From the IMG/VR virus record IMGVR_UViG_3300027969_000039, positions 1 to 64,000 of that record: a stretch of DNA of 64,000 bases; one strand, written 5' to 3'. Below, piece by piece: positions 1-64,000 of this stretch (position 1 is its first letter; the number at the start of each line of letters is the position of its first letter). The notes beneath the pieces were generated by a model, which made no database searches, was not told the DNA's origin, and worked only from the letters and a program-made list of their open reading frames with translations. The translations under genes and the position numbers were made by a program.

Positions 1-452
1 ATTGCTGAATCATACCATTTAGGATCAGGTCCACGCTTTACTCTAAGTGCTATTCCACCTGCATTTTTGATGGCAGCAACTTCATTACTAAATCTACAGT
101 CTGTAATTACAATATCTTCTTTGGAATTGATTAGCTTGTGTTCTACACTAGCGACCCAGATATCATTATGAAAGTGATTGCGACATAAGTCCGTACCCCA
201 ATATTGTAATATCCATCTTGGTGTAATGTCCATACCTAAACGATTACTCCACCATTCGTCTTTCTGTTCACGCCATGCTCTACTTGCTTTTGTCGTCCCC
301 TCTAGGTATTCTCGGTCCCAACCAAAGACTGCTGCTACTGCATCTTTAAGACTAGCAGCAAAACTAACTCGTTTGAATCCCTGGTAAGTTGTGAGATAAT
401 CGGCAATCGTGTCTTTTCCTGAACCAATTAAACCAGTGATACCTATAATCAT
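1..452 (-). CDS. deoxynucleoside monophosphate kinase (T4 gp1-like), 3' end runs off window
   Basis: Manual translation from ATG at 452: MIIGITGLIGSGKDTIADYL...SFAASLKDAV...TPRWILQYWGTDLCR; P-loop GxxGSGKD; AGGAG RBS 6 nt upstream. Not in ORF track (no stop in window). Confidence 0.9.
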   Translation of the reverse strand, partial: MIIGITGLIGSGKDTIADYLTTYQGFKRVSFAASLKDAVAAVFGWDREYLEGTTKASRAWREQKDEWWSNRLGMDITPRWILQYWGTDLCRNHFHNDIWVASVEHKLINSKEDIVITDCRFSNEVAAIKNAGGIALRVKRGPDPKWYDSA

Positions 453-511
453 GCAATGCTCCTATAAGTACTTATTATATTACAGGGGCATGACAATATA
501 AAGCATTTAGG

Positions 512-1309
512 TTAGCCTTGTACCCATGTCAATGGCTGACTGTAATCTACATATTTCTTCAATTCTTCGATCAATAATTCCATCGCTGCTTTACCTTCTG
601 CTTTCATAGCAGTACCGTTCAGTGTAGTACCGCCACCTGGACCAGCAATAGTGCCAAATTTCTCGCGGGCTTCACCAATCATAAGTTTAAGATTAGCTAA
701 AATAAAGTCTCCAATCCATACACCAGCGCCCGGATCTTGTAATAGTATTTCTTCTGTCTTTTGTACATCAGCCCATATCAATACACGCTCACCGGATCCT
801 TTTGGATCACGAACAATACGCAATACTTTAGACACTGGGTTGAATGTGTATGTTACATAACCACCGAACATCCTTGCTGCTAACTCAACATAACCTGCAT
901 AAAAGTCATATGTTGCCATACCACCTGCATAGTTATAGTTAAGCAAATATGTGTTTAGAATCGCACTAGAGAACGGATCAAAACTGCTGCTTGATGGTCC
1001 TGTTTCTAAACCAATTGTTCTACGGAAAATACTACGCACATTGATAAACTCAGCAGGAAGTGTGTAAGTATCTACATTCTTTTCAATAGTCATCAAAATA
1101 TAAGATTCTTCTGTAGCGGCTTGTGCCCGTTGACGATAGACTTTAATAGCGTAGTTATACGCTGCCTCATAATGTTGAGGATCCAATTCAATATCTATCA
1201 TGCCGTCACCTAGACGAAATCTAAGATTGGTAAATAGTCCCTCTTTTAACTCATCTAAGGTCAACCCTGAAGGGGTAGAAAGAGGACTAGCAGTTGGATA
1301 TGTTGACAT
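512..1309 (-). CDS. gp13: neck protein / head-tail adaptor (T4 gp13-like)
   Basis: N-term LRFRLGDGMIDIELD and C-term GGTTLNG..MKAEG match gp13 family pattern; near gp14/gp15 homologues. Confidence 0.75.
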   Translation of the reverse strand: MSTYPTASPLSTPSGLTLDELKEGLFTNLRFRLGDGMIDIELDPQHYEAAYNYAIKVYRQRAQAATEESYILMTIEKNVDTYTLPAEFINVRSIFRRTIGLETGPSSSSFDPFSSAILNTYLLNYNYAGGMATYDFYAGYVELAARMFGGYVTYTFNPVSKVLRIVRDPKGSGERVLIWADVQKTEEILLQDPGAGVWIGDFILANLKLMIGEAREKFGTIAGPGGGTTLNGTAMKAEGKAAMELLIEELKKYVDYSQPLTWVQG

Positions 1310-1343
1310 AAGTGTTACCTAATAATACTATTTATCAGGAGAC

Positions 1344-1607
1344 TTATGGATTGGGAGATTTGCCCCTCATAAATCTTAAGAAAGGAATATCACTCTCAGG
1401 AATTAATTTTGATTCTGGGAATTCATCCGTCCACAAATGCTTATATCCATTTTCAGTATTACGATTATTATCCCCTTCGCACACCGGGCACTCGTACATT
1501 CCATTAAGAGGCTTCATTAACACATGACATAGCGTACAACTAGGATATCCAAGACTATCCATCAAAGGTCCTTGAGGTCTGTAGGCAACACCATTCGGAA
1601 GTAACAC
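1344..1607 (-). CDS. hypothetical protein with CxxC...CxxC zinc ribbon
   Basis: CTLC / CPVC pairs. Confidence 0.6.
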   Translation of the reverse strand: MLLPNGVAYRPQGPLMDSLGYPSCTLCHVLMKPLNGMYECPVCEGDNNRNTENGYKHLWTDEFPESKLIPESDIPFLRFMRGKSPNP

Positions 1608-1609
1608 TG

Positions 1610-2056
1610 CTATAGATCGCCGTCTTTACGATTTTCGCTGTAAAATGCGTCAAACTTTCCACCGGGATAGCGTGACTCTAACTTGCGTATATTCTCAGCA
1701 ATCACTTCGTTGGGGTCAAGATTCAACGCACGACATGCATTTACCCAGTACCACATAATGTCACCGAGTTCACGTTTCATATGAAATACATTCTCGTCAG
1801 TCAATGCTTTGCCCTGAAAAATAATCTTCTTGGGCACTTCAATAAACTCGCCGCTTTCTGCTGCTAATCCAAAACATGCTGTAATTAATAGTGGAATATT
1901 AACATCAGGGCCATGCTTCATCTGATTGTCTGCCGTGTCTAGTTCATAGTTAGCATCTAACCGATCTATCGTATCATGGAATGTAGTTAAATCATTACTT
2001 GCTTGACTAGTAACCGCTTCTACAAACTCTTGGTATTTGTTTAAATCAATTTTCAT
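1610..2056 (-). CDS. mazG: MazG-like nucleotide pyrophosphohydrolase
   Basis: GLAAESGEFIEVPKK...RELGDIMWY...NIRKLESRYP motifs. Confidence 0.88.
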   Translation of the reverse strand: MKIDLNKYQEFVEAVTSQASNDLTTFHDTIDRLDANYELDTADNQMKHGPDVNIPLLITACFGLAAESGEFIEVPKKIIFQGKALTDENVFHMKRELGDIMWYWVNACRALNLDPNEVIAENIRKLESRYPGGKFDAFYSENRKDGDL

Positions 2057-2229
2057 GGTGTTGTTGCAGTGTCAATTGCAATGACGCCCCCTAAAAAAAG
2101 TTGTAGCCAGCCGTTTGTGTTTTGTCCACTAGAAAGCAAACTTAACCCACTCAAAATATTGATACCGGCAACTGTATATCCAATCGTTTTACGGTTACGA
2201 TCAAACCACATAAAAAATTTATCTGACAT
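2053..2229 (-). CDS. small membrane protein (58 aa)
   Basis: Manual translation MSDKFFMWFDRNRKTIGYTVAGINILSGLSLLSSGQNTNGWLQLFLGGVIAIDTATTP; ATGA overlap with mazG start. Confidence 0.7.
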   Translation of the reverse strand: MSDKFFMWFDRNRKTIGYTVAGINILSGLSLLSSGQNTNGWLQLFLGGVIAIDTATTP

Positions 2230-2231
2230 AA

Positions 2232-3395
2232 TTAAAACGCTTTCAAAATAATCATATTCTCATTAAAGCGACCATTAGGGACTGCCCCTACCGCTTTAAT
2301 ATCTTTGAAATACTTACGTGCCGCGGGCTTGCTTCCCATCACTTCTTTAAGTTGCTCACCGGGCTTACGTAGTGTTTTCATTTCACTTGTATTTGCATCA
2401 AATCCTAGCAATGTGTTACCTTTAACACTAAACACTTTGCTATACTCGTCGGCAATGTAATGATGTAGCTTGCGCTTACCAGTATCATAAACCCACGCTT
2501 CACTTGCACCGTGTAGTTTTGTAGGGTGTACACTAACTAAATCAATTTTTGCAGCCACATCCTTGAACAACTTCAAGTACTTTAATTTAGCAACAATCTT
2601 TTCAACAGGTACTGCTTTGCGCTTACGCGGAGCCTTGCTTGCTTTCTTAATGCTAATATAACTGTTCAAGTCACCTAGCACACCCTCAATAAATTTGAGA
2701 ATGTTACGAATTTGAATTTTACCTAGGAACGCATAACCCTCTTTTAGAGACTCGTCACCGTCACTTAGACGCTGGAATTCATCTTGCTTACGTTTCCAGA
2801 TTTCAACAATGATTGGAATATGTTGTGGCATGACATTGTATTTTGCAACAATATCAACTGTCTTTTCCGATGCTTTGCCCTTAGTAACAAAATCGTCAAT
2901 CATCCCTTCCATTTCACCGGCAGCATCACGCGCCTTTTCTTTCAGAATTTCCTGAATGTTAGGACGATTCGAAACTACTTCTTCCTTAACAATACTAGTT
3001 GCACTAGTTTTCACTTCTGTTTCGGTTAGTGTCTTAATCAGTCTAGTGATTTCGTTTTGTAGGTTAAGTTCTTCATGCTCGGTTAATTCTAACCCTCGCA
3101 TTGTCATGCGTGATACCCAGCATAGTGTAAGAATGTATTCGCTTTCATGTACCTTTCTGAGTAGCTTAGCCTCATCAGTACGTTTATTGTAATCCAGATA
3201 TTGGCACAATAGTTCTTTTGCATCTTTTTTGGTATAGAATCGGCTATACCAAGTAAAACTTCTAGCAAGCGCCGAGAATCTTGATTCGGGGTCGGGTTGA
3301 ATTGGGAAGAAAGGTTCTTCACCCATGTATTTTGTGTCAGCATCACGCGGGTTGAGTGCTTTTACAAAGTGGTCCTCAGACTGTTTTCTAGCCAT
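2232..3395 (-). CDS. conserved T4-like phage hypothetical protein (early)
   Basis: 387 aa; C-term VKGNTLLGFD...KTLRKP...PNGRFNENMIILKAF resembles a conserved T4-like hypothetical; preceded by sigma70 promoter. Confidence 0.6.
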   Translation of the reverse strand: MARKQSEDHFVKALNPRDADTKYMGEEPFFPIQPDPESRFSALARSFTWYSRFYTKKDAKELLCQYLDYNKRTDEAKLLRKVHESEYILTLCWVSRMTMRGLELTEHEELNLQNEITRLIKTLTETEVKTSATSIVKEEVVSNRPNIQEILKEKARDAAGEMEGMIDDFVTKGKASEKTVDIVAKYNVMPQHIPIIVEIWKRKQDEFQRLSDGDESLKEGYAFLGKIQIRNILKFIEGVLGDLNSYISIKKASKAPRKRKAVPVEKIVAKLKYLKLFKDVAAKIDLVSVHPTKLHGASEAWVYDTGKRKLHHYIADEYSKVFSVKGNTLLGFDANTSEMKTLRKPGEQLKEVMGSKPAARKYFKDIKAVGAVPNGRFNENMIILKAF

Positions 3396-3425
3396 ATATT
3401 ACTCCAAAGTTTCAATTGAATACGT

Positions 3426-3454
3426 ATTATAGCACAGGAACCATTTAATGTCAA
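3426..3454 (-). promoter_or_regulatory. sigma70-type early promoter (variant of repeat family)
   Basis: TTGACA-TTAAATGGTTCCTGTGC(17 nt)-TATAAT. Confidence 0.85.
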
Positions 3455-3486
3455 CTGTTTGGTAATACGTCCTCGTCTGTATTTAC

Positions 3487-3494
3487 GATAAATA
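3487..3494 (+). promoter_or_regulatory. T4-type late promoter for gp14-gp15
   Basis: GATAAATA; the same xxTAAATA core precedes most structural genes in the window. Confidence 0.7.
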
Positions 3495-3514
3495 AGTAAT
3501 AAAGTGAATTAAAT

Positions 3515-5224
3515 ATGCCTAGACTATCGCTTTGGCGTCCCAATAAAACGAACGATTACAACTTTTTTGATAGAACAATATCAGAACAGTTTACCGCAGG
3601 TGCCACGGATTTATATGTACATAAGTATCTAGGTCCTACTAATCAAGGAACCTCAACTGATTATACACAACCACAGTATGATGTATTAGATCCAACTAAC
3701 ATACAAGACTTGTTATTTTTAGAAAACCGTGATAGAACATATGATCCAAATATCTATCGTTTACGCGGTCACTATAATGTGCAGAATTTAGATTTCAATT
3801 TAAGTCAATTTGGATTATTTTTAAACAATGATATCATATTCATTACTGTACATTATAATGATATGATTCAGTTGGTTGGTAGAAAACTAATGGTAGGTGA
3901 TGTAATTGAATTACCTCATTTACTTGATTATAATCCATTGAAAGAAACTATCCCAGTTGCATTGAAAAGATTTATGCAGATTACCGATGCTGAATTTGCA
4001 AGTGAAGGATTTAGCCCAACATGGTTCCCGCATCTATGGCGTATCAAATGTGAACCGCTAGTTGATAGTGAAGAATTTAGTCAGATACTAAGTGCGCCAA
4101 TTGACCAAGATACTTATCTGGGTATATGGGATAAAGAAAAACCATATCCTGCAGGTTATGTTATTACGTATGGTGATAAAAATTATAAAGCATTAATTGA
4201 TGTACCGGCTGGCACCAATCCTCCTAACGCAACATATTGGCAATTAGATACAGCAGATAATCTTAAAGATATTCTTGCTACATATAATAAGAACATTGCA
4301 ATCAATGATGCTGCATTACAAGAAGCAGAACGTCTTGTACCTAAAGCAGGATATAATAGAAAGAATTTATATATTGTACCTACATACGGTGAGTATTCAA
4401 GCAATGGTGTATTATCCATGGCAAACAATAACCCTGCTCCACCGGTTGCAGTTAATACAAACGGCGGAGATCCTAACACCACAGTAACTGGTACAGTTAT
4501 GATGATGAGTAGCCCTAAATATAAAAATTCTAGCCCTGTTATTAAAATACCAAAAGCAGCAATAAAAAGTATTTGGGATAGTACAGCGGACATGGGTTAC
4601 GAAAAATTAGATATTTTTAGTACAACACATTTAGAAACTATAACATTAGCACCTAGAAGAACTGATACTAATTCAGGACCAGTAAGTGGAGATACAATTT
4701 TAACAGTATATTCAATGGGACAAATTACCGGACCGTACGGTACTGCTGATAATACATATGCTACTGCTGATGCTAATCCAGAAGCGCCCGGATTCACTGG
4801 AACAATTAGTCAACAAATGGACTGGAGAGCAGATTGTGATCCGGCATTTCAGTTTATAGCACGTAGTAGCCCGCGTAGTTTTGGTTATAGTACAGGTTAT
4901 TTAGATGGTACCGGTGAAGCACCAAATGGATTCCCAACCGGTGCTGGAATAAGTTTCCCACAAAATCCGCAAGTAGGAGATTACTTCTTACGTATTGATT
5001 ACTTCCCGCAATTATTATATCGTTGGGACGGTAGAATATGGGTTAGAATATCTCAGAACGTTAGAACACAAACTGGCATGACTTCGGCAGACAAGTCGTT
5101 AAAATCTACGTTTGTCAACAATACTGGAGTTACAGAACTTACAGATGGTACATATATACCAGAACGTCAAGCATTATCAACTATTTTAGGATTGGCACCC
5201 GATCCACTTCCCCCACAAGTATAA
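3515..5224 (+). CDS. gp14: neck protein / head closure (T4 gp14-like), extended, with CBM-like insert
   Basis: Position between gp13 and gp15; QDLLFLENRDR..D motif, FGLFL..D..FITVH and GD(V)IELP; insert WDKEKPYPAGYVITYGDKNYKAL...PPNATYWQ. Confidence 0.7.
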   Translation: MPRLSLWRPNKTNDYNFFDRTISEQFTAGATDLYVHKYLGPTNQGTSTDYTQPQYDVLDPTNIQDLLFLENRDRTYDPNIYRLRGHYNVQNLDFNLSQFGLFLNNDIIFITVHYNDMIQLVGRKLMVGDVIELPHLLDYNPLKETIPVALKRFMQITDAEFASEGFSPTWFPHLWRIKCEPLVDSEEFSQILSAPIDQDTYLGIWDKEKPYPAGYVITYGDKNYKALIDVPAGTNPPNATYWQLDTADNLKDILATYNKNIAINDAALQEAERLVPKAGYNRKNLYIVPTYGEYSSNGVLSMANNNPAPPVAVNTNGGDPNTTVTGTVMMMSSPKYKNSSPVIKIPKAAIKSIWDSTADMGYEKLDIFSTTHLETITLAPRRTDTNSGPVSGDTILTVYSMGQITGPYGTADNTYATADANPEAPGFTGTISQQMDWRADCDPAFQFIARSSPRSFGYSTGYLDGTGEAPNGFPTGAGISFPQNPQVGDYFLRIDYFPQLLYRWDGRIWVRISQNVRTQTGMTSADKSLKSTFVNNTGVTELTDGTYIPERQALSTILGLAPDPLPPQV

Positions 5225-5233
5225 AGAGTAAAC

Positions 5234-6610
5234 ATGGCACAATATTTTTATGACAGTCAGATACGCAGATTTTTAATACAGTTTGCAAAAATATTCAGTA
5301 ACTGGGAAGTTACCAAAGGTAAAGACCCTGCAGGCAATAATATTATTGTACGGGTACCTATTATGTACGGTGATAGTAGTAGACAAGCGGCTACAATTCT
5401 TGCTAACAATAGTGCTAGCAATTTACCCAGTGCCCCATTGATAACATACTATATTAGTGCTTTAGAATATAATCAAAAGTGGACACAAGACCCTACTTTT
5501 GTAGATAAAATAAATGTACGTCAACGTGCATATAATCCAGATACACAACAATATGAAACTGTGCAAGGACAAGCATTTACTATCGAAAGATTAATGCCAG
5601 TACCATACACATTGAGAATTACTGTTGATTTTTGGACTACTAACTATCAACAAAAACTAGAACTTATTGAACAATTAGGTACACTATTCAATCCAGCACT
5701 AGAGATACAAAGTACAGATAATTTTATTGATTGGACTAGTCTTAGCGCAGTATTCCAAGATGGATTAACTTTTAGTAATCGTAGTATTCCGGTAGGGACA
5801 GGTAATCCAATTGACATTATGAGTTGGAAATTCTATATGCCAATATGGATCACTAATGCAAGTAAAATTAAGAAGATGGGCGTTATTGAAAAAATCATTG
5901 CATCAATCTTTAAAGGCAATGCATTACAAGACATGCAAAATGATGATATGTTATTAGGTACTAGACAAAAGATTACTCCATATGGTTATAAGGTATTGTT
6001 GATAGGTAATACGTTACAGATACTACCACAAGCAATAGCATTTTATCCAAGCAATGCTAATTTAGATTTGCCACCTAATCCGGATACAGATATATATTGG
6101 ACCAGTGTACTTAATGTATATGGTACCATGAAACCGGGCATTAGTCAAATTTGGTTACAAAATCCATTTATGGATCACGAAATTGTAGGTACTATTGTAC
6201 TCAATCCCAATGATGATAGATTGTTAATCTATAACATTGACCCAGATACATTACCTCAGAATACATTAGACCCAGTTGATGGTGTAATTAACCCATTAAT
6301 CACTGGTCCAAATGCAGGACTACCTGGACCAGTAAATGGTCGTAGATATTTAATTGTTGAAAATATTGGTTCAGCCGGTGACAGCACAGTTGCATGGGGT
6401 GATGTAGTTGCACATGCTAATGATATTATTGAATATAATTCAAGTACTGGGCAATGGTTTGTTAGTTTTGATAGTACAGAAGCAACACCCACAACATTAG
6501 AATATGTAACTAATCTTACTACAAATGTTCAATATCGTTTTGTAGATGATACCTGGATGAAATCATTTGAAGGATGGTATGATCAAGGGGATTATTCTAT
6601 CGTCATCTAA
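5234..6610 (+). CDS. gp15: tail sheath stabilizer / tail terminator (T4 gp15-like), C-terminally extended
   Basis: YFYDSQIRRFLIQFAKIF...VRVPIMYG...PVPYTL...QKLELIEQL..LFNP. Confidence 0.8.
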   Translation: MAQYFYDSQIRRFLIQFAKIFSNWEVTKGKDPAGNNIIVRVPIMYGDSSRQAATILANNSASNLPSAPLITYYISALEYNQKWTQDPTFVDKINVRQRAYNPDTQQYETVQGQAFTIERLMPVPYTLRITVDFWTTNYQQKLELIEQLGTLFNPALEIQSTDNFIDWTSLSAVFQDGLTFSNRSIPVGTGNPIDIMSWKFYMPIWITNASKIKKMGVIEKIIASIFKGNALQDMQNDDMLLGTRQKITPYGYKVLLIGNTLQILPQAIAFYPSNANLDLPPNPDTDIYWTSVLNVYGTMKPGISQIWLQNPFMDHEIVGTIVLNPNDDRLLIYNIDPDTLPQNTLDPVDGVINPLITGPNAGLPGPVNGRRYLIVENIGSAGDSTVAWGDVVAHANDIIEYNSSTGQWFVSFDSTEATPTTLEYVTNLTTNVQYRFVDDTWMKSFEGWYDQGDYSIVI

Positions 6611-6629
6611 TACTGTGATAAATCATAGT

Positions 6630-7046
6630 ATGAGCAATACATCGGCAGGAGTTTTCTTTTATAGTAATAAAACAAACCGATACCTATATCTATTACGCAC
6701 AGACAATAAGAACCCAGGAAACTGGGGAATCCCCGGAGGAAAGATAGAAGATAATGAAACTCTTTTTGAAGGTATTGCTAGAGAATGTGCAGAAGAAATT
6801 GGTTTCTTTCCTTCTAATGCAAAACTAGTACCTATTCAGAAATTCATCAATCATACATTTACTTACCATACTTTCTTTTGTGAAGTAGTTGATGAGTTTG
6901 TTCCCATACTGAATGAAGAACATTGTGGTTATGCATGGGTAGGAGATAATCAATATCCTAAACCATTACATCCCGGGTTGTTTAGTACAGTTAATTTTGA
7001 TGTTGTTCAGGACAAGTTAAAGACACTTACAAAAAAAGAGACCTAA
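6630..7046 (+). CDS. Nudix hydrolase
   Basis: Nudix box GGKIEDNETLFEGIARECAEEIG; start refined to ATG 6630. Confidence 0.88.
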   Translation: MSNTSAGVFFYSNKTNRYLYLLRTDNKNPGNWGIPGGKIEDNETLFEGIARECAEEIGFFPSNAKLVPIQKFINHTFTYHTFFCEVVDEFVPILNEEHCGYAWVGDNQYPKPLHPGLFSTVNFDVVQDKLKTLTKKET

Positions 7047-7058
7047 GTCTCTTTTTTT
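7031..7058. terminator. bidirectional intrinsic terminator
   Basis: A-tract-GAGAC-CTAA-GTCTC-T7 between convergent genes. Confidence 0.85.
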
Positions 7059-7371
7059 ATTTTAGCAATGTTGACACTGTATTGAATCCCATTGAGCCGA
7101 TTATTACACCTGCTCCCATCATCATCCAGCGCCATTTCTCTAATACTGAAATCTTACTAGCTAATTCACCGTGTTCCTTAACATCTTGTTCACGCATAGT
7201 CTTTAACATTTGTCTAGTTTCTTCTGCGTTCTCGTCTAGGGCATCACGAATTGACTTCAAATCCATTTTAAGATCACCAATTTTATCCTCGATGTTCTTA
7301 ACTTGGATCTGAAGTACCGCAATTTCAGTTTCTGGTTGCATTTTAGGTGCCTTACTTGATGCGGTTGCCAT
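7057..7371 (-). CDS. coiled-coil protein with C-terminal TM helix (XhlA/holin-like)
   Basis: heptad coiled coil then LEKWRWMMMGAGVIIGSMG. Confidence 0.5.
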   Translation of the reverse strand: MATASSKAPKMQPETEIAVLQIQVKNIEDKIGDLKMDLKSIRDALDENAEETRQMLKTMREQDVKEHGELASKISVLEKWRWMMMGAGVIIGSMGFNTVSTLLK

Positions 7372-7373
7372 GA

Positions 7374-8648
7374 TTAAGCACTTGCAATAGTAACTAATTC
7401 ATACGGTTGACCGTTATCTGCATTAGCAACTGCTGCTGTATTGAATGTTGCAAATACTGGAGCAGCATTTTGGAACACGATATTACCAGTAGCAATTGGA
7501 CCTGAAGTAGCAGTAAACAACTCACCGGTGTGGTCAGAAAGACTTTGAACTGTTTGAGTAGCACTATTAGCATATGTAGCAAGGATACGCATTGTGTTTG
7601 GTGTCAACGCTGTATTTGCAAGATTTGCAGTAAAGCATTGTGCTGTCAACCCACTTGTTGAACCTGTTACTAGATACTTTTGTTTTCCTTTTTGACGAAC
7701 AATGTAACCTGCTTCATCATTTGCATACACGAATGCTGCATTACTTGCGATAACATTTGCATTAGCTGTTAGCACAACACGATTCATAATAGCATTTCCG
7801 GTAACACTTGCATTAGCTGTAAGCTGAACTGGTGATCCACCTTGATCAACAGAAACTGTAAATGCAGCAGCATTAGCAATAGTTTTAACAAAATATGTTG
7901 TACCAGCAGTTAATCCACCAAAAGTTGCATCAAATGTAATTGGCATATTTAATGCAAGAGTTTGTGCATTACCTGAAGTTCCAATAACATTTCCTGACAC
8001 TACTGTATTAGCAACAGCAACTGTAACATTACCTTTTGTTGCACTTGCAAAACCTAAATCAACATAATTAGTACTACCATTGATATTAGCTACAGCAACT
8101 TGTAGTGCTGCACCAGTAGTTATATTAGCTAGATCAGTACCTACACCTGCTATTACTGTACTAGTATTAACAGCGACTGGAGTATATAATGTACCTGTTC
8201 CATTGACACCAATAGCAACTTGTGCCAATACTTGTTTACCAATGATTGCTGTATTACCACCAACTACACTATATGTGTTACTATTTGTAGTAGGGAAACC
8301 TACTCCACCAAGTGGGTTATTGAAATATGCATCAACAACATTAAATGAAACACTAACTGAACCACCGGTGGTGTCTGTCAATGTTTGCATTACTTGTGGT
8401 TGTACACTTAATTGAGTTTGTGATACATCAAATGTATCATTTGACAATATTGAATTTACATAATAAATTGTGTTAGCTGTTAATCCACCAACGGTAGTAG
8501 CAACTATAAATGACATACCTTTAGCTACACCTACAGTAGGGCTTGTAGTTAAATTTCCACCTGATACTGTGACGATACTGCCTGTTTCTGCTGTATCAGT
8601 GATTGTTAAGACTGCTTGAGCCTTTGCGATTTTTAGAGGGCGTCCCAT
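7374..8648 (-). CDS. virion structural protein
   Basis: 424 aa T/A/G/N/V-rich beta protein with an internally duplicated motif (GMSFIVATTVGGLTANTIYYV / NMPITFDATFGGLTAGTTYFV); late promoter. Confidence 0.65.
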   Translation of the reverse strand: MGRPLKIAKAQAVLTITDTAETGSIVTVSGGNLTTSPTVGVAKGMSFIVATTVGGLTANTIYYVNSILSNDTFDVSQTQLSVQPQVMQTLTDTTGGSVSVSFNVVDAYFNNPLGGVGFPTTNSNTYSVVGGNTAIIGKQVLAQVAIGVNGTGTLYTPVAVNTSTVIAGVGTDLANITTGAALQVAVANINGSTNYVDLGFASATKGNVTVAVANTVVSGNVIGTSGNAQTLALNMPITFDATFGGLTAGTTYFVKTIANAAAFTVSVDQGGSPVQLTANASVTGNAIMNRVVLTANANVIASNAAFVYANDEAGYIVRQKGKQKYLVTGSTSGLTAQCFTANLANTALTPNTMRILATYANSATQTVQSLSDHTGELFTATSGPIATGNIVFQNAAPVFATFNTAAVANADNGQPYELVTIASA

Positions 8649-8668
8649 TTGTTTCTCCTTGAAATATT

Positions 8669-8736
8669 AGTGAGTTCTAGTCACTACGCGGCGGGGACCG
8701 CATAAACTCGCCGAATGCGAATGTATAATATATTTA
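8669..8736 (-). promoter_or_regulatory. late promoter plus three-hairpin structured 5' leader
   Basis: TAAATA (8731-8736) then UCGC/GCGA, UAUGCGG/CCGCGUA and AGUGA/UCACU stems, then AAGGAG RBS. Confidence 0.55.
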
Positions 8737-8760
8737 TCTCAAGGAGTAAAAATTAACCTA

Positions 8761-9288
8761 TTAGGTCATGTAACCATTTACTACATTAGGATGTGGCATA
8801 CCTAATTCAGTAATACTGAATTCAGTTCCTGCACCGCCACCAGTAGTAATAAATGCTACTACATTGCCTTGACCACAATAAACAGTATTATACTGACCTT
8901 GTGCTGGAAAAATTTGTGACTGCTGTGTAGCAATTGCGTAAGGAACACCTGCATTATTGAAAGTGTATGCAACATTTGATAGTGCTACTCCTGCATTAGC
9001 AGTAAGCGTTAAACTAGTGGCGTTTGCAATACTTGATACGATTCCCACTGTTGTTCCGGTAGTATTTCCTATCCAAGCACCAACTTCAAGCTGAGTGTTA
9101 AATGCTGTTCCCGATCCAGTGACTGTTGCACTATTAGTTGCTGCTGTCGCTGCTCCTGTGCCTGCTACTCTAGGATATCCAGTTACAGCATGAATACCAG
9201 TACCAGTAGTAGATATTCTAATCTTATCTGTTGCTATATTTGCTGATTGTTGCGATACTAAATTACCTGTATATACATATGATGTCAT
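8761..9288 (-). CDS. putative virion structural protein
   Basis: T/A/G-rich 175 aa within late structural cluster. Confidence 0.55.
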   Translation of the reverse strand: MTSYVYTGNLVSQQSANIATDKIRISTTGTGIHAVTGYPRVAGTGAATAATNSATVTGSGTAFNTQLEVGAWIGNTTGTTVGIVSSIANATSLTLTANAGVALSNVAYTFNNAGVPYAIATQQSQIFPAQGQYNTVYCGQGNVVAFITTGGGAGTEFSITELGMPHPNVVNGYMT

Positions 9289-9315
9289 TTTATTATTCCT
9301 ATATCTTATTTATTA

Positions 9316-11949
9316 TTAAAGTCTGCCAATCGCTACTTCAATAACGCCTTCGCCTTCAAAGTTTTCTAGTGATTTACCAATTACTGTACCCATTAATGGA
9401 ATTGTCGATGGACGAGCAAAGCCGCCGCCAGCACTCACTAGCATATCACCTTTACGAATAGGCCCACGAACTTTACACGGAACTCGACCTTGAAGTGCAA
9501 GTGCTACAATGTGTTCGCCTTTGCAAGTTGAATTCATTACATAAGCAGGGTTAGTAGATACTACACCTGCTACTCTTGGTGTCAGTGCTTCTGCTAATGT
9601 AACTTCTTTCTTGCCGCCAAACTCTAGTACAGTGCCTACTTCATAATCAGTGTCTGCTTCATAATATTCTGCCAAGTCAGCATATGTTGCTATTAATCTA
9701 CTACCTGCACTTAAAGCAAAATTACCAGTTAAAGTTCCAACGTTAGTATTTGAGCCCATTGATATGGTTGAATTATTAGCAAATGTTAATCCAGTCAATG
9801 TACCAACACTAGTAATATTTGGTTGAGCAGCAGTTGTTACTGTACCAGCCGTTGTTGCTGCACCACTTAGTGCGCCCACAAATGTAGTTGCTATGAATGC
9901 ACCATTTGCTATGTTAGCAGAGAAAGATGTATTTGAGCCTTGTGCATAGTTTGCTGCTGCTGTACCAGACACAAATGCAGGATAATATGTGCCAGTTGTA
10001 AGTACTGACATTGAAGTGAAATCAGTTACATTGGCATATGCTACGTTTAAATTATTAACACGAGTGGTGCTTGCTATTGTTAATGGTGCAGTACCTGTTA
10101 CTACATTTGATTCTAATATACTAGCAATAACTCTAGTAGTACCTAAATTACCAACGTTAGCATTACCTGCACCTGTATTAAAAGTACCTGCAACATTAAC
10201 ACCCGTTCCAGTGATAGTTACTATTGCATTACTAGTAGCGGTTAATGTGATATTTCCATTTGATGTGATAGCAATATTACTATTACCATTTTGTCTCAAT
10301 CCACTATTAATAGTACCGATGTTACCAGTTGTCATATTACCAGTAGTTAGATTTGCAGTAGTGGCACCAATGTTACCCACATTAGCATTACCTGTTCCTG
10401 TACTAAAAGTACCGGCTACGTTTACACCTGTACTAGTAACAACTAATACATTAGCCACACCATTTGATGATATGTTAACATTGCCTGCTGCTGCTGGAAT
10501 ACTTATACTACTATTGCCATTGGCATGTATACCAATAATATTACCAGTAGTAATATTACTGGTAACAGTTAAATTACCCAATGTGCCAAGGCTAGTTACA
10601 TTTGGTTGTGCTGCTGTTGTTAATGTACCGGTAAGTAATGTGGCACTTAATGCGCCGGTGGCTGCATTAAATGATAAGTTTGCATTACTTGCATGTGCAT
10701 AATTGGCAGTAGAATTTGCATTAACAAATACTGGATAGAATGTTCCTGTTGTTTGTGTTGTTACAACCCCAAAATCTGCTACGTTTGCACGTGCCACATA
10801 TAAATTAGGTACAAGTGTAGTACTTGTCACTGTTATTGGTGCAGTACCGGTTGCAACATTAGATATTAATCTAGGTGATGTTACCAATGCTGTTGCATTG
10901 ATATTTGCTGTATTGACGTTACCTGAAGTAACGGTCAATGTAGTTGTAGTTTTATCAAATGTAAATCCAACAACACCGTTTGAAACATTCTGATCATTGA
11001 ACTGTACTGTAGTATTAGAACCTCCTACTCCACTTCCACCACTAGTTCCCGAATTTAATACTGAAGTTGCTATAGCATTTGGAGCATTTGTATATGTTAA
11101 ACTTGTTCCATTAGCACCAACTGTTCTACCTACGTCAGTATATAATCTAACATTACCTGTTGTTGGGTAATTACTAGCCAATGTCATATAAAAAGATAAA
11201 CCATTAACATTGGCATTAGCAACACCTGTTACTCCTGTTATAGTAACAGAAGTTCCATTGATGTATGGTATTGTATTTGCCACTTGCATTATCAGCGGAC
11301 CGTATAAGGTTCTAGATGCAATTGTTTGAGAATTATTAACAGTGTAAGTACCTGTTCCGCCCGTGCCAGTTCCAAACTCAGTAATATAAGTGCCGGCTGT
11401 TACACTAGTACCGGTTATATAAGTACCAATGCCAACACTACCAGAAGTAACTGCTGTAATAGTAAGCGTAGTAGTTGCTATGCTTCCCGTAAATGTTGTG
11501 GGGAATAAGTTAGCAATATTGCTATATAGTGAACCTTTTGGTGTCCAACTTAAGTTACCGATACCATCTGTTTCTAATACGTAGCCAGCTGCGCCACCGT
11601 CAATTTGAATATTGCTAGCATTAGTTAGTTTTAGTTTTGCATTACTTAATTGGGTAGATCCAGTAAAGTTTTCCCATGTATCAGTGCTTGATACATACGT
11701 CAATATTTGACCGTTAGTTGGAGTAGTGATGTTTAAATTCCCGCCGTAACTCCCGTCAATTTGACTAAAACTAATATCAGAATAAGTAGTTAAAACTTCT
11801 ATGTTTTCATCGGTGTAGGTATTACCTGTTCTACCAATAAAAAGACGATTAGTGTCGGTTGCCCAACCAAATTCAGCATTATCTAATTGAGGTAAGTCAA
11901 CTAGATTACCTGCTCGTTGTTGGATCTTAGAGATTTGTACTATGGCCAT
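9316..11949 (-). CDS. tail fibre/spike: Mtd_N-like N-terminus, beta-repeat shaft, C-terminal intramolecular chaperone (peptidase G2-like)
   Basis: [14 protein letters not shown]...[21 protein letters not shown]; C-term [10 protein letters not shown]...GTVL.FGG...[14 protein letters not shown]...[10 protein letters not shown]. Confidence 0.78.
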
Positions 11950-12000
11950 AAGTGTAATTCTTCACGTTTACACTTATTTATCATAATATTGACTTAATCG

Positions 12001-12690
12001 CTATAGGAATTTCATATAGTATTGCTCTACACGCTTAAACCACATGTCAGAATACTTGTCAAAATCACTACCCTCAATAATAAATTCTTGGTAAATGTTG
12101 TCTTGTGTACACATAAAAATTACACCCTTGCGTATTTTTGTCCCGTGTACTTCATTGTGAGCATTAGCATATGCAGCTAATTGAACAAAATAATCATCAA
12201 TCCATTCACGCTTTTTTAATTTGTTAGATTGTTTGTGGTCCATAATAGCATCACTTCCATCATGTACTCCACACAAGTCAGTTGTGCCGGCATAAATCTT
12301 AGGGAAATACAGGGGAACTTCTGTTCCCCAGTATTCATTGCATTTTACTAATCCCTGCTCAATGATACTCTTTGCCATTTTGTGACTTTGAATACTGTAG
12401 GGATTACTTCCTGGTTCATTAACTATACCAGTCTTAATATAATCTTCAATAAACTTATGCATTCGTGTTCCACGACCTGCTGCTTCAGTTGTAATTGCTT
12501 GTGCTTTTTGAGGGCCCATTCGTTTACGCCACTCATTTAATGCTTTTTTAGATTCTTCTGATTTAGTAGCATCTAGTATTGTTGTAACACTAGGTAGCTT
12601 TTCACCATCCGGCGTAGCATATCTACGTTTACCTTCAATTTCTACCCTACTCATGGGCACATAGTTATATTTGTTTGGATTATACATCAA
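12001..12690 (-). CDS. PD-(D/E)XK exonuclease (Cas4-like, T4-like phage type)
   Basis: LPSVTTIL, RGTRMH, EVPLY..YAGTTD, DHKQS, QLAAY motifs. Confidence 0.85.
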   Translation of the reverse strand: MMYNPNKYNYVPMSRVEIEGKRRYATPDGEKLPSVTTILDATKSEESKKALNEWRKRMGPQKAQAITTEAAGRGTRMHKFIEDYIKTGIVNEPGSNPYSIQSHKMAKSIIEQGLVKCNEYWGTEVPLYFPKIYAGTTDLCGVHDGSDAIMDHKQSNKLKKREWIDDYFVQLAAYANAHNEVHGTKIRKGVIFMCTQDNIYQEFIIEGSDFDKYSDMWFKRVEQYYMKFL

Positions 12691-12732
12691 TATAATTATA
12701 TCAGATAGTATTCTGAAAGTAAATTGATTTGG

Positions 12733-13053
12733 TTAGACTCTAAAACTTTCACCACATCCGCATTTATCACGTTCATTTGGGTTAATAAATTCAAACCCTT
12801 CATTAAGTCCATTGCGGACATAATCTATTGTCATGCCCTGTAGATAAGCACAACTTTTTGGATCAACATATAAAGCGCATCCATCACACTCTATCTTTAT
12901 ATCTTCTATCATTGGTTGATCAACGTATTCAAGTACATAGGCTAAACCAGAACAACCTGTCGTTTTGACACCTATTCTGATTCCTAATCCCTTGCCTCTT
13001 TTTGCAAGAGTTTGTTTTACTTTGTTTGTTGCTTTATCTGTAACAGTTATCAT
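12733..13053 (-). CDS. iscA: iron-sulfur cluster assembly A-type carrier IscA
   Basis: GIRIGVKTTGCSGLAY ... F.F.NPN..DKCGCGESF with all three conserved Cys. Confidence 0.93.
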   Translation of the reverse strand: MITVTDKATNKVKQTLAKRGKGLGIRIGVKTTGCSGLAYVLEYVDQPMIEDIKIECDGCALYVDPKSCAYLQGMTIDYVRNGLNEGFEFINPNERDKCGCGESFRV

Positions 13054-13382
13054 TGTGTTGGCATAGCACTTTGTGCCATTTGTTGTACAACTTGTTGATT
13101 TTGTGTTTGATCTGGGGAAGGTTGAGTTTCATCATGCCCCTTAAAGATAACTTTATCACCTTGGATATTAGATATAATTGTATTCAACGGCGGATTTTTT
13201 ATCATATCATACAAGTCGGTTATATCTAAAACGATACCACCTTTCTCTTGTAGATAAGTTAAAAACTCGTCCGTTGTGTAACTACTAGGATCTATTATAC
13301 CGTTGTCTAAATCAGTTTTAAGTTGATTAACAAGAACGATAAGTTTAGCACTCGCCGGATCAGCAAGTTCAAAGAGAAACAT
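13050..13382 (-). CDS. hypothetical protein
   Basis: ORF in late operon; start refined to MFLFEL. Confidence 0.55.
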   Translation of the reverse strand: MFLFELADPASAKLIVLVNQLKTDLDNGIIDPSSYTTDEFLTYLQEKGGIVLDITDLYDMIKNPPLNTIISNIQGDKVIFKGHDETQPSPDQTQNQQVVQQMAQSAMPTQ

Positions 13383-13383
13383 A

Positions 13384-14100
13384 TTATCTCTTTGCTCTAC
13401 CAACACCGCCTGATGGTGGCATTTCTGGTTCTTCTACTGGGCCCATATCTATGTCAGCATCAGCAGCCATATCAGCGCCCATATCTTCACCGGCATCTAA
13501 TCCAGCATCCATACCAGCTTCGGCACCCATATCAGCACCTGCATCAAATGCAGCATCGACTGCTTGACCAGTAACACCATTCAATGCATTCTTCAACGCA
13601 GCGGTAGATTCTTTTAATGCAGCAGATAATGTATCTAACTGAGCAGAAACCGCATCATTGTATGCTTGACTTTCGTTAACACCAATTTCGCTTTCAATGC
13701 TTGATACTAATGCAGGTAATTCTTTAACTTGCATTTGACCTACATCTTCAAGCATCTTCTGTACTTGATCAACCATATCTTGTGCTGCTAGTACAACTTG
13801 TGACTTTTCAACTTCTTCGTTCTCAACCATGATTCTTGCTCTAGGTTGTAAACGTAATTCGTTAAAATGTTCAGCAAGTGCCTGCTCCATAAAAACCAAC
13901 TTCATATAAGAAGGAGATGTTTGACTATTGTGATAGTCAGGAGATTGTCTTGATTCATTCATCAACCCACGAACTTTTGTAAGCATTGTTCTTGTAGCAG
14001 ACATAGACATGTTTCCTACATTGAATGAGGTTTCATATTGTTCATTTAATACTCTAGCAGAGTAATTGCGGCGATTGTTGTTTAGTTCGGTTAGTTTCAT
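13384..14100 (-). CDS. acidic coiled-coil protein, possible prohead core/scaffold or internal head protein
   Basis: MKLTEL N-term, xxE motifs, acidic A/D/G/M-rich tail; late promoter at about 14129-14134. Confidence 0.5.
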   Translation of the reverse strand: MKLTELNNNRRNYSARVLNEQYETSFNVGNMSMSATRTMLTKVRGLMNESRQSPDYHNSQTSPSYMKLVFMEQALAEHFNELRLQPRARIMVENEEVEKSQVVLAAQDMVDQVQKMLEDVGQMQVKELPALVSSIESEIGVNESQAYNDAVSAQLDTLSAALKESTAALKNALNGVTGQAVDAAFDAGADMGAEAGMDAGLDAGEDMGADMAADADIDMGPVEEPEMPPSGGVGRAKR

Positions 14101-14148
14101 ATTTGTATTCCAGAGAAATATATAATATATTTATCTTTTCTTTCTTTA

Positions 14149-14622
14149 TTATGCGGATTTGTTAAATCGTTTTTCTTGCCAAATTCTAGAACTAGACACA
14201 TATCCAGCCAATTCTTCGGTTATCTGTTTACGTTCCATCTTTTCTTCACCCAATTTAGCAAGATAAATCAATTTTTCTTCCAAATTTTTAGCCTTTTTAA
14301 CTAACTTTTGGTGTACTTGAATTTCACTATCTACGCTAGCTAATCTAGTATCCAAATCAATGATTCGGTTAGATTCGTAAATGCTGTTTTGTTTGTCAAA
14401 GGTACACCATGATACTGCATTTTTTAATACGTTGAATGTTTTGATCCCTGCAATATTGTCTTTTTCTACTGTATAGCAATCATTATTCTTTTTAATTGAA
14501 TATTTATTGAACAGAAAATAAGAACCATCTGGTCCTTGAATTATAGTTAATTCACTTAATTTTTCCATATCCGAATTGGATATTGTTTTTGTAAATTTAT
14601 TTAGTAATTTATCACTAATCAT
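14149..14622 (-). CDS. hypothetical protein
   Basis: 157-aa ORF. Confidence 0.55.
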   Translation of the reverse strand: MISDKLLNKFTKTISNSDMEKLSELTIIQGPDGSYFLFNKYSIKKNNDCYTVEKDNIAGIKTFNVLKNAVSWCTFDKQNSIYESNRIIDLDTRLASVDSEIQVHQKLVKKAKNLEEKLIYLAKLGEEKMERKQITEELAGYVSSSRIWQEKRFNKSA

Positions 14623-15064
14623 TTGTTAATACTTTAAAATATATGTTTCTTAATTCATCACTTGAATCTAAGAATGATGGAAGTTTATCCCATTCTGTCC
14701 CGCATTTAATCATTGGAACACGGTCACAATCACTATATAATGCCCCCAATTCACTTACCCCATCATAGAACACACTTGGATGTTGTACCTCAAAATCAAA
14801 GGACCAACACGGATGTGCTTCATCTTCTTCTTGTTCAAATAAGAAACCAAAATCTGTAAATTTATCAAATTGTATCAGTGTTTTTATTGGAGTACGCACA
14901 TTTTCAGGTTGACTACGCAATGAAATTGCTTGTTGCACCGTGTCAAAATTACTTTGAGTATTGCGTTTATGGCGCAATTCTTGATTCATATCTGGACGGT
15001 GACGGTTGAGTACATTAGTCTGTGTGATATCAAATAAGGTATAACAAGTGATTGTGTAACTCAT
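14615..15064 (-). CDS. hypothetical protein
   Basis: 149-aa ORF directly after TAAATA late box. Confidence 0.55.
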   Translation of the reverse strand: MSYTITCYTLFDITQTNVLNRHRPDMNQELRHKRNTQSNFDTVQQAISLRSQPENVRTPIKTLIQFDKFTDFGFLFEQEEDEAHPCWSFDFEVQHPSVFYDGVSELGALYSDCDRVPMIKCGTEWDKLPSFLDSSDELRNIYFKVLTND

Positions 15065-15082
15065 ATAGTATTTAACAGAGGT

Positions 15083-15113
15083 AAAAAAACCCTAGAAATT
15101 CTAGGGTCTTTTT
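15083..15113 (-). terminator. intrinsic terminator
   Basis: ACCCTAGA-AT-TCTAGGGT inverted repeat with A/T tracts. Confidence 0.75.
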
Positions 15114-15126
15114 AGACAGATATTGA

Positions 15127-15516
15127 TTAACCTGTGAATGTAGCTGAAGCTGAAACAACTACTGAATTTGCAGCACCGCCAGCTGTTAAGCCTGCACGAA
15201 TAGCTGTTTGCAATGTTGCTGTAGTCCATGCAGCGACTGGATAAACAGCCATTGCCAATGTATCAGGACCTGCAGTTGTGAACTCATAGATGTAAACTGT
15301 AGCTAATTGCTGTGTAGCTTGAATAGCTAAAGAAACTTGAGTACCTGTCAATGCGCTTGAACCAGATGCTGTGACTGTGAAGAAGTCTAGCTTAGGACCT
15401 TGAGGTTGAACTGTTGCCGCAGAACTAACTGCGTTTGCACCACTGTTTGTGTATGCTGGTGAGTCAAAGTTGATTACCGGTAGAAAGTCACCGTTAACTT
15501 TTGTAAATTGTGCCAT
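15127..15516 (-). CDS. small virion structural protein (possible capsid decoration)
   Basis: A/T-rich 129 aa with its own late promoter, strong RBS and terminator. Confidence 0.5.
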   Translation of the reverse strand: MAQFTKVNGDFLPVINFDSPAYTNSGANAVSSAATVQPQGPKLDFFTVTASGSSALTGTQVSLAIQATQQLATVYIYEFTTAGPDTLAMAVYPVAAWTTATLQTAIRAGLTAGGAANSVVVSASATFTG

Positions 15517-15597
15517 TTTGAAATTCCTTTTAATATTTTGAAGCCTACTGCCTCATACATATATTTATGCCAGAACCAAAAAAAACACGGATTTGGA

Positions 15598-16797
15598 TTA
15601 GCGGCCGGCTAGATTTTGACGGCTAAATCCCATTCTATCAACAAATTTTAAGCCATTTGATACGAAACCTTCGTGTGTTTCTGTGCCGTCATCTAAATAA
15701 CCTTTGACCGGGGACTCTCTTGCTGCTTTATTAAGCTGTTCTACAATAGACATTTTCAACTTATACATCTCTACCCAGATGGTAAATGCACCTTTAATAG
15801 CTTCTGTATTTTGTTGAAGATAGCCCGGCACAAGAACTTCTTTCTTTGTAGCAGGATCTAATGTCGTGTAGCCTAATAATTTCTTCTTCATGGGTTCAGT
15901 CATTGGTCTAGCTTTGACAAAATCCATAAACCCTTGTGCTAAATCATTCAAATTACCTTCAACAATTCGTTTGTTAATGAATACAGTAAACAATTGATTA
16001 AATGTATTTCGTGCTTGGGGCGCATTATCCATAAATTGATCTACTACTGCCCCGTATTTACTGATGGCATTTTTAACATCTTTAGCCATAGATGTATCTA
16101 ATTTAATCTTAGGAGTTATAGGCATGGCACTAGGGACAATTGCAACATTGCTATTGTTTTTAAGTTGTCCAATCGATCCATTCAATGGAGTAGCATCATC
16201 AGTTGTCATAGCATTGGGATCAAGATATTGATGAACAGCAATTCCAGCTTGTTTACCTGTCATTAATCTACCCAAATCACTATCAACAACAACTTTATAA
16301 GCAATGCCTTTAGGATTTGCTTTGAAAGTGTACATACCATTTTGTTCTTGTAGTGTTTGACTGAACAATAAATCACCCCAATAATAACCTTTGCCACCAC
16401 TGGAAGCTGATTTTAATCCTGGCCATATCTCTGCCATTAAACTGTGTAATCCAGAACGGTCAACTCCCCTAGCTTGGTCATACTGCACAAACTGCTCAGG
16501 ACTGAACACTTGACGACCACTTCCATCTTTCTTATTGAACATATGCTTGTCCATTATAGAAAACTGTCCACGACTGTTGCGTCCAAATATTAATGCAGGA
16601 TATCCGTCCCACTTAATAGTAACAGTTTTAGGATTTTTCACAGTAGCAATTGCCGCTTGCAATGCACGATTTGCGCCTTCGCTACCTCCTAAAAAGATTA
16701 AATCTTCCGGATGGTCTAGATGTCCTTTGTCCTCAGTAATAGCAGATATTTTGTTTACTTTATCTCTTAATACTGCTAGTGATTCAGCCAGGTTCAC
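15598..16797 (-). CDS. DUF6267-like protein, ligase/capping-type nucleotidyltransferase motifs
   Basis: HLDHPED, TIKWDG (motif I KxDG), HEGFV (IV), KFVDR (V). Confidence 0.6.
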   Translation of the reverse strand: MNLAESLAVLRDKVNKISAITEDKGHLDHPEDLIFLGGSEGANRALQAAIATVKNPKTVTIKWDGYPALIFGRNSRGQFSIMDKHMFNKKDGSGRQVFSPEQFVQYDQARGVDRSGLHSLMAEIWPGLKSASSGGKGYYWGDLLFSQTLQEQNGMYTFKANPKGIAYKVVVDSDLGRLMTGKQAGIAVHQYLDPNAMTTDDATPLNGSIGQLKNNSNVAIVPSAMPITPKIKLDTSMAKDVKNAISKYGAVVDQFMDNAPQARNTFNQLFTVFINKRIVEGNLNDLAQGFMDFVKARPMTEPMKKKLLGYTTLDPATKKEVLVPGYLQQNTEAIKGAFTIWVEMYKLKMSIVEQLNKAARESPVKGYLDDGTETHEGFVSNGLKFVDRMGFSRQNLAGR

Positions 16798-17033
16798 GGC
16801 TTTTTCCTTAAAGTTTTAGCAAATCTCTGCTGGTCTTTGCTCTTTATGGAACTTAATAACTTACGCTCTAGTATTTGCGCTTGTTCTTCTGGGTAGTGTT
16901 TATTGATCATCTCAATTAAATTAATAGCACTGGTGATAATATTATGCGCTCTACTCTCAATGATGTGGGTAGTGTCACGGTTAGTACCAAGTGCTTCTAA
17001 TTCCTGCAAGAGGGAGCGGGTTTGTTTTTGCAT
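16794..17033 (-). CDS. hypothetical protein
   Basis: 79-aa ORF with RBS and late box. Confidence 0.55.
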   Translation of the reverse strand: MQKQTRSLLQELEALGTNRDTTHIIESRAHNIITSAINLIEMINKHYPEEQAQILERKLLSSIKSKDQQRFAKTLRKKP

Positions 17034-17071
17034 ATAATTATCCTACTTGTATTTATGCGATTCCAGAATAA

Positions 17072-18514
17072 TTATTTCTTTAATGAGTTTAACAAGGACT
17101 TTAATTTAGACCCTTGTGCATCTGCGTGTACTGTCCTAGTTAACGGTTCTAATGTAATTTCACCTGTAGTTTGATCAACCGTATAATCTGTAACTGTAGC
17201 TTGTGGTTTTAGTGTACTTATAATATCATTTGCACTAGGCTTTGGAGTATAACTCTGTTCTCCGTCAATTCCCGGGTCGCTAATACGCATAGTTTCAACA
17301 TCATATTCTAAATCAATCTTCATACCAACACCAGTTGAACTACGACTTTTCATACATTGAATCTGATATTTACCGCGCTCACGCATACTGCGGCTTGTGA
17401 AAATACCAAACACATTATCTGCTGTGTTAATCTTACTGATACCACCTGCAATGTGACTATGATCAAACTCAATTTCATCAACCGCTGTACGATTCAATTG
17501 ACTTGCTGTAACTAATAATACACCAAGTTCCTTCGCTAGATTACGCAATTCTTCTGCTACATACTTGTCTTTAATAAACTGGTCAGTTGGATTGACTTTG
17601 ATACTGACTGGCATAACTAAATCTAAGTAATCAACCATAACAAAGTCAATCTTAATCCCAGTCTGAATCTGTACCTCTTTCAAATAAGCACGGATATCAT
17701 TGACATTACTCTGAGCAGGTAAATTCTTAACACGATACTTACCAGACTTCTTGCCTGCCATTTTAACTCTAAGTTCTGTTGTATCAATGTCTTTACGAAT
17801 TGCTTTTGTACCCATCATGGTTAACATTGCATCAGTACGCAAACTTGTTAATTCTTCGCTCAATTCTAATGTAATGTAAACACCACTCATGCCCATCTGT
17901 AACCAGCTTAATGCAATGTTCATCATCACCAATGATTTACCTGAACCTGAACCACCTGCAAAGATATTCAACTCACCTCTACTCATGCCACCATAGAGAA
18001 TCTTATCCATCTGTGGCCAGCCTGTACTTACTTGTCCACCGCTGTTAAAGTATTTGTTGATGCGACCTTTAGGATCAGCAAAGTAATCTGTACCCATGTC
18101 TTTCTGTAAACTAATCTGTACCGCATCTTTGATTAGTTTTTCAACTGGTTCAAACTCACCCTTCTCCAACAAGTCTGCTGCTTTAAGAATTGCTCGTTCT
18201 AATTCTTGTCGTTTAGTAAATGATTCAAATTCATCAAAGAACCATTCATAATGTCCATCGTTCAATTCTGGAATAGGATCAATGTCTATTCCAGTTGTTG
18301 CTTTGATTTGTGTTGCATCTGGCAATACTCTATATTTGTCTGTGTGTGACTTGAACAACTCAGCCACTGGTCTAATAGAACGGTCAAAGTTTTCGCTATT
18401 CATTATGTTCATTACACGGGTATACAACTCCGCGTTTGTAACCATCATCCTCAGAAAGAGTTTCTGAACATCTGTTGTATATTCTAATTGTTTTTTAGTT
18501 TCCTGCTTTGCCAA
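17072..18514 (-). CDS. gp41: replicative DnaB-like helicase (T4 gp41-like)
   Basis: GGSGSGKS Walker A, ITLELSE, VMVDYLD, TASQLNR motifs. Confidence 0.93.
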   Translation of the reverse strand: MAKQETKKQLEYTTDVQKLFLRMMVTNAELYTRVMNIMNSENFDRSIRPVAELFKSHTDKYRVLPDATQIKATTGIDIDPIPELNDGHYEWFFDEFESFTKRQELERAILKAADLLEKGEFEPVEKLIKDAVQISLQKDMGTDYFADPKGRINKYFNSGGQVSTGWPQMDKILYGGMSRGELNIFAGGSGSGKSLVMMNIALSWLQMGMSGVYITLELSEELTSLRTDAMLTMMGTKAIRKDIDTTELRVKMAGKKSGKYRVKNLPAQSNVNDIRAYLKEVQIQTGIKIDFVMVDYLDLVMPVSIKVNPTDQFIKDKYVAEELRNLAKELGVLLVTASQLNRTAVDEIEFDHSHIAGGISKINTADNVFGIFTSRSMRERGKYQIQCMKSRSSTGVGMKIDLEYDVETMRISDPGIDGEQSYTPKPSANDIISTLKPQATVTDYTVDQTTGEITLEPLTRTVHADAQGSKLKSLLNSLKK

Positions 18515-19469
18515 TTTTCTTCCTCTGCATTTCTATTTTGATTTTACTATTTGTTGCACACTGTAGTATACTTAATAGGGTAGGTAGCTTACCATATTTA
18601 ACTACTGCATCATTTACATCTTTTACATCAACATCCCAATTAGGTAAGCTGACGCTATAACCTAATTCCAATGCTTTATCACATAGTGCTAGTCCTGTCT
18701 TATCTCTATCTGGAACTAGTATCATTTGCTTGTTCAATGTACTAAGTAGCAATGCTTGGTCGCTACTAATGTCATTGTGCATCAATGCCACCCCATCAAT
18801 ACTTAGTGCATCAAATATACCCTCTGTAACAATACACACTTGCCATTCAGGCTTTTGCATATCAATATTAAACACATACCCGGGTTGTTGTTCGTTGATG
18901 TACTTAGGGATTTTGTTATCTAAGAACCTGCTCGTATGTCCTACAATCTTGTTCTTATATGTGTAGGGTATTATAACCCTATTACCCATCCTACCCGGTT
19001 CATTTGGAGTTATCAAGAAAGGATATTCATTACTATCTATCTTCCTACTTTGCAGATATTCTACATACACTTTGTGCAATGGATTATCACTATCTACAAT
19101 CTCGCCTTCGGGTAGTTTGTGGTCATTGAATTTGATTTTTATCTTTTGTTTCTTTGGCTGAGTAAAGTCTATCAAGTCTTTTTGTTGTAAACTTTCTAAA
19201 CTCCAGCGTTTAACTTGATGGTCATCAATGCCAGACCATACTAATAGATTGCGAGTTTTTGTACTGATTGACCGACCCAATACAAAGTTACACTTGAACC
19301 CACAATTGAAACAATGCATAGACCAGTTAGTGCCATCAAACTTGATACCACCCCGCATCCGTTTGTCCTGTCTGTGACCAAAGTGGGTACAGCAGATAGC
19401 GTTAAAGCTAGTCCAACCTGAACTTGTTTGTTTCTTTTTACCGGGTAATATAGACAGGATATCAAACAT
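18495..19469 (-). CDS. gp61: DNA primase (T4 gp61-like)
   Basis: Zn finger CC.H...HCFNC; TOPRIM VTEGIFDA, PDRD..G, KDVND. Confidence 0.9.
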   Translation of the reverse strand: MFDILSILPGKKKQTSSGWTSFNAICCTHFGHRQDKRMRGGIKFDGTNWSMHCFNCGFKCNFVLGRSISTKTRNLLVWSGIDDHQVKRWSLESLQQKDLIDFTQPKKQKIKIKFNDHKLPEGEIVDSDNPLHKVYVEYLQSRKIDSNEYPFLITPNEPGRMGNRVIIPYTYKNKIVGHTSRFLDNKIPKYINEQQPGYVFNIDMQKPEWQVCIVTEGIFDALSIDGVALMHNDISSDQALLLSTLNKQMILVPDRDKTGLALCDKALELGYSVSLPNWDVDVKDVNDAVVKYGKLPTLLSILQCATNSKIKIEMQRKKIGKAGN

Positions 19470-19505
19470 CTATTGATTGTAACACAATCATAATGTTAAA
19501 GCAAA

Positions 19506-20270
19506 TTATCTGGTCAATATATTTGTTACTGCGCCCGCATTGCTAGTGAATTGCATGCGGATATAAGGATGAAATCCTTGTATAACATAACCCACTGTTT
19601 GAGTAACATTGGATACTTCTTCTGTAGTAACAATGTCATACCAATCATTGTCTACGATACTGCTACCTTGAATTGTGGTGTTTCCATAGAATTCAATGTA
19701 TTCAGTTTGGATAGTTAGTATTGGATTGTTATTTGTACTTAACACACTGGTAGTGTATGTCAAGCTGCTTCCGTTAGAGCCGTGACTGTTAGGGAATGCT
19801 TGACCAGTTGGAATAGTGATACTATATGATGGAACAAAGTTAGGTAATACACTATTAACTATGTTCATCACCCCACGAGCACCTGCATTTTGATCTACAA
19901 ATACAGGGAAATCAAATTCATTGACTGGAATTTCTAATGTGTAATAACATTTTTGAGCCTCAATATTCTCTAAGTCCGCTGCGTTTAAAAACAATGCACA
20001 TATGCCAGTGGCAGCAAACTGTAAGGTCAATGCTTTTTGTACCAAAATTTCATTACCGGTATAATTTAATATACGGCAAGTAATGCTTTTTCCAGTAATA
20101 TCTATGGGTTTTTGTTCCTGATTAATGAACTGAAACTGGATTTGATTATCAACTCCCTTGTGTAAAGTTAATGGTTTTGCGTAGACTGGCATATATCTCC
20201 TCGGTGAATAGCCTGACAATAACACAACAATGTTGCGCTGGACGTAATAAAATACTGATGTTGAATACAC
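19506..20270 (-). CDS. putative structural protein (BppU/Ig-like N-terminus)
   Basis: LHKGVDNQIQFQFINQEQKPIDITG pattern; GTG start with AGGAG RBS; late box. Confidence 0.45.
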   Translation of the reverse strand: MYSTSVFYYVQRNIVVLLSGYSPRRYMPVYAKPLTLHKGVDNQIQFQFINQEQKPIDITGKSITCRILNYTGNEILVQKALTLQFAATGICALFLNAADLENIEAQKCYYTLEIPVNEFDFPVFVDQNAGARGVMNIVNSVLPNFVPSYSITIPTGQAFPNSHGSNGSSLTYTTSVLSTNNNPILTIQTEYIEFYGNTTIQGSSIVDNDWYDIVTTEEVSNVTQTVGYVIQGFHPYIRMQFTSNAGAVTNILTR

Positions 20271-20356
20271 AAATGTAGGCTCCTATCAACTATTTAGTAT
20301 AATATATTAATTTAATTAACTTTGGTTACCCGATAAATAAACTGTTCACTATAATA

Positions 20357-20737
20357 ATGATCCAAAACGAATTCTTTAACCGCCTGACTCAAAATCACCC
20401 GTTCATAACAGTGTGTTCATATGCCAACCAAGATTATGTTGGAATTGTTCAAAACCGTGATGACATGGTTACCACTATCTATGACTATGGATCCATACTT
20501 GATAATGATGTGAAAGAGAAGTTTTTAGAACTTGGAGAAGTTTGGTGGTGGGAAAGTAATAGATTAATCCCCATCAATTTGTTCTTAAAAAACGAATGGT
20601 CTATGTTTAGACCTTATCTCAGAACTTTCAATAACAAAAGTCTAGTAATTGTGCATGGTCCGATATGCAGCATGAACGAACTAAGTAAGCGCCGTAGTAA
20701 ACGCCGTAGCATCACCCTCGTCAAAAGAATGCCCTAA
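20357..20737 (+). CDS. hypothetical protein
   Basis: 126-aa ORF after GATAAATA box. Confidence 0.55.
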   Translation: MIQNEFFNRLTQNHPFITVCSYANQDYVGIVQNRDDMVTTIYDYGSILDNDVKEKFLELGEVWWWESNRLIPINLFLKNEWSMFRPYLRTFNNKSLVIVHGPICSMNELSKRRSKRRSITLVKRMP

Positions 20738-21292
20738 TAGGTTCATGTGAACCACAACTAATTGAGCATAAGCAATTGCATGTGCTTTTTTGAATACATA
20801 TCCGTCAGTTCCCTTATCCCATACAGTTTTACTAATCTCAGACCATACTTTACCAATTAAATGCTTCTTACCGGGACGAATAACTGCAAGAAACATAGCT
20901 AATCTTGGGATGCTATCTATGGGTTCTGGCATCTTCTCTAAGTTATAAAACTGATTATTCAGGTGAATCAGTTTCTCAACAAAACTTTTATCTTTCAGTT
21001 TACTCCAATCAGGTTCAACCATCAACTCGTTAAGATGTTGTTCATCTCTGACATTCTCATACACATGAACATTCAATAAGTCTAGTTTAAAATATCCACG
21101 TTTGTCTGCTATTGTATAATCAATACTTGCTATATCTAGCACTGGATCATAGGGGATAGGGGTGACATATACACCAGTGGCATGTTTACGAATAGGATTA
21201 ACATTACGCATTGCCGCACTTGTATGCTTAATTAGTTCAAGCAATCTATCTCTTGAACCAAAGTCAATATCAATATCACTATCTATTCTCAT
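20681..21292 (-). CDS. dnaE: minimal DNA polymerase III alpha-like (family C) catalytic core
   Basis: DIDIDF, KHATGV, GYFKLDLL, AVIRPG, GYVFKKAHAIAYA in only 203 aa. Confidence 0.82.
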   Translation of the reverse strand: MRIDSDIDIDFGSRDRLLELIKHTSAAMRNVNPIRKHATGVYVTPIPYDPVLDIASIDYTIADKRGYFKLDLLNVHVYENVRDEQHLNELMVEPDWSKLKDKSFVEKLIHLNNQFYNLEKMPEPIDSIPRLAMFLAVIRPGKKHLIGKVWSEISKTVWDKGTDGYVFKKAHAIAYAQLVVVHMNLLGHSFDEGDATAFTTALT

Positions 21293-21837
21293 CTTGGTTG
21301 AATCAATCCTGCTTTAATTAATTTCATATATGCAGATTGAACAACAATAGCTTGTCGTTCAGCATCTTCTACCGCTTTGTGTGTCGTAACATGATTACCA
21401 TCTTTAAGACTAACACCAGTGATATCAAATAATGTTCGGGTGTCCCTAACATTATAATAAGGCCAAGGTAGCATTTGACCAGTCTGTCTCCAAGCATGTT
21501 CTATTGCAACCACATCAAATGCTGATCCATGACTCCACGGTTTGCCATGATTTAAACAAAATTTATACAATTGATACATTGCTTCTTTAAATGATACACG
21601 GTCTCTATCACCCATAGCTTCTTCAATAGCCTCTGGGTTTTGTTTACCCCACCATTCTAATGTTGCTTCATTGATACTACGATTATAAATCTCTGTTTGA
21701 TCCTCAATCGTAGGTCTAATCTCAATCTTGTCGATGATTCCTTGACCACGCGGATCAAATAATACTGCACCAATTGTAAGAATCACACAATCTGGTGTTG
21801 TATCAAGTGATTCAATATCTATCATAATATCGGCCAT
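21289..21837 (-). CDS. 3'-5' DEDDh exonuclease (Rv2179c/DUF5051-like)
   Basis: IMIDIESL, HGSAFD, RDTRT, HKAVEDA. Confidence 0.85.
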   Translation of the reverse strand: MADIMIDIESLDTTPDCVILTIGAVLFDPRGQGIIDKIEIRPTIEDQTEIYNRSINEATLEWWGKQNPEAIEEAMGDRDRVSFKEAMYQLYKFCLNHGKPWSHGSAFDVVAIEHAWRQTGQMLPWPYYNVRDTRTLFDITGVSLKDGNHVTTHKAVEDAERQAIVVQSAYMKLIKAGLIQPR

Positions 21838-21839
21838 AA

Positions 21840-22076
21840 CTATCCTTTTTTAGTTTTACTGTAAGCTGTTTCTACCCTTGGCATACCACATTTCGCACAA
21901 TAGCATGTTGCATGGCTTACATGTCCCTTACTCCAGACTTCATCCCATATCTCCCAGTTAGTCCACTGATGCCAACCAAACCTACATTGCAGTGATTGGA
22001 CCGGTTCTAGTTCCTTGAGTATTCTCCAAGTGTTTCGCTTCTCATGTTTTTCACGCTGTTCTATCATGTTTGCCAC
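21840..22076 (-). CDS. small Cys/His protein (possible zinc binding)
   Basis: CRFGWHQW...CYCAKCG. Confidence 0.5.
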   Translation of the reverse strand: MANMIEQREKHEKRNTWRILKELEPVQSLQCRFGWHQWTNWEIWDEVWSKGHVSHATCYCAKCGMPRVETAYSKTKKG

Positions 22077-22339
22077 ATTTCATACATTGTTATCAATCTA
22101 TCATCCCATATCTCTATTGTAACACATCCTCCAGCTAAGGAGAAGTCCCAACCTTGGTGTCTTTCACCGAAATTTCTTCTCATCCATTTTACTATAACTG
22201 CTGGATCTTCTTTATGAAATAAACAATCTCTAAGATAGACTTTTTTATGTCCATCTTTGTAGTTGTTATCCCTGCATAAAGAGGTTGCGGTCTTGGGATA
22301 TGTTACTGCGAATCCTTTTGTGTATGTTGTTATTGCCAT
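22064..22339 (-). CDS. FxLRW-family small protein, copy 10
   Basis: KWMRRNFG..W...IEIWDDRLITMYEMWQT. Confidence 0.6.
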   Translation of the reverse strand: MAITTYTKGFAVTYPKTATSLCRDNNYKDGHKKVYLRDCLFHKEDPAVIVKWMRRNFGERHQGWDFSLAGGCVTIEIWDDRLITMYEMWQT

Positions 22340-22340
22340 A

Positions 22341-22571
22341 TTACCATCTCAATCTTGCTAAAATATAATCACGCTCATATCTAAATTTAATTTTAAATAA
22401 CCAAACTTCATCATATACCCAAGTATACAAACAATGTCTATCTGGGTTTTGTATGTTTCTCAGTATCCAATCTACTAACTCTATCCTTTGTGGTATCGGG
22501 TCATGTTCATCAAGTTTAATAACTATTTCATGCCATCCTGGCTTGATGTTTTCCCAATCTGTATTTCTCAT
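22341..22571 (-). CDS. FxLRW-family small protein, copy 9
   Basis: DWILRN...FKIKFRYERDYILARLRW. Confidence 0.65.
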   Translation of the reverse strand: MRNTDWENIKPGWHEIVIKLDEHDPIPQRIELVDWILRNIQNPDRHCLYTWVYDEVWLFKIKFRYERDYILARLRW

Positions 22572-22843
22572 TGAAACCTCAATAAGAATATCAAATACTT
22601 TTGTTCATCTACTATTTTGTAACCATCAGTAATGTTACCATTAACCATGTTCATCTTTATACCATACTTATTTTCAATGTAAGTTTCAAAATCATAGGCA
22701 TCAAACTGTGTTTTATCTTCCATGAATTCTTTTCTAACTAATTTGAGCAGGTTCCAATACTTCCATCTATTCTTTCTAAAATGAAGTTCAGGATCATCGT
22801 CATCATAATCTTGAAATGATTTTGTTATATTACTCACATCCAT
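22568..22843 (-). CDS. FxLRW-family small protein, copy 8 (divergent)
   Basis: ends IVDEQKYLIFLLRFQ. Confidence 0.6.
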   Translation of the reverse strand: MDVSNITKSFQDYDDDDPELHFRKNRWKYWNLLKLVRKEFMEDKTQFDAYDFETYIENKYGIKMNMVNGNITDGYKIVDEQKYLIFLLRFQ

Positions 22844-23040
22844 CTCAATGCAAAATAGGTGCTATATTCTTCTTTGTAGAAATTGAATATTGTATAACAA
22901 TAAGCTGGTTCAGCAAATGATTCTGCTTTATGATATGCCCAATCAAAATCTACTTTATCTACCCAACCATGTTGTTTCATCTGATGCACTATATCTATAA
23001 TTTCAAGTACTGGTACGTTTGTAACAGTTATAGTTTTCAT
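22834..23040 (-). CDS. FxLRW-family small protein, copy 7
   Basis: ends FNFYKEEYSTYFALRWM. Confidence 0.65.
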   Translation of the reverse strand: MKTITVTNVPVLEIIDIVHQMKQHGWVDKVDFDWAYHKAESFAEPAYCYTIFNFYKEEYSTYFALRWM

Positions 23041-23282
23041 TCCCAGCGTAGTAAAAACATAGTCAAATCTTCATCACGGGTAAGCATTATCTCGCACTGC
23101 TTAATGTTATCTACCCAACGATTACTTCCAGTTTCATCATCATAACCTGAATTGCCGTAATTCTTTTTACACCATTTCTTGATTTCTTTGGTGTCAATAT
23201 CATCTTGACCTTTCCAAGAGACTGTATGTATATTAACTTTGCTACCAAAATAGCGTTCTGTTTTGTGTGTAAATTTGCTCAT
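23037..23282 (-). CDS. FxLRW-family small protein, copy 6
   Basis: KWCKKNYG...LTRDEDLTMFLLRWE; start refined to ATGA overlap. Confidence 0.65.
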   Translation of the reverse strand: MSKFTHKTERYFGSKVNIHTVSWKGQDDIDTKEIKKWCKKNYGNSGYDDETGSNRWVDNIKQCEIMLTRDEDLTMFLLRWE

Positions 23283-23524
23283 GACCATCTCAATATAAAC
23301 CATGCTGCCAATTTAGGATCTTTAACTGTGATAGTAGGAACATATCTAATAGATATGTCACGCGGATCAAACGCTTCATGTGGTTGCGGATACATTCGCA
23401 CACGCTCATAGAACCAGGCATAATTAGGGCTATCTTTAATATCAGTCATATTGCCTCTGCCCACATGTTCGTTTAACCATTCGGTACAACCTGCAGGCAC
23501 CCCCTGTCTAAACTCTACTCTCAT
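23279..23524 (-). CDS. FxLRW-family small protein, copy 5
   Basis: EWLNEHVG...VKDPKLAAWFILRWS. Confidence 0.65.
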   Translation of the reverse strand: MRVEFRQGVPAGCTEWLNEHVGRGNMTDIKDSPNYAWFYERVRMYPQPHEAFDPRDISIRYVPTITVKDPKLAAWFILRWS

Positions 23525-23763
23525 GACCACACCAACGTAAAATGCGTGGCTATTTTGCCGTCATTGAAATGAAAGTCAACCTCTCCCCAGTACCACTCAC
23601 GAATCCACCCTCTGTGGTAATGTTTTTCACACCAATGTGTCATATCATCTACCTTGTCATCCCAATCATTAGTGAGCATATTTGGAGGTGCTTCAATGCT
23701 CACTGTGTATCGGTAATTGTTTTTAATATACCGTGTTGTTTTTCTACGCTGCTTACTGTTCAT
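23521..23763 (-). CDS. FxLRW-family small protein, copy 4
   Basis: HWCEKHY...FHFNDGKIATHFTLVWS. Confidence 0.65.
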   Translation of the reverse strand: MNSKQRRKTTRYIKNNYRYTVSIEAPPNMLTNDWDDKVDDMTHWCEKHYHRGWIREWYWGEVDFHFNDGKIATHFTLVWS

Positions 23764-24041
23764 GACCATCTCAATATGAAAAAGGTTCTGTCTGCTGCAT
23801 CACGGAACCAGTACTTACGATCACTTCCTACCCAACGACAATTAGGTATGCCCCAATGACCGCTGCCAAATGTGTCTATCATCCAAACATTCATATCCAA
23901 CCACTCTATTGCAGAGTAGTTCAATGGTTTGACCCAATAAGGATATTTAGGTTGATTGTCGGCATAACCAGTTTCAAGTCTTTTCATAGTGGTTAATTCA
24001 GATACCCATCTAGCTTCATTCATGGCGCGTTTCTTAATCAT
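23760..24041 (-). CDS. FxLRW-family small protein, copy 3
   Basis: VWMIDTFG...YWFRDAADRTFFILRWS. Confidence 0.65.
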   Translation of the reverse strand: MIKKRAMNEARWVSELTTMKRLETGYADNQPKYPYWVKPLNYSAIEWLDMNVWMIDTFGSGHWGIPNCRWVGSDRKYWFRDAADRTFFILRWS

Positions 24042-24307
24042 AGCCACCTCAACAAGAACATGGTTAGATCCTGTGGTCGTTTAAAAAACCACCTATCGTT
24101 GTAATAGCTATGTGTACCAGAACGGAAAGTATCTTCGCACCATTTAATTTGATCTTGCATCTCACGGCTGAGAATATAAGCCGACGGGGTGCTATGAGTC
24201 AGGCGAACTTTGCGGTTACCGTAATCAATTATCAATACGGGTTCCTCTGTTGTCATGTTCCATGTTATCCCAGACCTGGGACGTTCGTACCGAATCTTGT
24301 GTGTCAT
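24038..24307 (-). CDS. FxLRW-family small protein, copy 2
   Basis: KWCEDTF...WFFKRPQDLTMFLLRWL. Confidence 0.65.
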   Translation of the reverse strand: MTHKIRYERPRSGITWNMTTEEPVLIIDYGNRKVRLTHSTPSAYILSREMQDQIKWCEDTFRSGTHSYYNDRWFFKRPQDLTMFLLRWL

Positions 24308-24531
24308 AAGCAACTTAAATTAAAATGTATAGCATCACGCTCGTCATAGAAATAAAAATCCATATAATCTTCTGTGGCATGCGTGTAATATCTTTCACCG
24401 GGCAAGCCAAAGTGTTCTATCGCATAGCCACATACATCATTCCACTTATATGAAGTATCGCCTTTTACCCATGGTACGCGAACTCTAGTAGCCTGCCTCT
24501 TTGATTGTATCTTTGACTCTTTTTGTAACAT
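24304..24531 (-). CDS. FxLRW-family small protein, copy 1
   Basis: GYAIEHFG...FYFYDERDAIHFNLSCL. Confidence 0.6.
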   Translation of the reverse strand: MLQKESKIQSKRQATRVRVPWVKGDTSYKWNDVCGYAIEHFGLPGERYYTHATEDYMDFYFYDERDAIHFNLSCL

Positions 24532-25186
24532 CCATATCTCGCTTAAACTTTATCGCCCACTGTTCTGGATTTATATAATCAATAATCATTTTAACATGAC
24601 CTTCATTTAATGTATCTAGAAAATGGGTACCACTGTCACTCTGATACAACAACCATGGACTAATCTTGCCCGTTGTAATAGCATAACATAGTTTGTTTGC
24701 ATTCCCATAACGCAACATATCATGTGGTTGTATGTTTGCGTCCTCAGCCAACTTGATGCAAGTCTCTACGCTACGATGTATCGCATCGAATGGATCCTCA
24801 TGCCTTAGATACTCAATGAGATATTTGGTATAGACACTATCGCTACACCAATTGTCAATCTTAATCTGATTCTTTAACAACCATTCAACATATCGTGTTA
24901 TGTTGATAGCATTAATGTTAAGACAATAGTTACCAAACTTAGTAAACGCAGTATAGTATGCACTACGAATGAATTCTTCATAGGTACGATGCTTGCGACT
25001 AGATGTGTTCTTTTTATAAAACTGTACCCAAGTCTGAAATCCAAACTGATTACCACGTAAATCTTTGTCTAGCCATCTACGCTTGTTTTCACAGATGTGT
25101 TTAGCTACCGTGCTTTCTTTCAAGAATTCACGTTTGCAGAATTCACAACCATACTTGACTGGTTCAGTTACCGAGGTCTCTTTCAT
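24485..25186 (-). CDS. hypothetical protein with N-terminal C2H2-like zinc finger
   Basis: YGCEFCKREFLKESTVAKHIC; start refined. Confidence 0.6.
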   Translation of the reverse strand: MKETSVTEPVKYGCEFCKREFLKESTVAKHICENKRRWLDKDLRGNQFGFQTWVQFYKKNTSSRKHRTYEEFIRSAYYTAFTKFGNYCLNINAINITRYVEWLLKNQIKIDNWCSDSVYTKYLIEYLRHEDPFDAIHRSVETCIKLAEDANIQPHDMLRYGNANKLCYAITTGKISPWLLYQSDSGTHFLDTLNEGHVKMIIDYINPEQWAIKFKRDMDVTKRVKDTIKEAGY

Positions 25187-25757
25187 ATTGCTTAAGTTGC
25201 TCGTCTGTGATAGTTTCATTTAGTGTCTCAATGTCTGTTATTTTCATGTTGGGGAATAGTTCTGCTAATCTAAGTTTACGCTTTTGACTATCTACAAACG
25301 CTTGACTTACCTCTGTGATATCATCTTCATGTGCTTTAGGATATATCTTCTTGTAGTATTCTCTTATATCTTTAATCTTTGCAGGCGCTTGTAGTTTACT
25401 TACTTTGGGGCTGATGTTAGGTATCCACTGATGAAATTGTTTTCCCAATGCCGGACTACTAGCACACAACATCAACCATTGTAGTTTAGGATGCTTTTGT
25501 ACATTCTCATTGAATAGATATTTGTTTGCGTGATATTCTACACTCATCAAATAATATCCTTGCAAATCACCTGATGCTTTAATCGCACTCATCCATTGAA
25601 TCATTGTGAATGGTACAAACTTCTTTTGTTGTTCTATTGATAACTTATCATAGAAGCCATAGTCTTTCTTATCTAATGCAGCAAGGACCTCAAACAAGTC
25701 TAAATCTTGTTTATCAAACTTTTCATCAACCGGGATTGCTGCTTTTCTTGTTGCCAT
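25164..25757 (-). CDS. clamp loader small subunit (T4 gp62-like)
   Basis: LFEVLAALDKKD...FVPFTMIQWMS...HPKLQWLML...FHQWI pattern; within replication cluster. Confidence 0.5.
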   Translation of the reverse strand: MATRKAAIPVDEKFDKQDLDLFEVLAALDKKDYGFYDKLSIEQQKKFVPFTMIQWMSAIKASGDLQGYYLMSVEYHANKYLFNENVQKHPKLQWLMLCASSPALGKQFHQWIPNISPKVSKLQAPAKIKDIREYYKKIYPKAHEDDITEVSQAFVDSQKRKLRLAELFPNMKITDIETLNETITDEQLKQYERDLGN

Positions 25758-26257
25758 TAAAATGCCTGACTATAATCTACTATCTCACAATTACGACTAA
25801 TCTCTTTTACAAAATATATACATGCGGGTTTAGGACCATCTTCAATTGGCACACATAGAAACTGCCCGTTCTTTAATCTAGGTGCATACCATGTTACATC
25901 GTGATAGATATCTAATATCTCAATGGGCAAGAATGTAGGACTGAAACTACTCAATGGATTAAACTCAAACGCATTAAATCCCCTATCATTGATACTTGTT
26001 AATGGTAGTGTTTCTAAGTCACCGTGTTCTTTTTCACCAATCAATATCTGCCAGTCTACTGGCATCTTAATTGTGTGTTTACCAATCTTCAATACAAGTG
26101 CAGGGGCATTAAAACTTTCTAAAAAGATTAATGGTATATAATGATAATCTACATTACTTGGGTTACTGTTATCTAGTATCGCAAATCGTAAATCATCTAT
26201 CTCCTCTGGCAATGTCTCTAAGTTATAGTATTCGTTATCTAGGGTCAAAATTCTCAT
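25757..26257 (-). CDS. hypothetical protein, possible Hint-like beta fold
   Basis: beta-rich; LVLKIGKHTIKMPVDWQILI resembles Hint block B spacing. Confidence 0.4.
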   Translation of the reverse strand: MRILTLDNEYYNLETLPEEIDDLRFAILDNSNPSNVDYHYIPLIFLESFNAPALVLKIGKHTIKMPVDWQILIGEKEHGDLETLPLTSINDRGFNAFEFNPLSSFSPTFLPIEILDIYHDVTWYAPRLKNGQFLCVPIEDGPKPACIYFVKEISRNCEIVDYSQAF

Positions 26258-26269
26258 AGTGTTATTATA

Positions 26270-27757
26270 TCATTTGTATGTAAGTTTTTCAACATCAAAT
26301 GGATAATTAGCCTCTTTATAAAATGCTTTTCTTTGTGTAAGATGCCGTTTTGCAAACTTACAATTACTTGTGATATCCCAAATCTGCACGAAATTTTTAT
26401 CTTCTGCTTTACGGATACCACGACCAATACTTTGTATCACCCGAACAAAACTCTTACCCGGTTCAATAAGAACAAGATTAAAGATTCGGGGAATGTTAAT
26501 ACCAACTGCTGCTACACCATAGGTAGCGATAATGATTTTGTTAGTTGCTGTTGCAACTTCATCATATTGTTCTTTGCGTTCATCCATACCAGTATTGCCT
26601 GATACAAACACCACATCATATTCTGTTTTAAAATTACGCAATAGTTCGGCTAATTTGTTATGTAATTCTTTACCGGCTGCCACCCTATCAACAAGTATCA
26701 ATGTATTACCACTGTTCTTAATTGTATCAACCAATTGAGTAATTTTATTTAATCGTTTATCATCTTCAAGTAAGTATTTCAACTCACTCTGGTAGTTACT
26801 AAACTCGACACCATCTTGTAATTGAACAATGTTAACATGGCATTGTGATAATACACCTCTATCTTGCAATTCACTAGCAGATAGTTTGTTAATAACATTA
26901 CCTAGACTGATAAAGATAGCTTGACTTGCGAATTTTTCTTTAGGAATAGTACCAGTCAGTCCCCAACGAATTGGAATCGTACTCATTATTCCAGTCAACA
27001 GTTCTTTTAGTGCATCTGCTTTGGCCATGTGAACCTCGTCTACCATGACACAAACTACACCTTCAAGGAAGTCACCAATCTCAACTTCTGCTTCACCTGC
27101 TTTTGTTTTCTTAAGCATGTTGTTAAGACTCTGCCAAGTACAGATCGTATGTGTCTTGTTGTATTCTTTTCTATCACCAAAGTATACACCAACATCTAAT
27201 CCTAGATTAATGTAATCGGCTTCGGTTTGTGTTACAAGACTTTTGTTTGGAACGATAACAATACTGCGCCCGTAACTTTCAATAGACCAGCTTAGTGCTG
27301 CTGTGATTAATGTCTTGCCAGCGCCTGTAGCAATCTCTTGTAATGATTGTGGGTTCTTTAGAAACTCATTAATGATTGATATCTGATAGTCACGCAATAC
27401 TACAGGTTGTCCTGCGATTGGATGACCTTCGGGCCAATTCTTATGTTTGAATGTCTCTTCGGACACTTCAGCAAAATTGAAAGTTGTACCGTATGTTCGC
27501 AAATCCTCTAGTTCAATATCATAGTCCCTGCTATCAATAAAGGGTAGTATTTCGGGTAGTAGATTGACATAGCTACTACCAGCAAGACTAAAGAAACTTA
27601 CCTTACCATTCCATCTACCTAACCGTACCGCAGGAAGATACCTTGCACCGGGCACTTCATACTCAAACATCTTTACCAATGCTTTTCGTTCACTTAATTC
27701 TAAGCCTTCGATTTTTACATTGACCTCATCCTTGACAATTATTTTGCATTGTTTCAT
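26270..27757 (-). CDS. uvsW: UvsW-like SF2 DNA helicase
   Basis: LRDYQ, ATGAGKT, VDEVH, GLTGT, GINIP, QSIGRGIR. Confidence 0.93.
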   Translation of the reverse strand: MKQCKIIVKDEVNVKIEGLELSERKALVKMFEYEVPGARYLPAVRLGRWNGKVSFFSLAGSSYVNLLPEILPFIDSRDYDIELEDLRTYGTTFNFAEVSEETFKHKNWPEGHPIAGQPVVLRDYQISIINEFLKNPQSLQEIATGAGKTLITAALSWSIESYGRSIVIVPNKSLVTQTEADYINLGLDVGVYFGDRKEYNKTHTICTWQSLNNMLKKTKAGEAEVEIGDFLEGVVCVMVDEVHMAKADALKELLTGIMSTIPIRWGLTGTIPKEKFASQAIFISLGNVINKLSASELQDRGVLSQCHVNIVQLQDGVEFSNYQSELKYLLEDDKRLNKITQLVDTIKNSGNTLILVDRVAAGKELHNKLAELLRNFKTEYDVVFVSGNTGMDERKEQYDEVATATNKIIIATYGVAAVGINIPRIFNLVLIEPGKSFVRVIQSIGRGIRKAEDKNFVQIWDITSNCKFAKRHLTQRKAFYKEANYPFDVEKLTYK

Positions 27758-27807
27758 ATTAGTACTTAGTATAACATAAAGTAATTAGTAAATGCAAACA
27801 TAAAGGT

Positions 27808-27832
27808 AAAAAAAGGGGAACCTAAGTTCCCC
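27808..27832 (-). terminator. intrinsic terminator
   Basis: GGGGAAC-ctaa-GTTCCCC with T-tract on minus strand. Confidence 0.85.
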
Positions 27833-27855
27833 TGAAAATCAGTAAGTAAATCTAC

Positions 27856-28887
27856 TCAAAGATTCTTCATGCAAGTTGACTTCGCAAGTTCATGCCAGTT
27901 GCCAGGGTTGATCTTTACCAAGTCAGCAATCTTCAACACCATACGCAGGCTGATCTCACGCAATTGATTGCAGTTGGCCCACATGTATTCCATGACACTT
28001 TCTTCCTGCTCTTTAGTAAAAGCATAGTCAACAAACAAGCCGGGGTCAGCATCACGATGCACCTGCTTGATACGCATCATTTTATCACGTTCGGTGTTGA
28101 TAGTCAAATCCAGAAAGTGACAACGACTTTGCAATGCATCCAAATGAGGTTGCATTTTACCTGATTTTTTAGAATCAAACGATTTGTTTGTGATGAAGAT
28201 GATAGAGCCGTGAAAGTTGAAAGTATTGGGCACTCCCTCTTCGCGTAGAATACGTGAATCTTTGTTGTAAGAGATACGCCGTGTCTTGCTAGAATCCAAT
28301 GCACCTTTCAGGATGTTGACCGCATCTTGATCGTCCCAGATATCACAGTCATCAAACACCAACACGTTTTTAGCGTCAGAATATTTGTACAGTAATACGA
28401 ACAAGCCGATAGCAGACATCGCGCCTTTGACAGTCTCAAAACGGATCTTGCGATCTGCAATATGATCAAACATGCTAGCTTTTTCCATCTGCAATGTCAC
28501 GCCGTGACTCTTGCCGACACCGGGAGGGCCTGTCACAATCATAGCACGGATATCACCGTTGATACATGCTTTTGACATCTCATCCAATACTGCAAAACGA
28601 CCTGCGATACGGTCCATCGCTTCCTTATCAGTCTCGGTAGACACTTCTGCCTTTGCCTTGAATTCTACTGTATTGCCTACCACCGTTTCTCCATTCATGA
28701 ATTGAATATCTTCAATGCTTCCGACATTGACACGGACCTGAGGTCCACCCACTGCAAACTGACCATCATTCTTAACAGTAACAAATCCACCCTTCTTACC
28801 AACTTGATAACCTTTGACTAGGGTGAACACTTCACCAGATACAGGGTTATTGCGATAAGAACCAGAGAGAATGCGAATTGTTGACAT
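27856..28887 (-). CDS. AAA+/P-loop ATPase (early)
   Basis: GPPGVGKS Walker A; VLVFDDCD Walker B; IIFITN; ALQSRC. Confidence 0.85.
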   Translation of the reverse strand: MSTIRILSGSYRNNPVSGEVFTLVKGYQVGKKGGFVTVKNDGQFAVGGPQVRVNVGSIEDIQFMNGETVVGNTVEFKAKAEVSTETDKEAMDRIAGRFAVLDEMSKACINGDIRAMIVTGPPGVGKSHGVTLQMEKASMFDHIADRKIRFETVKGAMSAIGLFVLLYKYSDAKNVLVFDDCDIWDDQDAVNILKGALDSSKTRRISYNKDSRILREEGVPNTFNFHGSIIFITNKSFDSKKSGKMQPHLDALQSRCHFLDLTINTERDKMMRIKQVHRDADPGLFVDYAFTKEQEESVMEYMWANCNQLREISLRMVLKIADLVKINPGNWHELAKSTCMKNL

Positions 28888-28920
28888 AGATAAAATCCTT
28901 TATTAACTGATTAAGTAAGC

Positions 28921-28949
28921 ATTATACACTAATGCCCATTTGTTGTCAA
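28921..28949 (-). promoter_or_regulatory. sigma70 early promoter (variant)
   Basis: TTGACA-17 nt-TATAAT followed by family-type leader CTTAATCAGTTAA..AAAGGA. Confidence 0.85.
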
Positions 28950-29164
28950 GCCTTGAGTATGTCCACGATACGCTGATGTATCAGGTCCATTTCAGCCTGC
29001 TCAACATAGAAGTCGGTCTTGGGGTCATAGTACTGACCTTGGGCAGTATCGTAGTACAGGACATGACCGGAGAAATTGAAGGGACCTTCTAGACCCTTGC
29101 GAGGACCATACTTGGTACGCATCTCATCCATTTGCGTCTTGTCTGCGATAACTTTGTAACCCAT
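28946..29164 (-). CDS. small early hypothetical protein (cassette gene)
   Basis: MGYKVIADK...LYYDTAQGQYYDPKTDFYV; AAGGAG RBS; stop TGA inside next TTGACA. Confidence 0.75.
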   Translation of the reverse strand: MGYKVIADKTQMDEMRTKYGPRKGLEGPFNFSGHVLYYDTAQGQYYDPKTDFYVEQAEMDLIHQRIVDILKA

Positions 29165-29194
29165 CAGAAACTCCTTTTGACTGAATAAGACTCT

Positions 29195-29223
29195 ATTATA
29201 TACCCAAAACCATTTAATGTCAA
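29195..29223 (-). promoter_or_regulatory. 29-bp repeated early promoter, copy 1
   Basis: TTGACATTAAATGGTTTTGGGTATATAAT. Confidence 0.92.
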
Positions 29224-29414
29224 CTAAAATCACAAGCCTTATAGACTGCTTCCTGTACTGCGGTATCAGTAACTTCCTCAAAACGCTCGTCCTGAGCCAA
29301 GGCCTTGAGCAATCCTCGAACAACAGACCAACTCAAGTTTTGACTGATTGCCAACTTTACTATGGATCCAACTGCATCATTACCAGCGTCTGTAAACATT
29401 GCGAAATTTGTCAT
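29220..29414 (-). CDS. small early hypothetical protein (cassette gene)
   Basis: 64 aa; RBS; stop in -35 of next promoter. Confidence 0.75.
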   Translation of the reverse strand: MTNFAMFTDAGNDAVGSIVKLAISQNLSWSVVRGLLKALAQDERFEEVTDTAVQEAVYKACDFS

Positions 29415-29448
29415 TTTCTAAGTCCTTTAATTAACTGTCTAAGTATGT

Positions 29449-29477
29449 ATTATATACCCAAAACCATTTAATGTCAA
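29449..29477 (-). promoter_or_regulatory. 29-bp repeated early promoter, copy 2
   Basis: identical to copy 1. Confidence 0.92.
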
Positions 29478-29662
29478 GCCGGTAGAACAACTTCAGTTGG
29501 AATTTGAGACTCACGCCAGGCATTCATATAGGCTTCACGCTCGGCCCGAACCTTGAGGATGCTCCGACTAAAGCGGCGGTCATAGTAGGCCCACGCACCG
29601 CTATCTACCCAGGTTTGGCGGCTGCATCGGACTTTGTTTACCTTGTGTTTTCTCATTTTCAT
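29474..29662 (-). CDS. small basic hypothetical protein
   Basis: 62 aa; stop in -35. Confidence 0.65.
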   Translation of the reverse strand: MKMRKHKVNKVRCSRQTWVDSGAWAYYDRRFSRSILKVRAEREAYMNAWRESQIPTEVVLPA

Positions 29663-29665
29663 ATA

Positions 29666-29932
29666 TTAAGCCCGGTAAGTAGAATAATTACGGATTTTGC
29701 TTTGTTTATTAGCATGGCTTTCGTTGAATTTAATCTCATAACCACGCTGACGTAGTGCATTGATCAGTACTGACAGGTCGCAGTCTTCTTCCAAGAAAGC
29801 ATTGGTACCGTTCTGGTAGCTGTAAGTACTAATCTTATCAGCGATACCAAGTGCTACCAACTTTGCTTTGGGGAAGCGGGCCCATGCATGACCCGGGTCT
29901 GCGAACACTTTGATAGAGATTTTTTTAGTCAT
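29666..29932 (-). CDS. conserved hypothetical protein
   Basis: DPGHAW...ISTYSY...FLEEDCD motif seen in phage/mobile-element proteins. Confidence 0.7.
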   Translation of the reverse strand: MTKKISIKVFADPGHAWARFPKAKLVALGIADKISTYSYQNGTNAFLEEDCDLSVLINALRQRGYEIKFNESHANKQSKIRNYSTYRA

Positions 29933-29943
29933 TTTGAGGTCCT

Positions 29944-30198
29944 TTACAATACTTGAGAAACTGAATAGTTATTCACTTTTGTGATATTTTCAACATGCCA
30001 ATCAATTATAGACTGTTCAGTATTGAGCGGCAATTCTCTAAAGTAAAGAGTTTTGCCTAGCATTACTTTATCTTTTGCGTTTAGCTTAGTGTAGTCACTA
30101 GCAGCAATCAGCAAACAAATTTCTTCGTTGCTGTAGGGCCGCTTTTTGACAGACACTTTAAAATACAAAGTACTGATTGCATTTGCTTTGAATTTCAT
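29944..30198 (-). CDS. small early hypothetical protein
   Basis: 84 aa directly after promoter copy 3. Confidence 0.7.
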   Translation of the reverse strand: MKFKANAISTLYFKVSVKKRPYSNEEICLLIAASDYTKLNAKDKVMLGKTLYFRELPLNTEQSIIDWHVENITKVNNYSVSQVL

Positions 30199-30225
30199 AG
30201 AGACCTTTCAACTGAATAAGACTCT

Positions 30226-30254
30226 ATTATATACCCAAAACCATTTAATGTCAA
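30226..30254 (-). promoter_or_regulatory. 29-bp repeated early promoter, copy 3
   Basis: identical to copy 1. Confidence 0.92.
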
Positions 30255-30469
30255 CCAAGGACCTCAGTCACAGTATAATTATACCGTGTATAACCAACGT
30301 CAGTGGATCCACCATAACCAGCAAAACTCTTATTGTTCATTGCCAACTTAGCAGTACCCTTCCGAGCCATTTTTTGTGCCTCGTTGTACCAATAAGCGCC
30401 TTCAGTTATCCGTGTATGTCCACTAGCGGTTTCACGCCGTACTACATCAAAATTAAAACTGCGTACCAT
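30251..30469 (-). CDS. small hypothetical protein
   Basis: start refined to MVRSFNF; stop in -35. Confidence 0.6.
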   Translation of the reverse strand: MVRSFNFDVVRRETASGHTRITEGAYWYNEAQKMARKGTAKLAMNNKSFAGYGGSTDVGYTRYNYTVTEVLG

Positions 30470-30470
30470 T

Positions 30471-30602
30471 TTATTGCTCCATCGGGTCACCAAGTGTATA
30501 CTCGGTGATCCATTCAATTGTAAAATCTTCACCTCTATGTTCTGCAACATAGATGCAAAGTGCTTCCAGCGTACGGAAAATCAAATCGCCAATTCTATAC
30601 AT
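30471..30602 (-). CDS. 43-aa hypothetical protein
   Basis: MYRIGDLIFRTLEALCIYVAEHRGEDFTIEWITEYTLGDPMEQ; TAATG coupling to upstream gene. Confidence 0.55.
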   Translation of the reverse strand: MYRIGDLIFRTLEALCIYVAEHRGEDFTIEWITEYTLGDPMEQ

Positions 30603-30976
30603 TATGCCACCTTCCGAAAATATTGATAGGGCAAGCCCAGATCATAGCACAGATATTCCCAGTCGCCATTAGCGTTGCTAGCGTCCATGATCCAGCGCAA
30701 TGCAGTCTCACGGTCACGCGCGCCCATGCAGATAGTGTTGGTGACATGCTGCTCAAACTTATCCACAGCTTCCTTCTCAGCAACCTTACGCTGGGCTTCC
30801 TCACGCACGATCACAGCTTCCAAACTTGCAAACTCCAGTTGGAAGTCTTGCAGCGTCCAAGTGCTGGTGTCGATACCACGAGGGCGAACACCATGTGCGT
30901 CCTTGTACATATCCCAGTAGATGCACTGGGCTTGTTCCAAGTCAGACATTTGTTCCCAAGTAGTGAATTCAGACAT
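30602..30976 (-). CDS. conserved phage hypothetical protein
   Basis: IYWDMYKDAHGVRPRG motif; start refined to MSEFTTW. Confidence 0.75.
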   Translation of the reverse strand: MSEFTTWEQMSDLEQAQCIYWDMYKDAHGVRPRGIDTSTWTLQDFQLEFASLEAVIVREEAQRKVAEKEAVDKFEQHVTNTICMGARDRETALRWIMDASNANGDWEYLCYDLGLPYQYFRKVA

Positions 30977-31005
30977 ATTTGTTCCTTTAATCAATCTAAG
31001 CCTCT

Positions 31006-31034
31006 ATTATAGACCCAAAACCATTTAATGTCAA
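31006..31034 (-). promoter_or_regulatory. 29-bp repeated early promoter, copy 4
   Basis: TTGACATTAAATGGTTTTGGGTCTATAAT (1 mismatch). Confidence 0.92.
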
Positions 31035-31228
31035 CCGAAAACAAATTCCCTGACCCACTCAAAACGGGTAGTAGAAGGGACCCACTTGAAGTGTTCCCGC
31101 TTGCGGCTTATCTTCTCAAAATCCATGCAGACCATGACCCAACCCTTCTCAGGGCTGAAGCCAACTGTTTCTGCAACACGGACTACTTCGACCATGCTGC
31201 CGTCTGTCATCTTTGCTACAGTAGTCAT
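31031..31228 (-). CDS. small hypothetical protein
   Basis: 65 aa; GGAG RBS; stop in -35. Confidence 0.7.
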   Translation of the reverse strand: MTTVAKMTDGSMVEVVRVAETVGFSPEKGWVMVCMDFEKISRKREHFKWVPSTTRFEWVREFVFG

Positions 31229-31238
31229 TTTCTACTCC

Positions 31239-31400
31239 TTACGCAAACGATCCACGCACTTCTTTAGCGCCGGGGATTTCTTCACATTCACATACCCAGT
31301 CAGAGAATGATTCGTAGTATCCCACGAAATACTCCGGACGCATTTCAGTCTTGCAGTATGGGCACACTGGCATCACAATTGGTTCTATTTTTTCAGACAT
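31239..31400 (-). CDS. 53-aa zinc-ribbon protein
   Basis: MSEKIEPIVMPVCPYCKTEM...WVCECEE; AAGGAG RBS; below ORF-track cutoff. Confidence 0.7.
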   Translation of the reverse strand: MSEKIEPIVMPVCPYCKTEMRPEYFVGYYESFSDWVCECEEIPGAKEVRGSFA

Positions 31401-31430
31401 AATGTTCTCCTTTAATCAATCTAAGAGTAC

Positions 31431-31459
31431 ATTATATACCCAAAACCATTTAATGTCAA
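31431..31459 (-). promoter_or_regulatory. 29-bp repeated early promoter, copy 5
   Basis: identical to copy 1. Confidence 0.92.
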
Positions 31460-31602
31460 GTTTGGGTAACCTTATTTACCGCAGATTCAGCATCTTTTTT
31501 TCCTGTAGGACCGAAAAAGTGCCATGGATATCCGTGTACTACGGCTACCCACCCGGGGGTTTTCCTGCCGTAGTACACGCTTGCTTTTACCAAAAAAGCC
31601 AT
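31456..31602 (-). CDS. 48-aa ORF starting at the ATG inside a degenerate promoter repeat
   Basis: MAFLVKASVYYGRKTPGWVAVVHGYPWHFFGPTGKKDAESAVNKVTQT; AAGGA 10 nt upstream; stop in -35 of copy 5. Confidence 0.5.
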   Translation of the reverse strand: MAFLVKASVYYGRKTPGWVAVVHGYPWHFFGPTGKKDAESAVNKVTQT

Positions 31603-31608
31603 TTAATG

Positions 31609-31884
31609 TCAATCCTTTTTCATAACATATTCAAACAGGATCCACTTGGCACGATTGAGACATTGACGGGCATCTTCGGCCCGCATGAAGTCAACTTCAC
31701 CGTACTCGGTGCTGACCATTTCTTGGGCGTCACTCATCAGGCTAGCAGCCATCATAGCAGGACCGGAGAATTTGAAAGTGAAACTAGATTCCACAGACTC
31801 ACGCATACCTGCTTCGGTCACGCCATACATGCGGACTTCACGCTTTTGTTTCTCGGTCAGTAGATCATACACGGTTGCAGTCAT
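31609..31884 (-). CDS. small early hypothetical protein
   Basis: 91 aa; AAGGAG RBS; stop in degenerate -35 at 31607-31612. Confidence 0.75.
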   Translation of the reverse strand: MTATVYDLLTEKQKREVRMYGVTEAGMRESVESSFTFKFSGPAMMAASLMSDAQEMVSTEYGEVDFMRAEDARQCLNRAKWILFEYVMKKD

Positions 31885-31917
31885 AAAAAGCTCCTTTAGT
31901 TAACTGTCTATAAGAGC

Positions 31918-31946
31918 ATTATATACCCAAAACCATTTAATGTCAA
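31918..31946 (-). promoter_or_regulatory. 29-bp repeated early promoter, copy 6
   Basis: identical to copy 1. Confidence 0.92.
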
Positions 31947-32818
31947 GTTTTGGTAAAGTCTATTTCCCAGTTTTTTAGATGAAAATAACTAATTCCGTCC
32001 CGTTCCATATGCTTATAAAGCCCTTCTAGGGGAACAGAATCTTGCTCAAAAAAGTGTTCCCAAAGATGATTCAATTTGTTGTCAAGTGGAATTTCAATTT
32101 TGCAAAGTTTGTTGTCATCATCTTTCAACCAGTATTCTGAAAATTTATTTGTTTTATGTTTAACAACAAACTTTTTAATAGGCTTTAAAGTTTTTGTACC
32201 TGACCAGGCTGTAGTGTGTACGGGGAATTCAAACCTTGTATTCAATTCTCTAACCATTTCATCAAATTCAATATCATATTCATAGAATTCAGGTAGACGA
32301 TAAATTATCGGCATCAATTCTTCTCTGACTACTTTACTATCACCGTGGATAAATGTACTTAAATCTTTTCTAAATTTAGTTAACCTTTGTTCACGCAAGG
32401 TCAACACCACGAGTTTCTTGCTGTAATAATCACGGATGACATTAGCCTTATCTCTATCTTCCTGAATCATTTCTCTGAACAAGATACTATCAGTAAGTTT
32501 AGTCGGTCTATCATTGGGATTAGCTAAAATATCAATTTTGTGACTGAGCAGTGTTCGCAATCTATGCCAAGTAACACTCAATGCTAATACATCTTCTGTA
32601 GTCTCATACACTTCATATTTTTTTACATACGAACTATCTTGATACAAGTCATCCCAAGATGTAGTACCATTCAATCCTGCAAGAGTATGAATATTGAGTG
32701 GTGAGGGGTTTTGTGTAGTAGCCCCGATGCTACCTTTAGTGATAGCATTACCATATATTGCAAGTTGTTTCTGTACTGCAAGTTGTTTCTGTAGTATGTT
32801 TATGCTTGAATTAGCCAA
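31943..32818 (-). CDS. hypothetical protein
   Basis: 291 aa; own TTGACA-17-TAAAAT promoter at 32845-32873; stop in -35 of copy 6. Confidence 0.65.
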   Translation of the reverse strand: MANSSINILQKQLAVQKQLAIYGNAITKGSIGATTQNPSPLNIHTLAGLNGTTSWDDLYQDSSYVKKYEVYETTEDVLALSVTWHRLRTLLSHKIDILANPNDRPTKLTDSILFREMIQEDRDKANVIRDYYSKKLVVLTLREQRLTKFRKDLSTFIHGDSKVVREELMPIIYRLPEFYEYDIEFDEMVRELNTRFEFPVHTTAWSGTKTLKPIKKFVVKHKTNKFSEYWLKDDDNKLCKIEIPLDNKLNHLWEHFFEQDSVPLEGLYKHMERDGISYFHLKNWEIDFTKT

Positions 32819-32955
32819 TTGTATATTCCATGTTAATATGAGTTATTTTACTATAGAAAATAAAGAATGTCAATATTTTTTTGCCCTATTACGCCTGCGG
32901 GTTGCTTCTTCTTCCCCAAATATTTCTTCCCAAGTTTTTCCTTTTTATCAAAATA

Positions 32956-33417
32956 TTACGATATTGATATATCTTCCATGCCGGCCGCTCTTAAACGTAC
33001 AATGTGACCTAGCATGAAATTTTTTGATTCAAATGCTTTGATTATACCAAGCCAACGATTCCTTAATAATGCTACTTCGTTAATCAATATTTCATATTCA
33101 ATAACTTCATCTTCACCCTCAACATACTTGTCAGCATCACGGCTTGTCAATGCTCTATTATATGCTTCTAAATATTTTTGAAAATGTGTTCGGCGAATTT
33201 TCCGTAACTGAATATTCAAGTAGTTAAGTACCGCTTCCACTTCTTGTAACTGATTGAATCTATGTTCGGTAATGCCGGGTAAAGCGGCAATGTTCTTTTC
33301 AACATTGCCGTATATCTTTACCTCTTTCTTAGCATTATCTAATTCAGTTTCAAAGTGTTGAATAAAATCAGGTATCACAGCCAGATTGACTGTTATCCTT
33401 GTGTACCAATTTGACAT
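32956..33417 (-). CDS. uvsY: recombination mediator UvsY
   Basis: KYLEAYNRALTSRDADKYVEGE...IIKAFESKNFMLGHIVRLRAAG; next to uvsX. Confidence 0.85.
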   Translation of the reverse strand: MSNWYTRITVNLAVIPDFIQHFETELDNAKKEVKIYGNVEKNIAALPGITEHRFNQLQEVEAVLNYLNIQLRKIRRTHFQKYLEAYNRALTSRDADKYVEGEDEVIEYEILINEVALLRNRWLGIIKAFESKNFMLGHIVRLRAAGMEDISIS

Positions 33418-33660
33418 TTAATCCCATTCGTCTAAGTCATCTTCTTCAAAATCTTCATCTTCCTCTGGAAAATGCTCGTCTGCATAACCCTTCAATGCTT
33501 TAGTGATATCTTTGTCCTTGAAGGCATCTTTGATATCTTCAATCTCATAATTGTTATCAATTAAAAAATTAACAAGAGTATCTGCCGCATCATCACGCTC
33601 ACTTAAATCAATATGTTCACGCAATGCATCCCAAACTTCAGCGATTATATCTAAACTCAT
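33418..33660 (-). CDS. small acidic hypothetical protein
   Basis: 80 aa, D/E-rich tail. Confidence 0.65.
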   Translation of the reverse strand: MSLDIIAEVWDALREHIDLSERDDAADTLVNFLIDNNYEIEDIKDAFKDKDITKALKGYADEHFPEEDEDFEEDDLDEWD

Positions 33661-34724
33661 TCTGTAACTTCCTCCTTAGATGTTACATTACTTATCACAC
33701 TTTTAGTTTTTCCTGTATATTCAAGCATTACTTTATCTAGTATGCCGTCTTTGTTAGCTTCCCAACCTTTGCGAAACGCTTTGAGAATCTCGCCATCTTC
33801 GGTAGTGTAAACTAAACTGTTGCCTTCTTTCTTCAAAGCACCGGACTTCTCAAGCATATCAGTTAAGCCACTGTATGGACTCATGCCTGTCTCGTATGGA
33901 ATCTTGACTTGGATGCTCTCAAAAGGTTTCGCATAGCGAGTTTTCATAATCTTACAAGCAGCACGGATACCATTCACTTCAGCAACCTTGTTACCATCCT
34001 CATCCTCTTTAAGTTTGAGTTTTTTCATAGCAACAACAATTGAACTTGCGTAAACAAAACCTTGACCACCACTGATTTTATCATCTGGATCAAACATATC
34101 TTGACTTGCGTATGTGTGATTAGTAGCAACTAATCCTACATTGTGACTACCAAACATATTGACACAGTTACGAACAAGTGCTGTTAGTGCTTTGGGCTTG
34201 CGACCCATGTCACCTTTCATATCACCTGCTTCAAACTGATTAACGTCAGTTGGAGTCAATAGCATACCAAGACTGTCAATGACAAATAATACTTTTGGTT
34301 TGTCATCTTCTGACATTGCTTTATATGACTTCATAAATTCTGATATAGTTTTACCTACATCATCAATCATAGCCATGTTGAGTTTAAGCAATTTAGTTTC
34401 GCTTGTATCTACACCTAATGCGTGTAGCCATTTTTCATCTAAGGCATTTTCGCTGTCAATTAAGACAACATAGATTCCTTGTTGTTGTGCGTGTCTGACG
34501 AGGTTTCCGGAGCAGATGAAACTTTTTCCTGATCCAGACTCTCCGGCAAAGACAGTAACTTTACCAAGAGGTACACCTTTGTTAAAATCACCGCTAATGA
34601 GATAATTGAGTCCATAATTTCCTGTAGAGATCCAATCGGTTGGATCATTGTATCCTATGCTAAGTCCCTCAATACTTTTTGTAATCTCTCTACGGAACTT
34701 GCTTACATCAAATGGTTTTGCCAT
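33657..34724 (-). CDS. uvsX: RecA-like recombinase UvsX
   Basis: GESGSGKS, DSENA, VIDSLG, NHTY, SGGQG..YASS. Confidence 0.93.
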   Translation of the reverse strand: MAKPFDVSKFRREITKSIEGLSIGYNDPTDWISTGNYGLNYLISGDFNKGVPLGKVTVFAGESGSGKSFICSGNLVRHAQQQGIYVVLIDSENALDEKWLHALGVDTSETKLLKLNMAMIDDVGKTISEFMKSYKAMSEDDKPKVLFVIDSLGMLLTPTDVNQFEAGDMKGDMGRKPKALTALVRNCVNMFGSHNVGLVATNHTYASQDMFDPDDKISGGQGFVYASSIVVAMKKLKLKEDEDGNKVAEVNGIRAACKIMKTRYAKPFESIQVKIPYETGMSPYSGLTDMLEKSGALKKEGNSLVYTTEDGEILKAFRKGWEANKDGILDKVMLEYTGKTKSVISNVTSKEEVTE

Positions 34725-34744
34725 TGATAATCTCTCTTTCTTTG

Positions 34745-34984
34745 TTATCTGTTGTTTGTACCTGTTAAGTACAGTTTATCATTAAATGATAATTTATCAA
34801 GTATATCGGGACATTTTTCAGCCATTGAATCAATTTCCCAATCTTGTGGATAGTGTCTTAGTGCGGCTCTTGCACGATCTCTGATTAAACTAGGTACTCG
34901 TGGAGTACGACCAGGATCACACAATTCCTCTAATAATTTTTTACCTTGCTTCATGGCACGGTATCTTTCGTCTGGTAATGTCAT
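34745..34984 (-). CDS. conserved hypothetical protein (MTLPDER family)
   Basis: MTLPDERYRA...PRVP..IR..A...LRHYP. Confidence 0.65.
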   Translation of the reverse strand: MTLPDERYRAMKQGKKLLEELCDPGRTPRVPSLIRDRARAALRHYPQDWEIDSMAEKCPDILDKLSFNDKLYLTGTNNR

Positions 34985-34998
34985 AGTGTTCTCCTAAG

Positions 34999-35018
34999 AT
35001 AGGGGCCGTAGCCCCTAT
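34999..35018 (-). terminator. stable hairpin with cUACGg tetraloop after gene 32
   Basis: ATAGGGGC-TACG-GCCCCTAT; weak U-tract, so it may be a stabilising/processing hairpin. Confidence 0.5.
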
Positions 35019-35024
35019 ATAGAT

Positions 35025-36026
35025 TTAAGCAGCCTTTTGGCGACTACGAATCATCGCCAAAATATCTTGTGCTTTGTCACTTGATGTATTTGCTGCTGGA
35101 ACAACTACTGGAGCACTAGTGAAAGATGCTTCTGCTGCCGCAACATCATCTTCCCATGCGGGAGTATTAGTTGCTACTGGTGCAGTACGAACTGGCAATG
35201 CTGATTCAGTTACTGAACCTGCTGGAGCATCTAAGCCCCATGGGCGAAAGTAGTTACCCCAACGTTCGTTGTCGTAAGGTTGACCATCTACTGATGCCTC
35301 AAACATTTCTTTCATAATGCGTAGTTCAGCTTCACCTGGCTTCTTAGGCAAGAAGTCACTAAGATTAAACAATCCATGTGCTTCAATTGCTGCTTGTTCA
35401 GCCTCAGTCAATGCTGTTTCTCTACGTGCCCAGTTACTTGTACTGTAATCTGCATATCCACCCTTACTAGACTTCTTAATATTGAAGTCAAGACCGCGAA
35501 TATAGTCAGTTGGCAATTCCATGATTTCAGGATCAAGTAATCCACTCTTAACGATTGGGATGATTTGCGGGCTGATAACGAATCTACGAATTGGATTCGC
35601 AGGAGTCTTGTCATCACCCAATGGGTTTTGACGCACAAAGCCTTGAAAAATGTAACTACGCTTTTTCCAATACTTGTTAGCCATTTCTTTCAATGTCTCA
35701 TCTTTGTACCAAGGACGAACCTCAGCCAAGATAGGGCATGTAGAACCATCGTTATACATTTCTACGCATGGAACTTGTACAACTAATTGTTTTGCTCCAC
35801 TGTCACCTTTAACTCCATTGAATGGAAGTTTGATGATTTGTTTTTCTACCCAGAAAAATTCGTTCTTGGAATCACCATCGGGCAAGAAACGAATACTAGC
35901 AGTAGTGCCTTCGTCCATGTTCCAGTGGGGGTAGATAGAATTATCTGATTGGGTTGTAGAACCCTTGTTGTTTGACTTATTGTCTTGCGCTGCGATACGT
36001 GCGCGGATATCTGCTAATGATGCCAT
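35025..36026 (-). CDS. gp32: single-stranded DNA-binding protein (T4 gp32-like)
   Basis: IRFLPDGD, CPIL, YWKKRSYIFQGFV, GLDFNIKK..KGGYADY..S.W; acidic tail. Confidence 0.9.
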   Translation of the reverse strand: MASLADIRARIAAQDNKSNNKGSTTQSDNSIYPHWNMDEGTTASIRFLPDGDSKNEFFWVEKQIIKLPFNGVKGDSGAKQLVVQVPCVEMYNDGSTCPILAEVRPWYKDETLKEMANKYWKKRSYIFQGFVRQNPLGDDKTPANPIRRFVISPQIIPIVKSGLLDPEIMELPTDYIRGLDFNIKKSSKGGYADYSTSNWARRETALTEAEQAAIEAHGLFNLSDFLPKKPGEAELRIMKEMFEASVDGQPYDNERWGNYFRPWGLDAPAGSVTESALPVRTAPVATNTPAWEDDVAAAEASFTSAPVVVPAANTSSDKAQDILAMIRSRQKAA

Positions 36027-36155
36027 ATAAATATTCCTTATAAATTTGAGATGGTCTCGTTTTTAAATTCGCTACTTCACCATGAAGTAACTAACACGAT
36101 GAGTAAGTATAGCATACTTTCTCAACCTGTCAATAGTATTTATCTTTGTTATGGC

Positions 36156-36182
36156 AAACCTCACCTTTTAAGTGAGGTTTTT
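36156..36182. terminator. intrinsic terminator
   Basis: AAACCTCAC / GTGAGGTTT inverted repeat. Confidence 0.75.
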
Positions 36183-36198
36183 GATAAGTAATTTACCC

Positions 36199-38994
36199 TT
36201 ATCTTCTGTGATTCATAATCTGTAAGATACGGTCTAAGTCATCTTGACCTTCTTTTACATCTTTCTTGTCATCTTTTTTAGCCATTGATTTGGTAAGCGT
36301 ATCTAGCGCGTGTTTGACCATTTTTTCTTTTGATATTGGCTTTGCTTCTTTATCAGGACCAGGACGCGGATCAGTATCACGACCTGTATACGCGCTTGGT
36401 TGGCTCTTGTCCATTTCTTCTAATACGCTACCAATATCAGTATCACGCTTGTCATGTTGTGGTGATTTTGGTTTTTCTAATCTCTTTAGTATACTTGAGA
36501 TTTTCTGATGTATTCTATCTGAGCCAGCCTCGATAGGATCTCTGCTCCAGTCTGTGTTGGAACGCTCATAATCATTTGGATTCAAATCTCTATCATATTG
36601 TGTATGAGTACCTTCATCCATTTCATCTTCAGTTGTAACTGCTTGAGCATCCATGTTGATGAAGTTTTCTTTCATTTTACGGTCGCCGTATAATTCTTTA
36701 TCAGTAATCTTATCAGCAGCAGCAACTGCATCTTTGCCAAACTTTTTTTCTACTCTCTTTTCGGTTGCATCTGCTTTGCGGTGTGCCTCGTCATCTCCCC
36801 ATCCATCCATACCATGCGCTCTGCGTTTACCTAAAGTTTTTACTGCTAATTCTTGTGAAATTTCATCTAGTTGACTTTCATTAGCACCGACTAGTTTACC
36901 TACTGCACCTTTTGGGCCTACTTTTTCTGTAGGTCCTAATTGACCTACACGCTTTTGATTAGCATCAAGACCTTCATCTACTTCTTTTTCTTTTTGACGT
37001 TGTTCTAACTCTTTGCCATACTTCTGTACTTTTTCGCGGAAGCTTTTCTCTTGTTCTTTGCTAGTCTCGCCTTTAGTAGACTTACGTGCATCATATTGAC
37101 CCATGTCTACTTCTTCAGATACACCTTCTTCTTTGTGACTAAATTTAGCACGAATGTTTTGCATTTTTTCTTTACCAGCATGTTCACGACCTGCTTTGCG
37201 TAATGCGTCCATACCTTTTTCACCGTACTTCTTATTACCTAAGTATGCTTGCAATGCACTTTCTTCAACTTCTTCTTCTGGCAATACACCTTTTGGTCCG
37301 CCACGCATTGTATATTGACTACTTGCTTTCATGTCACCCATGCGGCCTTTAGTTAGAGTTCCTTTTTTGCCTGCTTTATCTGTTTTGTACACATCATCTG
37401 GTCCAGCTGATTTTTTTAAAGCAAGTGTATCATAGTTAGGTTTCTTACCTGAGTTGTATCTTCTTTGAGTTGTTATATTTCCAAGGGCATTCATAGCATC
37501 ACCTATAGAATCAAAGGTCGAATGAATATCATCAGTACCGTAATAACCGTTATTAACATTAAAGTCTACTTTAATTTTACCAGTTTTTAAATCTTGTATA
37601 ACGGTACCGCTAGCATCATATCCATCTTCATCATCATCAAAATCAAATTGTCTTGTATTAGGTTCATCTGGGTCAACTTCATACCAGCCGTGTAAATTTT
37701 CAATTGCTTTACCAAAATCTCCTTTACCTTCAGCGATACCATTCAATGATTGTGTAACTTGCTTGACCCAACCACTAACATCACTACCGCCAATTTCTTC
37801 AACATCACCTACATATTCAGCAACGCTATCAATAGCATCTCCTACTTTTTCAGGGCCATATTTCTGCAATAAATCTGGGTGTTGCATTAGTATGCGTCTT
37901 GTTATAGCTTGTGTAACCGGACTATACTGGTCTAAACTTTCAGGAATGCCAACTGGGTTATTGCTTGTAAGGCTTTCTTCTTCGACCAAACTGTCAGCCC
38001 ACTCTGCTAGCTTGTTCATCTCTTTATCAACCACTGATTCAGAAACTTTTTTATGTATTCTATTCAATATAGGCATTACACTTTCAATACGTGGATCTAA
38101 TGTTTCTTGTACAAACAATTCATTTAGATTAGATTCATCACCTTCAGTTTCCATCAATGCAGGAGTCCAGCTTTCAAAGTAAGCATTGTATCCACGCTTA
38201 CCAGTCATGCGGCTCAATGATTCGCGTAGACTTTGATAGTGTGCGATACCTTCATTGACTAATGATTGTGCTGATTCATTGAATTGACCATTACGTGTAG
38301 CACGAACGAATCCAGCCATCTTGCTATATTCTTCACATAGGCTATGAACATGGTTCCAACGATCATCATTGACTTTGCCACCTTCAGCGATATGTCTAGC
38401 ATATACACGGGCGATACCTGGCTTCTTAGTATCAAGTAGATAGCGTTCGCCTTCTTGATTCTCTAGGAATATCCTATTGATGTTACGATAGCGTTGTTCA
38501 CCTTCTTCAATGACACGGCTGTGTTCAATGACAATCTTGACTGTAGGTATAGCATCGCTATAACTTGCTTTTCTGCCCATTGGGTAGTAACCCTCTGCTA
38601 TTTTGTCTTTGTCTCTCATATGTTTCCTTCTTGCCATATCGTCATTAACATGGTCTTTGTTCTTTGTATTAAATCCTTTAAGTCCTCTAGTCATTCTAAA
38701 AGAACTTAATTGATGTAAAAATCCGCTCCAAGAATCATCATAATCTAATCCCGGGGTTTTATCACCAGGACTATTAGATACATCATCACCGAAATATACA
38801 GTTAATACTCTATCATCATCTAATGTAACAAAGACGGTTCCGTATTCTTCCCCGTCTTTAGTAAATTCAAACTTGAAAATGTCTGCTTCATCTGGAACTG
38901 GAGTAGCTTTACCTGTTGCGTCTAACGGTTTTGGTTTATATTTGGACAACAATTGATAAAGTTGACGGTTGAGGGTTTCTGTATTAGTTGGCAT
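36199..38994 (-). CDS. large highly charged late protein, probable internal head protein
   Basis: 931 aa; repeated EEVxE / xDEG linkers between short modules; late box 5 nt before ATG; next to terminase. Confidence 0.5.
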   Translation of the reverse strand: MPTNTETLNRQLYQLLSKYKPKPLDATGKATPVPDEADIFKFEFTKDGEEYGTVFVTLDDDRVLTVYFGDDVSNSPGDKTPGLDYDDSWSGFLHQLSSFRMTRGLKGFNTKNKDHVNDDMARRKHMRDKDKIAEGYYPMGRKASYSDAIPTVKIVIEHSRVIEEGEQRYRNINRIFLENQEGERYLLDTKKPGIARVYARHIAEGGKVNDDRWNHVHSLCEEYSKMAGFVRATRNGQFNESAQSLVNEGIAHYQSLRESLSRMTGKRGYNAYFESWTPALMETEGDESNLNELFVQETLDPRIESVMPILNRIHKKVSESVVDKEMNKLAEWADSLVEEESLTSNNPVGIPESLDQYSPVTQAITRRILMQHPDLLQKYGPEKVGDAIDSVAEYVGDVEEIGGSDVSGWVKQVTQSLNGIAEGKGDFGKAIENLHGWYEVDPDEPNTRQFDFDDDEDGYDASGTVIQDLKTGKIKVDFNVNNGYYGTDDIHSTFDSIGDAMNALGNITTQRRYNSGKKPNYDTLALKKSAGPDDVYKTDKAGKKGTLTKGRMGDMKASSQYTMRGGPKGVLPEEEVEESALQAYLGNKKYGEKGMDALRKAGREHAGKEKMQNIRAKFSHKEEGVSEEVDMGQYDARKSTKGETSKEQEKSFREKVQKYGKELEQRQKEKEVDEGLDANQKRVGQLGPTEKVGPKGAVGKLVGANESQLDEISQELAVKTLGKRRAHGMDGWGDDEAHRKADATEKRVEKKFGKDAVAAADKITDKELYGDRKMKENFINMDAQAVTTEDEMDEGTHTQYDRDLNPNDYERSNTDWSRDPIEAGSDRIHQKISSILKRLEKPKSPQHDKRDTDIGSVLEEMDKSQPSAYTGRDTDPRPGPDKEAKPISKEKMVKHALDTLTKSMAKKDDKKDVKEGQDDLDRILQIMNHRR

Positions 38995-39013
38995 AATTGT
39001 ATTTATCTTAATC

Positions 39014-40567
39014 TCAACTTAGTACGGCAAAGAATGGTAGTGGAGCAATGAATTCCTCGTGGTCCTTAACATAACTGTCTAATTCAAAGTGATATGAACC
39101 TAATTCCTGTATCATTCTGACAGATAATAAGCTGGCCATAATCAAGTCGTCCGTATCCCCAACTTTAGCAGCATAACTACCCGCATGTGCTACAAACGCT
39201 TTTAATTCGCTGATAAGACTACGACTATTTACGGTTAGTTTCTTGCTTTCAAGCAATGTCTTAAACTTAGCGCAAGCAGTTAATTTGCTCTTATTTGTTG
39301 TATTGAAACCTTTACGCTTCTTTCCAGGTTCACTGATAAAAATTCCTGGAATATTATTCTCTCCATATTCGTTTAATGATACCAATGCTGCTTCGCCAAT
39401 ACTATTGTTCTCTACACTATAATAGACATTGTTTGGTTCATTTGTACATTCAACAATATACTTGTTTATCTGAGCCATTAGTTTAATCTGTGTTGGGATA
39501 TCAGTTTTATTGTGCTTCCATTCACCAACTTGTGTAACTGTATTTGCCTCATATATTTGTATAGCAGCTGGGTCATTGCCTGTGCCAATACTAGGGTCTA
39601 ATGCTACTGTATAGATATTGCCTTTGACTGGTTTCTGATACCAACGAACTTGCCCCATTCTACTTACTGGTTCTATACCCTGTAAATCAAGCAATGTGTT
39701 TGGATTAATAAGTGTTTCATCTGCAATAATGAATTCACAACCAATTTCACGACGGAATCTATCTTCACCTAATTGTGCTTTCATTTCATCAGCCCACTTT
39801 TGGTCTCTGCCAGGTTGTTCTTGCCAGTCTGCTCTATATGCTTTGAATCCGTTGATACCTAGTTCTGTTGTGTTACCAAATTCATCTTCAGTTTTGTTAG
39901 CACCTTTCCAGATGAAAGCAAATTGATCCTCATCACTATTTGGGGTACTTGTGATAATTGCTTTACCACCAGTACTTAATGTTGGTGTAATGGCTGTCCA
40001 GAATTCTTTAGCGATACTTGGTCTAACGAACGCAAACTCGTCTAGGTATAACAATGTAATAGACATACCACGACCTGTATTTTCAGTAGTAGTTGCAGAA
40101 ACAATACGACTACCATTTTCAAAGTCTAATGAGCCTTTGTTATAAGTTGTTACACCTGCTTTGATATAGTCTGGGCAGTTTTCATATGCATAACGAACAC
40201 GCTGCATAATTTCTTGTGCGCCTGTGTATTTGTGTGCTGCTATAAGAATAGTACTGTCTGGTACAAACATAGCATACCAAAGTAAGTACCCAGCTGCACT
40301 AGTTGATTTGCCTGATTGTCGAGGCATTAAACTGATACTGTAGCGATAGTTATGATATGTGTTAATTAATCGTTTCTGATAGTCATAGGGATGATACACC
40401 ATACTTCCCTTAGTAGGGTGTTGTATCATAAAGAAGTTATCCATGAAGTATAGATAACCTGTGTCAGGGTCGCAACACTTTATAAAGTCCTGTAATTCCT
40501 TATCGTTCTTAAATTTTGTTTTAGTATAAGGATCTTTTACTAGAGATGCTTGACCTGTTTTATTCAT
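39014..40567 (-). CDS. terL: terminase large subunit (T4 gp17-like)
   Basis: PRQSGKS Walker A, LYLDEFAF Walker B, ITSTPN, nuclease ALDPS..G.D and DDLIMA. Confidence 0.95.
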   Translation of the reverse strand: MNKTGQASLVKDPYTKTKFKNDKELQDFIKCCDPDTGYLYFMDNFFMIQHPTKGSMVYHPYDYQKRLINTYHNYRYSISLMPRQSGKSTSAAGYLLWYAMFVPDSTILIAAHKYTGAQEIMQRVRYAYENCPDYIKAGVTTYNKGSLDFENGSRIVSATTTENTGRGMSITLLYLDEFAFVRPSIAKEFWTAITPTLSTGGKAIITSTPNSDEDQFAFIWKGANKTEDEFGNTTELGINGFKAYRADWQEQPGRDQKWADEMKAQLGEDRFRREIGCEFIIADETLINPNTLLDLQGIEPVSRMGQVRWYQKPVKGNIYTVALDPSIGTGNDPAAIQIYEANTVTQVGEWKHNKTDIPTQIKLMAQINKYIVECTNEPNNVYYSVENNSIGEAALVSLNEYGENNIPGIFISEPGKKRKGFNTTNKSKLTACAKFKTLLESKKLTVNSRSLISELKAFVAHAGSYAAKVGDTDDLIMASLLSVRMIQELGSYHFELDSYVKDHEEFIAPLPFFAVLS

Positions 40568-40611
40568 AACTTTATTTATGTGGATAACTACCCAATTATA
40601 TAATTAGGTAA

Positions 40612-45378
<4,767 letters not shown>

Positions 45379-45393
45379 CTATCTATTTAACTG

Positions 45394-47112
45394 TTAAAGA
45401 GTAATGTAACCCCAATTTACTACTTGTGATGTTCCGCTATTGTTTGTAATACCAAATGTAAACACATTAGCAGTTGTAGTACTAACCACAGCATTACTAA
45501 TATTGTTCACAGTTCCAACAATCTGCGTGGGTATCGCTGTAAGTACTAATGCATTACCTGCTGCATAATACCAACCATAACTACTACCTACTACCGGAAC
45601 ATTGGTATTTGTAACAACCACTGTAGCAGTATATGTAACAATACCATTTGGAATATTTCCTCTAACCCATAATGAGTAAGTACCGTTTATAGGAACCGTA
45701 ATACTTACTGTGTTAGTACCTGCTGATAATGTCCAACTACCAGTTGTTGAGCCTGCACCCACACCAGTAGCACCTGTAATGCCTGTACTACCAGTTGCGC
45801 CAGTTGGTCCTGTAGCACCACTAGCGCCAGTTGTACCTACACCAGTAGCACCTGTGGCGCCCGGGCCAGTAGCACCGGTCGAACCATTGTATCCAGTAGC
45901 ACCAGTTGCGCCTGTACTTCCTACTCCTTGTACTCCTGCGATACTAGTATCAAGCCACAATATATTATGATCGACAGGAGCAGTAGATTGAGCAATTAAA
46001 CCTTGCTCACCTGTTGCACCTGTGCTACCTAAACCAGTTGCTCCAATGGCACCTGTTGCACCTGTGCTACCTAAACCAGTTGCGCCCGTAGCGCCTGTTG
46101 TACCTATATAACCAGTTGCGCCAGTAGCACCTGTTGTGCCTATATAACCAGTTGCGCCAGTAGCACCTGTTGTGCCTACAAAACCGGTTGCTCCTGTTGC
46201 ACCTGTACTACCAATATAACCCGTAGCACCCGTTGCTCCAGTTGTACCTACAACGCCGGTGGCGCCAGTAGTGCCTGTGGCGCCAGTGGTACCAATCTCG
46301 CCTGTTGCACCTGTTGCGCCTATCCCAGTAGCGCCAGTGGAGCCTTCATTGCCTATATTACCAGTAGCACCTGTTGCACCATTGTAGCCGGTAGCACCAG
46401 TAGACCCAGCCCCGGCTGGTCCGGTTGCACCTGTTGATCCTGTACCAGATGGTCCGGTTGCTCCTGTACTACCTATTGCACCTGTTGCACCAGTAGAACC
46501 ACCAGCTCCCCCACCGCCACCAGCGAAAGGGGTGCCATTAGCATAGAAATAGTTGTCAGTATAAATTGCGTTTGGTACTACATTGCCACTTGCATTTAAA
46601 TTTATCGTATCAACATTGCCATATATCAATGCATATGATGCTGAAAAATTTGTAGTGTTAAGTGCAGCATTTGCTTGATCCCAAGTTAAACTAGGACTAC
46701 CATCAAAGTTACCTGTATTGTTAAATTGAATCTGTCCATTGCCACCGCCTACTTCGCCGTTACCGGATCCACCACCTGTAACCCAAGTAAGATTACCGGC
46801 TCCATCTGTTACTAAATATTGACCGCTATTGCCACCGGTGACTTTGAATGTACCTATACTTAAAGTACCAACTCGTGTGATATTGGGTTGTGCTGCATTT
46901 ACTACAGAATATGCTAAATTAGCTAATGCTGCCGGTGCAAAATTTGCACCTCCTGCACCGGATAATATTAAATTTCCTGCAACTTGCATGTTAGCTTTTT
47001 GTGTTACAGGGTCTCCGGACATGTTAACAACCGGAAATAACGAATTAGCCGCTATATTGCTACCTATATTAGGTAACTCTGTTATTTTAATTGTTAAATT
47101 AGACGTAGCCAT
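45394..47112 (-). CDS. collagen-like tail fibre protein
   Basis: long G-X-T repeat; N-term KITELP..; start refined to MATSNL with AAGGA RBS. Confidence 0.78.
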
Positions 47113-47154
47113 TAAATATCCTTTTATTCTTGTATTTATCAACAGTGGACATGG

Positions 47155-47178
47155 AAAGACCGAGCATGCTCGGTCTTT
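47155..47178. terminator. perfect 24-bp palindrome, probable terminator
   Basis: AAAGACCGAGCATGCTCGGTCTTT. Confidence 0.65.
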
Positions 47179-47194
47179 GATAGGTTAAATACAA

Positions 47195-47896
47195 TTATTT
47201 GATATCTAGAGGTCTTTGCTTAGTAGCAACGATACAGTAAAAATGTTCTTTTGCTTTTTTCTTTTCACCTTCTGGATCTGCATCATTCGGAAATTCAATA
47301 TCAAATTCAAAGTTTTGAAACAAGTCAATGTTGAATCCAGTGCGTGTAATCAATGCTGCTAGTTGATTCTTACCTAAAATACTATAGTGATTTAGGTTAA
47401 ATTCATGCTGTCTTTCAGTATCTGGGGCAGGAACTTCAATGTAAATCTTGCCAAACTGTTTAAGAATACGATTATATTCCATTAAGCTAAAGATAGGGTA
47501 TGGACTATGTTCCAATGCATGACGCAAAAAGATAAAGTCTACACTTTCATCATGGTATCCATCTTTTTGTGGGATAAAACTCAAGTCATATTTCTTAATC
47601 TTGTGACCTTTATCTTCACAGATTTTAATGTCTCCCGGGCTTAATGTTACACCAGTTAAATCAGTATAGCCTCTAGATTTCATTTGATCTAAGAAATAGC
47701 CTGGGCCACATCCTAAGTCTAAAATCTTGCTATCTTTTTTTAGATTTAATGGGTCGATATATTGTTCAACCACTGATTTAGTCAATGACGAATGCATTTG
47801 ACTATCGCCCTCATCATAGATGTGAGCAGTATACAACCATTCGTTGTAGAATTTTAACTTGATTAAGTCAAGTGTTTGGTTAATATCGATTATCAT
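47195..47896 (-). CDS. class I SAM-dependent methyltransferase
   Basis: ILDLGCGPG, DFIFLRHALEHS, RILK..GKIYIEVP. Confidence 0.88.
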   Translation of the reverse strand: MIIDINQTLDLIKLKFYNEWLYTAHIYDEGDSQMHSSLTKSVVEQYIDPLNLKKDSKILDLGCGPGYFLDQMKSRGYTDLTGVTLSPGDIKICEDKGHKIKKYDLSFIPQKDGYHDESVDFIFLRHALEHSPYPIFSLMEYNRILKQFGKIYIEVPAPDTERQHEFNLNHYSILGKNQLAALITRTGFNIDLFQNFEFDIEFPNDADPEGEKKKAKEHFYCIVATKQRPLDIK

Positions 47897-47948
47897 TAAG
47901 GTTCCTATAATTTGATATAATTACTTATTCTAGGAATATGATGATTGA

Positions 47949-48326
47949 TTATTTTCTTTTGTAACCTTTGAATGGTTTCACAATACTTTGCGTATTGGTA
48001 TCAGGCAATTCTATACTTTCATCATCTCCATGATTCAAGTCCACAATATCACTACCCACTGCTTTATATGCTTGCTTGAGCATTTTTGATTCTATATCAG
48101 TATATGGATGTGCTGTATTATAACGACCACTCCATGTTTCTGCATCTATCTCTAATGGAGTAGTTCCATCTGCGCTAGCAACTGCCATCATAATACGATT
48201 CAATTCATAAGTACGGTCATACCCACCCGGATCACGAAACTTATGTAACCCACGCATGGCAAAGGATTGTCTTTTGGTAGGTGTACCGATCGTTCGTTGC
48301 TCAGTTAAAAACTCACTTGCTCTCAT
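47949..48326 (-). CDS. putative internal head protein (capsid-targeting-like N-terminus)
   Basis: MRASEFLTE; paralogue of upstream gene. Confidence 0.55.
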   Translation of the reverse strand: MRASEFLTEQRTIGTPTKRQSFAMRGLHKFRDPGGYDRTYELNRIMMAVASADGTTPLEIDAETWSGRYNTAHPYTDIESKMLKQAYKAVGSDIVDLNHGDDESIELPDTNTQSIVKPFKGYKRK

Positions 48327-48715
48327 TTTGGATAACCTTTAAATGCTTTAACTGGACTGACCTTAACTACATCAGTTGCTTCTTCACTTTTGTTAGTACT
48401 GATTAGTACTTTCTTACCTGGAACACCTGTTTCTTTCATTGCATAGTCAATATCTTTTTCAATATCACCATCCATATATGAACTTACAATCATATTCTCT
48501 CCCCATGGAGTTTCTTTTTCAAAATTATAAGCTGGAATACTATCTTGCACTCTTTCTAGTTGCCCACGAGCACCGGCCAATGCTACACCAAACCGATATT
48601 GTTTATAGAAATCACTGTTGGGCAATCCTGGAATAGTATATGTGCCCGACAATGCTCTAGCAACATCAACTGATAATGCAGCACGATTTTCCGTTATGAA
48701 TTCTTTTGCTCTCAT
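48323..48715 (-). CDS. putative internal head protein (capsid-targeting-like N-terminus)
   Basis: MRAKEFITE; shares C-term V(K)xFKGY. Confidence 0.55.
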   Translation of the reverse strand: MRAKEFITENRAALSVDVARALSGTYTIPGLPNSDFYKQYRFGVALAGARGQLERVQDSIPAYNFEKETPWGENMIVSSYMDGDIEKDIDYAMKETGVPGKKVLISTNKSEEATDVVKVSPVKAFKGYPK

Positions 48716-49251
48716 ACTGTTATTTCGTTTTCCGTCTGTATGTTGAAATTGTTTTCAGTATCAATTAAGTCACTAGTTGTTTCTGTTTGTAAATCTAAGC
48801 CCGGTACAGGAACACCTGTCCATGTAATCTGTGCTGATATAAAATGAAACATGGTTGTATTTACTAACGGATTAACTAATATGCGAACATTTGACGCAAA
48901 AATATCCATATTATAACCGGTCAACGCATTGCCATTGAAAATAGTACTATGTCCACTCCATTTGATATTACTACCATCTGTTAATATAGTAGCAGTTAAT
49001 GTGATATTTTCACTATCATTACTAGAAACATCATTGGAATTAATTTGAAAAACACCTTGCGTAAATGATGTAGCAGGTGTTTGAAATATTACTTGATTAG
49101 GAATAGCTCCTGTTGAATATGCACTTGAAGTAAAAAATCCTGTACTGAATAATTGTGTGAAATTGTTGTTAATCTTCTGAAAGGCCGTACGTAACGGATC
49201 ACCTTCACCGTCGTTAGGTTGAGCACCTACATTAATTATTTCTTGTGTCAT
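48712..49251 (-). CDS. baseplate wedge / tail fibre connector-like protein (T4 gp9/gp10 N-term)
   Basis: INVGAQPNDGEGDPLRTAFQKINNNF. Confidence 0.75.
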   Translation of the reverse strand: MTQEIINVGAQPNDGEGDPLRTAFQKINNNFTQLFSTGFFTSSAYSTGAIPNQVIFQTPATSFTQGVFQINSNDVSSNDSENITLTATILTDGSNIKWSGHSTIFNGNALTGYNMDIFASNVRILVNPLVNTTMFHFISAQITWTGVPVPGLDLQTETTSDLIDTENNFNIQTENEITV

Positions 49252-49292
49252 ATCTAAATCCTAAACTATAGTGTATTTATCACTATTTTGGA

Positions 49293-49562
49293 TTAGTTAG
49301 CTTCATCCCATAACTTCTTCTGAGTCAGGTACCACTCAATCCAGCTGTCATATTTACTTGCACATTCGTGGTATGTGCCGTAGTTTTTAATGACGGATTT
49401 AGTAAAATCTACGATTGTGACGGTATCACCTTCAATAGTTTCTAGTTGCTTAGGGCAACCTTTTAATAAAGTAGCAGGAGCCTCAGGGAATTTAGGAGTT
49501 AATGGAACAGGAGTGCTGCAAGATGTTAGGAAAACAGCGGCTAGTATAATTAAGTATTTCAT
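49293..49562 (-). CDS. outer-membrane spanin (Rz1-like lipoprotein)
   Basis: lipobox FLTSC, Pro-rich N-term, YHEC motif. Confidence 0.75.
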   Translation of the reverse strand: MKYLIILAAVFLTSCSTPVPLTPKFPEAPATLLKGCPKQLETIEGDTVTIVDFTKSVIKNYGTYHECASKYDSWIEWYLTQKKLWDEAN

Positions 49563-50020
49563 TTTGTTATTTCGTGTGGTATTGTTGCTGCTTCATTCAC
49601 AGATTTTAATATAACTTGAGGAATCGCAGGACAGTTCTCAATATATTTGATTACCTCGTTGTCTTTGACTACTTCCTTGTCAATATATTTTATAATATCT
49701 TGACCTTTTGTTCTGATGTATTCTGTTTTGGTGACTACTTTTTCTACAATTTTTACATTTTCTTCTTGTGAAACTGCTTCTTTTGTCGCTAGTTTAGCTT
49801 CAACCTCTTTGACTTTTAGTTGCCAAGATTCTTCGTTAGCTAACCCGCCTTCTATATAAAGTCCAAAACTCAATAATAATAAACTGATTATCTGTATGGG
49901 TAGTTGATATGTTCTGATGAAGGGGATGAAACCTAGAATAAATCCAGCGATAGTTCCTAATATTCCCGCTATTAATATTAGATGAGTTACTAAATCAGGA
50001 AGAAAGTGTAGTATGAACAT
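49559..50020 (-). CDS. inner-membrane spanin (Rz-like)
   Basis: N-term TM helices, coiled coil, overlaps o-spanin gene. Confidence 0.7.
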   Translation of the reverse strand: MFILHFLPDLVTHLILIAGILGTIAGFILGFIPFIRTYQLPIQIISLLLLSFGLYIEGGLANEESWQLKVKEVEAKLATKEAVSQEENVKIVEKVVTKTEYIRTKGQDIIKYIDKEVVKDNEVIKYIENCPAIPQVILKSVNEAATIPHEITK

Positions 50021-50028
50021 GCATATAT

Positions 50029-50988
50029 TTATCTATAATAGTCTGAGTTTTTCAACCAGTTGTAGTAGTTTTGAAAGCCTTCTTCCACATCAGTTTTAGG
50101 ATTGAATCCAAAGTCTTGTCTAGCTGCATCAATATTCAATGCTCCGCGACTTGGAAAATCAATATCTTTTGCGCCAACTTCTAAATGACCGCCACCAGCT
50201 AATTCTAGTGCCATCTGTGCAGCCTTGAGTAGGGTGACGCTGTGGCTCTTTGTGATGTTGTATGTCTTGTTCTCTGTATTGTCGCTTAATGCTGCTGCTA
50301 CAATACCATCAGCCGCATCATCTACATAAGTGAAGTCTAGTTTTTCATGCTCACCATTGACTTTCAGTACTTTGCCCCGCATTGCTGTGAGTAAGAATTT
50401 GCTGATGACACGATCCTCTACATCGAATGGTCCATAAACAGCACTGGGGCGAATAATAGTATGAACAAGATTAGTACGGCGAGTATAGTCTTTAACAAGC
50501 CATTCACCCGCGAGTTTGAGTATTCCATATTGTCCTTGTGGTTTGCATTCATAATCTTCCTTTACATCATCTTTAAAATCACCATATACCATAGACGAAC
50601 TAATATAGATGAACTTACGAACATCGTAATTGTTACTAGATTCTAATAGATTGAGTAATCCTTCGCTCATAGTACGGCTACCTAATGCTGGATTACTATT
50701 GACAACTTTCTGTCTAGGAAAGCTAGCCATGTGAATCACGATCTCCGGTTCTTCAATTCTAAAAATGTTATCTATTTCTTTAGCGTATGTGATATCTGTC
50801 ACATACTGAAAACTCGTATCACCAATCTTCTTTTGTCGTTCAGCCATGAGATAATCAATCTCACTTTGAGGGATGATACCATAGTTAGTCTTGTTATCAA
50901 TTATTGATACTGTATGTCCTTGATCCTGTAATCGTTTTACTACATTGTGACCGATTAGGCCCATACCGCCTGTTACTAATATGTTCAT
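50029..50988 (-). CDS. NAD-dependent NDP-sugar epimerase/dehydratase
   Basis: GGMGLIG, SSSMVYG, YGILK, RPSAVYGP, DFTYVDD. Confidence 0.9.
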   Translation of the reverse strand: MNILVTGGMGLIGHNVVKRLQDQGHTVSIIDNKTNYGIIPQSEIDYLMAERQKKIGDTSFQYVTDITYAKEIDNIFRIEEPEIVIHMASFPRQKVVNSNPALGSRTMSEGLLNLLESSNNYDVRKFIYISSSMVYGDFKDDVKEDYECKPQGQYGILKLAGEWLVKDYTRRTNLVHTIIRPSAVYGPFDVEDRVISKFLLTAMRGKVLKVNGEHEKLDFTYVDDAADGIVAAALSDNTENKTYNITKSHSVTLLKAAQMALELAGGGHLEVGAKDIDFPSRGALNIDAARQDFGFNPKTDVEEGFQNYYNWLKNSDYYR

Positions 50989-51230
50989 TGGAATTTTAAT
51001 TTAAAATAAGTGTGGTCGATAGCTTTGAGTTTTGCTGTTATAGTATATACATGCCCATAATTGAATTGATCAGAAGTTCTATTCCACATTGGAACATCTA
51101 CTGCATTATCCATGACCCATCTACCTGCTTCTGATTGTTGCCATTCCCATAATGGATGTGCTATATACAAATCGGGATCTTCTACATCTCCCATTTTTAT
51201 TGTATGTACTACGCACTCTACTATATTCAT
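50985..51230 (-). CDS. small hypothetical protein, distant FxLRW-family member
   Basis: GRWVMDNA...HTYFKLKFQ. Confidence 0.5.
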   Translation of the reverse strand: MNIVECVVHTIKMGDVEDPDLYIAHPLWEWQQSEAGRWVMDNAVDVPMWNRTSDQFNYGHVYTITAKLKAIDHTYFKLKFQ

Positions 51231-52135
51231 ACTGCCATATCAGCTTTGATAGCAGTATGGCATTTATAATCAACTAACTCAATATCATCCATCGTGAATT
51301 CTTCAATAGTTTTTATATCCTTATTGAGTTTCAATACTGGTAATGGTAATGGATCACGGCTCAACTGCTCTTTAACTTGTTCAACATGATTAGTATAGAT
51401 ATGTGTGTCACCAGTACTGATGACTAATTCACCAACACCTAACTCGCATACTTGTGCTATTAAATGAGTGAGTAACGCATAGCTACTAATGTTAAAAGGT
51501 AAACCAAGAAACACATCCACACTACGCTGGTACATATGGCAAGATAATTCTTTATTCTTGTTGACATAGAATTGACATAAGACATGACACGGTGGCAAAG
51601 CCATCTGGTCTAACTCACCCGGGTTCCATGCAGTAAGTATGTGTCTACGACCATTAGGGTCTTTTTGTATACCCTCTATTAGAATTTTTAACTGGTCTAC
51701 TTCTTTATGATGTATACTACCTTGACGATTGTAATGATTGCCAAAGTCATCTTTAAAAACTTCAGTTTTATGTGATACAGGAGTAAGCCAATGTCTCCAT
51801 TGTACTCCATATACACGACCTAAGTCCCCATGGAACTTTGCTTTATCTTTCCAGTAAGGAGCATAAGCATTTGGTGTCCATATGGTAACTGCCCCTGTTC
51901 CACCATGTGTAATTTCTGCTAATCTGCGTTCATCTCCGCTTCCTTCGATGAACCAAAGTAGTTCTCCTACACACGCTTTCCAAGCAAGTTTTTTAGTAGT
52001 GACGGCTGGAAAACCCCTACGCAAATCAAAGCGAAGGTGATGTCCAAACATACTAATAGTCCCAGTGCCAGTTCTATCATCTTTTGTTTCTCCATTAGTT
52101 AGAATATCTTGTAATAATTCTAAATATTGTTTCAT
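51227..52135 (-). CDS. thyA: thymidylate synthase
   Basis: DDRTGTGT, ELLWF, LGRVYGVQWR, MALPPCH, YQRSVDVFLGLPFNI, GDTHIY. Confidence 0.97.
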   Translation of the reverse strand: MKQYLELLQDILTNGETKDDRTGTGTISMFGHHLRFDLRRGFPAVTTKKLAWKACVGELLWFIEGSGDERRLAEITHGGTGAVTIWTPNAYAPYWKDKAKFHGDLGRVYGVQWRHWLTPVSHKTEVFKDDFGNHYNRQGSIHHKEVDQLKILIEGIQKDPNGRRHILTAWNPGELDQMALPPCHVLCQFYVNKNKELSCHMYQRSVDVFLGLPFNISSYALLTHLIAQVCELGVGELVISTGDTHIYTNHVEQVKEQLSRDPLPLPVLKLNKDIKTIEEFTMDDIELVDYKCHTAIKADMAV

Positions 52136-52428
52136 AGGTTACCTAGTATCTTATCTGTTTCTGGTTGGACAGTATCAGCAATACTTTGTACATTAAGTAG
52201 AAATTCTACACCAACCACAGAGTCATCTAACTCTTGTAGTTTTCTACTTACCACTTCTTCTATCTGGTCTGCGTCCAATCCTTGATTTAAAAATTTTTCA
52301 ATGTTTAATGTTTGTTGTCTCTTACCTTCTAATTTAATTATTAATTTCTTAATGAATTGAACGGGTATTTTATTTTTCTCAACATCTTCAAGGATATGTT
52401 CCCACTTTTCGATGAATTCTGGGCTCAT
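52132..52428 (-). CDS. hypothetical protein
   Basis: 98-aa ORF coupled to thyA. Confidence 0.6.
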   Translation of the reverse strand: MSPEFIEKWEHILEDVEKNKIPVQFIKKLIIKLEGKRQQTLNIEKFLNQGLDADQIEEVVSRKLQELDDSVVGVEFLLNVQSIADTVQPETDKILGNL

Positions 52429-53156
52429 TATGCACTAACTTTTGCTCTTGTTTTCTTTACTTTAGGTGCAGGTGTAGCAACTGGTGCTTCAACTACAACT
52501 GCTTTCTTACTTGCTCTTGGCTTTTTCTCCATTACAGGAGGATCCATCTCTGCTGCTTGTTTCAATAGATCAGCACTTTCAGCCATCAATCCTTTGGCCT
52601 CTGCTGCCATTCTAGCTGCTTGTTGACGCAAGTTATTTGCTATTGCACTATCACCCAATGCATCATTGCTGCTAGCAACCAATGGTGGTTGTTGAACCTT
52701 AGCATCACGGGTTTTGTTTTCACGCTGTCTACGTGCTACCTCTGCGGGAGTTTGCATTCCTCTGCTTTGGTCAATGTCAGCCATGCGTTTAACAGCATCT
52801 TCTCCCTGTTTCATCTCAGTCAAAATTTTATTGAGTTCATTCAATTTAATTTTAGTCTGTGGATTTGGTGTGACAACGATATTCTCTGTATTAACTTTCT
52901 TTAGTAAACCTTCACGGTGTAATACTTGTAGTATTGGCTTACCATCTAAACCCAAGGTGCGGTTTAAAGCATCCGACAGCGATTCGCTATGTTGTCCAAT
53001 ATCACTTTCAATACAACGAATCAATGGATCGTGTATATGCTGATTTAGTGTTTCAGTGTATGTTACCAGACACATGTGAGATTCACCTGGAACCTCACGA
53101 AAAATGATAGCAACCTTACGATCACCGTGTTTACCGACATGTTTTAAAAAACTCAT
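52428..53156 (-). CDS. hypothetical protein
   Basis: 242 aa, AGGAG RBS, K/A/P-rich tail. Confidence 0.65.
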   Translation of the reverse strand: MSFLKHVGKHGDRKVAIIFREVPGESHMCLVTYTETLNQHIHDPLIRCIESDIGQHSESLSDALNRTLGLDGKPILQVLHREGLLKKVNTENIVVTPNPQTKIKLNELNKILTEMKQGEDAVKRMADIDQSRGMQTPAEVARRQRENKTRDAKVQQPPLVASSNDALGDSAIANNLRQQAARMAAEAKGLMAESADLLKQAAEMDPPVMEKKPRASKKAVVVEAPVATPAPKVKKTRAKVSA

Positions 53157-53223
53157 AAATTATTCTCCTTGAGTACATAGATATTTAATATCTAATGTAT
53201 ACAAGTAAATATTTTTATGAGTG

Positions 53224-53634
53224 TTATTGGGTCAATGAGTCAAGCAGTTTATAATGCTCGTATGCTTGCACGACCGCAGGTGTACTGTTGCGGCTCTTAG
53301 GAGATACTTCTACCCAAATATCTTGGCTCAAATTAGGATGAATGAACTGACTGCCTAGGCTTGCAAAATTCCGTGGCTGGTGAATCTTACCACCATGATA
53401 TAACTGTGTTGCAAGTTCTTCTACCTCATTCCATGGCTTGACCGCAAGATCATATTCTTCAGGGCGGCTTGAAGAAAAATTACTATCCTCGTAGTATTCT
53501 TTTACCACAAAAAGAAATTGTTCAAGGTCTTTAGCCTTAGTGCGAGTGATAATCAATAGTACATCATCCACGGACACTTCGTCCATTAACAGACTACGCA
53601 AGCACCTACCTAAACTTGTACCAATATACATCAT
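53224..53634 (-). CDS. hypothetical protein
   Basis: 136-aa ORF. Confidence 0.6.
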   Translation of the reverse strand: MMYIGTSLGRCLRSLLMDEVSVDDVLLIITRTKAKDLEQFLFVVKEYYEDSNFSSSRPEEYDLAVKPWNEVEELATQLYHGGKIHQPRNFASLGSQFIHPNLSQDIWVEVSPKSRNSTPAVVQAYEHYKLLDSLTQ

Positions 53635-54002
53635 ACAATCACCTGCTGTTTCTTATTTGCTCTATCGCTATAAAATTTATGTCCTACATTACGAATACAA
53701 TCAGCTATTACCTGTGGACTATTTTCAAATGTTTCTCTAATATCTTCTTCGGATAACTCTGAATCAAAGGCATAGATTTCATAATGCCGTTGAGTATTTG
53801 CCCTAGCCCTCATTATCATCATATCTAATGGAACATATGCTGGCTTAAGTGTTTGATTTTGTTCTTTGAGAATACGAAAGATATTTTCTTTTTCCCATTG
53901 TTCATGTTCTTTTTCTATTTTTGTGACATTGATGAGGCACTCAAGCCCAGTCATGTCCCACATGGCAACGAATCTAGTTGTTTTCTTCTTTGAGTAACGC
54001 AT
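53631..54002 (-). CDS. hypothetical protein
   Basis: 123-aa ORF. Confidence 0.6.
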   Translation of the reverse strand: MRYSKKKTTRFVAMWDMTGLECLINVTKIEKEHEQWEKENIFRILKEQNQTLKPAYVPLDMMIMRARANTQRHYEIYAFDSELSEEDIRETFENSPQVIADCIRNVGHKFYSDRANKKQQVIV

Positions 54003-54222
54003 AAACTGTTTCAGCTTTTTCTACTAAATCACGCAAGCTAGGTTCTGTTTCAGATAACTTGAGTATGTCTTTCCAAGTAAACCATCTTTGAGTAACTTTT
54101 GTTAAAGGGTCCTCTTGTAACAAAGTACGGACAGACGATCCACTCTCTCGGGAGTAGATCGTCTTACCATGATCAGGGCTTTCTAATACTTTACCTTTAT
54201 ACTCATCAATTTGTTTCATCAT
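53974..54222 (-). CDS. hypothetical protein
   Basis: ESPDHGKTIYSRESG motif; start refined. Confidence 0.55.
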   Translation of the reverse strand: MMKQIDEYKGKVLESPDHGKTIYSRESGSSVRTLLQEDPLTKVTQRWFTWKDILKLSETEPSLRDLVEKAETVYALLKEENN

Positions 54223-55501
54223 ATAGTGCAAAAGTACCGAATGGGGGATTCGGATTTTTGTCACCATGAATGATCCAAGTTGTATCACAATAATCAGGGT
54301 CGCCCCAGCTACCACAGGGATATCCATCAGTGAATACGATCAATCGTTTAGGATCAATTGCATTTTCTTTCAAGTATTCAAAGATACAATCAAAGTCAGT
54401 ACCACCACCACCTTGTGGTTCATACTCATCAATAGTATCCATGCTATCGCTATTGAAGTCTTGTGGATTGTAAGTATTAGTATCAAAGCAGAATACATGG
54501 ACCTTGTATCCATCAAACGCATCCATCATGCCACCGATCTCACCCAAGAATGCTTGTGCTTGACTGTTGCTAATACTACCACTCATATCAAGTGATACAA
54601 CAACATCAATTTCTTCACCGGGGTTCATGCCGGGCATGATAGCATCCATGTGCCAACCTCTGCGAGAAGGGCGCATCCAAGAATAATCTGCACGGATAGC
54701 ACTAATCAGATTAGTCTGAATCAGTTCGCGCCAGGGCATGACTGGGTCAGTATGTTGTTTGATTAAACGCTCGACACCTAAGGGCAACTGACCGGCTTCG
54801 CAAGTACTTGCGGCGCTGATGATTGCTTGTTTCATTTCTTGACGCAAACGCTCACGCTCTTCGGGAGACATTTTAGGACGACCTTTGCCATTGGCTTCTT
54901 TGTCGCCATCACCATCTCCATCGTTATCTCCCTCACCTTCATCTTCAAGGTGATCGTCAATCATTTGATCCAGCAAACTATCAATATCAATATGCTTGAC
55001 ATTCTTCATCAAGTCATCATAGATTTCCTCGCTGGGCTTACCATCATACTTGCGTTCGTACAAGCATGGGACACTTGTAATAAATGTGCCGACACCGTGT
55101 CGTTTCAAGTCTGCGTTAACTGCATAGTCATTGGCGATGTTAAACATCTGAGGGTCACGATTGCCGATACGACCCATATGATCATACACTACATGCAATA
55201 CTTCATGTCCAACTAGAAACTCAACCTCTTTGGGTTTCAATAGCATAATGAAACGGCTATTGTAATAGAATTTTTGACCATCAGTAGCCGCTGTAGCGCA
55301 CCACTCGTCAGCATTAGTTAATTTGAGGCGTGTAGCAAGATTGCCAAAGAATGAATGACGCAATAGCAAACCCACACGTGCCGAAATCAATCGTTCACGG
55401 GCTTGTGCATCAATCTTAGGGTCAGTAGGTCCAACAAGTTTATCAAACTTGTCGCTACGCTTTTTCTTTTTTGTTGGGGCAATTACGCTACTCATATACA
55501 A
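54206..55501 (-). CDS. HExxH metallopeptidase + vWA domain protein (DUF2201-like)
   Basis: AATDG, HEVLH; MIDAS DMSGS, GGGTDF, FTDG. Confidence 0.88.
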   Translation of the reverse strand: MYMSSVIAPTKKKKRSDKFDKLVGPTDPKIDAQARERLISARVGLLLRHSFFGNLATRLKLTNADEWCATAATDGQKFYYNSRFIMLLKPKEVEFLVGHEVLHVVYDHMGRIGNRDPQMFNIANDYAVNADLKRHGVGTFITSVPCLYERKYDGKPSEEIYDDLMKNVKHIDIDSLLDQMIDDHLEDEGEGDNDGDGDGDKEANGKGRPKMSPEERERLRQEMKQAIISAASTCEAGQLPLGVERLIKQHTDPVMPWRELIQTNLISAIRADYSWMRPSRRGWHMDAIMPGMNPGEEIDVVVSLDMSGSISNSQAQAFLGEIGGMMDAFDGYKVHVFCFDTNTYNPQDFNSDSMDTIDEYEPQGGGGTDFDCIFEYLKENAIDPKRLIVFTDGYPCGSWGDPDYCDTTWIIHGDKNPNPPFGTFALYDETN

Positions 55502-55552
55502 TCCTTTATCAAATATGCTGTATTATAGCATACAAATTATTTTATAGCAAGT

Positions 55553-55584
55553 AAAAAGAGTGAGAATGTTCACACCATTCTCAC
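55553..55584 (-). terminator. intrinsic terminator
   Basis: GTGAGAATG / CATTCTCAC stem plus T-tract on minus strand. Confidence 0.7.
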
Positions 55585-55593
55585 CCATAAACT

Positions 55594-56700
55594 TTAGTTA
55601 CCTGCGTCTACAATGTACTTGCCGTACTTCTTGTGGAAGTCATCAAAGTGTTTTAGTTGACTAGGCTCAATCGGCAACTTGTAAGTCTTAAGCGCAATCT
55701 TAGCACCCATCACAACCAATTCAGTTTCAAAGTTCTTCATCATGTAAGACAAGAAATTGTCAGACATTTCATGGAACTTCTTCATAGTTACCTTTTGATG
55801 TTCCAATGCATCACGCAATTCATAGCACAATGAAATTGTTAGTGAATACATTGCAGAGATTTCCTTAACATTCAAGTCAGTAACTTTACCTGACAAGATA
55901 TCGCTCGGCTCGGGCAACTTGCCAGAAATCTTGCGGTGTGCAGAAAACTTAACAGCAAGCCCTTCACCGACACTACCTGCAATCAGATTGAACAGTGTAT
56001 CAGTATCAGTGTCTGCCTCGTCATCCAACAAGTCAGACACAAAGCACCAGCTACGTGGGGTAGCAAATGCACGGCTTGAAGATTTGCTATTGAAATCGTA
56101 CAAGTCCTGTTTTGCAAAACTCAAGTAACCAACCACGTCCTTATGAATGCCTTTGTTGACTGCCCATGTCTGCCATGAAGTAAAGTCAGGGCGCATTTCC
56201 AAGTGCAAGAAACGATTAGCAAGGGGCATCGGCATACGATAAGTAACACCTTTGTCACTATCACGATTACCTGCTGCCACGATAACAACATTGTCAGGCA
56301 ACTTGTACTTACCAACACGGCGATTCAAAATTAGTTGATAGCCAGCAGCCTGTACAGCAGGCATTGCACTATTCATTTCATCTAAGAAAAGAACAATGAT
56401 AGGATATTGTGATGCGAGTTCCTCGTCAGGCAAGTCGATTGGAGCAGCCCAATCCATCTTATTGAGGTCCTTGTTGAAGTATGGGATACCGCGAATGTCA
56501 GTGGGTTCCATTTGAGCCATACGCAAGTCAATCATATGACCACCAAGTTCGGCAGTAATGTCTGCTACAACTTCGGATTTACCGATACCGGGAGGGCCCC
56601 AGAGAAACAAGGGACGCTTTGCTTTGAATGCTTTCAGAATAGCTTTGCGGGCTTGTACTGATGTTACTGTGAGATTGTCAGAGACTTGAGGTGATGCCAT
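55594..56700 (-). CDS. MoxR-like AAA+ ATPase
   Basis: GPPGIGKS, LFLDEMN, AAGNR..D, LANRF, FATPRSW. Confidence 0.9.
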   Translation of the reverse strand: MASPQVSDNLTVTSVQARKAILKAFKAKRPLFLWGPPGIGKSEVVADITAELGGHMIDLRMAQMEPTDIRGIPYFNKDLNKMDWAAPIDLPDEELASQYPIIVLFLDEMNSAMPAVQAAGYQLILNRRVGKYKLPDNVVIVAAGNRDSDKGVTYRMPMPLANRFLHLEMRPDFTSWQTWAVNKGIHKDVVGYLSFAKQDLYDFNSKSSSRAFATPRSWCFVSDLLDDEADTDTDTLFNLIAGSVGEGLAVKFSAHRKISGKLPEPSDILSGKVTDLNVKEISAMYSLTISLCYELRDALEHQKVTMKKFHEMSDNFLSYMMKNFETELVVMGAKIALKTYKLPIEPSQLKHFDDFHKKYGKYIVDAGN

Positions 56701-56743
56701 TATTAACTCCTATATGTTAGTGGCTTGCTTGAAAAGAAATTCT

Positions 56744-56772
56744 ATTATATACGAAAACTGATTTGTTGTCAA
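56744..56772 (-). promoter_or_regulatory. sigma70 early promoter
   Basis: TTGACA-17 nt-TATAAT. Confidence 0.85.
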
Positions 56773-56798
56773 TCGTGATTGAATGTTTTGGGTAAACA

Positions 56799-57218
56799 TT
56801 ATTCCTCAAACGCGCGGCGCAGAATCAACTCTTGGCGACTGAAGGCTTCAATCTCCCAGGGTTGGTCCAAGTAAGGTGTTTTCTTGCTGTACTTTTTACC
56901 TGCCCATGTATGACCATGCTTACCTTGTTTCAATGTACCTTTTGCAAACTGTTTCACATGGACCAATTCATGCGCTAGGGTGAGGCCAATTTGATACAGA
57001 CTACGATGGGGTTTGATGACTACCAGATATGCACCAGTGTACTGTGATAGGTCGAGTGTCAAGCCTGCATTGTCACCTTCGCATTCATCATATACACGGA
57101 TAAGCAATGCTTTGCGGCAACGCTCAAGACCAAGCTGGGTAATCATTGAAGGAAGTAGTGCCTCAACAAATTTTTTATTACGGCGACTACCTTCAACTTT
57201 GATTTCCATCATAATCAT
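56799..57218 (-). CDS. small HExxH zinc metallopeptidase
   Basis: LAHELVHVKQF...PWEIEA. Confidence 0.8.
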   Translation of the reverse strand: MIMMEIKVEGSRRNKKFVEALLPSMITQLGLERCRKALLIRVYDECEGDNAGLTLDLSQYTGAYLVVIKPHRSLYQIGLTLAHELVHVKQFAKGTLKQGKHGHTWAGKKYSKKTPYLDQPWEIEAFSRQELILRRAFEE

Positions 57219-57242
57219 ATATTTATTTCCTAGAGTAATTTA

Positions 57243-57458
57243 TTACTCAATCAATTCCGACAATTTACCAATGTATGTTAATTCGCTAGGTTCGTACCAT
57301 GCAGCCTTTTGTGTAGAATTGTCAGGCAATACAATGCTAACCTCACCTCTACTGTTAACACTGTCTACAACTGTTATTGTTTTAAATTTTGTCATAACCA
57401 CATCAAGCGGTTTAAATTTAAACTTTTCCGTTTTCATTACATGCTCCAGTAAATTCAT
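57243..57458 (-). CDS. small hypothetical protein (SH3-like)
   Basis: 71 aa; AAWYEPSELT. Confidence 0.55.
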   Translation of the reverse strand: MNLLEHVMKTEKFKFKPLDVVMTKFKTITVVDSVNSRGEVSIVLPDNSTQKAAWYEPSELTYIGKLSELIE

Positions 57459-57474
57459 TGAAAATGATTAAATC

Positions 57475-57753
57475 TTAAGAGGACCAAAAAGTTTCGCTAG
57501 CAGGGGAACAGCACAGGGGAGTGTTAACATCTTCCTGATATTCGATACCGCTCATGAGGTTCTTGCGAGTTACCATGTTAGGCTTGTAATGCTGAGTGTT
57601 TACGATACTCAGTTCACCGGCAGACCAACCTGACTTGTTGCACAGACGGGTGCGAGTAGCACGGGCTGCCGCAAAAGTTTTGTATGCACGGGTACGATTA
57701 GAACCGTCAGTAACGATAAGACCAGTACCACGGGCGATAACATAATAAGACAT
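57475..57753 (-). CDS. small early hypothetical protein
   Basis: ends EDVNTPLCCSPASETFWSS; follows promoter copy 7. Confidence 0.7.
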   Translation of the reverse strand: MSYYVIARGTGLIVTDGSNRTRAYKTFAAARATRTRLCNKSGWSAGELSIVNTQHYKPNMVTRKNLMSGIEYQEDVNTPLCCSPASETFWSS

Positions 57754-57787
57754 TTAGAAATTCCTTTAACTAACTGATTAAGACTCT

Positions 57788-57816
57788 ATTATATACCCAA
57801 AACCATTTAATGTCAA
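57788..57816 (-). promoter_or_regulatory. 29-bp repeated early promoter, copy 7
   Basis: identical to copy 1. Confidence 0.92.
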
Positions 57817-57820
57817 CTGT

Positions 57821-58048
57821 TTACGCACAGATTTCAAACAACATTTCGCTACTGGAACCGTTGACTACACGGACTTTTTTGTCATTAACCATGATGTAGC
57901 CATAGTTGCCGTTATCATAGATACCGTGAGGGCAGGGTTCAATCGTCACTTTACGGATAATTTCACAAAAACCCCAACGCTTAGTAGGCAACTTACCTTG
58001 AAACAATCGCATGTTTTCAAGGGAAGTAATGAGAATTTTTGCTTTCAT
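57821..58048 (-). CDS. small early hypothetical protein
   Basis: 75 aa after promoter copy 8. Confidence 0.7.
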   Translation of the reverse strand: MKAKILITSLENMRLFQGKLPTKRWGFCEIIRKVTIEPCPHGIYDNGNYGYIMVNDKKVRVVNGSSSEMLFEICA

Positions 58049-58081
58049 AATCTACTCTGTTCGTTGACTGTCTAAGTATGT

Positions 58082-58110
58082 ATTATATACCCAAAACCAT
58101 TTAATGTCAA
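58082..58110 (-). promoter_or_regulatory. 29-bp repeated early promoter, copy 8
   Basis: identical to copy 1. Confidence 0.92.
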
Positions 58111-58193
58111 CCGAAATATTGAGTGTGTACGATTACCAAAATGGCTATATATGCTCCGACCACGATCCCAACTAGCATTCCAAGAAAAAACAT
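58107..58193 (-). CDS. 28-aa single-TM peptide
   Basis: MFFLGMLVGIVVGAYIAILVIVHTQYFG; AGGAG RBS; stop in -35 of copy 8. Confidence 0.6.
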   Translation of the reverse strand: MFFLGMLVGIVVGAYIAILVIVHTQYFG

Positions 58194-58203
58194 CTCCTAC
58201 TCC

Positions 58204-58461
58204 TTACGCAAATTCGTAGAATTTAACAGTAGGATCCAACTTTTGTAGTTCTTTTGCAGCCTGTGACAATGCACGATGCTTGGCCTGAACCTGACTACGG
58301 GGCAGTTCACCGTCACAGGTCAAGTTCTCAGGGCTGAGGTCGCTGTCCAGACAAGCAGCAACTACCTGACGACCTTTAGCAGTCTGTATCTCATACTGAG
58401 GACCTTTGAACAATTTGTTCCATTTGTTCTTTTGATCAATGTATTTTTGCAATGCTGACAT
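58204..58461 (-). CDS. small early hypothetical protein
   Basis: LSPENLTCDGE motif; follows promoter copy 9. Confidence 0.7.
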   Translation of the reverse strand: MSALQKYIDQKNKWNKLFKGPQYEIQTAKGRQVVAACLDSDLSPENLTCDGELPRSQVQAKHRALSQAAKELQKLDPTVKFYEFA

Positions 58462-58494
58462 AATTAACTCCGTTTGTTGACTGTCTAAGCCTCT

Positions 58495-58523
58495 ATTATA
58501 GACCCAAAACCATTTAATGTCAA
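58495..58523 (-). promoter_or_regulatory. 29-bp repeated early promoter, copy 9
   Basis: identical to copy 4 (GGGTCTATAAT). Confidence 0.92.
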
Positions 58524-58525
58524 CC

Positions 58526-59317
58526 TTACGGGGCTAGCCCTTCCCTAGTTTTTGCACGTTTTACATTCGCATAAAGTACAACTTGAGTTGGAACCGGTGC
58601 TAAATATCTCTTTACCCAAGACCTGTAAACACCATATTTAAAATATATCCCATTGCCTTCAGTTGTTTTTCCTTTGAAACTATATTTCAAAATTCCATTT
58701 GCATAGACTTCAAAAAAGCCATCGTCCAAATTAGACCATTTTGCATGGACTTCAATTTTGTTCCAATTTCCAAGTAACTCCTTATCAGTTAGTATGGTTA
58801 CATATTCTTGTGTTGCACATCTATGGTGTCTATCTATAGTTAGCCCACCTCGCAATGCTCCCCATCCTGCACTATTTTGAAACATGAATGATGAGCAAGT
58901 GGGACTGTCAATAGCCCCATCAATATTATAAAATTGTCCTAAGGTGACATTGACGGGCCACACATTGATATGGTCTTTGGGTACAAAAATAGACCATCCA
59001 TACCAGTATTCAGAGTTTGAGTAATTATTTCTATCTGTTGATATCTCAGAACGTTCCCTACTTCCAACCCTAGATCCAGTTTGACCTTCAATAGAACAAT
59101 CTCCCCCTGAACATTCTCCGCTTCTGACTTCAAATCTTTCAACCATTTTCAATGGTGCAGAGCCCGTTGGATCAGATACTATTTGATATCCGTGCGGTGT
59201 TGTACTATTTGATCTAGTGAACTCCTTAAGGTTTCCATGATCAAGTGAATTAGCGGAATTAGTAGCACAGCCACCAATCAATAATATTAAAATAATTGAT
59301 ATAAAAAGTTTTTTCAT
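58526..59317 (-). CDS. lipoprotein polysaccharide lyase-like protein (beta-jelly-roll)
   Basis: lipobox LIGGC; RFEVRSGE, RERSEI, YWYGWSIFVP, TLGQF, YFKYGVYRS. Confidence 0.72.
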   Translation of the reverse strand: MKKLFISIILILLIGGCATNSANSLDHGNLKEFTRSNSTTPHGYQIVSDPTGSAPLKMVERFEVRSGECSGGDCSIEGQTGSRVGSRERSEISTDRNNYSNSEYWYGWSIFVPKDHINVWPVNVTLGQFYNIDGAIDSPTCSSFMFQNSAGWGALRGGLTIDRHHRCATQEYVTILTDKELLGNWNKIEVHAKWSNLDDGFFEVYANGILKYSFKGKTTEGNGIYFKYGVYRSWVKRYLAPVPTQVVLYANVKRAKTREGLAP

Positions 59318-59344
59318 AATAACTACATCAGGAAATAAAAACTT

Positions 59345-59373
59345 AGTATAGCATTGAATGTATTTATTGTCAA
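59345..59373 (-). promoter_or_regulatory. sigma70 early promoter
   Basis: TTGACA-17 nt-TATACT. Confidence 0.8.
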
Positions 59374-59416
59374 GGTAGGAATGCCCTAAATCAATAGGGC
59401 ATTATTTGAGTAAGAA

Positions 59417-59686
59417 TTACTTCTTAGGTGTGTTTTGATTTACAAAAGCATACATCTTTTCAGCAGTGTCCAAAACTTTTTCAAGTCCTGGAAATTCAGG
59501 CATGTCTACTTTGGTTATGATCTGACCAGTAGCACTATCCTTGGAAGCAGTCATCTGCCATCCTGAAAACTTCATATGGAAATCTTCCATGACTAATGAT
59601 TTAGCCATGTCCAAGATATCTGTACGAATCTCGTAGCCGTTCTTGTTGAATTTTACTTCGGGTAATTTTGGTGTGAAATCTGACAT
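59417..59686 (-). CDS. conserved phage hypothetical protein
   Basis: KNGYEIRTDILDMAK...VLDTAEKMYAFV. Confidence 0.65.
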   Translation of the reverse strand: MSDFTPKLPEVKFNKNGYEIRTDILDMAKSLVMEDFHMKFSGWQMTASKDSATGQIITKVDMPEFPGLEKVLDTAEKMYAFVNQNTPKK

Positions 59687-59723
59687 AATAATCTCCTTGT
59701 GTTAATGTCGGTGTGTGAATAGC

Positions 59724-59969
59724 TTATTTTTTCGCAGTCTTTGCCTTGACTGTTTCATCCTCACCTTGAGAATAAATCGTTTTGTTCATACTGTCAACAG
59801 TATAAGACAACATCTCTATTGTATTCTTTGCCATCATCTTTGCAAAGATCGTTTGGGCATCTATAAAGTCGTTGGCGACCTTATTCAATCTCTCGTCTTT
59901 GAAAATCTGATTGGTTGCCATCCTTTTTGAAGTCTGGAACATCTCTATATAAAAATCTGGTGTAAACAT
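59724..59969 (-). CDS. hypothetical helical protein, phasin-like
   Basis: amphipathic helices, K/A-rich tail. Confidence 0.35.
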   Translation of the reverse strand: MFTPDFYIEMFQTSKRMATNQIFKDERLNKVANDFIDAQTIFAKMMAKNTIEMLSYTVDSMNKTIYSQGEDETVKAKTAKK

Positions 59970-59978
59970 AATTATCCT

Positions 59979-60101
59979 TTAAATATCACTTGTCATTAGT
60001 TTTTGTGCAGCAGCATATTGTCCTCTACGGGCAAGGTACGATGCTGCACGGACGCGACCCACTTCTTTTAGAAAATTGTAAATTGATTTAAAGATGTTCA
60101 T
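59979..60101 (-). CDS. 40-aa hypothetical protein
   Basis: MNIFKSIYNFLKEVGRVRAASYLARRGQYAAAQKLMTSDI. Confidence 0.55.
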   Translation of the reverse strand: MNIFKSIYNFLKEVGRVRAASYLARRGQYAAAQKLMTSDI

Positions 60102-60102
60102 A

Positions 60103-60288
60103 TTACACCATCCAACTCTTATTACGTGCTGAATACAATAATTCAAATTGACGCTCTAATTGTTCAACTTGTGCGGTACTCGTGGGATTGTGTGATACGA
60201 TGTATCGTTCTAGTGCTGAACCGTATGACTGGGGTTCACTGAATTTTTCTAATAGGCTATAAAGATAGCCGGTAAATCGTTTTAACAT
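60103..60288 (-). CDS. DUF3563-like small protein
   Basis: LERYIVSHNPTSTAQVEQLERQF pattern. Confidence 0.45.
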   Translation of the reverse strand: MLKRFTGYLYSLLEKFSEPQSYGSALERYIVSHNPTSTAQVEQLERQFELLYSARNKSWMV

Positions 60289-60342
60289 ATATTTTCCTGT
60301 GTAAGTGTGTTAAAGAGTTTTATACAGAACTCTTAACTGTAT

Positions 60343-60543
60343 TTATACTTCCTTATAGATTTCTCTATATTTCTGCATGGCCTTTGCCCTCGCAACAGCT
60401 AACCTAACGGTCACATAATCTGATAATGGTTCATCATCAAAATCAGTAACCTTTTCTTCTACCTTGTGTACTTTAGGACGACTGTATGCACGATGATAAT
60501 CTTGTTCTCCTGAATCATCATCGTCATCACTATCGTCAAATAT
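60343..60543 (-). CDS. hidden acidic ORF lacking ATG (ATA start or +1 frameshift)
   Basis: IFDDSDDDDDSGEQDY...LSDYVTVRLAVARAKAMQKYREIYKEV; frame open 60343-60660. Confidence 0.45.
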   Translation of the reverse strand: MFDDSDDDDDSGEQDYHRAYSRPKVHKVEEKVTDFDDEPLSDYVTVRLAVARAKAMQKYREIYKEV

Positions 60544-60547
60544 AGTA

Positions 60548-60757
60548 TTACTTAGTAGCGGCTTTTGCAGGCTCAGTTTTAGTTGTAGCTTTTTTGTCTT
60601 TGACAGTTTTAGAACTTTTGGTAGAGTCCTGTTTGGAACCCTCCTTTTTCTTAGCCAACTTCATTTCTTCCTTAGCTGGAGCAGCAGGTTTGGCAGGCTC
60701 AGTAGCAAAAGCAATAGTTGTAGCCAAAGTAGCGATAAGAATAGCGAGAATTTTCAT
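60548..60757 (-). CDS. small secreted K/A/P-rich protein
   Basis: signal peptide MKILAILIATLATTIAFA, low-complexity mature part. Confidence 0.7.
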   Translation of the reverse strand: MKILAILIATLATTIAFATEPAKPAAPAKEEMKLAKKKEGSKQDSTKSSKTVKDKKATTKTEPAKAATK

Positions 60758-61022
60758 TTAAGTTTCCTTTAAAGTTAATGATATTTATGTTTGATATATT
60801 CATCCTTCAATCTACATGGTCCAATACGCTTTTCATCACAATTGGATTTTCTCCAATCATAACCAGTGGGCAAATATTGTTCCTGATACGATTCAGTTTT
60901 ATCCGTTTTCGTAACATCGTAGCATTCAGTTTGATTTTTATCTTGCATACATATATAACGACCCTCAGGATAAAACCGTTGACAAGATACAAAACTCTTT
61001 TCCCATTTACGCTAAATAGTTG

Positions 61023-61511
61023 ATGCAATACATATCTTACCAAGGAATTTATGACGGAACCAACTTTGAGGATGCTGCTACGCCCAAACAAATAACCAAA
61101 TCCATGAATGCTGGGTTTAGCACTATGGTAAATGTTTGGCGAATTAGCGGAAAACTCTATTTAGGTGTTACCCAACCCATAACCGAAGTGACCGAAAAGT
61201 ATCTACAAGGTCCTAGGTTTTGGTTGAATGCTATGAATACTGATATGCAATCATGGATAGTAACTCAACCAATTAAGTCATATCCAAATTACTTTTGGTT
61301 TCCTACTGATACAGAAAGTACCCCAGTGACCGCAAGTAATGGAAAAATTATTACTCCTGGAACAGTTGCTATAAACAACACCAGTGTTATATTTCTGCCT
61401 GAGATACAGGATAGAGGAATGTTTAGTACAGTACACCTAAAATGTTTCGGTGTATGTAGTAACTACTTGTCTTTTATTAAACGAATGCGTAACGAAGGTG
61501 AGTGGTATTAA
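61023..61511 (+). CDS. GDPD/PLC-like TIM-barrel homologue with degenerate catalytic residues
   Basis: ISYQG..., MVNVW, LYLGVT align to SHRG, EIDVW, LYLGHD; start refined to ATG 61023. Confidence 0.5.
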   Translation: MQYISYQGIYDGTNFEDAATPKQITKSMNAGFSTMVNVWRISGKLYLGVTQPITEVTEKYLQGPRFWLNAMNTDMQSWIVTQPIKSYPNYFWFPTDTESTPVTASNGKIITPGTVAINNTSVIFLPEIQDRGMFSTVHLKCFGVCSNYLSFIKRMRNEGEWY

Positions 61512-61678
61512 CCACCGCGCCCTGCTCTACGCACAACACTAGCCCCACCAAATCCTTTACTATTAGCTTTAGGACCTTTACTTTTAGGAGCCTTACCTAA
61601 TCCAGAATTTGCCATTGCGTTTTTCTTTTTAGCTTCTAATGCCATTGCTATTGGATTCTTTTTCTTTTCTTCGGTCAT
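61508..61678 (-). CDS. 56-aa basic protein
   Basis: MTEEKKKNPIAMALEAKKK...VRRAGRGG; coupled to upstream gene. Confidence 0.6.
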   Translation of the reverse strand: MTEEKKKNPIAMALEAKKKNAMANSGLGKAPKSKGPKANSKGFGGASVVRRAGRGG

Positions 61679-62064
61679 TGTCTTATCCTCACTGATTCTA
61701 AATAACTTTCTATATCACCATATAGTGCTAGCATCATTGCTATCTTACTATCATAAAGTCTGATGAAAGGTTCTTTTGACTCTGCATCCTTATTTACACT
61801 AAAATAATATGGACATTTAATTTTCTTATTACATTCAGTTAAAAATTTATACCAATTAGTTTTCTTAACTTTAACAGGAAGATCAAAGAATTCTATTTGC
61901 GCCTGTCTAAAATTTATATCACCTTGTGGTGTCAGACGCAGGCTATCACCTGATTTGGTGAACCACCAATCACTTATGATTGTTTCAAATGGAATATTAT
62001 TGCTAGGCAGTTGATCCATAACTGCCTTAGTGATAGTGTATTTTAGTTTTTTTCTGTCACTCAT
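61675..62064 (-). CDS. hypothetical protein
   Basis: GDSLRLTPQG...CPYYF motif. Confidence 0.6.
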   Translation of the reverse strand: MSDRKKLKYTITKAVMDQLPSNNIPFETIISDWWFTKSGDSLRLTPQGDINFRQAQIEFFDLPVKVKKTNWYKFLTECNKKIKCPYYFSVNKDAESKEPFIRLYDSKIAMMLALYGDIESYLESVRIRQ

Positions 62065-62350
62065 CCGGGTACACAGTAGTACCGTTGTTCATAAAAACGA
62101 CAGTAAACTTATCTGTCTTGAATTGATTGTTTAGTTTACGACAGAGGTTTCGTGCATGACCAGGATTACTGAAACTTGTTTTCTTATACTTAGGTGTAGC
62201 CTCATTGTCTAAGTAATGCTGAGATTTTAAGTTGATAGGTTGTCTATCATAGAATACAGCCCATATGCCACTTGCTTCTACAATTTGGTCGCACTTATAG
62301 GTAGTTTTATCTACTAGTTCTAATAATACTTTTGGTTGTGTTCTACTCAT
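62057..62350 (-). CDS. conserved phage hypothetical protein
   Basis: PKYKKTSFSNPGHARNLCRKLN. Confidence 0.65.
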   Translation of the reverse strand: MSRTQPKVLLELVDKTTYKCDQIVEASGIWAVFYDRQPINLKSQHYLDNEATPKYKKTSFSNPGHARNLCRKLNNQFKTDKFTVVFMNNGTTVYPDE

Positions 62351-62550
62351 TAAAATTTACCTCCGATGACTTCTATTTCAATCACTTCGGAAGTGTTCTT
62401 CTTTCCTTCAGTAACTTCATAGTGATCTATCAATAATTTAGCCAATTCATCACGCAAACTTCTAGCATCTGATAATGGAATTACCACATCTTTACCTTGT
62501 CTACCTTCGATAACAGCTACTCTATCAATAAATCTTTTTATATGAAACAT
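62350..62550 (-). CDS. hypothetical protein
   Basis: 66 aa; late box 4 nt before ATG. Confidence 0.6.
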   Translation of the reverse strand: MFHIKRFIDRVAVIEGRQGKDVVIPLSDARSLRDELAKLLIDHYEVTEGKKNTSEVIEIEVIGGKF

Positions 62551-63008
62551 CAGATATTTATCAACTTTTTAGCTTCGTCCTCAGTTTTGTACGGACCCTC
62601 ATACTCATAACGCTGTATAAAGATGTATTTAGGGCAAAAAACTACTGTAGGTTCTTCACTTTGATACATAACATACCATCCTGCCGCATGATAACACTTG
62701 CTTTTAGTTGTTTTAGTGAATAAATGTATTTTGCGCTTGATGTCCAACATAGAATTGTAGACCTTCTTTGTTGTTGGATATTCATTAAAAGGTATTTCTT
62801 TTTTAATCTTTTCTGCTTTTGTTTGTTGAAACTCTATGCTAGTTTGTTTTTTAATAGCACTAGTGTTTTTAAAATGAGTTTTACTGCCGTTGAGTTTTAC
62901 TTCAAAGCCTGAACCATCAGCAATAACATTTCCTACCTTTGATGTACCATCAGTAACAATCCAGAATTGATTCTTAACTACGGGTTTTGCGATTAGTGGT
63001 TTTGACAT
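62550..63008 (-). CDS. hypothetical protein
   Basis: KSKCYHAAGWY...FCPKYIFIQRY.Y.GPYKT. Confidence 0.6.
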   Translation of the reverse strand: MSKPLIAKPVVKNQFWIVTDGTSKVGNVIADGSGFEVKLNGSKTHFKNTSAIKKQTSIEFQQTKAEKIKKEIPFNEYPTTKKVYNSMLDIKRKIHLFTKTTKSKCYHAAGWYVMYQSEEPTVVFCPKYIFIQRYEYEGPYKTEDEAKKLINI

Positions 63009-63264
63009 TTTCTTCCATTTCTATTAATTTTGTAATCTTTTTAAAACTACTTTGTTTATCTACTATAACATTATAAGTAGAATTCTCATAACGAATTGGT
63101 AAATCTAAATGAATACTGTACTGTGGTCCAATTGTTTCATTGATTACAGTATCATTTCCAACTGTACCGACAAATGGAATATTATTCCAGTATCCAAATA
63201 TCCGTTGACCAAATTCATATTTAGCCACATGGCGATTCTTCTCAAAATATTCTGCTTGATTCAT
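62974..63264 (-). CDS. hypothetical protein
   Basis: start refined to ATGA overlap. Confidence 0.55.
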   Translation of the reverse strand: MNQAEYFEKNRHVAKYEFGQRIFGYWNNIPFVGTVGNDTVINETIGPQYSIHLDLPIRYENSTYNVIVDKQSSFKKITKLIEMEENVKTTNRKTRS

Positions 63265-63539
63265 TTGTAACTTTCCCAAGTGTTTTGATCATAATTCCAA
63301 TGCCGGGTGTCGTAGAAGTCTAATTCAACTTCGTACCCAAACAATCCGAGCATTAATCTAGCACCTGCGTGGTCACTTTGGAATGTTAATTGAAACTCTA
63401 TATTGATGATATGTCCAGTACGATATCCGTTAAACTCCCATGCTTTGTTCTTTGTGATAGATCCATATTTACTCCACAGGATATTCCAAACTTTATTGGT
63501 TCTACGTGGGTTGACTATGTTAAAGTTTAGCTGTATCAT
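63261..63539 (-). CDS. hypothetical protein
   Basis: start refined to MIQLNF. Confidence 0.55.
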   Translation of the reverse strand: MIQLNFNIVNPRRTNKVWNILWSKYGSITKNKAWEFNGYRTGHIINIEFQLTFQSDHAGARLMLGLFGYEVELDFYDTRHWNYDQNTWESYK

Positions 63540-63759
63540 TTTTTCCTTTAGGGTTTTGTATCTTAGCATTGATACAAGTACCTTCTAATACTTCAACTTT
63601 ACCTTGATTAGATTTTTCCGCTATCTCAGTCAAATGAATTTTTTGTTTATCGACTGAATCTCTGCATCGTTCTTCAATTGTATAATAGGACTGTGCTTGC
63701 ATGAAATTACAATTGCCATTAAAGCACATAAACAATACAGGTATAAAAATCTCAATCAT
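63520..63759 (-). CDS. hypothetical protein with Cys pairs
   Basis: MCFNGNC...RC...GTC. Confidence 0.55.
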   Translation of the reverse strand: MIEIFIPVLFMCFNGNCNFMQAQSYYTIEERCRDSVDKQKIHLTEIAEKSNQGKVEVLEGTCINAKIQNPKGKNDTAKL

Positions 63760-63974
63760 TCTTCGACTCCGTATTCTTTTTTAAGGGCTTCTAATGCTTT
63801 GCGAACCTGTTCGGCTACGGGACGATACTTCACAGGGTCTATAGGGTGATATGTATATTCAAACCCTGACCAAGTTTTGTCACCATCCAACAACTTATCA
63901 ACCACCGCTAGCATTTGAAATCTAGGATCACACCACATCTTGATTAGACTGTCGGGCGCTATGGGCGTGTTCAT
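63756..63974 (-). CDS. hypothetical protein
   Basis: 72-aa ORF with ATGA couplings. Confidence 0.55.
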   Translation of the reverse strand: MNTPIAPDSLIKMWCDPRFQMLAVVDKLLDGDKTWSGFEYTYHPIDPVKYRPVAEQVRKALEALKKEYGVEE

Positions 63975-64000
63975 TTTTCAACTCCAAAATGTTCTCTAAT

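What the first reader, a model, noticed from the sequence alone, without database searches (positions are those of the whole stretch)
29195..31946. Six near-identical 29-bp sigma70 promoters with a conserved spacer
Seen: TTGACA-TTAAATGGTTTTGGGT(A/C)-TATAAT occurs at 29195, 29449, 30226, 31006, 31431 and 31918. Established: sigma70 needs the spacer length, not its sequence. Inference: the conserved 16-nt spacer means either recent duplication/gene conversion or a protein-binding operator (phage activator/repressor or anti-sigma system) that switches all early cassettes off together.
Basis: partly seen in the sequence, partly recalled or inferred. Interest (0 to 1): 0.6.

Follow-up and report, generated by a model that had tools for sequence, protein, structure and literature searches.

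The report
Mobile early-promoter cassettes in jumbo phage
The six identical promoters are real and are the core of a roughly 60-base "promoter + leader + ribosome-site" cassette that heads small unknown genes and is shuffled among related uncultured freshwater giant phages; this is a stem-loop-less variant of the promoter cassettes (PeSLs) known from T4-type phages, not a demonstrated operator.

Summary
The 29-mer (perfect TTGACA, 17-nt spacer, perfect TATAAT) lies on the minus strand at all six coordinates. There are 3 more copies in the window and 14 (up to 3 mismatches) in the 303-kb virus record, all co-oriented with the genes; chance expectation is 0.

The genome is an uncultured freshwater jumbo myovirus distantly related to T4 and the Rak2/CBB group. 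Conservation is not limited to the spacer. It runs from the -35 through a conserved 5' leader to the Shine-Dalgarno and ATG (about 60 nt) and stops sharply upstream.

The array sits in a hyperplastic region between the UvsX/UvsY-like genes and an AAA-protein/helicase pair. Relatives carry 6-8 such promoters there with different small ORFs, and homology blocks start at promoter edges. One copy is truncated inside the spacer.

More than half of the copies supply the upstream gene's stop codon (TGA inside TTGACA). Orthologous spacers stay 15-17/17 identical while neighbouring third-codon positions are 59-78% identical. More distant lineages have their own homogenised spacers.

Best reading: PeSL-like mobile early-promoter cassettes, evolving in concert by recombination under functional constraint. 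An operator is neither supported nor excluded: there is no dyad, no regulator was found, and other perfect promoters have unrelated spacers.

The parts
31918..31946 (-). Cassette promoter copy (exact 29-mer). Its -35 contains the TGA stop of the upstream 291-aa ORF.
31431..31459 (-). Cassette promoter copy (exact).
31006..31034 (-). Cassette promoter copy (C at -13).
30226..30254 (-). Cassette promoter copy (exact).
29449..29477 (-). Cassette promoter copy (exact).
29195..29223 (-). Cassette promoter copy (exact).
57788..58523 (-). Second array in the window. Exact copies lie at 57788-57816, 58082-58110 and 58495-58523 (C variant), each followed by a conserved leader and a 75-92-aa ORF.
28921..28949 (-). 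Diverged family member: perfect hexamers, 9/17 spacer matches, cassette-type leader. It lies in front of the conserved 343-aa AAA-type gene. Some relatives have the canonical 29-mer at this orthologous site.
31599..31612 (-). Truncated copy (-35 plus the first 8 spacer bases) at which homology to relatives ends. Relatives L126 and L133 have a full promoter here, so the breakpoint is inside the spacer.
29162..29194 (-). Conserved leader, SD and ATG of the 29195 cassette. The equivalent leaders are 29412-29448, 30196-30225, 30974-31005, 31398-31430 and 31882-31917.
28946..31884 (-). Hyperplastic array of about 11 small ORFs (43-124 aa) driven by the six cassettes: 31609-31884, 31239-31400, 31031-31228, 30602-30976, 30471-30602, 30251-30469, 29944-30198, 29666-29932, 29474-29662, 29220-29414 and 28946-29164. 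There are no Pfam hits, and two PHROGs of unknown function.
31943..34724 (-). Conserved upstream flank: UvsX-like recombinase (33657-34724), an 80-aa acidic ORF, a UvsY-like mediator (32956-33417) and a 291-aa ORF (31943-32818).
26270..28887 (-). Conserved downstream flank: 343-aa AAA-type protein (phrog_1250) and a 495-aa DNA helicase (UvsW position by synteny with CBB and Vibrio phage 2.275.O).
3426..3454 (-). Half-diverged family member. It shares the -35 and the first 10 spacer bases, then has a TGn extended -10. Another diverged member lies at 56744-56772.

Best explanation
Each 29-mer is a consensus host-sigma-70-type early promoter that forms the core of a cassette of about 60-65 nt (-35, 17-nt spacer, -10, conserved leader of about 20 nt, Shine-Dalgarno, ATG). 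The cassette heads small ORFan modules in hyperplastic regions of an uncultured freshwater jumbo myovirus.

The cassettes are the shared homology at which gene modules are gained, lost and swapped between co-infecting relatives by the phage's general homologous recombination. In more than half of the copies the TGA inside TTGACA also terminates the upstream gene, so a module flanked by two cassettes carries its own start and stop signals.

The near-identity of the spacer comes from concerted evolution of this repeat family (copying and conversion through recombination). This acts on top of purifying selection on parts of the spacer that probably tune RNA-polymerase binding: AAAT at -27..-24 and GGGT at -17..-14.

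Shown: the anatomy, the distribution, breakpoints at or in the cassettes, slow evolution of the spacer, and lineage-specific consensus.

Inferred: promoter activity, early timing, the recombination mechanism, and the relative weight of selection versus conversion.
For: Anatomy and position
- There are 14 copies on the gene strand, against 0 expected.
- Conservation runs from the -35 to the SD and drops abruptly upstream.
- The ATG lies 27-34 nt after the -10.
- The ORFs behind the cassettes are ORFans.
- The array is inserted between conserved genes, the UvsX/UvsY-like pair and the AAA/helicase pair. These are contiguous or nearly so in the cultured relatives.

Shuffling
- Relatives have 6-8 cassette promoters at this site with different ORF content, and homology blocks begin exactly at the 5' edge of a promoter.
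- HSP ends pile up at promoter edges.
- A truncated copy marks a breakpoint inside the spacer.
- Relative L124 has a hybrid leader.
- The cassette precedes at least 78 ORF clusters and follows 124 different upstream flanks. Of 45 ORF clusters, 32 have two or more different upstream neighbours.
- Metagenome contigs break at the copies and show many alternative joints and loose ends there.

Stop codon in the -35
- An upstream open frame ends in the -35 TGA in 176 of 318 copies, against 52 and 45 in the control frames. Other perfect promoters show no such bias.

Evolution of the spacer
- Orthologous spacers are 15-17/17 identical while third-codon identity of the adjacent gene is 0.59-0.78.
- Genomes about 80-84% identical in nucleotide sequence keep the same family consensus.
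- More distant lineages (UvsX 77-87% identical) and phage CBB have their own homogenised spacers. Within-contig identity is 11.1/17 against 7.2/17 between contigs, and 0 of 1000 permutations reach this.

Precedent
- PeSL cassettes in T4-type phages (PMC2839356, PMC4122927).
Against: - No transcription start, promoter strength or timing was measured. The only RNA data are assembled contigs, which may include DNA.
- No recombination intermediate (mini-circle) could be tested.
- The alternative joints come from short contigs of mixed populations.
- Selection and conversion cannot be separated cleanly with these data. Identical consensus across lineages of about 80% identity could also reflect a dedicated factor.
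- The defining stem-loop of PeSLs is absent.
Confidence: 0.65

Rival explanations
1. The spacer is an operator. A phage-encoded, virion-injected or host factor binds the conserved 17 nt and co-regulates (activates or shuts off) this subset of early promoters.
For: - The spacer evolves about 4-5 times more slowly than neighbouring third-codon positions.
- Variation is confined to three positions, -29, -21 and -13.
- The consensus is kept in genomes about 80% identical.
- Lineage-specific spacers could reflect co-evolving factors. CBB's equivalent promoters carry AGTACT palindromes on both sides of the -35 and spacer.
Against: - There is no dyad or direct repeat beyond chance. Arms of 4 bp occur in 74% of shuffled 29-mers.
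- About ten equally perfect, co-oriented promoters lack the spacer.
- The orthologous AAA-gene promoter works with many spacer variants across relatives.
- Conservation extends equally into the leader, which fits a copied cassette better than a 17-nt site.
- No AsiA, sigma-70-family or RegB homologue was found, although the record is only 86% complete and the AsiA and RegB searches matched none of the tool's control genomes, so they do not show absence.
Confidence: 0.12
2. Selection only. The whole 29-mer is an optimised 'über-promoter' for the host RNA polymerase. Every copy is kept identical by purifying selection, and recombination plays no part in maintaining identity.
For: - Spacer sequence can modulate sigma-70 promoters (PMC3130263).
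- T4 early promoters have extra consensus and a GT-rich stretch 5' of the -10 (PMC2988021, PMC1524935).
- AAAT/GG and the GT before the -10 persist even in diverged copies and in distant lineages.
Against: - Related lineages use different, internally homogenised spacers, such as a TGn-type -10-proximal half.
- Perfect promoters with unrelated spacers coexist in the same genome.
- The canonical spacer is distributed patchily at an orthologous site relative to gene identity.
- Breakpoints lie at and inside the cassettes.
- No host genome among about 185,000 species carries the motif.
Confidence: 0.15
3. The copies come from recent tandem duplication within this one genome and have had no time to diverge.
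For: Six copies lie within 2.8 kb and are identical.
Against: - The ORFs between the copies are unrelated to each other.
- The same 29-mer is in more than 117 contigs from many metagenomes.
- It sits at orthologous sites in relatives with 56-83% protein identity.
- Copies occur in four separate genome regions.
Confidence: 0.03
4. The motif is read by a phage-specific sigma factor or by an appropriated polymerase, as in T4 MotA/AsiA middle promoters, and not by unmodified host sigma-70.
For: - The related phage CBB encodes its own sigma factor in its early region (PMC5259590).
- The extended conserved sequence resembles phage-specific promoter classes.
Against: - Both hexamers are the exact sigma-70 consensus at the optimal 17-nt spacing.
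- No Sigma70_r2 or AsiA match was found in the record.
- Middle-type promoters normally lack a -35.
Confidence: 0.05

Closest known systems
PeSLs (promoter-early stem-loops) of T4-type phages RB49/phi1, T4/PST and KVP40/nt-1 (Arbiol et al. 2010, PMC2839356; Comeau et al. 2014, PMC4122927)
   Same: - A repeated near-consensus sigma-70 early promoter with N17 spacing, extending to the SD and start codon of the downstream gene.
- Concentrated in hyperplastic regions in front of ORFans.
- Found at insertion, deletion and replacement boundaries between relatives.
- 'Half' elements keeping only the -35 exist.
- Proposed to act as homology patches for modular shuffling.
   Different: - There is no stem-loop or terminator and no clear AT-rich UP region upstream. 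Instead the upstream ORF usually ends in the TGA of the -35.
- The spacer itself is almost invariant, whereas the six perfect promoters of RB49 have mostly unrelated spacers.
- The host phage is an uncultured freshwater jumbo myovirus of at least 303 kb, outside Straboviridae.
- Mini-circles and promoter or terminator activity are untested here.
T4-type early promoters ('über' UP/-35/TGn/-10 promoters; PMC2988021, PMC1524935)
   Same: - A host sigma-70 consensus with additional conserved positions outside the hexamers, including a GT-rich stretch just 5' of the -10.
- Many copies in front of novel small ORFs.
- All co-oriented with the early genes.
   Different: - T4 uses GTTTAC with TGn and UP elements. 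Here the -35 is exactly TTGACA, with no TGn and no UP.
- Identity among copies is far higher (29/29).
- The role of an Alt-like modification is unknown.
RpoD-like early promoters of Rak2-like jumbo phages (Pectobacterium phage CBB; Buttimer et al. 2017, PMC5259590)
   Same: - The phage group is related (UvsX 65% identical).
- Perfect TTGACA-N17-TATAAT promoters cluster in a region of short hypothetical ORFs.
- A subset shares a nearly identical spacer and flanks.
   Different: - CBB's conserved spacer is a different sequence, sharing only AAATGGTT, offset by 2 nt.
- It has a conserved UP-like upstream block and AGTACT palindromes.
- No match to the present cassette exists in any cultured phage record.
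Integron gene cassettes (attC-bounded ORFs)
   Same: Arrays of small, mostly unknown ORFs, each bounded by a conserved repeat at which cassettes are exchanged.
   Different: - No integrase or attC structure is present.
- The repeat is a promoter plus leader, so every cassette is self-expressed.
- Exchange is presumed to use general homologous recombination.
- This is an analogy only, not membership.

Membership tests
PeSL (promoter-early stem-loop) cassette | Near-consensus sigma-70-like promoter (-35, N17, -10) | tested here: met
   All copies match 12/12 hexamer positions with a 17-nt spacer.
PeSL (promoter-early stem-loop) cassette | Stable stem-loop (terminator/attenuator) immediately upstream of the promoter | tested here: not met
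   Only 1 of 14 copies (141483) has a terminator-like hairpin upstream. In 7 of 14 an ORF runs into the -35. No conserved upstream columns are seen.
PeSL (promoter-early stem-loop) cassette | AT-rich (UP-like) region upstream of the -35 | tested here: inconclusive
   There is only weak A-richness, at most about 0.4 bit per position upstream of the -35, across 210 non-redundant copies.
PeSL (promoter-early stem-loop) cassette | Shine-Dalgarno and start codon at the 3' end of the element | tested here: met
   A conserved leader, a purine-rich SD and an ATG 27-34 nt after the -10 are present in 301 copies.
PeSL (promoter-early stem-loop) cassette | Preferential location in hyperplastic regions next to ORFans | tested here: met
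   The array lies between conserved UvsX/UvsY-like and AAA/helicase genes. Its ORFs have no Pfam hit.
PeSL (promoter-early stem-loop) cassette | Sits at indel or replacement boundaries between related phages | tested here: met
   Homology blocks start at promoter 5' edges, a truncated copy sits at a breakpoint, and upstream neighbours vary.
PeSL (promoter-early stem-loop) cassette | Demonstrated promoter and terminator activity, and mini-circle formation between flanking copies | not testable with these tools
   Only assembled contigs were available. Joints seen at copy edges come from short contigs of mixed populations.
Operator / regulator binding site within a promoter | Dyad symmetry or repeated half-sites in the conserved stretch | tested here: not met
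   Only 4-bp inverted arms are present, as in 74% of shuffled 29-mers, and there is no direct repeat other than TATA.
Operator / regulator binding site within a promoter | Site shared by all co-regulated promoters | tested here: not met
   About 10 perfect, co-oriented promoters in the same genome have unrelated spacers.
Operator / regulator binding site within a promoter | A cognate DNA-binding protein | tested here: inconclusive
   No AsiA, Sigma70_r2 or RegB family match was found in an 86%-complete record. The AsiA and RegB searches also matched none of the tool's 14 control genomes, so those two say nothing about absence. Small ORFans were not examined structurally.
T4-type early promoter class | Recognised by unmodified host sigma-70 holoenzyme immediately after infection | not testable with these tools
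   This is inferred from the perfect consensus. The host is unknown, and no prokaryote genome carries the motif.

The most novel reading that the evidence does not exclude
The cassette is a recombinase-free, integron-like 'punctuation' element of a widespread freshwater jumbo-phage clade. One repeat of about 60 nt supplies the stop codon of the preceding gene (TGA, then TAA two codons later) and the promoter, leader and ribosome site of the next gene.

On this reading the unusually invariant spacer exists for one of two reasons. Either a dedicated phage factor reads it, co-regulating or targeting recombination to this promoter subclass, or it is selected as the homology substrate itself.
Probability: 0.15. 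Interest if true: 0.6.

Novelty: new variant of a known kind. Interest (0 to 1): 0.4.

Why it matters
The finding extends the PeSL concept in two ways. The concept had been shown for a few cultured T4-type phages. Here it appears in an abundant, uncultured clade of freshwater jumbo phages, and in a stripped-down form without a stem-loop, with the upstream stop codon embedded in the -35.

It also gives a concrete data set for separating selection on promoter spacers from concerted evolution: at least 78 ORF families behind one cassette, with lineage-specific spacer variants.

Practically, the motif is a marker for early and hyperplastic regions. It also explains why assemblies of these phages fragment at these sites.

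Tried and rejected
- **Cultured relatives of the region.** Megablast of the region against 50,697 phage records gave no match. Blastn of one cassette gave only chance-level hits.
- **Host or prophage source.** A scan of about 185,000 prokaryote genomes with a degenerate 29-mer gave 0 hits, so host-promoter mimicry or a prophage origin is not indicated.
- **Upstream stem-loops.** Folding 90 nt upstream of each of the 14 copies showed no shared hairpin. The terminator scan found none between the cassettes.
- **Operator-like symmetry.** None was found beyond chance.
- **Mini-ORF in the promoter.** ATG-GTT-TTG-GGT-ATA-TAA lies inside the promoter. It was rejected as the cause of conservation because the variable positions are first and second codon positions, not third.
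- **Regulator candidates.** No Sigma70_r2, AsiA or RegB family was found in the genome. These are weak negatives; the AsiA and RegB searches also matched none of the tool's control genomes.
- **Rfam.** Nothing was found in the promoter region.
- **Reads.** All 24 runs are held only as assembled contigs. Transcription starts, strand, levels and true mini-circles therefore could not be read. The 'goes back' and 'skips' joints have sides of about 30 nt and come from mixed populations, so they are treated only as evidence of alternative neighbours.
- **Locus-specific variants.** G003 and G004 turned out to be 100% identical to this genome, so they say nothing about the inheritance of locus-specific variants.
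Full report
**1. Observation**

The 29-mer TTGACATTAAATGGTTTTGGGT(A/C)TATAAT occurs exactly at the six stated coordinates.
- All copies are on the minus strand.
- Three further exact copies lie at 57788, 58082 and 58495.
- None of 100 dinucleotide shuffles gave a match.
- The consensus scan scores all copies 12/12 with a 17-nt spacer.

The window is the first 64 kb of a 303,057-bp IMG/VR virus record (86% complete, 37% G+C).
- That record has 14 copies with up to 3 mismatches, all on the minus strand, in four regions: 29-32, 57.8-58.5, 140.8-141.5 and 156.4-156.8 kb.
- Genes in 0-220 kb are overwhelmingly on the minus strand.
- The record has 23 perfect TTGACA-N17-TATAAT sites, against 0.22 in shuffles.

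**2. What the genome is**

- The UvsX-like recombinase at 33657-34724 is 62-68% identical to those of jumbo myoviruses: Sinorhizobium phage Phosso, Vibrio phage 2.275.O, Pectobacterium phage CBB and Cronobacter phage GAP32.
- PHROG scans confirm a UvsX-like protein, a UvsY-like protein, a DNA helicase and an AAA-type protein around the array.
- Public runs that hold the region are freshwater, lake and river metagenomes from 15 studies.
- An Rfam 'freshwater-2' motif lies elsewhere in the window.

The genome is therefore an uncultured freshwater jumbo phage distantly related to T4.

**3. Anatomy of the repeat**

Aligning the copies shows that conservation does not stop at the -10.
- A leader follows, with the core CTTAGACAGTTAA and a few discrete variants.
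- After it come a purine-rich SD and an ATG 27-34 nt after the -10.

A spacer-independent census of sites was made over all fetched loci, requiring at most 1 mismatch in the two hexamers.
- Spacer identity to the canonical sequence is bimodal, with peaks at 15-17/17 and at about 5/17.
- In 210 non-redundant cassette copies, information content is high from the -35 to about +25. It is moderate at the SD and essentially nil upstream of the -35.
- Within the spacer, variation is concentrated at -29, -21 and -13.
- AAAT (-27..-24) and GGGT (-17..-14) are nearly as invariant as the hexamers.
- No shared upstream hairpin exists, and there is no TGn.

In the 29-32 kb array, all six upstream ORFs end in the TGA contained in TTGACA. 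The bias was then tested across the clade:

| Promoter class | Upstream frame ending in the -35 TGA | Control frame 1 | Control frame 2 |
|---|---|---|---|
| Cassette copies (n = 318) | 176 | 52 | 45 |
| Perfect promoters with unrelated spacers | 35 | 39 | 34 |

A frame counts here only if it is open for at least 23 codons upstream. The cassette thus often supplies the stop codon of the preceding gene. TAA follows two codons later in the same frame.

**4. Context**

- The six cassettes drive about 11 small ORFs (43-124 aa). They have no Pfam hit and only two PHROGs of unknown function.
- The array lies between conserved blocks: the UvsX-like, UvsY-like and 291-aa genes upstream, and the AAA-type and helicase genes downstream.
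- In the cultured relatives CBB and Vibrio phage 2.275.O the corresponding genes are contiguous or nearly so.

The array therefore has the character of a hyperplastic insertion.

**5. Relatives**

Relatives were also chosen independently of the promoter, through the 291-aa protein (24 loci, 56-100% amino-acid identity).
- All of them keep a promoter immediately after that gene's stop, with 0-3 changes.
- Third-codon identity of the gene is only 0.59-0.78, whereas spacer identity is 15-17/17.
- The leader class and the downstream gene differ among them. L124 has a hybrid leader.

Synteny tables for five relatives show 6-8 cassette promoters at this site with different ORF content.
- Homology blocks start exactly at the 5' edge of a promoter. 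Examples are L133 7247 with window 31034, L133 7971 with window 29223, and L133 9472 with window 28949.
- HSP ends pile up at promoter edges and at the truncated copy.
- The truncated copy at 31599-31612 corresponds to a full promoter in L126 and L133. Homology ends after the eighth spacer base, so the breakpoint is inside the spacer.

Across the loci the cassette precedes at least 78 ORF clusters and has 38 leader variants and 124 different upstream flanks.

Logan contigs of three independent freshwater and river runs were laid on the region.
- They break at the copies.
- Word depth is about 10-fold higher there.
- Many alternative joints and loose ends lie at copy edges.
- This is consistent with many different neighbours in the population. 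Because these are short contigs of mixed populations, they are not proof of mini-circles.

**6. Selection or homogenisation?**

Two observations point to functional constraint.
- The spacer changes 4-5 times more slowly than neighbouring third-codon positions.
- AAAT(GG) after the -35 and GT before the -10 persist even at the orthologous AAA-gene promoter, whose spacer otherwise varies by up to 8/17 among relatives. They also persist in more distant lineages.

Four observations point to copying and concerted evolution.
- At that orthologous site the canonical spacer appears patchily with respect to gene identity.
- The same genome has about ten perfect, co-oriented promoters with unrelated spacers, several with TGn, so the spacer is not needed to make a consensus promoter.
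- Relatives chosen by UvsX (77-87% identity) carry analogous promoter-leader arrays with their own homogenised spacers. L150, for example, has three identical copies with a TGn-type -10-proximal half, and the L165/L190/L193 group has yet another consensus.
- In those UvsX-chosen relatives, within-contig spacer identity is 11.1/17 against 7.2/17 between contigs, and 0 of 1000 label permutations reach this.

Comparison with cultured phages gives the same picture.
- CBB has its own family of four near-identical early promoters with a different spacer and conserved flanks.
- The six perfect promoters of RB49 mostly have unrelated spacers.

Genomes about 80-84% identical to this one (G001 with 13 copies, G002 with 7) keep the same modal 29-mer.

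Taken together, this is a repeat family evolving in concert, overlaid on partial functional constraint.

**7. The operator idea**

- The 29-mer has no dyad or repeat beyond chance.
- Conservation is not confined to the spacer.
- Other perfect promoters lack the spacer.
- No AsiA, sigma-70-family or RegB homologue was found in the record. These are weak negatives, because the record is 86% complete and the AsiA and RegB searches also matched none of the tool's control genomes.
- No bacterial genome carries the motif, and no cultured phage does.

The idea is unsupported but not excluded. I give it about 0.12.

**8. Comparison with what is known**

The closest described system is the PeSL of T4-type phages (PMC2839356, PMC4122927).
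- PeSLs are repeated strong sigma-70-type early promoters with SD and ATG.
- They are concentrated in hyperplastic regions in front of ORFans.
- They lie at indel and replacement boundaries.
- 'Half' elements exist.
- Recombination between them shuffles modules and forms mini-circles.

Five of those features are met here. The stem-loop is tested and absent, and the AT-rich upstream region is at best weak. This is therefore not a PeSL in the strict sense but a stem-loop-less variant. It has two additional traits: a nearly invariant spacer and a stop codon embedded in the -35.

Other relevant literature:
- Extra consensus in T4 early promoters, including a GT-rich stretch 5' of the -10, is documented (PMC2988021, PMC1524935).
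- Spacer sequence can modulate sigma-70 promoters (PMC3130263).
- RpoD-like early promoters clustered before short ORFs are described for CBB (PMC5259590).

**9. Verdict**

- The feature is real and far beyond chance.
- Most likely (0.65) it is a set of mobile early-promoter/leader cassettes that punctuate ORFan modules and evolve in concert through recombination, with part of the spacer under functional constraint.
- Novelty: a new variant of a known kind.
- Interest: moderate (0.4).
- It would rise if a spacer-specific factor, or cassette-targeted recombination, were demonstrated.

Noticed in passing
window 8646-8722 (-): Rfam 'freshwater-2 RNA' (RF02980) match at 65.2 bits against a gathering score of 49.9. 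This motif is known only from freshwater metagenomes, and here it lies inside a jumbo-phage genome.
   Followed up: no
window 31460-31612 (-): Module without a complete promoter. It holds a truncated cassette copy, then a 13-bp-stem hairpin (fold z-score -2.1), and a possible 48-aa ORF (31456-31602) whose ATG is the ATG inside the truncated spacer. A metatranscriptome contig covers 31499-31649. It could be a small RNA, an attenuator or a tiny gene.
   Followed up: partly
window 3426, 59345; G000 36106, 71806, 81978, 86962, 111068, 141617 (all -): A second class of near-perfect promoters has unrelated spacers but a TGn extended -10. The cassette class lacks TGn and has GGGTA instead.
   Followed up: partly
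L141 (Pectobacterium phage CBB, record 6000-13155; repeated at 361923-369078): CBB's early promoters in the terminal repeat share a near-identical spacer and a conserved upstream block. The palindrome AGTACT occurs on both sides of the -35 and spacer. This arrangement looks more operator-like than the one in the window.
   Followed up: partly
RB49 record NC_005066.1 115005-115033 and 121708-121736 (-): Two perfect RB49 promoters have a GGGG...CCCC inverted repeat inside the 17-nt spacer itself.
   Followed up: no
cassette leaders, e.g. window 31886-31905 (-): The leader segment GTTAACTAAAGGAG resembles, from memory, the T7 gene 10 'epsilon' translational enhancer context (TTAACTTTA...GGAG). 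If so, the cassette may also be optimised for translation. This was not tested.
   Followed up: no
window 29881-30321: A 441-nt contig from an RNA (metatranscriptome) run is 100% identical and spans promoter 30226-30254. This is consistent with read-through from upstream cassettes, as no terminators lie between them, but DNA carry-over cannot be excluded.
   Followed up: partly
window 33418-33660 (-): An 80-aa, very acidic ORF (D/E-rich C-terminus) is wedged between the UvsX-like and UvsY-like genes. It has no family match.
   Followed up: no
L165, L190, L193 (IMG/VR relatives, UvsX 79-80% identical): These contigs carry arrays of promoters with TTGACC as the -35, their own conserved spacer (ATTCCCATTCTGC type) and their own conserved leader. 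They represent a parallel cassette family in a sister lineage.
   Followed up: partly
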